64,000 nucleotides of DNA, from the NCBI GenBank assembly GCA_021613535.1, contig CP075492.1:13826001-13890000 (forward strand). Direction: 5' to 3'. The translations under genes were made by a program, and so were the position numbers. Every line of letters begins with the position of its first letter. Within the stretch, counting starts at the first letter, position 1. This document shows positions 1 through 64,000 of this stretch, one piece after another. The stretch is from Adineta vaga. Lineage: Eukaryota; Animalia; Rotifera. The notes under the pieces are model-generated. The model saw only the letters and a program-made list of their open reading frames with translations, ran no database searches and had not been told where the DNA came from.

Positions 1-696
1 AGTACATTTGTGTTTTAATTATTCTAATTAGTCAATCAGGATATCGATAAATAATAATAATAATACATCATTTATTCAAATGTTTTGAAAGATTTTTTTA
101 TTTGATCATCAGTATAAAAAGAAAAGACAATTTCATTCATGTTTATTAACATTTATAATAATTATATTTTTTGTAATTTCATGGACATACATATTATACT
201 ATTACTGAAAAAGAAATAAATAGATTTTTACTTTCACCTGCATGTTTTTTTCTCATATATTCTGATGATTATTTTTTTGAATATAAAAAGTTGAAAAGAT
301 CATGAAAATGGCTGGAGATAATTAGAAATAAAACTAGATACTCACAACGCGCATGTCATTTACAAATGAATAAAATATCAACTAGGAGAGAAATCATTTG
401 ATGATTTAGAAACTTTGTATTTAACTCAGTTTGTAGACACTATCACAACTGTGCAGAATACTTCACTTTTCATGCTATGCATAGCAACAAAATTTTATTT
501 ATTTCAGAACAAACACAAAGATACATTGAAAAAGAGAAAAAGTTTAATTCACTGCGAATTCAAATTTTAAAGTTCAATTAATTAAATTAAATTAAATTAA
601 AATTAAACGGCATTAATTAAGAGATGCAAAAGCTTCTGACATATTTCACTGGCTAATGTTATAAATTCATGATTATTGAATGCAAAGAATGGCAAA

Positions 697-992
697 TTAA
701 AATGGAAGTAATTCAAGGAGCTTTTCGAAGAGAGGTTTGAGGAAATCAAGAGCATCTTTAGCTCCAATTTTTTCTCCACCACTTTCTGTTTTTTCTCCTG
801 CTTCTTGTGTCTTCCCATCAGGATAAAATAATCCACCTAAAATGAGTTAATATTTCAACAATCAATTTCTTTACTTAATGCTCTCCTACCTGTTGTCATT
901 CCATAAGGTGAGCCGTAATAGGAAGAATAATTGAGAGATTGATAGTATTGCATTTGATTTGGATACATGTTGTATGATGGATAGTAAGCCAT
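697..992 (-). CDS. 80 aa microprotein with Tyr-rich N-terminus and amphipathic C-terminal helix (exons 992-890, 836-697)
   Basis: A 53 nt GT..AG intron (889-837) joins MAYYPSYNMYPNQMQYYQSLNYSSYYGSPYGMTT in frame to GGLFYPDGKTQEAGEKTESGGEKIGAKDALDFLKPLFEKLLELLPF*. Confidence 0.7.
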
Positions 993-1396
993 TGGATCTT
1001 GTTTTGTTGGTCGATGAAGAAATAGGACGAAAATGAGATGATTGTGATGAAAATTCAATCGTTTATATACACTTTTGCTAACCAATGTTAAGAAGCATGT
1101 CAAATGAAGATTTTAATGAGTGAAGATCATGCATTTTCAAGTGTAAAATTGATTATGGATTGATATGAATATATCAGAGTAAATCATTTCCTACCATATC
1201 AAAATACCGTTGTCAATTATTCGGTTGAAAACAAAAACAAAATATCTTCATGTTCAAAGATATTAAGATGTAGACAAATGTCATGCCGATATACTTGAAT
1301 GACGTTTCAATTTCTTTGAATAGTGTAACAGATTGATTTTGTTATTGCGATGTGACATACATATGCCTTGAAACTATCAAACCTAGAAGTTCATTA

Positions 1397-1590
1397 TTAT
1401 GAATGTACAATAATAATAGGTTTCCGCTTTTTTTCGTTGCGATCATTCTTGTTGTTCTCGCACGTACGATAAATTCCAAAACAATATTCTAATATATTTA
1501 GAATTACAACGAAAACTACGACAACTGTCAAAGTAACAATAGAAATATAACCAAATGTTTTTGAGATGGAAAATGTGTATCTGTTCATAT
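1397..1590 (-). pseudogene. Possible orphan C-terminal fragment (TM helix plus basic tail) of a membrane protein
   Basis: FGYISIVTLTVVVVFVVILNILEYCFGI followed by a charged tail; no convincing upstream exons found. Confidence 0.3.
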
Positions 1591-1842
1591 ATATATGTAT
1601 GTAAAATTGACAAAAAGAAAACAAAACAAGACAGAGAGTACAGATAAAACTTAATCCTGCACATTCATATTGCCTCGTTTCATTTTTCTTGTCGTTCTAT
1701 GCATGTGTATTGACGTTTGTCTTTCATCACGATTTTGTAATGAAAATATGTATATAGAATGACATTTCATCCTACTTACTAACTGCGCATTTGTTTCTTC
1801 GACATAATACGGAATAATTGTAAAAAAATAAGGCGAGATACG

Positions 1843-2364
1843 ATGAGTAGACGTTCATTAAATGATCACACTTTATATACATTAACAACAACATCTTCGG
1901 ATACACCTTTTCATCGAAAATTAATGAAAAAATATGATCGATGGACGGTAATCTGTTTCATTATTGGTCTAATTAATATTTTCAGTGCGAGCTGGATGTT
2001 AATAGCACCTAGTCATTGGTATTATAATCTACCTGTTGGTATTCCTGAATCCGGACCATTAAATATTCATTTTATTCGTGATATCGGCTGTATGTTTCTA
2101 TTACTTGGTTGTGGATTATGGATTGGTGGTTTTCTTCTCATTGAATTTCGTTTACCATTGTTTACTATGAATACTAGCTTCTACATATTGCATATGTTAG
2201 TACACATTCATGAAATTGTGAGTGGTCGTATGCGAATGGGAATATTTTGGACAGATTTACCAGGTGTTTATGTTCCAGCTGTAGTTACTTTCATCCTCAA
2301 TATTATTTTAATTCGAAAAAACAAATCATCAACAATACAACAGCAGATCTTATTTCAAAATTAG
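1843..2364 (+). CDS. 173 aa intronless ~4-TM membrane protein, bacterial-like
   Basis: Clean ATG ORF, four hydrophobic segments, motif GPLNIHFIRDIG, downstream AATAAA near 2426. Confidence 0.75.
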   Translation: MSRRSLNDHTLYTLTTTSSDTPFHRKLMKKYDRWTVICFIIGLINIFSASWMLIAPSHWYYNLPVGIPESGPLNIHFIRDIGCMFLLLGCGLWIGGFLLIEFRLPLFTMNTSFYILHMLVHIHEIVSGRMRMGIFWTDLPGVYVPAVVTFILNIILIRKNKSSTIQQQILFQN

Positions 2365-2902
2365 TTCATTCAAATTTTCAATGATAATTACAGGGTGCTT
2401 TTTCTACATTTATATAAAATATGGAATAAATTTGATGTATAAATTTGTAAAGATATTTTTAGTTAAAATAAGAATACTAGGAACACGCAATTCACTTGAT
2501 TGAAATCAATTCCAATTGAAAAAGTATTGCGAATATTGTATACTTTAATTTTTATAACAGGAAATGAATACAGGTTTGTCAAAGAGGAAACGAGTGATTG
2601 CTTTTGAAAGGTTTTTATGTAAATGAGAAATTCATATAAATTTCTTCGTGGAATCTGCAATTTTGAAAAAATTAATAAGTTTTTTAATTATGAATATGTG
2701 TAAGTTACAAATTTATTTATGGAAGAGAGAATACATTTATTTTATCATTTATTAGTAAAACAATGATATTCAGTTTATAATATTTAGAGAAAAGAATATG
2801 TGAAAAATCACATTGAGTATACATATATATGAGGATTCAGTAATTAGCGCAAGATATCTCAACTGATCTTTTTTTGTCTATTTCAGAAGAAATCAACGTG
2901 TT

Positions 2903-4330
2903 ATGGCAAATAAGATTCTACTATTTTTACTTACAATTACTGTACAATCCTTATCGTCTAATATACATTCAATATACATGTCTAAAATCGGCGATAGTAA
3001 ATATGAATGTAACGATTCAGATTGTTCATCGTCTAAGACAGTTTCCGTATCCGATTTACGACATTGTGAAATTGCTTGTTTAGTTGATATAACTTGTCGT
3101 ACATTGACATATGATCAATCGAATAATGCATGTCAATTATTCGTCGATAGTCCGAATGAACGTGGTAACATGCTAGCACAAACAGACATATTAACCTTAA
3201 TCGTCTTGGATAACAGACCAGCACCCATCGGTAAGTAGAGATAACGTGCATTGCTGTCGAATAGAATAGTATTACTATCATTGATATTCTTTAGTTTGCA
3301 CCAGCATGTTTTATAATCAAAGTACTTATGGAACTGGATCTTCTCCATTGGCATTGGCCGTAGGCGATGTTACTGGTGACATGAACGTTGACATTGTTAC
3401 TGTAAATTATATGTCGAATACTATCAGTGTTCTCTTCAATACAGGCAACGGTACTTTTCTTCCTCATGCCCAATATACAGTTGGTTCCTATCCAGGATCG
3501 GCATAGCAATTGCTGATATAAACCATGACAATAAATCTGATATTATTGTCGCAAATCTAGGATCAGGTAAGATTAGTGTTCTTCTCAATGCAGGCAACGG
3601 CATCTTTCTGAATCAAACAATGTATGCAACTGATGCATATCCATCGTCCGTAATAGTAGCTGACTTAAATAACGATTATCAACTTGATATTATTGTTACT
3701 AATTCTGCTGGGAACAATGTTAGTGTCTTTATCAATGCAGGCGGTGGTATCTTTGAAAATCAAACTACGTATCCAACGGGTTCTAGTCCATTGTCTTCAG
3801 CCGTTATTGATGTTAATAATGACAATCAACCAGATATTCTGGTTGCAAATTCAGGATCAAATACCATGAGCGTTCTCCTCAATACAGGTAATGGTACATT
3901 TGGTTTTGAGACTACTTTTGCAACTGGATCCTCACCACAATCAATGGCAGTAGCCGATCTAAATCAAGACGGTAAACCCGATGTCGTAGTTGCAAATTAT
4001 GATTCAGACAGTATGAGTATTCTTCTCAATACAGGTAGCGGTAGTTTTTATCCGCAAATGACTTATACAGTCGGTGATGGTCCACAAACAGTTGCTGTCG
4101 CTGATATGAATAGTGATGATGCGATCGATATTATTGTTACAAATTCGAATTCGAACAATATTGCTATATATATAAACGCAGGTAATGCTAGTTTTCCGAA
4201 TAAAACCATGTATTCGACTCGCGCTTCGCCAGCCTTTGGAACCGCTGTCGATTTAAATAATGATGGAAAAGCTGATCTAATCGTTACCAATTCGGGTTTC
4301 AACGATGTTGCAATTCGATTGCATTGTTAA
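2903..4330 (+). CDS. Secreted PAN/apple-like plus FG-GAP/VCBS-repeat protein with one frameshift (possible pseudogene)
   Basis: Signal peptide, Cys pattern CEIACLVDITCRTLTY...C, intron 3231-3294, repeated DxNxDGxxDxxVxN motifs; frame changes at ~3501-3503 (GGATCGGCATAGCAATTGCTGAT). Confidence 0.8.
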
Positions 4331-4597
4331 AACTAAACTATCAAAACAAACTTTTCTAGATACTCTTCAAATAATTTATTAAAGAAACATATAGTCACAT
4401 TTAGTTAATGTTGTAACCTTTAATTACATTTTGTCATTACATTCATTTCCAAATAAAAATAATCAATACAAGTATATTGTAGAAATGTTTTCAAAAGCAG
4501 AAATATTACGAGATCTACATTATTTTCCTATTTTCAATGATTTATCTGCTTAATTCACTCTTTTTGTGCAAACAAAGTCATTGGTCATATAAATGTC

Positions 4598-4615
4598 GAC
4601 GACGACGACGACGAC
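4598..4615 (+). repeat. (GAC)6 microsatellite upstream of the START gene
   Basis: gacgacgacgacgacgac read directly. Confidence 0.85.
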
Positions 4616-4710
4616 TCATTTCTTCAAGTCTTCAAAGTAAGAATAGTATATACCTGCATACAGAACGAACAAAAAGTATAGCAACTACAACAACATTGTA
4701 AGCAAGTCAC

Positions 4711-5424
4711 ATGGCTGTTAACTACGACGCAGCGACACTCGATCGTTATTTAGATGATGATTTAGCATTAATCAACAATACAAATATCTGGAAAGAATAT
4801 AAACGTGGTAAACAACATAAAGATGATATTTGTTATATTCATAAACCATCGAATGATTCTATTTGGTGGATTAAATTAGTAGCTCATGTAGATAATAGTT
4901 CCATGGCAAATATTGATGATTTACTTGATGCTAGTCTCAAACAACGTCATCCCGAATGGCATGAACTCTATATTGATGGTCGAATTCTTCGAAAAAATGA
5001 TGGTGGTCGAAGTGAATTGTGTTATTTTCAGTATGACGAGAAAGAAAATTCACCTGATAAGTTTCAATAGTTTTTCTTTCTTTTTAGATATGCATCACCA
5101 TCGATTTTAATTGCTCCTCGTGATACATGTTATATTAAAGTACGACGTAATCTTCCGAATGGTTTTATTCTTAGTTATCGATCAGTTGATTTACCTGAAG
5201 CACGAGATATCAGTGGTAAATTCGTTCGAACTATCTTCAAAGGCGCACATCTAATTGAAACAACTGATAAAGATAATAGTTTTCGTTATACATATTTACA
5301 ATATGCCGATCCCGGTGGTCAAATTCCAAAAATGTTAGCTAATCGACCACAATGTAATATAATTCTCAATGAAATTGAAGGCATTCGACGAGCAATGAAA
5401 AATACAATTGATTGTTCTAAATAA
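4711..5424 (+). CDS. START-domain lipid-binding protein (exons 4711-5030, 5088-5424)
   Basis: A 57 nt intron restores the frame; exon 2 has IAPRDTCY, YRSVDLPE and YADPGGQIPKMLAN, typical START motifs. Confidence 0.8.
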
Positions 5425-5916
5425 AACATTTGTTTACAGTGCTATCTATTTGAATTATCGATAGATTTTTCTTTTCAAACATAATTATATATATAAATCG
5501 ACCAGTAATGGATGTATTGATATGTTGGTGAAAATGCTTGAAATTAACGGGAAGATGATCGTAAAGATTTTTCTCATTGTTTTTCTTCATTTATCTTGTT
5601 ATACATTTATCAATTACGAATAAAAATGTCACCCTAGTAGAAGATGAATTTGATTTATTCGGGTCGGTAGGTATGGTCTATATCATTGAGTAGAAGGGAT
5701 TTTTACGCAGTGATGGTTATGTATTTTATACGATACAGAAGATACTCATGCCTCGATGATATATTCATCGTCAAGAGGATAGAACAGAAATGAAGCGTAA
5801 CGGTCATCGATTATCTTTTTCTTTTTCTTCATAGAAAAACATGAAAAAAAACCATTATATAGTCTGTTAACATAAACAAAGAAAACGTTTCCATTTATTT
5901 CAGGAGATCGCAGAAG

Positions 5917-7541
5917 ATGAATGATGTCAATCGTTTGGAAAGTCTTGGATATAAACAAGAATTAACACGAAGTTTAACTCGTTTAACAAATTATGGAATG
6001 ACATTATCCGTTGTTAGTATTACTTCAGGTGTTACATCTTTGTTTGCATATGGAATGATGACTGGTGGTCCTATTGTTATGGTTTGGGGATGGATACTTG
6101 TTTCTCTATTTACTATTTGTGTTAGCCTTGGTATGGCAGAGATCTGATCAGCTTATCCAACTGCAGGTGGTCTTTATTTTTGGACTGCTAATCTTGTTCC
6201 TCAACAATATCGTTCCATGGTTAGTTGGTTTACTGGTTGGTTTAATTTGATGGGACAATTTGCTGCTGTTGCATCTGTTGATTTTGGTCTTGCCATGCTG
6301 ATTGGTAGTGTTATTTCTATTGGTGTTGGTGATTGGTCACCTCGTCCATGGCATATTGTCTTGATTCATTTAATACTTATTCTGAGTCATGGTATAGGTA
6401 ATTCGCTTGGTCGTCGTGTTCTCTTGTGGATCACTTATGTGTCAACGTGGTGGCAATTATTTGCACCAGTTATTGTTGCGATTGCAGTTTTAGCAGGTGG
6501 AAAAGGTGAAAATCATACGGCAACATTTGTCTTTACAACTTTTGTCAATCGAACAGGATGGACAAGTTCAGTAAGTTGCAATTTTTATATTTTGAGAAAA
6601 AATTGATGATTCTATTTATTCATTGGAATAGGTTTATGTTGTTTTAATTGGTCTTCTTCAAGCTCAATTTTGTCTAGCTGGCTATGATTCTGCAGCACAT
6701 ATGAGTGAAGAAACAAAACAAGCTGATATTGCAGGTCCATGGGGAATGGTTGGTGCTCTAGTTGGATCTTCATTCTTGGGTTGGTTCTTCTTAGTTTCAC
6801 TTCTAACTGGTATACATAATTATGAATCAACAGTCAAAAGTGCAACAGGATTTGCCGTAATACAAATTTTAATGGATAATTTTGGTCGAACATGGACATT
6901 GATTTTTATGTGTACACTCTTGATGGCTTGTTGGTTTTGTGGTTTAGTTACAGTCACATCAAATTCACGGATGATTTATGCATTTAGTCGAGATCATGCT
7001 TTGGTAAAGACAATCGTTTCTTTTTCTTTTTCTTCATTTAATGTGTATCTTTTTATCATAGCCATGGAGTCATATTTGGCAAAAAATACATCCTCAACTT
7101 TCATGTCCATTGAATGGTGTATGGCTTTCATGTACAATTGGTTTTCTTCTCGGTCTTCCATATTTAATCAATTCAACTGCATATTCTGCTGTTACTAGTC
7201 TTTGTACAATATGTCTTTATGTGGCATATGGTCTACCAATACTTTGCAAACTGTTCTCGCCTATAGCATTTCCTCATGGTCCATTTCATCTTGGTCGATT
7301 TTCGACCTATATCAATATAATTGCTTTAATATGGATATCTTTAATTGTAGTTCTATTTGTTCTACCTACAGAATATCCAGTAACAGCTATTAATATGAAC
7401 TATGCATCAGTTGGATTTGGAACGGTATTAATCATCTCTTCTCTCGTTTATATATTCTCAGCTCGACATTGGTTTAAAGGTCCTCGTACGAATGTTAGTT
7501 CAATGACTGAACTAAAATCATCCACAAATTCTGAAATTTAA
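5917..7541 (+). CDS. APC-superfamily amino acid/GABA permease (BAT1/UGA4-like) with in-frame TGA at 6145-6147 (exons 5917-6570, 6632-7003, 7062-7541)
   Basis: LGYKQEL, GGP..MVWGW, MAEI*SAYPTAGGLYFW, GYDSAAHMSEETK, SRMIYAFSRD, GPFHLG, MNYA, ARHWFKGP motifs; introns of 61 and 58 nt keep the frame. Confidence 0.85.
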
Positions 7542-7600
7542 TATTTCAATTCGAATTTTTAGAGTTTACGCTTTATTTAAAAAAGAATAAAAATTTCACA

Positions 7601-8240
7601 CTAATTGCCTGTTGATAAAGCACCTGCACCGATTCCAAAACCAACACCTTTTGGACCAAATAAACGTTGATAACAATCTGAAACGAGCAAAAAACCAAAC
7701 CTCAGATATTGACAATTTTAAGAACTGTTTTTGTCTTACTATTGTCATAAAGATTGCCATCATGTTCAGAAAAATTTGCACCATTGATACTTTTTTTACA
7801 ATTAGCACATCGATAACATAACTTATGAAAAGACTAAATATAATCATAGAGAATTTTAAGATCGAAATTTACTACGATCATATACTTGTCCAACAGCTTT
7901 GACTTCTTCAGCAAAATAAACAGGTTTTCCACATCGTGGACAGATATTACCTTTTGGTTTTTGATTTGTTGAAGATAGTCCAGATGCACCATGACTCATA
8001 AAGCCACTCGCTATTGTCTTTTCATTAGTCTACTTAGATGTTACACATTTTCGTTAAGTAATCATCGGTATGATTGATTCTAGATACTCACTGTCGACTC
8101 TGTAGTACTCTTATTATTGTCTGCTGGTTGTTCGGCAAGTGGCGACTAATTATAGAACAAAAATTATATTTATTATAATGAATTATTTTTCTTACTTGAC
8201 CAACGATTTGATTTATAGCACGAGAAGAAAAAGATGCCAT
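7601..8240 (-). CDS. Single-LIM cysteine-rich protein (CRIP/CSRP-like), about 5 exons
   Basis: Spliced product contains CPRCGKPVYFAEEVKAVGQSFHKLCYRCANCKKSINGANFSEHDGNLYDNNCYQRLFGPKGVGFGIGAGALSTGN*. 5' exons are inferred from in-phase GT-AG introns. Confidence 0.8.
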
Positions 8241-8496
8241 GAGTGTACACTGTAGAAAATGTTTCAAAAGAAAAAATACGAACGGTAGTAAAAAAACCTG
8301 TGTATTTATTCAAGATAAGATATTTGCTATTTGTTACTTTATATGTAGAAGAAATACGAGACAATCTCAAGAAAGATGAATCACTGAAATGATTATAAAA
8401 AGAAATGTGATTTAAATGTGAATATCGCCCCCAATCTCCGCCCTCGGTTACATTATTCATTCTTTATTTTATTTGGAAGAAAAACGTCAGTAATGT

Positions 8497-10234
<1,738 letters not shown>

Positions 10235-10784
10235 CTACAATACGTGTTCGTGTCGTTAAATAGATGGTTTTTACTTTTCCGCCAAACTTACATGTTATAT
10301 ATGTACACATATAATGACCTGTAAAACAAGCATAATAGAATAAGTTTTGAAATAATGGTTTGACAAAGGTGTTTTTCAGTGGCTGATACTGACACGAAAC
10401 GAACACTGTTTTTGTTTCTTGCACAGCATCATCAAACGATTACCTCGTGGTACAGCAAGTAAACTATATGAATGTTGAATAGAAGTGAAAGAGATAGAAT
10501 GGAATGTTCATTTGTTCAATTTCTATAAAATAATGCAAGATGATACTTCAAATTAAAGATTGTCATTGAAACGTGCCATTTATATTTTCATCGGTGGTTT
10601 TTGTTCTATCTTGGGTAATAAATTATCATTTAAGAAGAGTTCTTTTTTACGATGAAATCGTTATTCTTATCTGTAATCATGATATATTTTATGATCACAA
10701 TCAACTTATCGAATTTATATATATAAAAGCATCAAAAATTTGCAAGAATGCATTGTATTTTCTTTCTGACTATTAACATTTGAA

Positions 10785-11219
10785 ATGAATATCGATAAGA
10801 AGAGTACGACTACTATTCCTTCGTCAGAATCACAAAACAAAACTTGGAACCCTTTAGAAGAATCTCGAAAGCAGAAATTTTGTGTTCAACGTACTCCACC
10901 ACTTTGTCTACGTCAATATGTTCGATCTACTATCACTAATGTTCATGGTGATGGACCATGGAAACCAGCTGGTCTCAATCGTTACATTAAACCTCTAACA
11001 GCAGGAGAAAAGGAAAAACTTCATCAAGAAGCTCAACGTATCAAAAATAAACCAAAAATAGAAATTCGACACAAAACTTCTAAGGGAGAAGCGGAAATAC
11101 CATGGCGTCCATCTGGTCTTAGAAAATATGAATCCGTACCCTATTTTGATTCACCCAGTCTTCGATGGTCTCTTCAAGATGTCAAACATTCGATGGGTAT
11201 TTCAGACAACAAAAACTAA
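10785..11219 (+). CDS. 144 aa basic protein with two PW[KR]P[AS]GL repeats, function unknown
   Basis: Intronless ATG ORF; GPWKPAGLNRY and IPWRPSGLRKY; AATAAA near 11272. Confidence 0.65.
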   Translation: MNIDKKSTTTIPSSESQNKTWNPLEESRKQKFCVQRTPPLCLRQYVRSTITNVHGDGPWKPAGLNRYIKPLTAGEKEKLHQEAQRIKNKPKIEIRHKTSKGEAEIPWRPSGLRKYESVPYFDSPSLRWSLQDVKHSMGISDNKN

Positions 11220-11304
11220 TTCATCTTAATATTCATCGAATTTTATTCTGATTTAATAGAATTAAAAATACAATAAAAAGTACATTGAATATATCCACTC
11301 ATCA

Positions 11305-13221
11305 CTAATGCCAATATTTTCTGATATGTTCTGGATCAGTCATTCTAAACATTCAAATTTCGAAAGATATATAATGAAAGAAATCCTATACAAGAAGTTA
11401 TTCTCACTTATAGCAATGATTTCCATATCGACATTTTTCTTTCATGAAATCATCTGGATGTGAATATTTTCTCATGTGATCAGGTGCTTTACTAAAACAA
11501 AATAATATCTTTATTTAATCACATGTCTAAAAAGATATCCGATTTACTCGTAACATCCTTTTCCATATCGACATGGGATTTTTCTCGAAAGATCATGACG
11601 AGATTCTTCCGGATGAGAATATTTCTTTCGATGTTCAAAATCATGCCTAATTTTAAAAAAAGTTAATTATTTTTTCATTCAATTGAATCGAATTGATCAA
11701 TTACCTGAAACAATCAGATCCATAACGACATTTTGCCTTTTCGAACTGACTATTGCCCAAACCAATATGAAAATCGGAATCACCTGAATGTATAAATTCT
11801 CTGCGATGATCAGATTCAACACTTAAAAACAAAATTTTATTAAACGATATTCTTAATATTAAAATAGAAATACTTGTAACACTCTCGACCATATCTACAC
11901 GGACGACGTGAACCAACTATCGAATGAAATAAAACTTCATATTTATCTTTAACAAAATGACTAGAATACATACAGAGTGTTGTTGTTGCCATTGTTGTTG
12001 ATGATGATGATGAACTAGCAGAACGTGGAAGTTTACCTAAAAGAACGCAAATCGTAGTTTTTCGGTATATCTATCTTGAATAATCTTACTAAGTTCATGT
12101 CGAACATCATCGGATACTTTGAGATAGCATACATCATCGACCGAACAGAAGTTTTCATGGAATATTTTAACAATAGCACCAAGTGATGGATGTCCTTTCA
12201 TTTGTAAATAAGTTGATTTAGCACTGGCACGTTCATCAGGATTTTTCTTTAATAAAAGTTCAATAATTGCTTTATAACCACCTTCACGTGGAACGATAAT
12301 ATCTCTTGCATGAGGATTATTACAGAAACTATCATAATCAGCTTCATTTTTCCATGGAAATTTCTCGAAAAATAATACATAAAACATGACACCAGCTGCC
12401 CATGCATCTGATTTTTTATGAAGATGTCGGGACATAATATTACGCGAATTACGACGTAAGAATTCTGGCGAAGCAAAATAAACTGTATGAGCTTTATTGA
12501 CATCGACTGTAATTTGTGGAGATTTAGTGTTCATCTTTTCTACCGTTCCAAAATCGATTAATTTTACAAAAAAATGTTGTTGATGGCTTTGAACAATAAC
12601 CAAATTTTGTGGTTTTATATCACCATGAATAATATTTAGTTTCTCAAGAAAGATCAATGCACGTAGAACATAAACGATAATAATAATACCAAATAAAAAC
12701 TTTTGTTGTGCTTCTCGATGAGCAGCATTATTGAACCAGAATGTTAAGAGATCAGTTGCAGCTAATTCCATTGCAATACAGATATTTTCTTTTGTAAATT
12801 TACAACCATAATATTCAATAACAGGATGATTGTCTATATCAATACTTTTAATTAATCGTAAGAAATGAATTTCACTTTTGATTTCTTCTTGTATGCCGGG
12901 AATATTATTCATGATTTTGATTGCTACAATACGATTACGTCTTCGATCTTGCGCTTTATAAACTTGTCCAAAACCACCTCGATTAATAAATTGAATCAGT
13001 TGATATTGAACACCATCGATTTCAATTTGTTTCAAATCATTTGTTCCACCAGCTTTATTATCTACAGGAGTTTTTTGAAAATTTAATAATTTACCCATTT
13101 GTTCAATTGACGCTTCGTAATTTCTCTTATTATTTTGATGTTCTTTAGCGAAATGGTTTGCATGTTGAGCATTATGTATCATAATTGAATCTTGTTGATG
13201 ATCTGATGGTCCGGCTCCCAT
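11305..13221 (-). CDS. 525 aa non-RD Ser/Thr kinase with four C-terminal PBZ (zf-CCHH) fingers (exons 13221-12090, 12036-11974, 11916-11874, 11821-11705, 11646-11548, 11491-11408, 11344-11305)
   Basis: MGAGPS start; RGGFGQV, VAIK, HGDIKPQN, DFG, ASPE kinase motifs; six 52-63 nt GT-AG introns, all phase-consistent; four C-x5-C-x6/7-H-x5-H motifs each starting CRYG. Confidence 0.9.
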
Positions 13222-14112
13222 TTCTGACTCACTTCTTTCTATTGTAAATAAGTCGATATAAAAAAAGAAAAGCAACACACGTGTGCTCACGCAGAATACT
13301 ACTCAGGTAAAAATGTTTTTTTTTGAAAAGAAACAAAACGGTGTCTGTAAGATTTTTTTCTGTTATTGCATTTGTCGATGTCGCGGAAGAAAAAAATCCG
13401 CATACTTTAAACGTCATATTTACTAACGATGAAGGCAAGGAAACAAATTTTTTTTCGATGTGTAATGTATTTTTCGTTTCGCATTTTTGTAACACTATTA
13501 ATGCCTGTAGTTTTTCTACAAATGTTTTTTATTTTTTATCTTTTGAAATGGTTGTTTGCGCAATATATATGTATGTTACAGAAATGTGTCAATTAATTGG
13601 TTGTAATAAAATTGTATTTGTAACTGGAAAGAACTAGTTATTATACTATATCTGTATAGAATATGAGCATATTCTGCGAAACAAAGTCGAACAATTAGAA
13701 AGTATATGATTCATAATGAATCTCCAAATTTTTCGCTGCTTTGATAAATTCACACACTCTGTATCCGGGAATTATCATATAATCATACAGAACACGTTTT
13801 CGCTCAGAATTCAGCAGTAGAGTTTGACGGAAATTTTCTGTAGAATCTATGCAGCGACCAGGTGCTATTAAAACACATTTACCAATGGGTCGAGCATCCT
13901 ATCATCCATCGGCTAAATATATTTGCATCTCATTTTATATGTTCTACAACACTTTGGGTGATATACCTAAGCTCGATTTCAATCAATATTTTCAATATTG
14001 GCTGAACTGGAAACTATTTGATCCAAATGGAGTATCTTTGAAATTCATAAGGAATAATAAAGTGCGAAATGTATTGTTTATTGATTTAACAGAATTACGC
14101 GTAAAATTCTTC

Positions 14113-14203
14113 ATGAATAACAACATATATTAGTCAAACTGTGCATATCCACAATGTGCGGTTTTTATATACAGTTATCATTTGTTACATGTTGGTTATT
14201 CAT
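14113..14203 (-). promoter_or_regulatory. SECIS element (type II) in the 3' UTR of the deiodinase-like gene
   Basis: Minus strand: helix 1 augaauaaccaacaugu/auauguuguuauucau, core AUGAU...UGAC, helix 2 aacuguauau/auau(gc)acaguu, AAAAA bulge, mini-stem ccgca/ugugg; starts ~58 nt after the stop. Confidence 0.85.
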
Positions 14204-14260
14204 TTAGAAAATTCTTATGAAAGTCAATAAACAATGAAGCAAAAAAGGTGAGTAAATGTC

Positions 14261-15495
14261 TTAAGCAACTGGATTACGGATTTGAAAATAGTTTTCAATC
14301 CATTGATTGAGTTCATCGATATGATAACTAAAGGTTTCTTTATCAGGTTCAGCTTTCAAAGCTAATTTGCTATCGTAGATCACATAGAAACGAAATGGCC
14401 ATGATCCGTAAGTAAGATGAAATGTATTATCCATATTGTCAACTAACATTGGCATTTCAAATTTTAAATCATTTTTGCATTGTTGAGCATGAGCAATTCG
14501 TTGTTCGATTGTTGTTGGTTGATCGACACATGAAATCGTTCTACCTACTGGCCATTGATCACGAGCATGTGCTTCAGCAATGTAAATGGTCAAGAATTGC
14601 ATTCCAGCAGACGCATGCGAGCGAAAGAGCGCGCTAAACAAAGAAATCTTCTTTTATAATATCGTTGTGATAAAATAGGAAATACAAACTTCATTCCTCC
14701 AGCAGACGCCCGAAATGGAGGTCAGCTAGTCGAGCCAGCTAACAGTACCAATGGTTGACCAGCTGGAATATTTGAAAAAAGAGTTGTTGAAGAACCTTCT
14801 GACGTATATAAATCAATATCACGAATACATTCATTTTGTTGGACTAAACCTTGGGTGACTTTATTATGTTTTACTAAAAAATAAATATATCATAGGTAAA
14901 CATGAGCTATAATGACGTCGCAAAACGTACCATAAAAAGCTTCTTTTACTGCGGGTTCATCTGGAAAACGATAGAGAGCAGTACGCAATGCATTTACATC
15001 ATAGTATCCGAAATGTTCAACAACATACTGTTGAATTAAATTCAGAATGCAACTAAAATGTTCGAACAAAATCTCTCAACATTCTGACAGAATTGAATAC
15101 AATAAGACTTACGTAATCGCAGCTTCATCTTTATGATACGCATCGATGAGATCCTGAATTGATTCGGATAAACGAATACGTGTTTCATAAGCGATCATCT
15201 CGCGAACGGTCTCTATCGAAGGTAATTCATTCGATGTTTTAATCGTTTCAAAACCCATATGACCAGATGTAGGAAAAAACATTAAACATCGTGCTCTTGA
15301 AAACGAATCGTCATCTGAATCATCTAGGTTAGGTTTTGGTGGAGGTTTTTTTTGTTGTTTCGGTACTGGAGGAGCCGTTGCAGATGCAGCTTTATCATTG
15401 GCGATTGCTGCAGTCGTCTTTTCTGCAATGGTAGTTTTGTCTTGTTGATGGCTTTTGGATGCAGTGCCATCAGAAGACTTTTTACTATCGGCCAT
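14261..15495 (-). CDS. 353 aa iodothyronine deiodinase-like selenoprotein, Sec at codon 219 (TGA 14724-14722) (exons 15495-15113, 15052-14931, 14873-14690, 14633-14261)
   Basis: PLVLLAGSTS-U-PPF, FLTIYIAEAHARDQW and LVDNMDN..YGSWPFRFYVI match deiodinase motifs; introns of 60, 57 and 56 nt are in phase; SECIS downstream. Confidence 0.9.
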
Positions 15496-15856
15496 TCTAT
15501 CAATACTTCATCTGAATAAGGTATTTTAACACATGAAAAATGTATGCACGAGAATAAAACGAAGATTATATATACGAGTAGAACGTGTGATGTATTATTG
15601 CACCATCACGTCGTTATATATGTGAGTCATAATAAAATTTAGAGATGTAAAAGAAAATAGGAGAGATGTCGCTCATACTTTCGTTGACATATACGAAGAA
15701 AGACAATAGTTGACGTGGAGAATTGAAAAAAATGTAATCTTTATGAGATGCAAATAAAGAAGCATTCTCTTAAAAGTCTCGCGGAAAGAACGAAAAAAAC
15801 GGTAGTTGGAATTTTCATTGTCATATGTTTCAGAATATTTTCTTCGAGCATTTATT

Positions 15857-17551
15857 ATGCCTAGTAACAAAATGAACGTTGATCAACGTATTATACGTAT
15901 ATCAGACATTGCGGAAGAGTCTGGTGATTTTCTGATGCCTATTAGTGGTTACGAAGATATGCCACTTGTTCCTCTCGACATCGCCGTGGAACCATTGATA
16001 TCTTTGTTACCGATGATTCAAAGCTACGCTTATGCTGCAAAAGAACGTTGTAAGCATCCACCGCCGAACGGGCTGACTGTTGATGAATCCGCATCAATTA
16101 TGCTTTATTCAATGGGATGGGAACCACTTGATAAATGTCTTTATTATGCTTTGAATGCTACACTTCGTTCAGTTGAAAGAGGCAAGCTGAAACCATGGTT
16201 TTTGTACTTGAAGTTATTTTTTACTGCACTTTCACGGCTACCATCTAAACATCAATTTATTTTTCGTGGTGTAAAGCAAGATTTACACAGAGAATATCCA
16301 AAAAGTAAAAGCATCGTATGGTGGGGATTTTCATCATGCACTGTTTCAATTGACGTCTTACAGTCGGATCTTTTCTTGGGTAAAACGGGTATACGAACAA
16401 TGTTCACTATTGAATGTGAATCAGGCAAAGATATTCGAGAACATTCATACTTTTCATCTGAAGATGAAATTCTTCTTCTTGCTGGCACACAATTCAAAGT
16501 GATTGGTAATTTGGATCAAGGTAATGGTCTTCATACTATTCAATTGCAAGAAACTCAACCACCGTTTCCATTACGTCCACTTCTGACTACTGATTCTATT
16601 TCAAGTACGACGGTTTCTGGTAGTAATAAAAGTCTTTCTTTATTGACATTAAGCTTTTCAAAGAGATACCCATATAGTGATCAAACCACCATAGCAAAGT
16701 ATGACACCTGTAGTTGTGAATGAGCAGCGAAAAATTATCCTAACTATAAATTTGACCGATGTATCATTTTAAGGAGTAATTTTGAGTATGAGCTGAAAAG
16801 AGAAACTTCATTATTACGGTCACCTAATAATATTTCCAGCCAGATTCTCTCCATACATGCTCACATCCAGTTTTCATAGAACGAAACAATTTGGGAACCT
16901 TCTTGTATGCGTACACCGTTATATGCAACACTTTCAGAATAGCTGCTCACGTATATACCAAGGCCGCGCCACTTCTTTCTCCAGTTTTCACCTATACAAA
17001 CTGCCAAGTAGTTTCTCTATTCCTAAGTAACGACACTGATATCATAGTCCTATTAAGAAACAGCTTTAAACGAAGTAATTGCACGACTTTCCTACTAACC
17101 GGTTTGATCTGCTTTAAATCTCTTTCTTACTCACGGGTATCCCTTTAACACTACCAAAACTTTTTTCGAGTCATGCTGGTCTTTCTCCTCTTAAGGCAAA
17201 CCAGACCGCGATAACTATAAAAAGTCAATATTTTCAGATTCTACTCTCCATGGAATAAAATCAATTAATACGAATAATGCACCAAGTTCTCAATATTCAA
17301 TGCCTGGATATCAATCATATGATCAGAAACAACCTCAGAAAGCGAACGCTAAATCTTCTAAACTGTCTTCGGCAGGGAATGACTACGACGAAGAACTGAT
17401 ATCTGAATATTCAATGCCTAAATATCAATCATATGATCCGAAACCACCTCAGAAAGCGAACTCGAAATCTTTTAACCAACCAGAGACAACCCATACCTAC
17501 ACCCTCGAAGATCTCTTCGTTAACGATATCCAATCTATGATGATTGACTAG
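15857..17551 (+). CDS. R-S-E (NAD:arginine-type) ADP-ribosyltransferase with low-complexity tail (probable exons 15857-16619, 17238-17551)
   Basis: [33 protein letters not shown] motifs. A phase-1 splice to the 17300 ORF is in frame but inferred; unspliced, the ORF ends at 16723. Confidence 0.8.
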
Positions 17552-17740
17552 ACGAACGATTAACACATGGATGAAGTAAAGATATCTTAGCAAATGAGTA
17601 ATGTAACCAACCAGAGACAAGCCATTACCGGCAGTTAAAGTCGAACATCTTTTCGTTAACGACATCTGATCTATGATGATTGACTACACGAACGATTAAA
17701 AGATAGATGAAGTAAAGATATCTCAGCAAATTAGTAGTAT
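17292..17740 (+). repeat. Two imperfect tandem duplications (~69 bp at 17292/17406; ~130 bp at ~17473/~17604)
   Basis: aatattcaatgcct..aaagcgaac occurs twice; taaccaaccagagacaa..gatgaagtaaagatatct occurs twice. Confidence 0.85.
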
Positions 17741-18559
17741 GCCGAATTATGTACATGTCCATTCCTCAGGATGATTGTATTGAAAAATTCCAGTTTTTGA
17801 GAACAGACTTTCATGACAGTACGATCTAATCAAAACGGAAAAATATCATAATATGTATTGTTGCATATTCTTAAGGTGAATTAAACTAGCATGTGAACTC
17901 AAATATTCATCTAGTCTATTTTCATGATTATTTTTGTATTATAAGAACGTGAATGTGAGTATGAATGAAGTTGAAATGCTTATACATCATTTCCCTATAC
18001 TCACAATCTCTCAGTTACATACATTCAAAATGTTTTTGATAAATATCTCTGCTGTCCAGTTGTAACTATAAGTCATATGAGATCGTTGATTATATATTCT
18101 TGACAACATTCATTCAAATGATACGATTTCGATTGATTTTGCATTTTGTATCTCATTGGAATAGTAATTCAAGAATATGAGCGAAAACGATTTGTTAGAT
18201 AAAACTGCAGATATAATATAAAATCTGACATGTAATATCTTCCTGGTCAGAGACTGCACACCGATAAAAAAAACTCTATTTATATTTTAATACGCATTAA
18301 ATATAGCTCTATCAAAATGAAATTTGAGGCCACTGTCGCAAAAATAACTTCTCAATGGCCCCATATTAAGGATAGAGAATGAATATTCTCTTACGATCCA
18401 AGCTGACAATCAAAATAGCTAACGGACTGTAAATACATGAATGTATTTCTCAATTTTCAACCAAGAAAAACGACTTTCTAAACTTGATAAGATTCATATT
18501 TTATCTTGTCATTTGCTATTTGAATATTAACCACGAGATATCATCATCAATATTCGATT

Positions 18560-19190
18560 ATATAGCATATTTTATATTAATACAAAAGAATATATATGCA
18601 TTTAGTGATCCAGTTCTAGTTACTCTTGGTACCATAAGTTACAATGTTAGATTAATTGTTTTTTCTCAAAAGAAATTACGTAAAAATCCTTGTACAAGTT
18701 ATTTTATATCAGTTGATATTTGTAATCTATTACAGACATATTCATCATTATTAATAATAAGTTTATTAATTAGCGATAACATTGATATAACTTCATATAA
18801 CGTTATTGTTTGATTGTAGCATGAAATACGACTCATCTTACTTATCAATGTCTTATAATTGAGACATTATTTTGGATGATATTTCATAGTCATACATTAC
18901 TTTCTATTGATATTCAAGAATTTGCTTCTATGGTTACTTTGTTCATTATTTTTGAGCAGGTTTATATACAGATCTTATCGGTTATTATTCAACCATAACC
19001 AAAGAAATTCTTACGTCTTTAATATTGATCATTTTTGAAATCTGGACGTGTAGAAATGCTTAAAATAGAGTTCAAATCCTGTTGAATCTGAAAGAAGACA
19101 TTCAAAAAATAATCCACAAAATATGCTTCGTTTCAAACATATCGACGATTTGCTTTGATGTCATTGATGGAAATACTTATTTATATCAAA
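18560..19190 (+). pseudogene. Degraded class A-like 7TM receptor remnant
   Basis: LVTLGT...LIVFSQKKLRKNPCTSYF resembles TM1-TM2 of the receptor at 20728-21690; stops and frameshifts follow. Confidence 0.55.
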
Positions 19191-19420
19191 AATATTTCGA
19201 TGTGAGTTTAAACCAATACTCTCATGCATATGAATGTATGTAAGTTACATTCTGACTTCTTTGTATTGATTGTTAGAGCTTTTTGACTCGTTCTTTTATG
19301 TCTTTTTCAAAATAGTTTTCCTTTGAAACAAACTGATAAGATAATAATGTCCACCACGTGTTTGAAATATAAAGTCAGTCTCCATTTTCTTTTTCTATTA
19401 TTGACTACAACGCAAGAATC

Positions 19421-20731
19421 ATGGATGTATACGATGTGATTATTGTTGGATGTGGTTCAGCTGGTATTGGTGCGGGCATTGAATTTGAAAATATCCAATC
19501 AGACATCAAGTATTTAATTTTAGAAGCACGAAATCGAACTGGTGGTAGAGCATATACTGATATAACAACATTTGGTAAAGATATTCCACTTGATCATGGT
19601 GCACATTATCTTTGTCATCATGAAGAAACTAATTTTCTACGACGATTTTACGTTCCATTTGAAAGAGATTATATTGAATCAGATTCGTACGATAAATCAA
19701 CCATGAAGATAGTGGATCAAAACGGAAATATCATTGAAGATGATTTAATTGAAAAAGCTACGAAATATGTTGAAGATTTATTATTAACGACTAGAGAATA
19801 TTCTAATGGGACATCTGATATATCCGTATTTGATTTAGTGAATTCTCGATTAGAAACGATCTCCGATCAACAATTGAAATCTCTTGCTAAAATGTGTCTT
19901 AGTTATATAGAATGTCATGAAGGATCCGATTTAAATCAACTATCAAGTAAATTCTATGGTAAAGGTGAAGGTGATGTGATCGAATCAGATTTAGCCATTA
20001 CCAATGGTTTAGGTTCATTAGTCCAAAATATTGCTTTAAAATATCACCTACGAATAAAATTGAATACTATCGTTACAAATATCGACATATCGAATGGAAT
20101 CGTTCAAATAAAAACGAAAGATAATCAAATCTATCTATGTCGTTATGTTCTGTTAACGATTCCACTTGGTTGTTTAAAATCAAATACAATTCAATTTTCA
20201 CCTCCATTACCTACATGGAAAAAAGAAGCAATTGATACAATGGGTTTTGGTTTATTAAATAAAGTTTATCTTCAATTTTCCGAACTCTTTTGGGAGAAAC
20301 AATTACGACGAATAACTATTGTTCGAGAACAATCTCAATTTTATTATTGTCTACCCGAATATCAAATGTTAGCTTTGTATGTTTCTGGTTTCATGGCTAG
20401 ACAATATGAAAAGAAAACAGATCAACAAATTGTTGATGAAATATTCCAATCACTACAACGCATCTATCCAAATATAACTTATCCTATAAAATGGCTTATT
20501 ACACGATGGGGATCCGATCCATATTCGCAAGGTTCCTATTCAAGTTTTCATCTTGGAAGTAATCCTGACACTGTCAAAGATTTATCTCAAGAAACACATG
20601 ATGGTCATGTTTGTTGGGCAGGTGAACACACGAATTATGATGGATGTATTGGTTATATTGATAGTGGATTTGAAAGTGGTATACGTGAAGCAAAACGAAT
20701 AGTCAATAAACTACATGTACTAGAAAATTAA
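19421..20731 (+). CDS. Flavin-containing amine oxidase (polyamine oxidase-like)
   Basis: DVIIVGCGSAGIGA, LEARNRTGGR, DHGA, TIPLG, RWGSDPYSQGSYS, WAGEHT, GFESGIREA; intronless 436 aa. Confidence 0.92.
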   Translation: MDVYDVIIVGCGSAGIGAGIEFENIQSDIKYLILEARNRTGGRAYTDITTFGKDIPLDHGAHYLCHHEETNFLRRFYVPFERDYIESDSYDKSTMKIVDQNGNIIEDDLIEKATKYVEDLLLTTREYSNGTSDISVFDLVNSRLETISDQQLKSLAKMCLSYIECHEGSDLNQLSSKFYGKGEGDVIESDLAITNGLGSLVQNIALKYHLRIKLNTIVTNIDISNGIVQIKTKDNQIYLCRYVLLTIPLGCLKSNTIQFSPPLPTWKKEAIDTMGFGLLNKVYLQFSELFWEKQLRRITIVREQSQFYYCLPEYQMLALYVSGFMARQYEKKTDQQIVDEIFQSLQRIYPNITYPIKWLITRWGSDPYSQGSYSSFHLGSNPDTVKDLSQETHDGHVCWAGEHTNYDGCIGYIDSGFESGIREAKRIVNKLHVLEN

Positions 20732-21690
20732 GTTTCTGCAGTCACATTTCGATTATTCTCTTGTCTTAGTAATAAATGATGAAAACTATTGACAACCAAT
20801 CGTTTAAAATCTCGTCGAAATGATTTTGATACCAGAAGATAGATATGAAAAGGTAGAGCATTATTAAGAAGTAGAATGATAAATACAATTGTAAACATGA
20901 AACTTTCAATTTGAAGATGTTGAATACTTTTAGTTTGAAATATCATTCCCATGATAAGTGATTCAAACATCATTATTGAATATGAACTTGCAGTAATAAC
21001 ATAAACACATACTTCACACAAAACGACAAATAATAAATCACGATCATATCGACGAATTGTCATTTGTCCATCAATTGTAACATGTGTGATGGGTTGAACT
21101 CGAACATGAACTCGTCGTAGATTACGATAAGCTAAAAAGCCAAATATACACAAAATAACTGGTGGACATAGAGCAATAAATATAATTGTATGAATTAGAT
21201 AAAATAACGCATATAGACCAGATTGTGTACATTGTTCACCAATATATGTACTTAAAATGGGAATATGAATACAAAACACGCTCCAAAATATAATCACAGA
21301 AGTAATAAACCATTTCGCACGTTTAGCTGTGCTGAATGTTCGATAGTGGGTATGATGACTTGTAGTAAGAAATCGATCGATACATGTTAATATGAGCATT
21401 GAACTAGCGATTAATCTAATGACATTCGATAAGTAAAGACGTATTTTACATAAAACTATTGTACCACGAAAATAATTAAAGTATATTTGAAAAAAACCAT
21501 TTATTGCTAAACAAATACTATTGACTATTGCTAAACTGATTATATAGATCGAACTGACATTATGTTGTTGTCGTTGTCGATTAAAACTGATAACTATACA
21601 GCTATTACCAATATATCCTAGAATTACACACAAGGAATATCCATACAAAGTCAGTTGTGTTTGAATAGCTGTTAATATCATTGAGGACAT
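20728..21690 (-). CDS. Rhodopsin-like (class A) GPCR
   Basis: Seven hydrophobic segments, GN in TM1, CIDRF, LPFHIYLLVSKSFR. Confidence 0.85.
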   Translation of the reverse strand: MSSMILTAIQTQLTLYGYSLCVILGYIGNSCIVISFNRQRQQHNVSSIYIISLAIVNSICLAINGFFQIYFNYFRGTIVLCKIRLYLSNVIRLIASSMLILTCIDRFLTTSHHTHYRTFSTAKRAKWFITSVIIFWSVFCIHIPILSTYIGEQCTQSGLYALFYLIHTIIFIALCPPVILCIFGFLAYRNLRRVHVRVQPITHVTIDGQMTIRRYDRDLLFVVLCEVCVYVITASSYSIMMFESLIMGMIFQTKSIQHLQIESFMFTIVFIILLLNNALPFHIYLLVSKSFRRDFKRLVVNSFHHLLLRQENNRNVTAET

Positions 21691-22113
21691 TTTTGATAAA
21701 GAGATTATTATACACTGAAAAAACTAATGATTAAAATATTCTTTTCTATCATGTTTGATCTTATAATACAAAAAAATGTAACGAATGTCATCAGCAAGAC
21801 AAAACGCAGAGTTTTGTTGTCCTCTCTCCTTCTCTGAAAAAATTTGCGCTCTTTTTCATTGTTTATAGATTTTTTCCTAACAAAATAACAGTGCAACTCA
21901 ATTTTTATTTCTTACCGAACTAAAGATATTCATGCGTGTTTTTTTTGTCACATATCAATTAATTCTTTTTGTAAAAAGTATTCATATATAGAACGCACGG
22001 TGTTTAACGGACTACAATTGTGAATAAACACGAATGAATTATTTTTATTAAGCATTTGATATACAAAATGCTTTACGTATGAACAATTTAACAAATTTAT
22101 CATTTAACATAAA

Positions 22114-22458
22114 TTAATCTTCTGAGCACTGACCAGCAGGTCCTGCATTACATCGATCTGTTGAACAACAAGTAGTATTCATATACTTTGATTGTTTAAT
22201 ATAATCACATCCAGCTTGATCAGCAATCATATATTCCCAAGTATATTTATCAGAATTCAATTCAGCTTGATCACACATATGGCTTAGTAGCATAGAACAC
22301 GAATAATATTTGATACACACGTAATCGAAGCCGGAAAGAGCTTTATCAGCATCTGCACTCAGTTTACAACTTGTACTATTACCTTCATAACATCGAAGTG
22401 ACCAGATATTGACGAACAAAAGAACGAAGACAACAATGGATAATAATCGATAATACAT
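22114..22458 (-). CDS. Secreted Ly6/uPAR (three-finger)-like cysteine-rich protein
   Basis: Signal peptide, then LRCY...CCSTDRCN; likely start is ATG 22458. Confidence 0.7.
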   Translation of the reverse strand: MYYRLLSIVVFVLLFVNIWSLRCYEGNSTSCKLSADADKALSGFDYVCIKYYSCSMLLSHMCDQAELNSDKYTWEYMIADQAGCDYIKQSKYMNTTCCSTDRCNAGPAGQCSED

Positions 22459-23616
22459 AGCGTAGAGGTGAAGAAGTGGAAGCAATAATTGTTGAGAAGA
22501 CGAAGATAACTGTATTCTACAAAATTGGTGGAATATTTATACGGGAACGATAACAAAGAGATAGAAAGAGAAACAAGAAATATGATTCGAATAACCTAAC
22601 ACAAAGAAACATCCATGATTTCTGTTGGTTCATTGTTAAATTCGTTCTAAACAAAGAGCGACCATCATTGGACATGTGCAAAATTGTTTAGACTATTGAC
22701 TATTCAAAATAGAAATAACAAAATATTTACTTGGAATGAAAACAAAAGTTTCAATAATTAATTACATAAAATAATCATTCGAAATATAGTATTGTAATTC
22801 GTTCTTTATGACTTCATTTATTGTCGTTACATACATTTTGTTAATTAGACCGAGAAAGAATAAGATGTTTTGTATAATATTTATTCATTTTCTAGCAGTG
22901 TATTGAGCATGTTTTAATTGTTTACTTCAACGATTGTCGATGCTTAAAAGAGAGAGATGAGTAGAAAATAATGTTTCTGTAAACTATAACATTCACGCTT
23001 TAAAAAAGTCAAAAATCTGATGGAAGTAACATCAAATAATTCATTTTACTAAAAAAAAATAACGAGCATAGGCAAGCAGTGAAGCAAACTATTGGTGTTG
23101 TATTTTAAGCGATCGATATATCTAACAACGCTTTGACATAGACGGTATCAGAAGAGAAAGTACATCGTATTTTAGATCTAATCAAATGGATTCGTACGTA
23201 CATCGTCTTGTGCATTTCATCCTTTTAATTTCATGTTAACATTTATCTCTATCAGGCTTTCTTCTTGTCTTTGTTTTTTTCTTATTATTGTTATGTTCAA
23301 CATCAGAATGATCAATTTTGTAGTTTTTCGGTCGTTCACAACTACAGTCTTTACGTAAGAGGATTGCTGTGTGAGCATGTTCAGGGACTTGTTATCAATT
23401 TCAAACTATTATAAGCACTGTAAATTATATCATCAATCTATTTATGGCAGTGTTAAGAATAACTCGTTTGATGTTAATTCAATTAATGTCTATTTCGTTG
23501 TTATACTCTATTCTATGATATACTTCATTTAGGAGAGTTACTTTGGAAAGTGTATTATATCTCTTTAAGTAATTTACGAAATGATTTTATTTTTTAAAAT
23601 AAATAATCTTGTAACT

Positions 23617-24684
23617 CTATATGTTGATAGTAAAATTTGCAGTATAGTTCATGTATTTCACTGAACCATTTGGATTAAAAACTAAAGGCGTCCAGTAGGT
23701 AAAATCGTGTCCTTTGGCACCATCGGGTGAACTTTGCCATTTGTTTCCTTGCCAAATATATCCATAATCTTCTACACCAAAAATTTTATATTGAAGAATA
23801 TTATACAACTGTGCATGACCTTCATTTCCTAGATTATTCATTGTATCGAATGGACCAAGAGGAGATAGAGAACTATAGACAGTAGCAGAAGCTCCTTCTG
23901 AACAATAACAACAACATTGACCGAAAACAGCATAATAGACACCATTACGTTTAAACATAGCTCCACCTTCTACAAATGTTTGCCCAAAGAAACCACTATT
24001 GAATTCTCGTCCTAATGAACAAAGATAATCATCTGAAAGTTTCTCTACAGACATCAGATGATCTGGTTTGTATATACTCGAATCAATATGTGCATTATAT
24101 ATGATATATGCATCACCATTTGTATCTTGAAAAAGATTTAAATCTCCAGTATTTTCCCACGCTAGAGTAGTTACTTTTTCAGTGACGAGTTGAAAAGGAC
24201 CTTGCGGTGTATCAGATACAGCTACGGCACATTGTGATTGAGAAACACCTGTACCAGTTGCAGGTAGAAAATTAAACCACATCACCCATTTTCTTGTTTT
24301 TGGATTCGGTAAAACACGAGGACCAAACATAATACCTGGTGTTTTCATTGAAGTCATTTGAAAAACATAACCACGAAATGTCCAGACAGAAAGATCTGTC
24401 GAAGTATAAAGACTGACATTATGATTGAGTTGAAATCCACATCCACCCACATGCCACACGGTACAACCGGATGGACCTGGCGGTTCTTTACATAGACCAT
24501 AACTGGCACCATAGTAATAATAAAGACCGTCGTACAAAAAAACATTGCCATCATGAGCATCCATAATATATCCATCCGTATCTCGACGAGGTATAACATT
24601 ACTAAGAGTTACATTGCGACATGTGACGTTAATAAATAGAGCCATCAGAAGTACTATGATCATCATGATTTTTTCTTCTATCAT
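23617..24684 (-). CDS. Secreted glycoside hydrolase, GH43-like five-bladed beta-propeller
   Basis: Signal peptide; DAHDG, YYYYG, YTSTDLSVW, AVSDTPQGPF, GDLNLFQDTNGDAYI, EGGAMFKRNGVYY, SPLGPF motifs; intronless. Confidence 0.8.
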   Translation of the reverse strand: MIEEKIMMIIVLLMALFINVTCRNVTLSNVIPRRDTDGYIMDAHDGNVFLYDGLYYYYGASYGLCKEPPGPSGCTVWHVGGCGFQLNHNVSLYTSTDLSVWTFRGYVFQMTSMKTPGIMFGPRVLPNPKTRKWVMWFNFLPATGTGVSQSQCAVAVSDTPQGPFQLVTEKVTTLAWENTGDLNLFQDTNGDAYIIYNAHIDSSIYKPDHLMSVEKLSDDYLCSLGREFNSGFFGQTFVEGGAMFKRNGVYYAVFGQCCCYCSEGASATVYSSLSPLGPFDTMNNLGNEGHAQLYNILQYKIFGVEDYGYIWQGNKWQSSPDGAKGHDFTYWTPLVFNPNGSVKYMNYTANFTINI

Positions 24685-25671
24685 AGTGATATAATATTCA
24701 GGCAGGCCTTCAGAATATGTTATCTTTTTCTTCGTTTCAGTTTTTTAACTTTTCATCTTCTATCTCAACAGTTACCTCGTGTATTTATCTATATGATTTT
24801 CGTTTGTTATCGGAATCTAAGTGAAAATAAAGTGCTTTTATCGTCTTTCGAAACATTATAGCATTCTGAAGAAGAAGTGTATCCATTATAAAAAGTGAAA
24901 TGTTTCTAACTATGATTTACTCGTTTCCCTATCTTTTTATGACGTGAAGAAATTAACTCTTTAATTTATTTATAATTTATCCACTCTACGTTGAAGATGC
25001 TTCGATATTTTCTACTAAGTTTAACAGAGATACTGTGGCAATGAACAACTTTTCTGATCATGCTACATGTCAGGTTTTCACAAGCCACAAACAAATGGTT
25101 GTTCTTTTTCAACCTTTACCTGCTATTCTATCTTGTAATAATCCAAGATAGACTTTACAAAAAAGTGAGCGATTACATATAATTTCTATTTTAAATAGTT
25201 ATGAATACAGTCGAACAGTATAATATTAATATCTGTCCTCCAAGAAATCTTCTTATTGACAACAATGGTTTCTACTAGTAGTTATTATCGTATTTTATTG
25301 TATGGAATCAATTCACCTACTACATTCTATTATTTTACTATCTATTCCGATTATAAACCGATATACATATTGAAATCATCAACCGACGTATTTCTAGTGT
25401 TACAATCGATTCATGTGAACGAATTGGGCAGCTGATCAATTTTCTTATATTTATATTTATGATCCCTTCACTGGCGGATTACTAGCTCAAAGATTTTTTT
25501 AAAAAGATACATTAAACTGAAAGCTTTTCAAAACTCATGTTGATGACAAAACACTTCGACTAGTTAGTAAACGCATTCATGCATATACGTCTGCTAATGT
25601 CTTGGAAAAAAAATATTCACATCGTTTTATCTTCTATCCTTAAAAATAAAGACGTTGATCTGCAAGCATTT

Positions 25672-26589
25672 ATGAATAACTCATCATCAACAAACAATTT
25701 TGAAACATGGTTTATATCTTGTGATATTTTCATGATTATTTGTCTGATTTTAGTTATTCTACTAAATAGTTTATTTCTATACATTATCGTCCGAGATAAA
25801 ACATGTCATACAATTTCTATGTTATTATTTGCGAATTCATGTTACGCTCAACTTATCTTTGCAGGTGACATACTTATCATGGGTATATTTACATTAAAAA
25901 ATGATCTAGAACAAATTTATTATCAAAATTCTTTATGTCTATTTTGTGGATATTTAAGTTATGCTTTATGTAGTATAATGAATTATTCGTTCGTTCTACA
26001 AGCAATTTATCGGTATGCAATTGTAGTTTATCCAACTCGTTTAATTTGGCAATCGAAGAAAACACAAATGTTTCTTATTTGTTCTGCATGGATATTCGCC
26101 TTTCTCTTTCCATTACCATTTCTATTTACCAATGATATTACATATGATTCTAATAATCAATTATGTCAAATTCCATTTCAATTATCATTTTCTCTTCTTT
26201 TTGTCATGTCAAATGCATACATAATTCCAGTTACAATTATACAAGTGATCTATTTGAATTTAGTTCAGTATGTGAAAGAAATGAATCAACGTGTCACAGT
26301 TGAAAATACATTATTACGTGTACGAAATGAATTAAAAATGGTTCGTCGAATTGTTATACTTGTCACCATTTTAGTTCTACTTGGTTTACCATATGTGTCA
26401 TTTTTATTCATGTCATTTTTTACAAATCCACCAAAATATCATTTTCGAATATCATCGATATTTATCAATTCAGCATTGCTATTCATAACTCTTATTTCAT
26501 TTCAATTTACAGATCCATTGAAAGCATCACTCATGAAAATAATAAAACTACAACCGAATGTTGTTGTACCATCCGTAAGACATCAATAA
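25672..26589 (+). CDS. Rhodopsin-like GPCR, paralogue of 57301-58200
   Basis: 7TM pattern, LQAIYRY, ELKMVRRIVIL; likely start MNNSSS at 25672. Confidence 0.85.
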   Translation: MNNSSSTNNFETWFISCDIFMIICLILVILLNSLFLYIIVRDKTCHTISMLLFANSCYAQLIFAGDILIMGIFTLKNDLEQIYYQNSLCLFCGYLSYALCSIMNYSFVLQAIYRYAIVVYPTRLIWQSKKTQMFLICSAWIFAFLFPLPFLFTNDITYDSNNQLCQIPFQLSFSLLFVMSNAYIIPVTIIQVIYLNLVQYVKEMNQRVTVENTLLRVRNELKMVRRIVILVTILVLLGLPYVSFLFMSFFTNPPKYHFRISSIFINSALLFITLISFQFTDPLKASLMKIIKLQPNVVVPSVRHQ

Positions 26590-27929
26590 TTGAATTAAGA
26601 AAACTAATTTTGAACTAATCGATGTTATAAGACTTGATGATAAGAATGGTTCAATACCCATACTATCGTTGTACTTCAACAATATCTATTACTTAAAAAA
26701 CATGAATATTGGATCAAAAGATATTTTTTCATCAGACAATTGATTTACGATTGATAATGTTTTTCCATTCGTCTCATAGCATCGAGAATCAATGCAGTAT
26801 GATTTGGCACTAGATAAAAATATGCTTGTCTCAATCATAAAAGCATGAAGAAGAATAGTATTTTTCTAATATATATGAATTGACGATTTCATATCATAAG
26901 GAACGACACTATTTGGTCATCGTTGCCAGGATGGTCGACTAGCTACTTCTCGGTTGTAATTACAAACACAAAATAATTTATGTAAGTTATATAGAAAGAT
27001 TTCTACTGGTGCATCCTGGGGAAGAACCGTGTCACCTTGATAATCGCCACCTAAAACGAGAATCACATCTTTCGTAAAGAATAGTTTGAAAAAAGATAGA
27101 TAGAAATCTATTTCACCTGAATTACGAAGAGATCCAACCTATATGTGTGTAGATATTCTTACTTCGAATGCACGCGTCCTGCAATAATCCAAATCTTGTA
27201 AAAAGTAGAGATTATAACAAAAGTAATAAACCACTGCATCATTTAATGAATAAAATACGAAATAAGAATGAACATTTGAAATGCATCTGTTTTACATAAT
27301 ATCAGTAAAATCTTAAAGCGATTTATATATATCATAGGATGCTTTATATCTCATTATGTTCTCTCACCAAGTAGCTTTATAACATACTTCCAATCGTTAT
27401 ATATTCACTGTCGTTTTGACAATAAAACACTTGATTTATACCGAAAAATGATTTCGTCTTTTAGTATAATAAGTTTAGTCAAAGCAAATACGTGGGTTTC
27501 GAAAACCCTGAGACTTCATTCATAAAAAAATCTAATTGTTATTTTATTGTATCACTGATCTCGTCTTACACCTTCGACTCAACTTTTGACTTGTCATTCC
27601 GTTCTAAAACATGAATAGATACAATGATAACTTTTATAGATAAGGTCTTCTAATTTTCAATAACATTTTCGTTTTCATGAATCAACTCAAATACATCACA
27701 TGCATTTACTTTTACCATAACGTGACAGCTTTTATAACTACCTTTTTTCTTCCATTACTCATTGAATTTTTTCAATCTATGTTTCTATAAATGATTCCAT
27801 TTTTTTTACAGAGATTCTATAATTCTGTTCAATTTATATCTTAGGTGTGAATACTATAGTCGAAGTCAATCGGACAAATCTATCGAACATCAATAGAAAT
27901 CAATTAGATCTCGGTTTTGTTATATTCAC

Positions 27930-28540
27930 AATTGGTCGACACCACACACACATAAATGCCGATAAATAAGAAAGCATGAGAGCATATTACATGGTAATTT
28001 TAAAAAGCTGAGAAATAATAAAGGTGGTTTACTTTCACTTAACAGTTTTTTTTTATCAGCAATCAATTTGTTATTTTGGTTGCGTGAAATTCGCGAAAGA
28101 TCTTTATTTTCTAGAAGAGATTTTCATAAAAAAAGCATTTGAATTGCATGAAAAGGTGCTAACAAGTCGGCAGACGTATCTTCCTACCTATCGTGATATT
28201 GCTGAGGTTTTTCGAAAACAAAAGAAAGAATTTGGCATTCAATAAGATTAAAACACAAACAATCCACAAGTACTGTTGCTTTTAATCGAAACCAAGACGT
28301 TGTTTATTTCGGTCAAAATGATTATTCTCAAGCATCTTCTTGAATATTATCAGGAATCATCATCTCCCGATATAGTTGACGTACACAATCGTATGGCTGT
28401 GACTTATTATTTTTAGGCAATCTCAGTGAAGTGCTTTTCTATTTTGAAAAATCATAGTGATATTTTTCAATCTATTCTATTTTCGAACCATCAGATCTGT
28501 TAAACATACAAAATAATTTCTTTAATTATCTCAATCTACA
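27930..28540 (+). pseudogene. Degraded ART-TPR remnant
   Basis: FKKLRNNKGGLLSLNSF resembles KIKTSQGGLLSFNSFL of the intact genes; TPR-like AFELHEKVL..YRDIAEVF; many breaks. May extend upstream. Confidence 0.55.
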
Positions 28541-28599
28541 ATTTATTCAAATATCTACGTTTTTTTTCCTAGTCTTTCACAAACAAATAAACAATAAAA

Positions 28600-30322
28600 T
28601 CATGTCCATTTTAAATATATCTCATTTTTTACGTGTTCAATCATAAAATTATCAAGTAAATTATGTCTGTGAACCAGTTTTGATAAATCTTTGACCGTAT
28701 CATTATCAATAGTTGGAAGAACAATGGAAAATAATCGAAGTAAACTATCTGATTTCGATTGAATATCTGTTAAAATAAGTCCGATACATGATTCTGCATG
28801 TTGATAATTCTTACATTTGATATGAAGATGATTGACACGAGAAGCAATTAAAGCTAAAAAATACACGTCAGCCATTTGACCCATTTCTTGAAGGAAAATT
28901 TTCGTCAAACGATTTTTATGAAATAATAAACATAAGAATTGAATTTCTTCATCAGATATTTGTGATGAATCTTTATATGATAATCGAAATAATGTTAATG
29001 TTTCAACATCTGGTAATTGAAATAAAATGTCCGTTAATTGTTCAAGAGAAATAATCATTGATATTTCTAAATGATAAATTTTTGTTACAGTTAATGCATG
29101 ATGAATGTATTCATGAATATATATAGTTTTCGTCCATCTTTCTGGTGTTGCTTCACTAACATCAAATGTAACAGATTTCGATAAATCTTTCGATTTCATA
29201 TCATATTCATACCATTTTTTTCTAAAATGAAAGAAAGTATAATAAGAAAAAAAAAGAACAGTTCATTATCATTTACTTGTATGGTTGAATTGAATAGATT
29301 AAATTTTCAAATTCATTTTCAACTTTGAATATCCATTGTCGTTCGATCCAAAATGATGAACTAAATTGATTTTGTTCTCCTAAATACATTGGTGTTGCAT
29401 AATCTTCAGCAAAATGAATTATATATTTGAAATAGAAGCTTTTTAATTGGACTAAATTTGTTCGAAGAAAATTTTCCCATCGTATTGCATCGAGATAAGA
29501 TGAATCTTCGTGATTGATGTCCAATTGTAGAATTTTTAAATTTAATGATAAGTTTTTAAGCAAAATTTCTAATTCATCAAATGTCAATTGATAGATTTCA
29601 ATAGAAAGTTTCGTTAAATTCATTAATGATATTGGTCCAATAGTATTCAGATTAATCGTTGTATCAGTAACATTTAAAAATTTCAAATGACGAAGTTGTG
29701 GTGTGTATGATAATATTGTAAAAAGTTCTTTGATAGAACAAGGATGAATAATAATAAGATATTCAATCGATGTCATTTGTTTTTCAGTTGCCATTGGTAA
29801 GGAAGTAATGATATTGAATTCATTTGTTTCAGAAGTTACGTATTTCAGATATTTCAATTGAGGTAGATTGAATATTAATTGATAAATATATCCAAGATCT
29901 TGTTTTGCAGGCCACATATCAATTGTTAATGAGTAGAGACGTGGTAAAAAAGCAAGTTGTTGAAGAAGTGAAATTAGAATATCTGGTTGAATCGAATTAA
30001 AAGCGAGTGTTTGAAGAGATTGAAATGATAAATCGAAAGTTATTGTTGACAAGATAAGCTTGGAAGATTCTGGTTCCCATGAATGAATCGATACTATTTG
30101 ATGTTGATGATGAAGAAATATTTCTTTATAATTATGAAGAAAGATTCGTTTGGATCGAAGATAATTATCAGTCACTTTTAAGCGAGTTAATGATGAATTG
30201 AGAAGTAATCGAAAACGATTGTTAAGATTTGAAAATCCATGAAAAATGACATATGCATCGAGATAATCGAAGATTTCACAAAAGATTTCATTTGATAAGT
30301 TTTCAAAAGACTTTATCGACAT
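28600..30322 (-). CDS. F-box/LRR-like protein (exons 30322-29277, 29221-28600)
   Basis: FENLSNEIFCEIFDYL F-box-like start, LxxLxL repeats; a 55 nt intron joins QPYK to KKWYEYDMKS in frame. Confidence 0.85.
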
Positions 30323-31088
30323 ACTAAACGAAAATGGTATAAGATAAGAATACGAAATTCATCGTTACTTACATTGTATATGTATATATAACAAAGAAAA
30401 TTTTGATCAGAATAATCAGAATGAAAAGAATATTTTCGACTGTATGGAAAAACCTCTCGATAGATGTCAGAGCATGATTTTCGCGTATCGATATAATTGA
30501 TACGAATATAAGATGGTCGATAAATGAAAAGACGAGAACGAAAAAAGTAACTATAGAATTTGTTCTATCCTTATTAATTCAATTGTATATCTTTTTTTTT
30601 TCTCAAAAGAAAGTATGAATTTATTTCTTAGATCAGAAACTTTACACTTTTCAATTTACTTGTATGGTTGAATCGAATGAAGAATAAGTGATTCAAGACA
30701 AAGAAATAATGAATCGAGAATTAATATAGAAAATTATTCGACACGTTAAATAACAATGAAAGACTGCTGAACATTAAGGAAAATAAAAGAAAAAAAGTGG
30801 ATATAACGATGACTATAGTTTTTCTTCGAATATAGTGTGAATTTACAATTCATTTACTATCCAGATATCTCACAATTCCTGTTACGATAGCTTTGCAATG
30901 TTCATTGTATGAAAAAATAGACAATGAAAATGATAATTGTCATAATGATGTTTGACAATATCTAATTTTCTTCAGTATTACTAAACCGTAAAATATTTTA
31001 AATTACACTTACAAGCTTTCACCGGCAGATATTCTCTGACTACATTTATTATATCAAATAAAGGAAAACTTGGCAGAAAAAAAATTAA

Positions 31089-34000
31089 TCACTGTTTCTT
31101 TCGCAGACGATCTACTAAACCTTGATTGTCTTTTACTTCAGAATGGTCAGAACCATATGCTAAACGAGCAGCAACGACAGATCGTTCAGCATGTTTAAGA
31201 GCTGAAGTAACATTTCCTAGATCTTCATATGCTCGAGCCGTGTTGTAATACATAATAGCCATCGACTGATGATTAGGAGAAGGTAATGTTTCTTGAATTT
31301 TGAGCGATTTCTCGTAAAATTCAACCGCAGCGGATTTATTTTCTATTGATGAATATATTGAAGCAATGCCACTGTAGAGCGAGACTAGTGTTGGATCATT
31401 CGATGGCAGTTTTTTCTCTCGAATAGCTACAGCTTTTTCATAATATTTAAGAGCATTTTGTTTATCGTCCATTGAACTGTAAACATTAGCGATGTTGTTA
31501 TAGTTAGTTGCTAAATCAAGACCATCTGTGGATGAAGATTTTTCGCGAATTGCGATTGACTTCTTATAATATTCGATGGCTTTTTCATAATCTTTCAATG
31601 AATAATGTTTTGATGCAATGTTAGTATAGTTTTCAGCCAATACAGGATCATTGGCAAGAAGAACTTTTACTCGAATCGCTAATGCTTTCTCGAAGTATAA
31701 CAGAGCATTTGATTCATCATCAATCCAAGTATAGGTGTTAGCAATATTATTGTAGTTAATGGCTAATTCCAATTCATCTCTTGAAGGTGATTTTTCTCGC
31801 ACAGAAGCTGCTTTTTTGTAAAAAGAGACTGCTTGTACGTAATCTTTCATATTAAAGTACATTGAACCAATATTGTTGTAAGTTGACGCCAGTGTCAAAT
31901 CATCCGAAGATAATTTTTTCTCTTGAATAGCTAAAGCTTTTTGGTAATATTTAAGAGCATTTCGCTTATCTTCTATCGAACTATACGCCGCAGCTATATT
32001 ATTGTAATTAGTAGCCAATTCTAAATCATCTGTTGATGACGATATCTCGCGAATGGCTATCGATTTCTTATAGTATTCAATTGCTTTTCCATAATCTTTC
32101 ATTGAATTATATTTTGATGCAATATTAGTATAGTTTGTAGCCAATACAGGATCATTGGCAAGAAGAACTTTTACTCGAATCGCTAATGCTTTCTCGAAGT
32201 ATAACAGAGCATTTGATTCATCATCAATCCAAGTATAGGTGTTAGCAATATTATTGTAGTTAATGGCTAATTCCAATTCATCTCTTGACGATGATTTTTC
32301 TCGAACAGAAGCTGCTTTTTTGTAAAAAGAGACTGCTTGTACGTAATCTTTCATATTAAAGTACATTGAACCAATATTGTTGTAAGTTGACGCCAATGTC
32401 AAATCATCCGAAGATAATTTTTTCTCTCGAATAGCTAAAGCTTTTTGGTAATATTTAAGAGCATTTTGCTTATCTTCCATCGAACTATAACTAACTCCAA
32501 TATTATTATAATTAGTCGCCAATTCTAAATCATCTGTTGATGAAGATTTCTCGCGAATGGCTATCGATTTCTTATAGTATTCAATTGCTTTTCCATAATC
32601 TTTCATCGAATTATGAATAGACGCGATACTAGTGTAGTTTACTGCTAAAATAGGATCATCGAGAGAAAGAACTCTTTCTCGCACAACCAGTGCTTTTTCA
32701 TAATATTGAAGTGCATTTGACCAATCATCCATCCAGCTGTATGTATTGGCAATACTATTGTAACTGATGGCTAACTCAGCATCATCTCTTGTCGATGATT
32801 TTTCTCGGATTGTACTGGCTTTTTTGTAAAACAAAACGGCATTTGAATAATCCTTCAGATCAAAATAGACCGAAGCAACATTGTTGTAACTCGTGGCGAG
32901 TATTAAATCATCAGAAGACAACTTCTTTTCTCGTATTGCTAAAGCCTTTTGGTAGTATCGAAGAGCATTTGATTTCTCATTCGTCCAACTATAGGTTGCA
33001 CCAATATTGTTGTAGGTAGTTGCCAGTTCGAGGTCATCTGTTAAAGAAGACTTTTCACGTATATGAGCTGCTTTCTTATAGAATGACACTGCTTTTGCAT
33101 AATCCTTCATATTAAAATATACCGAAGCGATATTGCTATACGTCGAAGCAAGTATTAAACTGTCTGAAGACAATTTCTTTTCTCGAATCACACGTGCTTT
33201 CTCGTGAAATTCAAGTGCTTTCGAGTATTCTTTCATAGAATTATATACTAATCCGATATTACTATACGAAGTGGCTATATCTCGATGATCTTCAGGAAGT
33301 AGTTTTTGTTCAATCGCAAGTGATTTCTCGTAATAGGAGAGTGCCTTCTCATGTTCGTCCATTGCATCATAAGTTAAACCAAGGCTGTTATATATCATAG
33401 CGAGATCACGATTCTCTGAAAAAGAAGATTTGTTCTGTATTTTGAGTGCTTTTTCGAAGAACGAAAGAGCAACGGTATATTCTTTCATTGCATGATGTGT
33501 GGATCCGATCTTGCTATAGGTTGTAGCTGCTTTATTTGACTGACAAAGCTGTGGATTGTTCTGACAAATGTCACATGCTTTTTGATACATTGAAAGTGCT
33601 GTCGAGTAGTCTTTCATCGAGTGATAAACGGATCCGATATTATTGTATGAAGTGACGAGTGATGGATGGTTGGGAGGCAATGTAGTTTGTTCCATTTCAA
33701 GTGACTTTTTGTAAGATGCTAACGCTTTTTCATGATCATTCATCGAACTATAGATTGTGCCAAGATTATTATAACTAATAGCTGTATCAGGATGGTTTGG
33801 AGGAAGTGCTCGTTCTCGAATATTAAGCGCTTTCTGATAGTACGATAATGCAGTTGTCTTTTCATCCATTGAACTATACACCGACCCCAAATGATTGTAA
33901 GTATTGGCAAGATTAGGATGATCTTCTGAAAAAGCTTGTTTTTGGATATTCAATGCCTTTTCAAAACAAGAGATTGCACGAGGATAATCATCCATATCAT

Positions 34001-36209
34001 CGTATATTGAGCCGAGACAATTGTATGTACTGGCATTATCTGGATGATTAGCAGGAAGAGATAGTTCTCGAATTTGTCGTGCTTTTTCATAATATTCCAG
34101 TGCTTTCTTTTTGTCACCCAGTGAACTATGAATGGATCCAAAATTGCCATAGCTTGTAGCTAAATCTGGATGTTTTGGAGGAAGAGATCTCTCATAAACA
34201 TCAAGTGCTTTTCGAGAAAATTCGAGAGCCTTTAAGTAATCACCCATCTCTTGGTGGAGTCTACTAATATGGCTAAACATTGATCCACAATTAGGATGGT
34301 TTTGTGGAAGTGTCTTCTGTCGAATTGCGAGGGCTTTTTGATACAATGAGAGTGCTTTATCAAAGTCCGCTAGTGTAAGATGCACTGAACCGATACTTGT
34401 GTATGTTGTAGCAAGTAAAGGATCATCTGGAGGAAGATGTTTCTCTTCTATATCTAGTGCCTTTTTATATGACGACAGAGCAGATTTGTAATCACCTAAT
34501 GATAGATACACTCCAGCAATATTATTATATGTTGTTGCCAGTGATGGATCATCAGCTCCCACGACAGCTGTTTTACTTCGCAGAGCCTTATCATAGTATG
34601 CAAGTGCGGTCTTGTAATCACCTTTTGCACTAAACACATATCCCAGTTGATGATTAAGATGAAAATGCTTATTTGCGTTCTCTTCATCGGTTGAGTCGAC
34701 TTGTGTGCCATAAATATCATGCGCTTGATCAAATTCACCCATCTTCAACATCAAATGACCAAGTCTACTTAGTGGATCACCTTCGCCAAGTTCTTTTCTC
34801 ATATAATCACCCAAAAGTTTCATTTGTGGATCATTGTCACTTGTAAGAGATAGATTGACTTGCCAAAATCGATCAGCAAGTTGTTTTGTATCCATAATTC
34901 GAAATACAGTATGCATTGAAAAAAGCATTTCACTTTCATACTGATATGTACTTTCTTTGTCTATAAATGCATATGGAACAAATGAAACCTTTGGATTGAT
35001 TTCCATTTGAAAGAGAATTGCAAATGTTTTATCATCTTGACATGCGTTTTTGGCGAAATTTCGTGATATTTTCTTATCCAATGATGTCGATAAAAAACTA
35101 TTAAATGAAAGAAGACCACCTTGACTTGTTTTTATCTTTTCTAATTCTTCAGGTGCCATACCTTGGCCACGATAAACAATGAACTTTTCACCTTCACTCG
35201 TTTCTGATTGTTCTCTATGTAGTTCTACAATTTTTTCATGAAGATCTTTCACAAAAAATCCCATTTTCATGATTGCTTCAACATCTTGTGTTCTCAATGC
35301 TCGATTTAATGAGCCGTAAAGAAAAGATTCTTTTGTATACCATGAAATAGCTAGATCAGTCGTATACTCTACTGCAAATTCATCGATAAGAGACAATTGA
35401 TAATAACTATCGGCATATTTTGTTTGACAATATTCGATCAGTTTAGTTTTTGCTTCTGAATCATGTTTCATTTCGAGTAAGATTTCTTTGAGTAACTGCG
35501 TATACATATATGATTGATCTAATTCGTTTTCCACTGAGCTTGGAACATCCATTCGACGGATGATACTAATCGGTGTCAGACTTCCAACTAGACCACTATC
35601 AGCTTTGATCTTTTGAAAGATCTCTTCCATAGTGAACAAGATTTCTTTTACTTTTTGTGAATATTTATTAGCCCAAAGTAAACGTTGTCGTTTTGTTTCA
35701 CTAAATATATAAATAGCTTCAACCTGTGGTTTATCATGGATGAGTGGCAGGAGTTCTTCTCCAAGAGAATCTGATACGATAATAAAAATCTTCTTATCAT
35801 GAATATTGTCGACATGGTTGACACATTGTTTGGAATTAGTACATGTGTAGATTATAGATGTAATACGTTGAAGTTTTGTTACTGAATCATGATAGAGCTT
35901 TTTCGACAAATCGATACCTTGATCCGCCCAAATAATAACAATATTTTGATTAACATCGTGGGTCGAATGTATTGAAGGATTCTTATTCTTTTTCTCTGAA
36001 CTGTGTGGTTTGACAGCAGTAGTATTTGATTCAGTTGCCTTGTTATTTATATTTTTGTTCACAGTGGATTGTGGCGAAGAATTTACTGTTTGTAAGTTAG
36101 AAATAATAGGTATAGCGATGTCCTCGACTTGTTTATCATTTGTAGTGGAACTGGACACTAACGGCTCAGAAATAACATGAACAGTCGGGGAACTAGGTCC
36201 ACATCCCAT
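31089..36209 (-). CDS. 1706 aa receiver-like + R-S-E ADP-ribosyltransferase + TPR-array protein (copy A)
   Basis: MGCGPS start; WYTKESFLY, VYRGQ, FLSTS, ESEMLF; about 28-29 42-aa TPR units; intronless. Confidence 0.92.
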   Translation of the reverse strand: MGCGPSSPTVHVISEPLVSSSTTNDKQVEDIAIPIISNLQTVNSSPQSTVNKNINNKATESNTTAVKPHSSEKKNKNPSIHSTHDVNQNIVIIWADQGIDLSKKLYHDSVTKLQRITSIIYTCTNSKQCVNHVDNIHDKKIFIIVSDSLGEELLPLIHDKPQVEAIYIFSETKRQRLLWANKYSQKVKEILFTMEEIFQKIKADSGLVGSLTPISIIRRMDVPSSVENELDQSYMYTQLLKEILLEMKHDSEAKTKLIEYCQTKYADSYYQLSLIDEFAVEYTTDLAISWYTKESFLYGSLNRALRTQDVEAIMKMGFFVKDLHEKIVELHREQSETSEGEKFIVYRGQGMAPEELEKIKTSQGGLLSFNSFLSTSLDKKISRNFAKNACQDDKTFAILFQMEINPKVSFVPYAFIDKESTYQYESEMLFSMHTVFRIMDTKQLADRFWQVNLSLTSDNDPQMKLLGDYMRKELGEGDPLSRLGHLMLKMGEFDQAHDIYGTQVDSTDEENANKHFHLNHQLGYVFSAKGDYKTALAYYDKALRSKTAVVGADDPSLATTYNNIAGVYLSLGDYKSALSSYKKALDIEEKHLPPDDPLLATTYTSIGSVHLTLADFDKALSLYQKALAIRQKTLPQNHPNCGSMFSHISRLHQEMGDYLKALEFSRKALDVYERSLPPKHPDLATSYGNFGSIHSSLGDKKKALEYYEKARQIRELSLPANHPDNASTYNCLGSIYDDMDDYPRAISCFEKALNIQKQAFSEDHPNLANTYNHLGSVYSSMDEKTTALSYYQKALNIRERALPPNHPDTAISYNNLGTIYSSMNDHEKALASYKKSLEMEQTTLPPNHPSLVTSYNNIGSVYHSMKDYSTALSMYQKACDICQNNPQLCQSNKAATTYSKIGSTHHAMKEYTVALSFFEKALKIQNKSSFSENRDLAMIYNSLGLTYDAMDEHEKALSYYEKSLAIEQKLLPEDHRDIATSYSNIGLVYNSMKEYSKALEFHEKARVIREKKLSSDSLILASTYSNIASVYFNMKDYAKAVSFYKKAAHIREKSSLTDDLELATTYNNIGATYSWTNEKSNALRYYQKALAIREKKLSSDDLILATSYNNVASVYFDLKDYSNAVLFYKKASTIREKSSTRDDAELAISYNSIANTYSWMDDWSNALQYYEKALVVRERVLSLDDPILAVNYTSIASIHNSMKDYGKAIEYYKKSIAIREKSSSTDDLELATNYNNIGVSYSSMEDKQNALKYYQKALAIREKKLSSDDLTLASTYNNIGSMYFNMKDYVQAVSFYKKAASVREKSSSRDELELAINYNNIANTYTWIDDESNALLYFEKALAIRVKVLLANDPVLATNYTNIASKYNSMKDYGKAIEYYKKSIAIREISSSTDDLELATNYNNIAAAYSSIEDKRNALKYYQKALAIQEKKLSSDDLTLASTYNNIGSMYFNMKDYVQAVSFYKKAASVREKSPSRDELELAINYNNIANTYTWIDDESNALLYFEKALAIRVKVLLANDPVLAENYTNIASKHYSLKDYEKAIEYYKKSIAIREKSSSTDGLDLATNYNNIANVYSSMDDKQNALKYYEKAVAIREKKLPSNDPTLVSLYSGIASIYSSIENKSAAVEFYEKSLKIQETLPSPNHQSMAIMYYNTARAYEDLGNVTSALKHAERSVVAARLAYGSDHSEVKDNQGLVDRLRKKQ

Positions 36210-39200
36210 CTTTGGAACAAACTAATATTGAAACTTTTGTGCAAAATCAAGTTGTCGACTTACTTTGCTTCGAATAGGTTACTTCTGTCTTATCTTTCAC
36301 CGAAAACTACCTTTATTTTATTACTGCGTATATTATGGTTATGGTTTTACCGTTCTTCAACAATGTTGGTAGGCCATACAATCAGACGCTTAAAAAGAAA
36401 GTTTATAACATCATCAACAAATATATAGAGAGCTACTATAGAAATAAAAAACAAGATATTCGATTGTAGCAAAAAATTTGCTCAGTGCTTTACGAACAGT
36501 TGCCTAACTGATAGATGCTATTAGAAAATAAACGTTGATCAGCTATCAATATGCGAATTACTCAATGCTACGTGTACTAAACATAATTAGTGAAAATGTA
36601 TAAAGATTATTATTTGTATATTTTGTCTCTACTTTATCCTTTCTTGGTGCCATTATGAATGATTATACTGTTCGCTATTTTCTACCGAATACGTTTTTAC
36701 ACATCATTTCGAAAGATTTATACAAGACTAGCAAACATTTGATGATAAGATCTATTTGTTTTTAAAGTGTTCTTTGTTTCAGTTGTGAATATGTGCAGTA
36801 TCTTTGTTTTATTTCTATGAAGATAAGATGATCAAACATTGTCGTCAAACAGGTGAGTTACGACTATGTCAGCGAAAATCTTTGATTTTTAAATAATAGT
36901 TTCAAACTATGCATGTTACTATTTGAAAAGGAGAATAATTGATGTGCATAATAGACGCTTATTTCACATCTGTATGCTAAATAAACCTATATTTTGTATA
37001 ACTCATATAAGAACATACGGCAATTTCTAACGAATAACATAGAAATTCAAGCACACAAAAGTAAAGTTTGATGGTATTTGTCTCATAGTATAGACAATTT
37101 CAACATTTCAGTAAACGGATTTAGCTATAGAAGATGAATCAGGAATAGTTTCTTCTAGTACGCGTGCTTACACCACTTTCACTCATCTTAGCTTTTGCTT
37201 CTTCATGTACAAGTATATAAGTTTAAGTTCCAAGATATCTATTATGCTACACATTCTTCTTAGAAACCCAATAAATTTCTTATTCAACGCATCATCTCTG
37301 AATCTGTATTGTAACGTGTTGATTTTCTTCTTCCGATTTTGCATGAATATGATTTATGATCGTAAAACATTCATTTTATCAGAAAAGAACACTCTAAATG
37401 TTAAACTACGGTTTTTATCTTCGCCTCTCTCGTTTTACCCTCCTGTGCAAATAAAAAGTACGATACATATCGAATGCTATTTACTGACATTTTTGTTTGC
37501 TTTTCTCGTCTCAATTCTACGTGCATAGTGTCAGTTAAAAAACTAAAGTTGAAAATTTTACTATTGACAAGCTTGTGTGTAATTCCTGTTAATCTGTTCG
37601 AACGAATACACATCTTGTCTGATGCATTGAAGAGGTGTCAAACTTTCTTGTGACAGTCATACTATCTGATTGTATCTATAATTGATTGTCTATGCTAATT
37701 GTTTTTCTTCACAAAAAAAAATGATTAAAATTATTTCGAAATTATATTGGCTCTTGATTTACCAGAGCTAGACAATATATGACATCATAATCAAAGTTTG
37801 TTCGTTTTTTCTCGGCTTTTCTGACCTCTAAATTCAAACACCAGTTGTTTATATATTAACATCCAGTAGTATATTACTTTCTCGGGAAGTAAGGAAAAGT
37901 ACCGTTCACCATTCTCTCATTTTGACGCTTTAATTATATTTTTTTTCTTTTTTTTAAGCGTTTGAAGAAAGATTCTTATAGGTTAATGTATTCAAAAAAC
38001 TTCGTAAAGAACGACAAAAAATCGGCGGAACAATGTAAAAAAATGAGCGAAAGAAAAGTGAATAGGGAAGCACCATAGTAGTTTTTACTTGAAAGATTTT
38101 TTACAAAATTGAAGAAATGTGAAGTAGAATGTGAGGATGTGTAATATCATTATGATTTATCAACGTGGTAAGGCACAGTTACATTCTATATGTACAATAA
38201 CAAGCTACCACACATAGCTTATCGACTTTAAAACATTCGAAAGGTAAAGTACACCACAACTAATACTACCAATAAGAATACGTAATGTAATTCGAAACCA
38301 AAAAAAAAGACTATAGCCTAATTAAATTTCATGTAAATAAAAGAAAGTTTCTTAGTCAAAAAGAATTTTTTATGAGTAAAAGAGAACGAATAATATATTT
38401 AAATACGCTGTTACGATATAAGGTAAGCGTCGTAAATTTTTCCGACAGTCTAGTAGTATTTTATTGCCTTGATTGTTTCTTTAGAGTTCATACATATATG
38501 AGATTGAGTTTTTTCATTCTTTTATTGATCCTGTAATGATGTCTACAGCGACGTATGTTGTTACCACTTCGTTCTTTAAATGTTGTTGGCATGCCTTCTT
38601 TTCAAATTGTTTGAGTTTTCTGTATCTATATACTTTCATTTGATTTTTTTTTCGTTGTCACTATGAATATAGTGATTGTAAACAACGACTGCATCGACAA
38701 AACCAATCAGTTATTATGCATCGTTATACTAAGAGCTTTCGAATTTTTCTAAAACCCTAATTTTTTTCGTTGGAACACTGATGTCATATTTTTAGTGCAA
38801 TAGAATGAGAGGAAAAGAAGAATAGTCATCTTTACAAGATTCATTGTAATCATATTTAGTTTGAATCAAATTATATATGACTATATCATTGACGAAAAGA
38901 GACTATTATATCTTTCACTTAGAAAATTAGATGTATCACATGAATCGATAACGATAGGAATTTTCTAGTTAATAATGAATGCATTTCAATTTATTTTTAG
39001 ACACTACCTTGGTTTAATTTTTAATTATTATTGAAAACGATTTTGTCTGCAACCATTCGTCACTGTATCATTTTAATTTTCTAGGAATGTTCAGAAATCT
39101 ATTCTTAATTAAAAGTTGTTTTTTTCACATTAAACTTTCTGGAATGGTTTGAGTTGCAGTTCTTGTAACAGTTTCATACTCGTTTATTTTGCTCTATTCT

Positions 39201-39439
39201 GATTTTTCGTCAAACATTTTCGCCATTTTAACCGATACTAGGGCATAGTAAGAATTACCGAAAGTTTTCACAGATTCCACCGATGGAACAATAAAGCGAA
39301 ATTACTTTCTAATTTTCATTTCGCATATTTTACTTACTAGGTGAATAATGTCCTGATGCTTTCTTTAGTCTATTTCTATTACAGATAAGATATTCAATAT
39401 TAGCGAATTAATATCAACTTTGTAAAACAATAAAGGAAA

Positions 39440-40387
39440 ATGCCTAATACTCTGGAAATCTGTTCAGATTTAGAAGAAATAAAAGAAAAAGCTTCAATAC
39501 CAAAAATAATTGTTATTGGTGGTGGAGGACTACGAAAAACCACACTTGTGAATAATTTGACGGGCTCCACATTTCCAATTAGTAACACAAGTGAAGATGG
39601 CACGTTCAACTTCCAAGGTGCAACAATAGATTCAGATGGAGAAAAAATATTAATTGTTGATTCACCTGGCTACAGACTAAATGAAGATAGATGGTGGAAT
39701 GGAGTAATGTTAATAAAAAATATAATTGGAGTCGTCATCGTGCATAATTATGAAGAACGTAACAGTGGGTATGGAAATTTTGGTTATGTACTTGCATTTT
39801 TAAATGGTCAACAAAATACAAAAGTAATCAAATTTTCAAGCGATCATTCAAAAAATATTGAACGTAATAATTATATGCATGGTAGTGTTAAGATCAAACA
39901 CAAAGAAATCGCTTCAGTCGCTTCGAAAGTAAAATCTTGGATACAAAAGTTAGATAGAAGTTCAATAGAAATTACATCACCTATTCGTTTAATCGAACAA
40001 TATAAAAAAAGCGTTGAAAAAGTTACACAATTAGAAAAACAAATTGAACAAGTACGTTCAAACCATACAGAAGCCATTTCAACATATCAAATCAAAATTC
40101 ATGACATAAAAGAAGAAACTAAAAGGGTGACAGCTGAGAAAAAGATAGCTGTCAAAATGCACGAAGCGTTACAAAATAAATTAGAAGAACTACCAGGAAA
40201 GTTAGCACATTTCGACCCGCATTCTCAAGGCTATCTATCAGACAGTCCCGGCATGCTTCATCACTCATTTGCATGGTTACCTATCGCTGGTAATTATTAT
40301 TTAAGATCTTTACAAAAAAGAGCGAATACAGATCATCAAATCGCTCTTGAAATCATTAATATGAGAAAACGAAGAAGACAAGACTGA
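39440..40387 (+). CDS. P-loop GTPase-like (AIG1/septin-like) domain plus coiled coil, degenerate Walker A
   Basis: IIVIGGGGLRKTTLVNNLTG, ILIVDSPG (G3), heptad-rich C-terminal half. Confidence 0.7.
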   Translation: MPNTLEICSDLEEIKEKASIPKIIVIGGGGLRKTTLVNNLTGSTFPISNTSEDGTFNFQGATIDSDGEKILIVDSPGYRLNEDRWWNGVMLIKNIIGVVIVHNYEERNSGYGNFGYVLAFLNGQQNTKVIKFSSDHSKNIERNNYMHGSVKIKHKEIASVASKVKSWIQKLDRSSIEITSPIRLIEQYKKSVEKVTQLEKQIEQVRSNHTEAISTYQIKIHDIKEETKRVTAEKKIAVKMHEALQNKLEELPGKLAHFDPHSQGYLSDSPGMLHHSFAWLPIAGNYYLRSLQKRANTDHQIALEIINMRKRRRQD

Positions 40388-40532
40388 TTTATATGTTCAA
40401 AACGTTTTCAATGGACAGGTGGCGAGTAGTGTAGAAATCGTCAACTCGATTCGAGTATTAAACTTATATGTATAGAAGTCGAAATTTCGAGTTTTAAAGT
40501 TTTCAACCTCCACACTTTCCTCCTTGCCTTCC

Positions 40533-40558
40533 AACACCCACACCCACACCCACACCCT
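40533..40558 (+). repeat. Interstitial (CCCACA)n = (TGTGGG)n telomere-like repeat
   Basis: acacccacacccacacccacaccct; related copies at ~41490-41508 and ~62044-62092. Confidence 0.75.
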
Positions 40559-40787
40559 CAAATTTGTTGATCTGTTCAAGTTCGGTATAACTACACGTTC
40601 AAATTCTTTTAATACTTTGATAAACGTTATAGGAGATTTTGTTTGATCGATAATTTTTCCAAATAAATCCTCGTTCTGCATGTCGCCATATAAAATCGTT
40701 GCTACTTCCTCATTTGAAATGATACAATCTTTAATACATACAAATTTCAAAAAAATATCAACAAAAGAATCATAATTTGTGAATTAT

Positions 40788-41040
40788 CCCAGGTCGAACA
40801 ATCCAGCTCGGAACTGACAGGTTCCAGCACCTTCCGAGGATTTCATGGAAGCAGTGTTCCAGATCGGAATTCGTCGGACGAAATCCGTTCGTTTCCGGTC
40901 ATATCCTCACGGTGAACATCGTAATGATGCGGAAAAAAACCTAAAACTTCCGTCCATGACCGAAAAATCGGAAACCGAAAGGAAATTATCAGACCCCGAA
41001 CAGATTTTCCGCACAATTCCGATCCTTTTTTTTACCTGGC
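40788..41040. mobile_element. MITE-like element with imperfect CCAGGT...ACCTGG termini
   Basis: GC-richer ~250 bp island rich in CGGAA/TTCCG; the left end ccaggtcgaacaatccagctcggaa loosely mirrors the right end ttccgatccttttttttacctgg. Confidence 0.55.
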
Positions 41041-41078
41041 CTATCATTATTGCAAAATAGCTTACAGTCCTATTCGCA

Positions 41079-41288
41079 TACTCGTTCGCCAACTAAGAGT
41101 GCGTTCGCCGTATTGTGTAATGGATTTTTGCGAGAATTAGAATCGGATATTCGAGAGAATTATAGTCGGATTTTTATTCCAACCCTCAAGTTCTTTTCGA
41201 GGAGCATTATCCACTACTCCCAATCATTTTCATGGAGGTTTCCAAGCAGATTAATAATCCGATTTTAATCCTCTCAAAAACCGAGTAG
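41079..41288. mobile_element. Second MITE-like element with TACTCG...CGAGTA ends
   Basis: tttttgcgagaattagaatcgga (~41125) is an imperfect inverted copy of tccgattttaatcctctcaaaaa (~41258). Confidence 0.4.
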
Positions 41289-42043
41289 CTGCCTAATTCG
41301 ACTTACAATATAAATGCAGAAATCTATATATTCCTATACATCTATAGAACCAGATAGGAATAGATTTAGATATACATTTACGTAGGTACCCATGTTAAAT
41401 TCATACATGTCAAGCTTGAAATTTATATTCAATTGAAAAAAGAATTTCAATTGAAACTTTTGAATTCAAGTTTCAAATGAGACCATTCCGCACACCCACA
41501 CCCACCCTTCAAGATAATAAACAAAATTATGATGCATTTTTTATGGAAATTCAGTGTTATATTATATCGTTGAAGTTGTTGTTCGAATTATGCTACAGAT
41601 TTAATACTTATATTTAAAAAATAATCACTTGGAATAGTATAGTTTGATTTCGAAACCAACAAATAGTGTTGATGGTAATGATGAACCATCTCTCATTTCA
41701 TTATCTTATACAGAAGAAAAAAAACAGAAAGAATTTATTTTATTAATTTTAAAAATTTCAGTTGATCTGGAATTTATTATTGTTCCAATAACAAGTGCTT
41801 GTGAACAATTCTATAAGCTTTCTTTGCGTAGATTTATTTTTATCAAACGGTTAATAAAGGTGTATCATGATGATATTCACTTGAAACAGTTTGAATGTTA
41901 AATATATATGTTACTGTGTAGTTAGACTTATATTATTAGAATAAGAAAAACGTATGGTTGAGTATTTAGGATAGAAAACGTTTTTTGTTTGCCGACTTCT
42001 TACATGTATTGCAATGGAAGAATCAGACAACATTTTTTTAAAA

Positions 42044-45000
42044 TTAAAACGCATCAGAAGAATCTGTGGAATTTTGTTTATTGCGCAGATGGTCCACCAA
42101 CTTTTGATTCTCTTTCACCTCCGAATGATCAGGACCATAAGCTAAACGAGCACTTTTAACGGACCGTTCAGCATGCTTAAGTGCAGCTTCACAGTTTCCT
42201 AGATCTTCGAATGTTCGTGCCGTGTTGTAATACATAATAGCCATCGATGCATGATTGGGAGATGATAATGTTTCTTGAACTTTGAGTGATTTTTCATAAA
42301 ACTTCACAGCAATGGATTTATTTTCCATTGATGAATATATTGAGGCAATACCACTATAGAGCGAAACTAGTGATGGATCGTTCCATGGCAGTTTTTTCTC
42401 TCGAATAGCTAGTGCTTTTTCATAATAGTAAAGCGCACTTTTTTTGTCTTCTGTTTTTGTATATGCAACAGCAATATTGTTGTAGATAGTTGCTAGCTCA
42501 AGATCGTCTGAGGATGAAGATTTCTCACGAATGGTAATAGATTTTTTATAAAATTCTATTGCTTTCTCATAGTCTTTCATTGAATAATAAATCGACGCAA
42601 TACTGGAATGATTTGCAGCCTGTATCGGCTCATTATTTGCGTCGGATTTTTCCGGATTGCTACTGCTTTCTTGTAATATCGCAAAGAATTTGATTCATCA
42701 TTAATCCAACTGTAGGCAACAGCAATATTGTTGTAATTAGTTGCTAATTCTGAATTGTCTTCGGATGAACTTGATTGCTCACGAATGGCGATCGATTTCT
42801 TATAAAACTCGATTGCTTTCTCATAGTCTTTTAGTGCACTATGTTTTGCTGCCATGCTAGAATAAGTCGCTGCTAGCGTGGAATCATCAGCAGGGAGCGT
42901 TCTTTCTCGGATTGCTACTGCTTTCTTATAATATCGCAAAGAATTTGATTCATCATTAATCCAATTGTAGGCAACAGCAATATTGTTGTAATTAGTTGCT
43001 AATTCTGAATTGTCTTCCGATGGACTAGATTGCTCACGAATGGCGATCGATTTCTTATAAAATTCGATTGCTTTCTCATAATCTTTTAGTGCACTATGTT
43101 TTGCTGCCATGCTAGAATAAGTCGCTGCTAGCGTGGAATCATCAGCAGGGAGCGTTCTTTCTCGGATTGCTACTGCTTTCTTATAATATCGCAAAGAATT
43201 TGATTCATCATTAATCCAATTGTAGGCAACAGCAATATTGTTGTAATTAGTTGCTAATTCTGAATTGTCTTCCGATGGACTAGATTGCTCACGAATGGCG
43301 ATCGATTTCTTATAAAATTCGATTGCTTTCTCATAATCTTTTAGTGCACTATGTTTTGCTGCAATACTGGAATAAGTTGCTGCCAGTGTACAATCGTTAG
43401 CGGGAAGAATTGTTTCACGAATAGTTAGTGCTTTCCTGTAATATCGAAGTGCATTTGGCTCATCATCCATCCAACTGTATGCATTGGCAATATTATTATA
43501 ATTGGTAGCTAACTCAGCATCATCTCTTGTCGATGATTTTTCTCGGATTGTACTGGCTTTTTTGTAAAACAAAACGGCATTTGAATAATCCTTCAGATCA
43601 AAATAGACCGAAGCAACATTGTTGTAACTCGTGGCGAGTATTAAATCATCAGAAGACAACTTCTTTTCTCGTATTGCTAAAGCCTTTTGGTAGTATCGAA
43701 GAGCATTTGATTTCTCATTCGTCCAACTATAGGTTGCACCAATATTGTTGTAGTTAGTTGCCAGTTCGAGGTCATCTGTTGAAGAAGACTTTTCACGTAT
43801 ATGAGCTGCTTTCTTATAGAATGACACTGCTTTTGCATAATCCTTCATATTAAAATATACCGAAGCGATATTGCTATACGTCGAAGCAAGTATTAAACTG
43901 TCTGAAGACAATTTCTTTTCTCGAATCACACATGCTTTCTCGTGAAATTCAAGTGCTTTCGAGTATTCTTTCATAGAATTATATACTAATCCGATATTAC
44001 TATACGAAGTGGCTATATCTCGATGATCTTCAGGAAGTAGTTTTTGTTCAATCGCAAGTGATTTCTCGTAATAGGAGAGTGCCTTCTCATGTTCGTCCAT
44101 TGCATCATAAGTTAACCCAAGGCTGTTATATATCATAGCGAGATCACGATTCTCTGAAAAAGAAGATTTGTTCTGTATTTTGAGTGCTTTTTCGAAGAAC
44201 GAAAGAGCAACGGTATATTCTTTCATTGCATGATGTGTGGATCCAATCTTGCTATAGGTTGTAGCTGCTTTATTTGACTGACGAAGCTGTGGATTGTTCT
44301 GACAAATGTCACATGCTTTTTGATACATTGAAAGTGCTGTCGAGTAGTCTTTCATCGAGTGATAAACGGATCCGATATTATTGTATGAAGTGACGAGTGA
44401 TGGATGGTTGGGAGGCAATGTAGTTTGTTCCATTTCAAGTGACTTTTTGTAAGATGCTAACGCTTTTTCATGATCATTCATCGAACTATAGATTGTGCCA
44501 AGATTATTATAACTAATAGCTGTATCAGGATGATTTGGAGAAAGTGACCGTTCCCGATTCTTCAGCGCCTTTTGATAATATGTCAAAGCAGTTGAGTTGT
44601 CTTCCATCGATCTATAAACAGATCCAAAATGGTCGTACGTATTAGCAAAACTTGAATGATTTTTTGGAAAAGCTTGTGTTTGAATCTCAAGTGCTTTTGC
44701 GAAATATGAAAGCGCTTGAGAATAATCACACATATCGTGGTATACTGAGCCGAGACAATTGTATGTACTGGCATTATCTGGATGATTAGCAGGAAGAGAT
44801 AGTTCTCGAATTTGTCGTGCTTTTTCATAATATTCCAGTGCTTTCTTTTTGTCACCCAGTGAACTATGAATGGATCCAAAATTGCCATAGCTTGTAGCTA
44901 AATCTGGATGTTTAGGAGGTAGCGATTTTTTTCGAATATCAAGCGACTTTTTCGAATATTCGAGAGCCTTGGAGTAATCACCCATATCTTGATGGAGTCC

Positions 45001-46875
45001 ACTTATATTACCATACATCGTGCCAAAATCAGGATGATTAGATGGTACTGACTTTTGGCGTATCTCGAGAGCTTTTTCATAGAAAGAAAGTGCCTTGTTA
45101 TAATCTGCTAATAGTCGATGGACTAAACCGATATTGCCATAGGTTGTGGCAAGTAAAGGATCATCTGGAGGAAGATGTTTCTCTTCTATATCTAGTGCTT
45201 TTTGATACGACGACAGAGCAGATTTATAATCACTTAAGGATTGATACACTCCAGCAATATTATTATATGTTGTTGCCAGTGATGGATCATCAGCTCCCAC
45301 GACAGCTATTTTACTTCGCAGGGCCTTATCATAGTATGCAAGTGCGGTCTTGTAATCACCTTTTGCACTAAATACATATCCCAGTTGATGATTAAGATGA
45401 AAATGCTTATTTGCGTTCTCTTCATCGGTTGAGTCGACTTGTGTGCCATAAATATCATGCGCTTGATCAAATTCACCCATTTTCAACATCAAATGACCAA
45501 GTCTACTTAGTAGATCGCCCTCACCAAGTTCGTTTCTCATATAATCACCCAAAAGTTTCAGTTGTGGATCATTGTCACTTGTAAGAGATAGATTGACTTG
45601 CCAAAATCGTTCTCTAAGTTGCTTAGTACCCATGATTCGAAACACTGTATGCATTGAAAAAAGATTTTCACTTTCGTACTTATACGTACTTTCTTTGTCT
45701 ATGAAAGCAAAAGGTACTGAGGAAATCTTTGGATTGATTTCCATTTGAAAAATAATCGCTACAACATTGATATTCTGATGTGCTTTTTCTGCGAAATATT
45801 GCGAAGTTTTTTCATCTAGCGTTGTTGACAAGAAATTATTGAACGAAAGAAGACCACCTTGACTTGCTCTAATCTTTTCTAATTCTTCAGGTGCCATACC
45901 TTGGCCACGGTAAACTAAGAACTTTTCGTCACCACGCGCTTTTGATTGTTCTCTATGCAACTCTACAATTTGTTCATGAAGATCTTTCACAAAAAAGCCC
46001 ATTTTCATGATTGCTTCAACATCTTGTGTTCTCAATGCTCGATTTAATGATCCGTAAAGAAAAGATTCTTTTGTATACCATGAAATAGCTAGATCAGTCG
46101 TATACTCTACTGCAAATTCATCGATAAGAGACAATTGATAATAACTATCGGCATATTTTGTTTGACAATATTCGATCAGTTTAGTTTTTGCTTCTGAATC
46201 ATGTTTCATTTCGAGTAAGATTTCTTTGAGTAACTGCGTATACATATATGATTGATCTAATTCATTTTCCACTGAGCTTGGAACATCCATTCGACGGATG
46301 ATACTAATCGGTGTCAGACTTCCAACTAGACCACTATCAGCTTTGATCTTTTGAAAGATCTCTTCCATAGTGAACAAGATTTCTTTTACTTTTTGTGAAT
46401 ATTTATTAGCCCAAGGTAAACGTTGTCGTTTTGTTTCACTAAATATATAAATAGCTTCAACCTGTGGTTTATCATGGATGAGTGGCAGGAGTTCTTCTCC
46501 AAGAGAATCTGATACGATAAGAAAAATCTTCTTATCATGAATATTGTCGACATGGTTGACACATTGTTTGGAATTAGTACATGTATAGATTGCAGGTGTA
46601 ATACGTTGCAGTTTTGTCATGGAATCTTGATACAACTTTTCCGATAAGTTGAGCTTAGGATCTACCCAAATAATAACAATATTTTGATTTACGACGTTTG
46701 TTGCATGTATAGAAGGATTTTTAAGCTTTTTATGTCCCGATGATGATGTTTTATTATTTGGTTGCTCTGAAGTATTAGTGGACGGTTGCTCTTCAATCTC
46801 ATTATGATTTGAATCGTGTTCGATTACCAATGAAATAAAATCCTCTTTGGAATTCTTGCTTTTCATACACCCCAT
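42044..46875 (-). CDS. ART-TPR paralogue (copy B), ~1610 aa if the 1-nt frameshift at ~42650 is corrected
   Basis: MGCMKS start; same architecture as copy A; restoring CGG GAA AAA TCC joins both ORFs (IREKSDANNEPIQAANHSSIASIYYSMKDYEK). Confidence 0.9.
42652..43360 (-). repeat. Near-perfect 255 bp (85 aa, two-TPR) tandem repeat, ~2.8 copies
   Basis: cggattgctactgctttctt recurs at ~42653, ~42908 and ~43163. Confidence 0.9.
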
Positions 46876-47465
46876 CTAGAGAGAAATTTTTAACTCACCA
46901 CCTTTATTCTTCTGCAGTAAGATGAATGTGAAGAATAAGAAACAAACATCTTATATACATTATCACTCACTTTTTTTTCATAATGTTTTCCAACTCATAC
47001 CTTACTGAAGATAAGCAGATAAATTGTTTATCAAAGGAGTGGTAATCTTTTCTCCGAAAAACAAACTATTGTCGTAAGTCAAGTTAATATTCACGTAAGA
47101 TAAATACGAATCGAAATGTTAAAAAGTATTTATTTAATCCTTTATTACATATGCATAACACCTTAGCATATGTCTAATATGTATGTTCTTGACAATGATA
47201 AAACATAAGTTTTGGTTCTTCATAAGAAGTTTGAAAAGCACCCAAATATCGTATAACATCGACAAATAATAGTTTGTGTTCATATAAACTCGGAGCAAGA
47301 TAAAGAAAATATGATGGTTCTCCATCACCTTCTATCGATTCAAACGATATCGTTCCATGTTTTATTCTCTAGTTTTTAATGAAATCATGTTTATGTTTAT
47401 TTGAAAAATAACGAAAAGAAAATCCTGAGAAATACTTAAAAAAATCACATGAATAAAAAATTATC

Positions 47466-50400
47466 TTATTCAAACGAAAATGTTCTTGAACAATTGAAAA
47501 TAATATTTCCAACATGAGATGTCAGAGTTGGATAAGTATTATTTCGATTTTTCAATAATTGTTTCACAAATGCTAGAGGATTGATATGAAATCGAGCATG
47601 ATTTTGAATATTTAATAGAGAACGATGTTTTAACTCTTGAACAAATCCATCTGTTGTTATCCAACCATTTTCAAATGCATCTTCTTCATTTGCTGTTCGA
47701 GGTTTAGGACATAAAGATAAATATTGACAATATGCTGTTTGTTCTTCTATAGTTTGAAAATAAATCGTACCATTGAAGACAAATAATTCTACTAGCCAAT
47801 CGATAGGTAACTTGAAAAAAATCAAATCATAAGTCATTGGAATAGACGGAGGAATTGTCATGGTGGGTATGTTGACAAATATCGATTGATTACGTTTTAT
47901 TCGAGGTAAGAATAATCGTAATGTAGTAATGGATAATCCTTTAAATTGTTGTAATTGTCCCATTAACCAGTTTGCTTCGAAAGCATTCACAAAAATAATA
48001 TGTTCATTTCGATAGACGATTATCCAACGTGGAGGACGTAAATAATGATCTAATAATTCTTCTTTATTTTCAATTACTCGTTGAAATTCAGTTGTAATCC
48101 AAAAATTTGATTGCCAATTTTCCTCTTCACACATCGTTGCAAATGTTGAATCAGTAAATGCATATGCTAATCGACGAAATACTTTTGGTAATTCAATGAA
48201 ATTCATGACTGAATCATCTGGATCACATAATCGTTTGATTTCATCATGAAGAATTGGTTTACATGGTCGAAGAATTTCATAATGTTTTTGTTCATGTTCT
48301 TGTACACGTTCTTGTTCTTGTACTAATTCTTGTTCTAATTCACGTTGTTGTTCTTCATCATAAAATTGTGATAATCGTTGTTTCAATCCACCATAAGTAT
48401 TCATTCGTTCTAAAACAGCATGATGAATCTCTTCCGAAGCATGAATATTTGCATGTTGATATTGATTGATATAGATTTGCGATATAGTTTGTAAAGCTTT
48501 CGGTACACCATACATTCGTTTTAATTCAAGAATTTCTGGTGCTAAACATTTTTCAACTAATTCATCCATCATTTCGTCAGCGAAAATTTGTTGATTATTT
48601 GTCCAATCAATTATTTGAAAGGCACAGACTTTATGTTGATAACTAAGACTTTGTACAGACCAATGATATAATCCATCCCATGTTGCTCGTTGAGTATTTT
48701 CATAAACCCATCGTAGAATATCTTTCAATACAATAGGATCTTGTGAATGTGTTTTCAATGAAATAATTTGACGATGAACTTCATCTGAACTCCAAAATGT
48801 TAAGGAATGACCTTCACCTAATTTTCTCATTCGCATACATGCTTGTACGAATCGATCTTTAGTTAAACCATTACCAAGTGTAACTGCAGCTTTAAAACCA
48901 GTTGGAAATTTAAAATCAGTACCTCTAGTATGTACTTCATCGAGATAGATAACACATCGATCTAATCGTTCACTTGCAGGTGATGTTAAAAAAGAATGAT
49001 GATGAAATTGTCGATCACAAACAATGATATGATCGAACTCGAAATAAATTGCATAATCAATTTTTGTTTTATCAGATCGTTTCAACCAATTTATAGCTAT
49101 TTCACGATTTGTACGATCAACAAATAGAGCACCAACATCAAGAATAACATGAATTATTGCTTCAGAATTTGTAATTTCATTTAAAATCATTTCGGATGTA
49201 ATATTCACAGGTAAATATCGATATTTTTCATTTTCGACTTGTAATAGATTGTTAATAACAATAGCATCCGTATTTTGTAATTGAGATAAATCACGTTGTT
49301 GAATGTGAATAGGTAATAATAATTGTGTATCATTTGTACCACTAAATCCAGTAATCATTTTTGTTCGTACAGATGATGATAAATCCCAAGCAGATGCAAT
49401 TAATTTATGAGGAAATTGTTTTGCTTCTTGAGGAAAGACAAAATGATTGAGAAAATAATTGATGACAATCATATTGTATCGTAATAGTTGAAAAAGTTGA
49501 TGAAGTTCTTGTTGACATTCTTTGATATTGACTTTTTTCCATTGTTTAAGATTTTGTGGAATATCATTCTCATGTTCTTCTGCAATCCATTCAGTATAAA
49601 TTATTTCTGGATCTCGTTCTTCCTGATTTAAACGATCAAAACATTGTAAAATTTGTGAATCTTTTAATCCACTGTAATAATATGAAAGTTGCGTTAAAAC
49701 AAGAGCAGTATCAGGATGACCAAATTCAGTTCGATCTGCAGGAACATCTTTGGCTCGATAAGGTACAGCCATTAATCGATGAAAATTAACATTGAAATTA
49801 ACACCATAATTAACACGATAACGTTTTTTTAAACAAATGAATAAAACTTCACTTGATAATAAACCACGAAGAACAAGAAATAATTGAAGATCATCGAGAG
49901 AAAATCGATCAAGAAGAGAATCTATCGATGTATGAATATCTAAGACGAATGATAAAATACATTGCCGATCTGTTTTTCGATATGATTTTTGATTGAGCCA
50001 ATCATTAATAATCTTCACACATAATTCAGGAAATGATCGATGTGATAAGAAACGAAATTCTGGAAAAGCACTTTGATATTTTGATGCTTTATAAAAGACA
50101 TTCGTTGGATCATTGAGAGCAATATCTGCAGCAAATTTTTTTACTGAATTTAAAATTATTTGAATAAGTTGCCAACGTTCAACACCACCATCAATTCGTT
50201 GTTGTTGTCCAACTGTATAAATCAATTGATATTTACAATGTAAAATTTCATCTGATTCATCGAGAAGATCTCGTGCAAATGTTTTCAACCATCGTTGAAC
50301 AATTAACATGGAACGACTGGTATCAAATTCTTTTCGTCGACATTTATCAATTGTAAGAAGATCAAATGAGAGAAGATCTTCAGGTGATGTCAATATCACA

Positions 50401-53400
50401 TCACAATGATATAGTGCTTGTTGAAATCGATTATAAATGTGATTCATTTGTTCATGCGTAAAATTCATATCACGACGACAAACAAATGGTAAAATACGTC
50501 GATTAAGTAAACCACCTAATTTAAATCTTAATGATTGATAATTCATTGGAAATAATGATTTCAATACAATAATACGAATTAAACTTGTTGCAGATGAACA
50601 TAAACTAAGTGCTAACATTGGTATAATAACAGATGTTTTTCCTTCACCCATATTCATTTGCATAACGAGATTTTTCAATGTCGAAGAATCCGTAGAGAGT
50701 TCAGGTTGCATCATATGACGTGCAACATCCACTTGAATTTCACGAATAGTAATATTCATTTCTAATTCAAAGATTAACCATGGAAGATGTTCAGCTGGTA
50801 TCCAATTTGCATGTGGAATAGTAATGAGTTCTTTTTGAAATTCTTCGATTTTATTATACCAAGCAAAATGTAATGCACGTTCCAATTGTTGTTCAATAAT
50901 CCAATTAATTATTATACCACCAAGAAGTGTACATTGATCGTTAGTTAAGTGAAGAGAACGAGTTGATTGATGTTTTTCATTTAACCATAGCTGTTGAAAG
51001 AGAGTGATTAAAGTCGATGGTGTAGTTCTAGGTAATAAACCTATATCAAATAAGTTTTTATGATCAACAGTAATTGATTCTAATAATTCATTCCAGAAAT
51101 CAGTTGATTCTTGATGGAAAGATTCGAGAATTTGAATGATTTCTTCTATTGAAGGATATTTTCGTTGATAAATTTCACCGGATTGTAATTGTTTCCAACT
51201 CATTGCTAATTGGTTTTTGAAAAATTTACCAATTTCATAAAGAGAATTATTTTGATTATCAATTGATGTAAAAATTTCATTTGGAAATGTTTTATGTTCA
51301 TTGGTAGTTTTCATTACGATTGTTGAATTAACGATATGATTTGTATTTCGATGGAAATATTTCTGTTCTGCTTTTCGAAGTAGTTCTTGATTAATTTGTT
51401 TACTTGACGATGAAATTGATATTTGATTATCATCTTCAATCGATTTTTGTACAAATTCTTGTGAAGCAATAGAGATTCGATTAGGAAATGGAACAAGATC
51501 AAATGAACAGACAAGATTTTGAATAGTCATTAGAAATATATGAAGTTTTTGATTTAAATGCCATGATTTTAATAAGAATTTAATTTGATTCTTTTCTTCC
51601 GATGTAGCTAATCGACATTGATCTTTATAAGTATAACCATTTTCAAAACAATTTTTCATTTCTTCAAAAATTGTTCGACGTTCACCAGCAGAATGTTCAG
51701 ATGTAAAATCGATTGCATTCATTACAACAGTTGTATGTTGTATACTATTGTATTGAGTAAACGGAGGAAATGAAATGGAATTCAATGATAATTCTTGTAC
51801 TTGTAAAACAGTATTTAATATCTCCAAATAGATCTTTTTAATGCCATGTTTATTGGATATATAATGAAGAAAGTTTAGAAGTAATTTAAATCGTTGAATA
51901 TTATCAATTGTATCATTGTTGATCGTTGTTTTGAGTGATTCAGCTAATTTTAATAAACCAATCCAAATAATTTTCAATGAATATTCATCTGTTAACCATT
52001 GATTTAATGGAAAATAATTAAATTCAGAAAATTCTTTTAAATGTACATCACCCGAATGATAGATATCATTGACAAGTTGAATTAATTTCTGATTTTTAAT
52101 CATTGCATCCTGTTCAACAGTCGATTGATAATGTTCTTCATTTTTCACTGTTTCCAATATTTCTCTTTCAATCTCAGATGATAATCGAGCAATGGGATTA
52201 TATGAATGATGATAATCCCAATAGAGTTTAATTAATAATCTTTCATCATAATCATTTTCATTCATTTGCACTGCGGACAATGATGAATGCATAAAATTTA
52301 ATTTCTCACTGGTTTCAATCAATTTTTTTACTATTAAATAATAACCACAATGTTGCAAAGAATATAGAATAGTATCACCATTCCAATTGATATTCGGCAT
52401 AGAAGTATGATGATGTTGACAATATGTAGCTTTTGGTGAAATCATTGCAATTTGTTGAAGAATATTTAATGAAAGTCCATCAAATGGTTGATCACTCCAA
52501 CAACCAGCTGAATTAAGTAATTGAAAAGCGCGTTCCATTCCAGTCATTCCTGTATATTCATCAGGAAGTATATGTGATGTCAATGCATGTAGTAATGCTA
52601 AATATAACCAACCCGAAGGATTATCATTGGCTTGAATAAGACGTAATCGATCATTTAAAATAAAGACAAAATATTGATGTGCATCGGACTGGTTGATTTT
52701 CGTTGAATAAAAATATGTTGACGATCAGTAGTAGATGAAGATCGTCGTGTTGCATAAACATGTCCGAAAGGAATAATCAATTTTCGATGTTTAAAATGTT
52801 CATGAGTCGTTTTTGTCATTGTATTGATTGGTGATAAAAGTAAACCTGATTTTAAACCTGTTAATGTTCCTAACCATTGATTTTCGTCAATACACATATC
52901 AGAATATTCACGTGAAATAAAACATTTATGATTTGTTTGATAAGTAAAAGCAATTGCTAAACGTGATAAATAAATATGAATATTCATATCATCATGTATC
53001 ATGTATACATATGGTTTTTCATCGAGACGATTGAAATATCGTGTAAATAAGTTTCGAAATAGTAATGAAGTTTGATTAATTAACATTTGTGGATTTGAAT
53101 TATCTGTTGTTGTAATATAACCTGTTTCAAGATTTAAGATGTATGGTTTATGAGTAAGAAAATTTGAATCTTTAAAATGAATTGGTCGAAATTCAATGAT
53201 ATGATTTTTCATATTTTTCCAATGACTATATTCAGATACGAATTGAATTGGTAATTCAGCTTCTAGACAATTGGAAGGTATTAATTCAAAGACTTCATTT
53301 GTATTTAAATGTCGTTCATGAATAATTAAACGATGAAGTTGTTCATCAAAACGAAATTCATATTGAACTTTTTTATCATCATGATAATTATATTTTGTTA

Positions 53401-56400
53401 TATAAGTATTTGATGAATCAGAGATTTGTACTTGAAAAATTGACTGATCAAAAACACGAAGATATAATTCATTTGAAATGATTTTTTCCGGTAAATAATT
53501 CACACTCATTCCATTTACAAGAAAAATTCCTCGAAGACAATCAATAGATAAAATTGTCGTTTGATATTGGCCATCGTACCATCCATCATAAATATTCGTA
53601 TGTCGTTTCTTCCATTGTGCATCAATATTTTCTTCATGTCGAATAACAGACCAATAGAGAATAGAAAAATCATCGAGACTTTGATACGAAGATTTCTTAA
53701 GAAATAAAGCAATTGTTGGTTGAATTTTTCCTAAGATATGTTCACTAAATCGAACTAAATTTGTCAAAAAATGACTCATCGATGATTGTCTCTTATTTAA
53801 AATCATATTATCATGTATATTTGTAATTGATTTTAATAAGGAAATCATATGATTGTTTGAAGATAGAACGCAATGTATTCGATCGGTATGAATGGAAAAT
53901 GTTAATAAACATGCAATACCAATTGTCATGATATTTTGACGAAGTTTTTCAACTTCAATTAAATCCGAAGAAGAGATTGTTTGAATTGTTGTTGTAATCA
54001 TTTCTATCCATTTTTCACCTAAACGACGACATTTAAGAACTAAATCAATCATTTTCTGTTCTCGACTTGAATTACATAATGTTAAAATTCTCATTGTAAT
54101 CATTGTTATTACGACAAGTACGAATTCATTTTGCCAATTCAATGCACAATCATCTAAATGACGATTCAATCGTAAAATAAATTCATCAACAAAATAATCA
54201 TCCAATAATTGTTGATGCGATTCTGGACACCATGATGAAATTAATTCATCTACTGGACCATATTGTAATATCGTATGAATGATTAGTATAGCAACACTTT
54301 CTTCATTAAGTGATAAAGAATCCATTTCTAAAATAGACAATAGATTCCACCATTGTAATCGATGACCTGAACGAAATGAACCGAATTCAATGAATTGTTT
54401 GGATTTTAATTTCGTTTGAACATGTGAAAGATCAGCAATGACTTGATTTTGTACAAATTGTGTTGATTCAATTGAAAATTGTAAATGTTTATAATCAAGA
54501 TGATCTAATTGTAATGTTAATAATCGACATTCATCTTCAAGTTTCGGTGATCGAAAAGGTGTTAATTGAATTTGTAAACTATTTTCATATAAAAAATCTT
54601 CTATAGATGCAGTTGCAATGAACAGTTCAGCAATATGACTTTGTGTTAATGAATTTGTCGATGAAACTAATTTGACTTTATAATCTTTTGGACCAGTAAA
54701 TAATGGTTCTAGTTTTTGTGAATGAGGTCGAACTCTTAACCATTCATACATCCGATGTTCTGGTTGATATTGAGAACGATTAAGAAATTGCCAAAGAACA
54801 TCACGATAACATCGTAATTCAATTGGCATTCGTAATTCAAACATTACAGCTAGAGCACTTGCTTGATTTGATGGTATTGGACATTCATAAATTTCGACGA
54901 CAATATTTTCGGCTTGTTGTTCAATTCGACATCGATGACATAAGCGTTCATCGAATGAACTATTACATGTACATGGTAAACAAACGATGGAATTCATTAA
55001 TCGATTATATTTATCTTTTGCTTTACGTACTTCTTCGATCTTTGCATTCTTATCTTGTTCAATTTGAGTTTGAAGTTTTCGTAGACAACTCATAATCTTT
55101 GTTGAATGAGTAGCAAAATAAACACCAAAACTATTATCTTCTGTAATATTTTCAAACAGATCTGGATTCGATTGTTGATTAAATTTGTTGAAATAATCAT
55201 ATAAATCACGAGCATGAATCATATCATCGCGAGTAGGTAAAACAAAATATTCGAAAAGTTCTATTAGATTTGGAATATGAATACAATGATGTTTTAATCG
55301 TTCGAATCGTTTATCTTGACATAATTTGTGATGCATCGTACGAATCATTGTTAATGATGTAAGAAGAAATCGAGTATAACCGATCGGATCTGTTGATAAT
55401 TGTTTTGAACGATAATAATTTAATGCAGAAGTTTGATAATCATCAAAAAATCGGGATAACATTTCGAAATTATCTGGTTCACGTCGTGATGATGATGATG
55501 ATGATGCCGACGATGATCGATGAATCCATTCTTCACACCATGATCGAATCCAGAGTTCCATATAAGTCAATGCAATGCCACTGGAATATTTCAATTGATT
55601 TGTTAAAATATTGAAAGAAGGTATAAATTGTTCTTGGTTAATATCATCATTGATATGATGGATATTCAATGATGTTTTGTTTGTTATCTTTGAATTATTT
55701 TCATTTAAATAAGTTTTTAATGCATCACATGAATGTCGATAGAGTTCAGGATCATTAAGATTCGTTGTATCAATGATAAGTTGTTGATTTTTTTGTTCTT
55801 CTTCAATTTGAATTGATCTTTGCCAATTCATGGTTGGAAAGATTTTATCAATTTTCGTTTGTATATCATGTTTAATAAATTGAATCCAATCGTTGAGATC
55901 AATTGTATTCATTGTTAATAATAAACGATCGATTTTATTCAATCGACGAAGAATTTTTCGTATAGAATGAACGAGTAAATCAACAGATGTTCGTCTACTA
56001 TAAAGACTATCTGTCAAAAAATGTGTAATTAATAGTTTATAAACAAGTATACCACGAATTCCTAAACGTTTAGTTAAAATCATTTGAAAAACAACTTTAA
56101 TCGTCATCCATAAACCTGACCGACGAAAAGGTAATAATCCATTATTCCATCGAATTTGATCACGATATTTTTTCTTAAATTGTATTGATTGCTTTGAGCT
56201 ATCATCTAATGTAATATTTGGAAATTGTTGTATCCACCATTGCGTGACATAATGTGATAGAGGAACATCTCGAGTATCTGTTATTTCACGAGAAGATTTA
56301 TATGATTTTGAATATTCAATTGGATTCTTCATAAAATCAATTAATAATTCACAATGAACTGTTGAACTAAGACATGAACGATCTGAAAGTCGATAGGCAT

Positions 56401-56872
56401 TCACCGGAAAGCATGCTTGATGAGATTGAATTGAAGATGTTATTGTTTCAATTGGTAATAAAACTTGCCAAGATGATATTAATGAATGATTACTATTGTT
56501 TTCATCGATTTCAATAAGAATAGCAGCATTTTGTGCATGAAAATATAACGAAAGAAAATCACCGGGATGTAATTGTTCAAATATAGATTTTAGATTTGTT
56601 ATCGAGAGATTCTTCTGTAAGATATACCAACGTTGTGTACAATCGATTAGAGTTTGCATGATTGATGAAATGATACTATTATTATTATTTAAATGATATG
56701 TAGTCAAGAATTTTGATATGCATTCGAGTATAATATATTCATAACGATGATTGGATCGAAGACAGAAATCTGTTTCTGAAGATGATGGAAGATGAAATGG
56801 AAGAAATAGATGAGTCAAAATTGACTCATCCATTTCTCGTAATTGTTGATTCGTATTGTGACCGTGGGTCAT
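47466..56872 (-). CDS. ~3135 aa DUF6606/DUF3638/DUF3645-type protein with SF2-helicase-like ATPase motifs, one frameshift at ~52685
   Basis: PFRRSGLW; across the shift HQYFVFILNDRLRLIQANDNPSGWLYLALLHALTSHILPDEYTGMTGME; QMNMGEGKT, DESDE, AVPYRAKDVPADRTEFGHPD, FSGT, DEVHTRGTD, QACMRMR; intronless. Confidence 0.85.
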
Positions 56873-57300
56873 ATCTATCGAAATCTTTCAAAGAAAATAT
56901 CAAATATCACATATGAAGTTAGTAGAAAAAAAACAATAACTGAATTTGATTTAGTCATTTGAATTCAATCTAAAGAATAAATTCCAATAATGAAGAAAAA
57001 AGGGAAATATCTTCTTACGTACGACTATTTATCATTGATAACATTGAATTTTCCTAATAGTCAATATCAATAAATATCGTTTTTACAAAACAATTTCTAT
57101 TCGATCTCCAACGAAGTTACCGAACAACCAACGATGAAAAAGAGAAAAAAAGAGGGCGCAAGAGGTCTTACTATTTTCTATGATCAAAAATATTTCATAA
57201 TTTTATTCTTTCTTAAATATATTATTTTCATTAGATTTAATCTCATTTTAATAAAAAGAAAACGAATATTGAAGTTTACGAATTTTATTTGCATTCATTT

Positions 57301-58200
57301 TTAAGCTACTGCTGTTGCGACTAGATTATGTCTAATGTGTAATTGTCTTTTTATCGCTGCTTGAAGTGGTTCTGTAAAGATAAATAGTGTAATCATCATA
57401 ATTGGTAATGATATATCAACACATAGAAATGTAATACGAAGATAATATTTAGGAGGACTTGTGAAAAACGCCATAAAAGAAAATATTTCATAAGGCAAAC
57501 CAATTGTAATAATAATTAATAATAGAATAACAATACGTCGAATCATTTTCAATTCTCGTTTGGCACGAAATAAAAGATTTGTTGACGCTAATACATGTTT
57601 AGTCATGTCACTCACATGTCGAACTATTTGAAAATACATACCTACAATCAATGATATAGGAATACCATAAATACACAATGCCGTATAGATTCCAAAGAAA
57701 GAAAATCCAAGTGGCATTTGACATATCTGATTAGGTATGTTATACTTAATTTGATTAGTAATAATAAATGGTATGGAATAAACAAATGAAAATATCCATA
57801 CTAGACCGATTAGAATCGACTGAAATTTTATTGTCTGATAATACAAATGAGTAGGATATATCACAATCATATAACGAAAGAGAGCTTGAAGTAAAAAACA
57901 ATAGTTTTGTAACGCATAACCAACATAACTTAGATAACCTTGAAGAATACAAAACACACCTTCAGATTCATTTTGACCACGATCATTTGTCAATGTAGAT
58001 ATAGCCATACTAAGTAGATTACTACTAAAGAGAATTTCAGCTAAACAGGAATTAGCAATCAATATCATCGGCAATTTATGACATGCTTTATCGATGATAA
58101 TAATAATTAGAAATAGTATAGCGAGGAGAATAACTAGAATAATACAAATAATCATAAATATATCGAATGGAATAAACCATGGTTCAATGTTCAATGCCAT
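57301..58200 (-). CDS. Rhodopsin-like GPCR, paralogue of 25672-26589
   Basis: 7TM pattern, LQALFRY, ELKMIRRIVIL, FFTSPPKYY. Confidence 0.85.
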   Translation of the reverse strand: MALNIEPWFIPFDIFMIICIILVILLAILFLIIIIIDKACHKLPMILIANSCLAEILFSSNLLSMAISTLTNDRGQNESEGVFCILQGYLSYVGYALQNYCFLLQALFRYMIVIYPTHLYYQTIKFQSILIGLVWIFSFVYSIPFIITNQIKYNIPNQICQMPLGFSFFGIYTALCIYGIPISLIVGMYFQIVRHVSDMTKHVLASTNLLFRAKRELKMIRRIVILLLIIITIGLPYEIFSFMAFFTSPPKYYLRITFLCVDISLPIMMITLFIFTEPLQAAIKRQLHIRHNLVATAVA

Positions 58201-59028
58201 CAAAAATGCTTTCAGTGTCTGCAGTAGAAAAAAAATGAAAAATTTGAAAATATAATTGGATATAGATCAGGCATGTTAGAAGTTAAGATTAGAGTATCTG
58301 CACATGACAGATCTGTGAGTGGAACTTCTCTTGATGTATTTATTTAACCTAACTGGAAAAATGTAGAGAACAGTATAATGCTTTCAAAGAACTATAGATA
58401 TACTCGTCTTTAATTTTCCAAAGTGATAGTTCGTCTCAAGTGAGTATGAAATTGTATTTACGTACAGCACATTCTTAGTTAGTAAATTTTTAATGATGCT
58501 TTTGGAAATAATACAAAGTTCGAAATTGTTATAATAATAGTTAAATAATTAAAATGAAATTCTGTTTTTTTATGGAGGAAGAAGATGTACTTGTCTTTTT
58601 TCATCTATATTTTTACCTGTGGTTGATCTGAATAAATACTTCACATTGCCTATTTGTGGAAAATGAAAAAATATCAATTATGACATTTCATTTTCTCTTG
58701 TCATATTGAAATAATAACTAACTTTTTGAAGTTGTCCCTGTGAGTTGCCTATTTACGATTACTAATAAAATACGGAAAGATATATCAAAATTTAAGAAAT
58801 AACTATTGAATTTGTCGTGGAGATTCAAAAAAAATAATCTTATATCTCAAATGGGTTTGTAATCATTGTGAACAAAATAAAATTAATTCACTTAAATGTC
58901 TTTGAATAATCGAGCTTTACGATTATAATCATATAATGTTCTATATTAAATAAAGAATTAGATTTTTATATGATAGACACGTACAAGTACAGTTCAACTG
59001 AGTATGCATCAAACTAAATGAATCTGTA

Positions 59029-59316
59029 CCCAGTCGAACTGATGCTGGATGCATTTCTATCAATGGAAAGTACTTCTTGCTAATGGCTTTACCGTTACAG
59101 TGTAATTAAAAACAACTCTGCTATTAATAGTCAACAGCAGATAATGAACATCCTCAAAAAAAAAGTCATGATTTGAATGTCTCTTGAATGAGCTTGGGGT
59201 TCGTTTTACAGGCAAATAGAAGTTTAACATATTTATTATCCAAGTAAACTATTCTTTTCCTATGTCCTCCACAAGCATGTGTATAATAGGAGTACATTTT
59301 ATCAGAAAAAACTGGG
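59029..59316. mobile_element. 288 bp MITE-like element, CCCAGT...ACTGGG termini flanked by TA
   Basis: ta|cccagtcgaactgat at the left end and atcagaaaaaactggg|ta at the right end. Confidence 0.5.
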
Positions 59317-59524
59317 TACTCAAATTTTTTCTTTATATATTAGTCAATAATACTTTTCGTAGCCAATCATAAAAATAAATGAGAAAATTGTCGAAGAAGT
59401 AGTCTCTAACTCGCCAGTTTTGATGTCTGTAATTAATCTTATTGGCAATTGTAATTCATTTTCTATATCGAATAGAATGCAAATCATTTGTTGTTCGTAG
59501 TATAAAACTTTGATATACTGTAGT

Positions 59525-61991
59525 TTATTTGATTTTGACATCAAGTTGAGCAGATACAACATGTATTCTATTTCGGAGACGTAAGAGTTCTCGTATACAC
59601 CGTGGACATGTTTTTCCTTTGTAAATACGACATGATGGGTATATCCAAACAGGAAGTTGGCATCGTGGACACATATAATGAATTTTGTCATCAGCAACTT
59701 CGACAACATTCACAATGGTTCCATTTGGTCGTCGAGGGTGATTAAGAAGTTCAAATTGTTTTTCAAAATATTGCTTTGCACGTTCTTCATCATTCTTACT
59801 ACTGTAAATGTTTCCCAGTGCGTAATAAACTTCAATAGTAAGAGGATGTGCAGGCTGCAAAGATTTCAGTGCTATCTCCCGTGCTTTCTCGAAGTGAATC
59901 TCAGCCAATCCTTTCTGATTGATACGAAAGAAACAAAGTCCTAGTTTGATATGACAGTAAGCGCGTGCAGGATGTAATTGTGGCAATATTTCTTCTTCGA
60001 TATTTAAGGCTTTATGGTAATTGTCGATTGCTTGCAGAAAATAAAGACTATTAAGATATACTGAACCCAAACTCAAATAACACGTGGCTATTTCTGAACA
60101 TGGATACTCTTCACCATAGATCTGTTTGTATATATTCAATGCTCTATTGTAAGGGATTAAACTCTTCCGCCATCGTCTGCTTAAATTTGTCGACCACCAA
60201 TCTATAAATGATAGAATATGATTGAGAAAGTTCAAAAAAAATATACATTTATGTTGCAACAAAACTGTCATAAATTTGACTTGAGAAGTATACGGCTAAG
60301 AAATATACATTAGAAAAAATATTAAATTTATGACTATATTTTCTCATTATCTGTAAGTCTTCGACATTTTAGTTAAACTGATTTTGTTAAGATTGATCTT
60401 CTAATTAATCAATTTCACTTGCTGCGAAGACATCAGTATATGGTTCAATGATTATATATTGACTTTCGGTGGCAGACGATTTTCATATAGCTGTAGAAAT
60501 CTTTTTATAAGAAAAGTTGTCTTCCGTCATAGTTTCGATCTGTCATTATATAATTACAATAATAGTGTCAATATGTGCAAAAAATTTTAGGAGAAGCAAA
60601 ATTTCTCTTGAGTTACATAAGATTATCTATTAAAACTCAACAGTAATAAGTATACCTGATCAGTTGCTATAATTTGTATATTTTAAAAGGCAACAATGGT
60701 TTTGGATTCTTTAACAAGGGTAAAAGTGCATAGACCTACTGGCAAAATCTGTCTGGCACCATATTGAAAATTTCCAGTCTGTTGTTTTACTATATGCATG
60801 GCCGAGTGACGTATATGTTTTTGCAATAAGTGCATGATTATCTGATATGGTGTTTGCATAGAATTCGAGCGCTCTTCGATACCACAGACGGCTCATCGTA
60901 AAATGATTCTTTTGCCGAAATACGTCCCCGATGTAATGACAACATCTTCCAGCATCCACCACTCTGGAAGTTTCTTTAAATGTTTTCCACGATCGAAGAA
61001 ATATCTTCTTCGCTAATTTAATCTGTCCCATGTTGAGTAATACAATACCTAGCGTCATTAACATTGACTCACGATCATTCGCATCAGTATCAGTACAACT
61101 TTCTTTAAATTCCTTTTTCATAGTATAAAACACTTCATTCAATTCGTGGTCATCGTTGTTACATAGTGTCATAGATACAATAGTTAAATATGGATTTGTT
61201 GAATCACGACGAATACTATCGAGTCTGAACACTGAACTCAAAGGAAAGAGGACTTCTTCCTCATCAAATTCACCAATATCGCCGACATTGGCACATGTTG
61301 ATCCTCCATTTTCGACATTGGGATTAGCATCTATTTCCAACAGTACATACTCGAAACCATCCGGAGGCGGTTGTACTGCTCCCTCAGTTATACCGAGAAA
61401 ATGTAGTGCTATATGTCTTTGGAGACTTGTCGAAACAAACGAATTCATGGCGATAAATTTACCATGAGATTGTTCTAAATGTGCCAATTCAATTTTAGAC
61501 ATTAGTTGGCCACGATAAACGTGGACTGGAGATAAACATTGATGATTCTTTAGTTCGTTTTGTAAATCTCGTATGAAAAAACAGAAGAGAAAAAGAAACG
61601 AAATATTTTGCAATCGAAGAGCTCGATTAAGAAGTTCAAAAATAAAAGTATTTTTCATATACCATTCCAGGGCGTCCTCTTTTCGATAATTTATATTAAA
61701 GTCTTTTAGATCCTTTGTTTGTTGTTCGAGTCCTTTACATAATTCAGCACATTTGGAAACGAATTTATCTTTATCACTGAATGGAGGATCTAGTTGGAGA
61801 AGAATATCAAGCAATAACTGTGAAAAGAGAAATGTTCCATTTATATCGGTACATGAACGCTCTATGCCGATGTCACGCGTTTTGAGTATACTCATTGAAA
61901 GAAAATCACGGGATGTATTACGAAGCCAACGACAACGAAACGCTTTGACATGTTTAACCAGCGTCTCCAGTGTGACGAATTTTACCTTCAA
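59525..61991 (-). CDS. Divergent ART-TPR protein with C-terminal CxxC...CxxC ribbon; 5' end apparently missing (probable intron 60739-60202)
   Basis: ALEWYMKN, VYRGQLMS, FVSTS, EEEVLFP; TPRs; CPRC-x19-CPRC near the C-terminus; the phase-1 splice is inferred. Confidence 0.7.
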
Positions 61992-62094
61992 TATAACATA
62001 TTATAGTGAAGAAACAAAAACATTTGTTGCAAATATCTTGAGCGTGGGTGTGGGTCAGGCTATACTCTCAAAGCACACCCACACCACACCCTCT

Positions 62095-62669
62095 AGTGTA
62101 AATACAATTGTACAATTTGTTTGAATCCGATTAGCATCAGGTACACCAGTGCATGTATTAGCACATTCATCAACATCGTTAACATTAGCTGTTGATCCAA
62201 CAGGCCATCGACATTTTAATATATCAGTTCCATCAAAATCAGACATTTGAACTACATGAACATGCTGTAAAGCAACTTCTTTATATACGATAGGTAGAGA
62301 AACAGCAATAAAAAGTGTTAAGTCGACTAACAATAGCCCAATTTCTATTTCTACCAACAACAGAAAGAAAATGAAACACTGAATGCAATATTCACCCGGA
62401 GCAACATCAAGACCAGCATTGAAATCAGTACAGAATGTTTGCGTACTCATCGCTGACCAAGAACCATGTACCAGATACACAATTCACCGAGCTTGCATCA
62501 CCAGTCTTTAGAGTTTGTGCAACAATCATAGCATTAGACAAGCAAATGCACTACGACGCCATGAAAATCGTTCACGTACAATAATACGAACTGTGGCGCC
62601 AGATAGATCGTCATTGATTTCAAAGTAAATTGAAAAAAAATGAGATACATAGAGATTAACACGAAGCAT
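62095..62669 (-). pseudogene. Frameshifted, 3'-truncated fragment of a Cys-containing extracellular-type protein
   Basis: Pieces VRIIVRERFSWRRSAFAC, STQTFCTDFNAGLDVAPGE, HVHVVQMSDFDGTDILKCRW..DECANTCTGVP..NCTIVFTL; coding character ends at the GGGTGT repeats. Confidence 0.55.
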
Positions 62670-62942
62670 TTATATTTGTATTTAAAAGCAGAGAAAAAAA
62701 TGTTTTGAAAAAAGGTAGAGTAGGTATATAATAGGGCGTTGTTAACACTAATGCATCAACAAGGAGAAAAAAATGATGACAAAATTAATAATGAAACTGT
62801 CGATATTACGAAACCATAAAGAGAATTTCGTTTGTTGTTTTTTTGTGATTTACATCTTAACGCTTTTTTCTTTCTTTTGATAACGTAAGATGTATACGTA
62901 ATGGAAGTTGAAAAACTCTTGGTAAAATAGTTTAAATCATAT

Positions 62943-64000
62943 TTACGTATGTTCTTCCGAAGTTAAATGTTCAATTAATTTATATAATCTATTTTCATCA
63001 TGAATCTCCATTTCTTCCCAATATTCACATGCACTATCTTCTAAATACGTCAGTGTTTCTGCATCATATTGATCCAATGCAACCGCTTTTTCAAAACAGA
63101 CTTGCCAACGATGATAATGTCTATCATTCATCAAAGTAGTCATTTGTTTATCTACATTATGTTGTTGACTGTCAAGAAGAAATTTGATCACAACATCAGA
63201 ATACGATGCATAACTTGCAATATCCCAATGAATATCAGCAGGCAAAGGATCTTGAATGTAATCACCTGTGCCTAATGAAAGTACACATATATGTTCTCTA
63301 TCATAGCCATATTCGAGAGCTTTTTCATACGCAGCCATTGTTGGATTATTCACTTGTACACCACCATCAGTATAGCATATACCATCGAAATTATGTGGCT
63401 TAAAATATGTTGGTGCAGCTGTTGTTGCCATGAGAACATCTACTATAGATGTTGACTTGTAGTTGTAATTTCTAGTAAATAAATGCGTATAAGTATCACC
63501 AAGTCGAACAGCGGGTATAACAATATCTGTTAAACAATCACGTAATAATGTCTGACGAAAATACTTTTCAAACAATGTTTGTTTACCAGTTGAGGAATAC
63601 TTCGTCGCTAATGATGGTGAAAAGTTGCGATAGCTAAATCTGTGACGATTCTTCTTAAAAAATATATGTTCACCATGTGTTTTATAGATTTCAACTAATT
63701 TTAAAGCATTAATATCAGGCTCCGTTAAACTACCCGCTTTAGGTAAAGATAAACCAGCAGCAATAATAGCACCTGTAGATGTCCCAGCCATCATTTGAAA
63801 CATCGATGAGCACGATCGATTAGTTCGATGTTCTAATTTCGATAACCAAATTGCAGGTATTATTCCACGGATACCACCACCATCGATAGATAATATATTG
63901 TATGATCTGTAATCCTTTTTATAGTTTCCACATTCAAAATGCTGTACTATCGTATCATTTGAGTTGCTTTGACCAATTAGTTTATTAATTATTAGTTGTT
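62943..64000 (-). CDS. Patatin-like phospholipase (5' end beyond the window)
   Basis: ILSIDGGGIRG, AGTSTG, TTAAPTYF, TDGG, LSLGTG; the frame stays open to the window edge. Confidence 0.92.
   Translation of the reverse strand, partial: QLIINKLIGQSNSNDTIVQHFECGNYKKDYRSYNILSIDGGGIRGIIPAIWLSKLEHRTNRSCSSMFQMMAGTSTGAIIAAGLSLPKAGSLTEPDINALKLVEIYKTHGEHIFFKKNRHRFSYRNFSPSLATKYSSTGKQTLFEKYFRQTLLRDCLTDIVIPAVRLGDTYTHLFTRNYNYKSTSIVDVLMATTAAPTYFKPHNFDGICYTDGGVQVNNPTMAAYEKALEYGYDREHICVLSLGTGDYIQDPLPADIHWDIASYASYSDVVIKFLLDSQQHNVDKQMTTLMNDRHYHRWQVCFEKAVALDQYDAETLTYLEDSACEYWEEMEIHDENRLYKLIEHLTSEEHT

Follow-up and report, generated by a model that had tools for sequence, protein, structure and literature searches.

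A bdelloid rotifer kinase family combining a predicted N-myristoylation site with a tandem array of PBZ zinc fingers

The Adineta vaga gene I4U23_015279 (CP075492.1) encodes a Ser/Thr protein kinase with a myristoylation-type start and a tail of four tandem PBZ fingers, a class of zinc finger known to bind poly(ADP-ribose) (PAR). With a probability of roughly one half, the protein is a bdelloid-specific myristoylated signalling kinase that would be recruited, as judged from its sequence, to ADP-ribose chains at cytoplasmic membranes, outside chromatin. The gene lies within the 64-kb stretch of DNA that was analysed (hereafter the window), where its features are as follows.

13221-12090, 12036-11974, 11916-11874, 11821-11705, 11646-11548, 11491-11408, 11344-11305, minus strand: the seven exons
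12090..13221, minus strand: exon 1 (1132 nt), intronless, with the N-terminal lipidation motif, the helical segment and the whole kinase domain
13204..13221, minus strand: MGAGPS start, predicted N-myristoylation site (Gly2, Ser6)
13072..13200, minus strand: residues 8-50, predicted to form coiled-coil-like helices near the N-terminus (model confidence low)
12214..13005, minus strand: Ser/Thr protein kinase domain (PF00069, residues 73-336, E 5e-36)
12037..12089, minus strand: intron 1 (53 nt, phase 1); a TAG in its acceptor is the stop upon read-through
11974..12036, minus strand: exon 2, disordered Ser/Thr-rich linker
11917..11973, minus strand: intron 2 (57 nt, phase 1), which the NCBI model keeps and transcript contigs splice out
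11788..11899, minus strand: PBZ finger 1, encoded by exons 3 and 4 on either side of phase-2 intron 11873-11822
11613..11730, minus strand: PBZ finger 2, encoded by exons 4 and 5 on either side of phase-2 intron 11704-11647
11458..11573, minus strand: PBZ finger 3, encoded by exons 5 and 6 on either side of phase-2 intron 11547-11492
11308..11433, minus strand: PBZ finger 4, encoded by exons 6 and 7 on either side of phase-2 intron 11407-11345
11305..11307, minus strand: stop codon TAG
11242..11247, minus strand: candidate polyadenylation signal AATAAA

Exon 1 is 100% identical to the I4U23_015279 protein (P0001) in a sequence search. Joined, the seven exons give 1578 nt, that is, 525 amino acids and a stop; none contains an internal stop, and their phases agree. 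The six introns (53, 57, 52, 58, 56 and 63 nt) are all of the GT..AG type. Their removal, on which the original prediction depended, is confirmed at every junction by public transcript-like contigs: all six introns are missing from a run X6 contig and four from a run X1 contig, and one junction is skipped in run X5. The label of these runs as RNA is a guess in itself, but the skips are precise GT-AG excisions and mark the contigs as spliced; the DNA-like run X13 continues unspliced through intron 2. Junction 4 shows a one-base allele at the first exon base. The gene is expressed and spliced. The outcome named beforehand as refuting the prediction, transcripts that terminate at the unspliced stop near 12037, is contradicted by the splicing seen in three runs. 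No piece of any RNA contig spans this intron, although contigs omit rare forms and a minor intron-1-retaining isoform could be missed.

The NCBI model of I4U23_015279 (544 amino acids) carries intron 2 in frame as 19 extra residues; it is ruled out by the spliced contigs and by the orthologs, and the splice model first proposed from the DNA is the better of the two. The fingers had been described as hidden by micro-exons. The exons in question are indeed short, but at 40-117 nt they are mostly not true micro-exons, and the NCBI model already contains all four fingers together with the PF10283 match. Tail searches were run with public proteins, namely P0001, which differs from the splice model by the retained intron, and its orthologs. 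A 144-amino-acid open reading frame (ORF) without Pfam match (window 10785-11219, plus strand) is convergent with the kinase gene, and a run X6 transcript contig extends from the kinase gene into it, which suggests overlapping 3' ends.

The MGxxxS motif noted in the original prediction is present and is a property of the family: of 88 full N-termini, 83 have Gly2 and 75 fit MGxxx[S/T], compared with 4 and 1, respectively, of 118 unrelated kinases taken as background. The 14 sister kinases checked all start with MG, and the N-terminal helical segment also occurs in that family. Position 7 is Asp in I4U23_015279 and Lys or Arg in 73 of 83 relatives. At the sequence level, this conservation is strong evidence for selection on a predicted lipidation site.

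Chk2 is an FHA-bearing RD checkpoint kinase. In Dictyostelium it also bears a PBZ domain, according to the passage of PMC5087659 that cites Ahel et al. 2008, and thus resembles the rotifer protein in having kinase and PBZ on one chain. It is the only precedent found for this combination, which is therefore known in itself; the rotifer protein differs from it in that FHA is missing, the HGD kinase is unrelated, the start is of the myristoylation type and the tandem fingers number about two to five, and the two fusions are probably independent. The original remark that the architecture is unfamiliar in animals is supported: the searches indicate that it is undescribed and, among named sequences, restricted to bdelloids, with kinase-PBZ proteins having their precedent outside animals. 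The tail-region search (27 candidates) returned only one PBZ protein from outside the family, a non-kinase, and no fingers occurred in the non-family kinases retrieved. A single kinase-PBZ cluster was returned by Atlas, with Rotifera as its commonest phylum. Neither the tail search, nor the retrieved kinases, nor Atlas yielded a non-rotifer protein with myristoylation motif, kinase and PBZ array, and a literature search found no paper on this kinase family.

The alternative that survives best, albeit an improbable one, is a DNA-damage-response kinase drawn to PARP-made chains on chromatin, which would be the analogue of the Dictyostelium Chk2 and would serve break signalling in an animal without H2AX. 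Characterised PBZ proteins function in the DNA-damage response (PMC5087659, PMC4245714), A. vaga lacks H2AX and bdelloid LigE acquired PBZs after its transfer (PMC10665377), and fingers 1 and 2 are APLF-like. However, the myristoylation-type start is strongly conserved, a Pfam scan finds no FHA domain, residues 1-70 contain no SQ/TQ, and there is no clear NLS. LigE, APLF and PARP-PBZ are strongly induced (log2 7.3, 3.5 and 6.7 in the first comparison listed by Moris et al. 2024; PMC10809525), whereas the entries listed in the radiation and rehydration core-response tables S3-S5 of that study include no kinase-annotated identifier in the range expected for either A. vaga copy. That range was itself inferred from a deiodinase-like neighbour, the locus tag being absent from the papers. 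The absence speaks only weakly against a radiation-induced role because many checkpoint kinases are not induced either, the mapping is inferred and the comparison covers the entries listed. The role in DNA damage or desiccation that had been proposed for the kinase thus finds no positive support here.

The four fingers match PF10283 at 69 bits (curated Pfam cut-off 22.7), as the original prediction had proposed; three stretches of P0001, and four of the A. steineri ortholog, pass the cut-off singly. The zinc ligands are spaced C-x5-C-x6-H-x5-H exactly in fingers 1-3, while finger 4 has one additional residue between Cys2 and His1 (x7). Beyond these four, the half-finger motif C-x-Y-G-x-x-C-Y/F does not occur in the six-frame translation of the window. 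Finger 1 is followed by an APLF-like H-x-G-D-S-D-aromatic extension, and the human APLF tandem PBZ is the sole significant solved-structure sequence match (E 4e-7 with P0001, E 1e-16 with the family profile), running from finger 1 through this extension and the linker to finger 2. Finger spacing, aromatic pocket, post-finger-1 motif and an approximate linker length are thus shared with APLF (PDB 2kqb, 2kuo); APLF differs in having two fingers rather than four, an FHA domain, a Ku-binding motif, an acidic tail and no kinase domain, and the Arg of its CYR motif is partly kept in the rotifer protein. The predicted structure of the A. steineri tail contains four small confident modules, whose top match is APLF (2kuo; probability 1.0, E 5e-5), followed by Nab2 fingers and then the CHFR PBZ. 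Relative to A. steineri, uncorrected pN/pS is 0.44 in the tail, 0.27 in the kinase and 0.79 in the linker; these values show constraint on the tail and, more than elsewhere in the protein, on the kinase.

In APLF, Y381 and Y386 contact adenine and R387 contacts phosphate (PMC6264785). Tyr or Phe occupies both tyrosine-equivalent positions in all four fingers, while the phosphate-binding position (R387/R429 in APLF) reads Asn, Arg, Asp and Lys in fingers 1-4, so that finger 2 retains the Arg. Because the aromatics are present throughout and the Arg position varies, the array is a credible PAR binder by avidity, with fingers that are predicted to be unequal. In a result cited in PMC6264785, the tandem arrangement improves PAR binding about 1000-fold over that of a single PBZ.

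Less probable than the DNA-damage reading is a tail that is partly degenerate or binds some other adenine ligand (poly(A) or other RNA, free ADP-ribose, a nucleotide messenger) and is no PAR reader. The poly(A)-binding zinc fingers of Nab2 are the second-ranked structural match of the tail (E 3e-3), the CYR Arg is lost from fingers 1 and 3, and across the family the middle fingers often have Asn or Asp at this position and the last fingers frequently read C-T-K. On the other hand, the C-x5-C-x6-H-x5-H spacing is that of PBZ and not of CCCH fingers, the APLF match is the stronger one in both sequence and structure, and 24 of 29 first fingers have Arg or Lys at the phosphate-binding position.

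The kinase domain has a complete set of ePK motifs: the VAIK Lys (K102), the alphaC Glu (E117), Asp-x-Lys-x-x-Asn within and after HGD199-201 (K203, N206), DFG223-225, an APE-like SPE251-253, the subdomain IX Asp (D272) and the subdomain XI Arg (R331). A protein kinase fold is adopted in the predicted model. All named matches at E<1e-20 are bdelloids (Adineta, Rotaria and Didymodactylos), and an exhaustive profile search found nothing outside the family above about 35-38% identity. The nearest outsiders, at 30-35% identity, are sister kinases from environmental metagenomes (P0122, P0124, P0175, P0268 and others), which share the MG start, the helical segment and a kinase free of introns; they lack PBZ, and many of them carry CxxC motifs at the C-terminal end. 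In P0175, P0263, P0267, P0268 and P0270, the C-terminus has two to four CxxC-type Cys repeats with no Pfam match listed, apparently the same kinase chassis fitted with another kind of metal-binding tail. In one metagenome contig (L014 625-4190; L015 2-3288), a canonical PARG gene split by introns precedes a sister kinase (P0268) on the same strand, at a distance of about 390 nt. This PARG neighbour occurs at one of four sister loci with neighbours and at none of the three others, and its position is possibly due to chance.

In a tree, the bdelloid family (SH-aLRT 92), the sister group (97) and DYRK/HIPK-like kinases (100) form separate clades, and family and sister group join with 89; the tree was a quick, midpoint-rooted one with long branches and without named reference kinomes, and does not settle the origin of the family. 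The best solved-structure sequence matches, HIPK2 and HIPK3 of the DYRK family (E 6e-22), have a non-RD loop like the rotifer kinase. However, the matched region is confined to roughly the first 170 residues and the HIPK activation-loop Tyr motif is missing; orthology with HIPK/DYRK, suggested by these PDB matches, is ruled out by the separate clade. A more distant, tail-less kinase with MG start and HGD (P0284; L097 4953-6125) forms a long branch beside the bdelloid family.

The HGD in place of HRD, correctly noted in the original prediction, had been taken there as a pointer to innate immunity. Its strongest form would be a receptor-type immune kinase whose fingers sense ADP-ribosylation by pathogen toxins or host ART-TPR enzymes and which signals as IRAK/Pelle do. 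HGD is invariant in the family (98 of 98 members), and ART-TPR genes are frequent nearby. However, the reported link between non-RD kinases and immunity concerns receptor-linked kinases (PMC8463890). The Pfam scan of the protein finds neither a death domain nor a receptor ectodomain, and neither IRAK nor Chk2 is among the solved-structure matches at E<1e-15; apart from its non-RD loop, the kinase has no recognisable IRAK/Pelle features or kinship. The motif is also labile, since the sister family is mixed (HRD 11, HSD 6, HGD 1, HND 1), and HIPK/DYRK kinases are likewise non-RD. The ART neighbours vary by locus and may be there by chance in an ART-rich genome. HGD is a better pointer to regulation that dispenses with activation-loop phosphorylation than to any pathway, and an immune kinase of this kind, which overlaps with the preferred reading, is doubtful, a little more so than a tail with another ligand.

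A catalytically minor scaffold, whose kinase fold would be an interaction platform for a protein that chiefly tethers PAR to membranes, is very unlikely: the glycine-rich loop (N-R-G-G-F-G) has another residue in place of its first glycine, and in some non-RD kinases activity is low or dispensable (PMC8463890), but the catalytic residues (Lys, Glu, Asp, Lys, Asn, DFG) are invariant or nearly so in the 21 relatives compared, in what is the most constrained part of the protein.

The family extends across Adineta and Rotaria, with at least two copies in A. vaga. Database proteins have 1-5 complete fingers, most often four, the low counts being partly due to shortened annotations. The A. vaga paralog I4U23_012650 (L001 8001-9972 and 12067-13619), about 7.6 Mb away on the same chromosome record, has four fingers and the same introns and adjoins an ART-TPR gene. 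The intron plan of I4U23_015279, an intronless kinase exon followed by two phase-1 linker introns and phase-2 finger introns, recurs in A. steineri, in I4U23_012650 and in a five-finger Rotaria socialis gene. Every finger is cut at the identical codon by a phase-2 intron; therefore exons 4-6, each of which joins the last part of one finger to the first part of the following one, are symmetric units. Duplication or loss of one such exon would shift the count by exactly one and may account for the variation in finger number. A Didymodactylos carnosus copy (L101 2036-2940) cannot date the fusion, because it ends inside the kinase C-lobe and its 7.4-kb contig contains no finger motif.

On the simplest reading, an older intronless myristoylated kinase would have acquired an APLF-like finger pair in bdelloids, and the array would then have expanded and contracted by duplication of symmetric phase-2 exons. 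Horizontal transfer of the kinase is possible: its exon is intronless and has no close named relative outside bdelloids, its nearest kin being the environmental metagenome sequences. In the same lineage, PBZs have been appended to other enzymes, namely LigE (PMC10665377, PMC6264785) and a PARG with PBZ repeats (PMC4245714), both found in A. vaga; LigE ligates DNA and PARG erases ADP-ribose, whereas the present protein is a kinase with a membrane-anchor motif.

In the gene neighbourhood, synteny with an aldehyde dehydrogenase gene extends to A. steineri. An ART-domain ORF lies 2.6 kb from the kinase gene, and ART neighbours differ between the family loci, so their proximity may be chance in an ART-rich genome. 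This ORF (window 15806-16723, plus strand; PF01129) is intact at 305 amino acids, of which NCBI calls only a 70-amino-acid product. Two large intronless ORFs with ART and long TPR arrays (window 31092-36209 and 42580-46875, both minus strand) begin with MGC, a possible myristoylation/palmitoylation anchor. The window also holds a deiodinase-like gene (14261-15495, minus strand; PF00837 match in its last piece), which NCBI splits into two genes and which reads G-S-T-S-stop-P-P-F at the expected selenocysteine site; if the inferred mapping is right, it may be FUN_015287, induced by rehydration and radiation (PMC10809525). Two long overlapping-frame ORFs with DUF6606, DUF3638 and DUF3645 (47469-56887, minus strand) are probably one giant gene.

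In the preferred reading, that of a membrane kinase recruited to ADP-ribose, N-myristoylation would tether the protein to membranes, and the tandem fingers would bind poly(ADP-ribose) or close-set ADP-ribose marks with avidity, as in tandem APLF. Binding would concentrate or cluster the kinase, possibly with help from the N-terminal helices, beside ADP-ribosylated proteins, or bring it to its substrates. Since a non-RD kinase may dispense with activation-loop phosphorylation, location itself could be the switch. Splicing, the conserved catalytic residues, Gly2/Ser6, the APLF match, tail constraint and the shared intron plan all count for this reading, as do the two MGC-start ART-TPR genes in the window. 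Evidence against it includes the phosphate-contacting Arg, present only in finger 2, Asp7 where the family has Lys or Arg, and the DNA-damage functions of characterised PBZ proteins. ART-family enzymes add a single ADP-ribose, which is a further point against. PBZs favour chains over single ADP-ribose (PMC5087659). Literature that counts in its favour comprises the use of PBZ sensors to report cytoplasmic PAR (PMC5964205) and the PBZ-array PARG (PMC4245714). A tentative extension, itself improbable though slightly less so than the DNA-damage alternative, is that the kinase would deliver the output signal of a cytoplasmic ADP-ribose circuit peculiar to bdelloids, in which lipid-anchored ART-TPR proteins would write the marks and PARG-PBZ would erase them, and which would serve defence or stress sensing and not chromatin repair.

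Known PBZ readers, in the characterised cases, belong to nuclear DNA-damage responses, and no other animal kinase with PBZ was found in these searches. The symmetric-exon layout indicates how bdelloids may assemble PBZ arrays of varying length. If the preferred reading is true, ADP-ribose reading would be placed at membranes and coupled directly to phosphorylation, and the kinase may convert ADP-ribose marks into phosphorylation signals. All this would take place in an animal that tolerates desiccation and radiation to an extreme degree and has many genes for ADP-ribosylation.

Follow-up and report, generated by a model that had tools for sequence, protein, structure and literature searches.

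The catalytic mechanism of deiodinases has been described as peroxiredoxin-like, and in Dio2 a proton-relay network is formed by Ser127, Thr129, Tyr157, Glu160, His162 and His182 (PMC11592359). Outside the vertebrates, a survey of selenocysteine (Sec)-containing deiodinase (DI) genes reported 11 in Trichoplax, 4 in Lottia, 12 in Capitella and 9 in Branchiostoma (Jiang et al. 2012, PMC3473315), so that multi-copy Sec-DI genes in animals without a thyroid are an established phenomenon, and these invertebrate genes surfaced only through selenoprotein-aware searches (PMC3473315). For bdelloid rotifers, our literature search found no paper on deiodinase-like selenoproteins or on the selenoproteome.

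We analyzed a window of 64,000 nucleotides of Adineta vaga DNA (the whole stretch presented above), in which the initial annotation had recognized, at positions 14261 to 15495, a deiodinase-like selenoprotein gene of four exons and 353 codons with a single internal stop in GSTS-UGA-PPF. Reading of the reverse complement, together with a script, placed the gene on the minus strand, with the coding sequence running from 15495 (start) to 14261 (stop) in four exons joined across GT..AG introns. The exons sum to 1062 nt, that is 353 codons and a TAA stop, and the exon number, codon count, coordinates and motifs first proposed all held exactly, with the junctions present in transcripts. The sole internal stop of the frame is indeed a TGA, at codon 219 (14724-14722) in the context AGSTS-TGA-PPFRAS, which matches the deiodinase motif G-S-x-(S/T)-Sec-P-P-F as AGSTS-TGA-PPF. 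The sequence TIYIAEAHARDQW lies in exon 4, 25 codons past this TGA, and a second in-frame TGA stands in the 5′ untranslated region (UTR), five codons before the ATG. The features of the locus, from 5′ to 3′ along the gene and with the SECIS element last, are as follows.

15496 to 15600, minus strand: 5′UTR, extending at least this far (a transcript contig from run X1 extends to 15600).
15113 to 15495, minus strand: coding part of exon 1, with the ATG at 15495; junction 15113|15052 found in contigs of three runs.
15053 to 15112, minus strand: intron 1, 60 nt, GT..AG, absent from contigs of runs X1, X5 and X8.
14931 to 15052, minus strand: exon 2, 62-79% identical to paralogues L002-L005.
14874 to 14930, minus strand: intron 2, 57 nt, GT..AG, absent from contigs of all four runs.
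14690 to 14873, minus strand: exon 3, with the active-site motif AGSTS-U-PPF (U, predicted Sec), found in spliced contigs such as record 11 of run X6.
14722 to 14724, minus strand: TGA, predicted Sec codon 219, the same in transcripts and kept in nine of nine paralogues and in Rotaria socialis.
14634 to 14689, minus strand: intron 3, 56 nt, GTTTGT..AG, absent from contigs of all four runs.
14261 to 14633, minus strand: coding part of exon 4, encoding the C-terminal half of a deiodinase domain of thioredoxin fold (PF00837 match), with the TAA at 14263-14261.
14058 to 14260, minus strand: 3′UTR, with transcripts ending at 14058-14063 and an AATAAA at 14082-14077.
14109 to 14204, minus strand: predicted type 2 SECIS element, core 14191-14124, from an Rfam match, folding and paralogue covariation.

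For intron 1, a second possible acceptor, at 15029/15028, was rejected as out of frame and missing from the transcripts, and a sulfotransferase-like open reading frame at 13849-14133 was set aside, having no Pfam support.

Pfam and PDB searches were run exon by exon rather than on the joined protein. Exon 4 alone matched the T4_deiodinase family (PF00837) with 59.5 bits against a cut-off of 27 (E 3.8e-16, profile positions 134-237), and its PDB matches included the catalytic-domain structures of Dio3 (4TR3, E 2.7e-8) and Dio2 (9H48, E 9e-8), in the range of E 1e-7 to 3e-8, in agreement with the deiodinase assignment originally made from the motifs. Exons 1, 2 and 3 searched singly against Pfam gave no significant match because the pieces are too short. 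Full-length relatives scored 97-101 bits on PF00837 as against 26.8-28.9 bits on Redoxin and AhpC-TSA.

The residues around the predicted active site are partly those of vertebrate deiodinases. Exon 4 residues Y17, E20, H22 and W27 were invariant in an 11-sequence alignment and correspond to Dio2 Tyr157, Glu160, His162 and Trp167 (numbering of PMC11592359). Five of the six proton-relay residues are kept, namely Ser and a Ser in place of Thr, both beside the predicted Sec, together with Tyr, Glu and His, so the full set is not present: the second relay His (His182 in Dio2; His219 in Dio3, a number read off the 4TR3 alignment in the present analysis) is Pro in this gene. The same position holds Gln-Pro or Gln-Thr in eight of nine paralogues, and His is kept in L009 only. 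In addition, the position of Dio3 Cys239 is occupied by Met, and the proximal Cys is replaced by Thr (GSTS-U), which bears out the earlier observation that this Cys is absent, as in DIO2. A Lys aligns to Dio3 Arg275 and a His to His202. No Cys is conserved in the domain: the Rotaria gene has Ser for the Cys of "ISCV", and L002 lacks the one in exon 3.

Upstream of the catalytic domain, residues 1-65 of exon 1 are of low complexity, and a conserved N-terminal module, MFFP..G..F...RIRLS..IQ, begins at about residue 67 and runs on through exon 2. In exon 1 this module aligns to the relatives P0152 (E 1e-6) and P0161 (E 8e-5), and it is common to the full-length relatives P0151, P0152 and P0159 from metatranscriptomes and EukProt (pairwise E 1e-6). 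Some relatives of this subfamily carry an F-box (PF00646/PF12937) ahead of the module, and one reads ...LVAGSYT-TGA-PPF...VYIAEAH... in a single transcript frame. An F-box in the N-terminus of the present gene was considered and rejected, given that the F-box of the relatives lies upstream of the module and that exon 1 had no Pfam match at E up to 1. No membrane anchor was detected in a Kyte-Doolittle scan with a 19-residue window, where the maximum was 0.33 for exon 1 and 0.33-0.86 over all exon pieces. Among the nine paralogues of the host genome, eight, including the window's copy, are divergent and anchor-less, with a common MFxP...ELRLS module and typically Gln-Pro at the relay His position, and the ninth, L009, has the canonical GSCT-U-PPF and is located elsewhere in the genome.

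Taking these observations together, we consider it highly probable that the locus is a transcribed gene for a 353-residue soluble protein of the deiodinase family, in which UGA 219 would be read as Sec by means of a SECIS element and which would most likely perform dehalogenase-type chemistry. With less certainty, the Sec219 selenolate of G-S-T-S-U-P-P-F may act as the nucleophile of such an enzyme, backed by the conserved Tyr, Glu, His and Trp residues in TIYIAEAH..D.W. Judging from family membership, the selenolate would attack an electrophile, in the most likely case a phenolic compound at its iodine or bromine atom, and reductive dehalogenation would proceed through a selenenyl-halide (Se-I) intermediate. 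Given that the domain holds no conserved resolving Cys, the enzyme would be regenerated by an external thiol system. With Pro for the relay His, Met for Cys239 and Thr for the proximal Cys, the vertebrate catalytic cycle is not transferable unchanged. A substrate other than the classical thyroid hormones is quite possible, because the divergent paralogues lack an anchor, have Gln-Pro for the relay His and carry a module of their own, with the canonical L009 standing apart.

A more specific reading, which we offer as possible but tentative, is that the present gene and its seven closest paralogues are not deiodinases of the thyroid-hormone type and form a distinct, widespread eukaryotic family of soluble Sec enzymes that acts on a different substrate or serves as a redox sensor, with L009 as the rotifer's true iodothyronine-type enzyme. 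The marks of such a family may be the MFxP...ELRLS module, a relay His exchanged for Gln-Pro, the lack of a resolving Cys and, in some eukaryotes, fusion to an F-box; it may act, for example, on halophenols from the diet or from microbes or on some other electrophile, or alternatively work as a selenol redox sensor. As the gene class is already established in other invertebrates, the additional interest is modest and would lie in the soluble, His-less, module-bearing subfamily.

The alternative that survives best accepts the same selenoprotein and denies the dehalogenase: the protein would be a peroxiredoxin-like selenol peroxidase, a thiol-disulfide oxidoreductase or a redox sensor acting on a non-halogen substrate. 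We regard this as rather unlikely, and it owes what weight it has to the missing relay His and membrane anchor. The Pro at the relay position, the lack of a conserved resolving Cys and the predicted soluble protein with no transmembrane helix all suit it, as does the fact that full-length relatives pass the AhpC-TSA and Redoxin cut-offs; the F-box fusions of relatives hint that in some eukaryotes the role is that of a regulator or sensor, and the canonical GSCT-U-PPF gene retained in the genome could serve true iodothyronine-type chemistry. Nonetheless, PF00837 scores lie far above those of the peroxiredoxin families, the deiodinase-specific motifs S-x-(S/T)-U-P-P-F and YI.EAH..D.W are invariant, and the Lys at Dio3 Arg275 and the His at His202 preserve the proposed substrate clamp, all of which favor a dehalogenase-type enzyme.

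The preferred reading of UGA 219 as Sec calls for a SECIS element, and a hairpin with the hallmarks of one (AUGA...AA...GA core) lies within the transcribed 3′UTR. It folds with -25.8 kcal/mol (z -4.4) and shows an ATGA at 14181-14178, a mini-stem, an unpaired apical AAAA at about 14166-14163, 11 nt beyond the ATGA, and a 3′ GA at 14135-14134. In an Rfam search of 221 nt, the top match of the 3′UTR was SECIS_1 with 18 bits (E 0.49), which does not reach the gathering score of 35, and a search of positions 12500-16000 with E up to 10 returned no SECIS. Given this sub-threshold score, the assignment rests on paralogue covariation and on a covariance model of our own. A SECIS follows the stop codon in all nine deiodinase-like paralogues of the genome, 30-110 nt beyond it. 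In an alignment of seven of these elements, only the ATGA, one apical A and the GA were invariant, and 14 of the 15 predicted helix pairs showed compensatory changes. The covariance model built from the seven was tested on sequences outside it, where it matched L003 (27.9 bits), L008 (18.8 bits, weak, at the expected place), the Rotaria socialis relative (57.1 bits, E 9e-9) and a metagenome contig (49.4 bits). The elements of L003 and L008 had been missed by a simple pattern search and were recovered by the covariance model and folding.

The working Sec machinery that the initial annotation had taken the gene to imply is represented in the genome by tRNA-Sec, SepSecS, SelD and a PSTK-like gene. 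The tRNA-Sec lies at C2:2054217-2054302 (66.7 bits, cut-off 47) and was called tRNA-SeC with anticodon TCA by ARAGORN; SepSecS was found at C5:14.01 Mb (E 3.8e-88), selD/SPS at two loci, and the PSTK-like gene at C5:12.97 Mb, whose match to the archaeal PSTK model (E 1.5e-8) falls below the archaeal cut-off. For eEFSec, the best match of the selB model was rejected since it proved to be mitochondrial EF-Tu, as were two further matches, an EF1A-family GTPase and LepA/GUF1. A multi-exon GTPase, L037 (C6:4905547-4906733), of which one exon matches selB only (E 1.2e-6), is the one plausible eEFSec candidate among these matches, and a weak one.

Following established selenoprotein biology, the SECIS would recruit SBP2 and eEFSec with Sec-tRNA(Sec), whereby the UGA would be read as Sec and not as a stop, and we infer that codon 219 encodes selenocysteine. 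Decoding of the UGA by near-cognate read-through, with insertion of Trp, Cys or Arg, is very improbable: although the database translation of P0009 has W at this position, this is an effect of the code table used, and near-cognate read-through would leave without purpose both the SECIS that every copy conserves and what looks like a complete Sec pathway, at a position that is that of the catalytic Sec of the deiodinase family.

Sec insertion at codon 219 is further supported by comparison of the copies. Exon 4 matched nine loci in the host genome (100.8 Mb in 6 contigs, about 31% GC), the window's copy being L001. In local tblastn, X was placed at the UGA. Identity to L001 over exon 4 was 58-72% for L002-L005 and 30-40% for L006-L009, and identity of the downstream exon across the nine ranged from 25 to 72%. 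All nine have TGA at the homologous codon of the upstream exon, the context being NFGSCT-TGA-PPF for L009 and AGS(T/I/M/Y)(S/T)-TGA-PP(F/L) for the other eight, and the Rotaria socialis relative has TGA at the same codon together with a SECIS, which argues against chance. Exon 4, which lies entirely downstream of the UGA, gave dN/dS values of 0.09-0.37 (Nei-Gojobori) in each of the 15 pairs that can be formed from the Rotaria gene and five paralogues. Past the UGA, the main transcript haplotype differs from the window by four synonymous and no non-synonymous changes. Both conservation of the UGA in relatives and coding constraint beyond it, which the initial annotation had put forward for testing, were thus found.

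A genuine stop at this UGA, leaving a pseudogene or a 218-residue truncated product with exon 4 untranslated, is hardly credible: TGA is a stop in the standard code and many database predictions stop or start at its position, but the TGA occupies the identical codon in nine paralogues and another bdelloid family even though neighbouring residues diverge, exon 4 remains under constraint, co-varying SECIS elements follow every copy and the genome has Sec machinery.

Four runs, each from a different study, supplied transcript contigs that were placed on positions 14050-15650, and because these contigs lack introns, the runs, labelled "RNA?", derive from spliced RNA. The contigs covered the locus from 14058/14063 to 15600 and omitted precisely 14634-14689, 14874-14930 and 15053-15112, the three predicted introns, and record 11 of run X6 is a single contig that runs from the 3′UTR through exons 4 and 3 into exon 2. 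Contigs and window do not differ at 14722-14724, so the TGA is present in the mRNA. The AATAAA (minus strand) sits 14-19 nt ahead of the contig ends. The gene is transcribed, spliced and functional. Splicing out of exon 3, which would give a mature protein devoid of the UGA and the active site, follows the public Rotaria socialis model P0003 (295 aa), which links exon 2 straight to exon 4, and is about as implausible as a true stop, since exon 3 occurs with its flanking junctions 14873|14931 and 14633|14690 in contigs of four runs, no direct join of exon 2 to exon 4 (14931 to 14633) was present among the contigs of these runs, and skipping of its 184 nt would break the frame of the present gene.

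Genes of this kind are routinely broken by gene prediction. An exhaustive HMMER search with exon 4 returned 1607 cluster representatives, and among the best 150 of these most are 100-135 residues long and begin just after the UGA. The closest annotated relative is in GCA_905331295.1 (Rotaria socialis), and the model P0003 of that species removes the Sec exon. The post-UGA fragments and the mis-spliced model lend indirect support to the claim that the gene had been missed by open reading frame calling, and point to a general phenomenon. The present model thus corrects a gene where standard predictors truncate or mis-splice, an error that recurs in public annotations of bdelloids and among database fragments by the hundreds. 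On this evidence selenocysteine is in use in a bdelloid rotifer, whose predicted deiodinase-family selenoproteins number at least nine, and the soluble, anchor-less deiodinase-like subfamily in a thyroid-less animal bears on, without answering, the role that deiodinase-like enzymes had before thyroid signalling.

Compared with the vertebrate DIO1-3 enzymes (PF00837; mouse Dio3 4TR3/4TR4, Dio2 9H48), the predicted protein shares the thioredoxin-fold catalytic domain, a UGA-encoded Sec, a 3′UTR SECIS, the Tyr/Glu/His/Trp of the (V/I)YI.EAH..D.W loop-D edge and a basic residue (Lys) at Dio3 Arg275, and it resembles DIO2 in having no proximal Cys. By contrast, the N-terminal transmembrane anchor is replaced by a low-complexity head of 65 residues followed by a conserved soluble module about 100 residues long; the protein has Pro at the relay His and Met at Dio3 Cys239, and it is only about 30% identical to these enzymes over exon 4.

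The proteins are also of the same fold class as peroxiredoxin, AhpC-TSA and Redoxin proteins, whose Pfam cut-offs the relatives reach weakly. The scores for these families fall far below those for PF00837, however; the peroxidatic position would hold a Sec within a motif of deiodinase type, and a conserved resolving Cys is lacking. The nine copies in this genome recall the invertebrate DI families, likewise multi-copy and partly clustered Sec-DI genes in animals without a thyroid, although no rotifer was among the species of that survey (PMC3473315). A further related group is an unnamed eukaryotic DIO-like subfamily (P0151, P0152, P0159 and P0161-P0173), with which the present gene has in common the module MFHP..G..F ... 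NELRLS..IQ and the motifs YVKYNR...AGSYT-U-PPF and YI.EAH..DEWP...QP, while differing from several of its members in having no F-box.

Contigs from several transcript runs break or branch at window positions 14700–14731, which are the active-site codons of the deiodinase-like gene, probably because the nine paralogues of this genome share the stretch and thereby confuse de Bruijn assembly. One X1 contig, carrying 10 mismatches, appears to be chimeric or to come from a paralogue. Two of the paralogues, L006 and L007, are near-identical, lie in inverted orientation with ~20 kb between them, and share the same exon-3 peptide, with slight differences in the C-terminus and SECIS, which looks like a recent inverted duplication.

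G000:C3:4161743-4161979, plus strand, deiodinase-like Sec gene (L006)
G000:C3:4181809-4182075, minus strand, deiodinase-like Sec gene (L007)

Around the deiodinase-like gene, three ORFs were located in the window.

15806-16723, plus strand, 305 codons, NAD:arginine ADP-ribosyltransferase (ART, PF01129) domain, E 9.5e-11
13849-14133, plus strand, 94 codons, KTHLP motif reminiscent of sulfotransferases
12037-13290, minus strand, 417 codons, HGDIKPQN motif

The ART ORF is divergent to the deiodinase-like gene, with ~200 nt separating its start from the mapped 5′ end of the deiodinase-like transcript. The 94-codon ORF, lying on the opposite strand and overlapping the 3′UTR and SECIS of the deiodinase-like gene, returned zero Pfam matches and may be a relic or chance, while the 417-codon ORF, judging from its motif, reads like a candidate protein kinase.

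A search for eEFSec with the bacterial selB model gave a best genome match to mitochondrial EF-Tu, not eEFSec. The likeliest eEFSec candidate is the multi-exon GTPase on C6.

G000:C3:15663895-15664704, locus from the selB-model search (L031)
G000:C6:4905547-4906733, multi-exon GTPase, one exon matching selB only (L037)

In Rotaria socialis (GCA_905331295.1), the public model P0003 (295 aa) splices exon 2 to exon 4 and leaves out exon L026:3410-3577, the very exon that contains AGSGS-TGA-PPFRAS.

L026:2501-3999, Rotaria socialis deiodinase-like gene
L026:4112-4208, Rotaria socialis SECIS

Same-subfamily relatives P0161, P0164, P0165, P0167, P0170 and P0173 contain an N-terminal F-box (PF00646/PF12937) ahead of the MFHP...ELRLS module, and an F-box-type transcript runs on via AGSYT-TGA-PPF to a full deiodinase-like domain. 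To our knowledge, an F-box-deiodinase-like selenoprotein architecture has not been described.

L034:82-1245, F-box-type relative transcript, JGI metatranscriptome 3300030911

Among the nine deiodinase-like genes of the A. vaga genome, only L009 combines the vertebrate-type motif NFGSCT-TGA-PPF with the relay His. Its stop codon is followed 27 nt on by a SECIS, and the gene probably represents the canonical deiodinase orthologue in the rotifer.

G000:C5:4270486-4270770, minus strand, deiodinase-like gene (L009)
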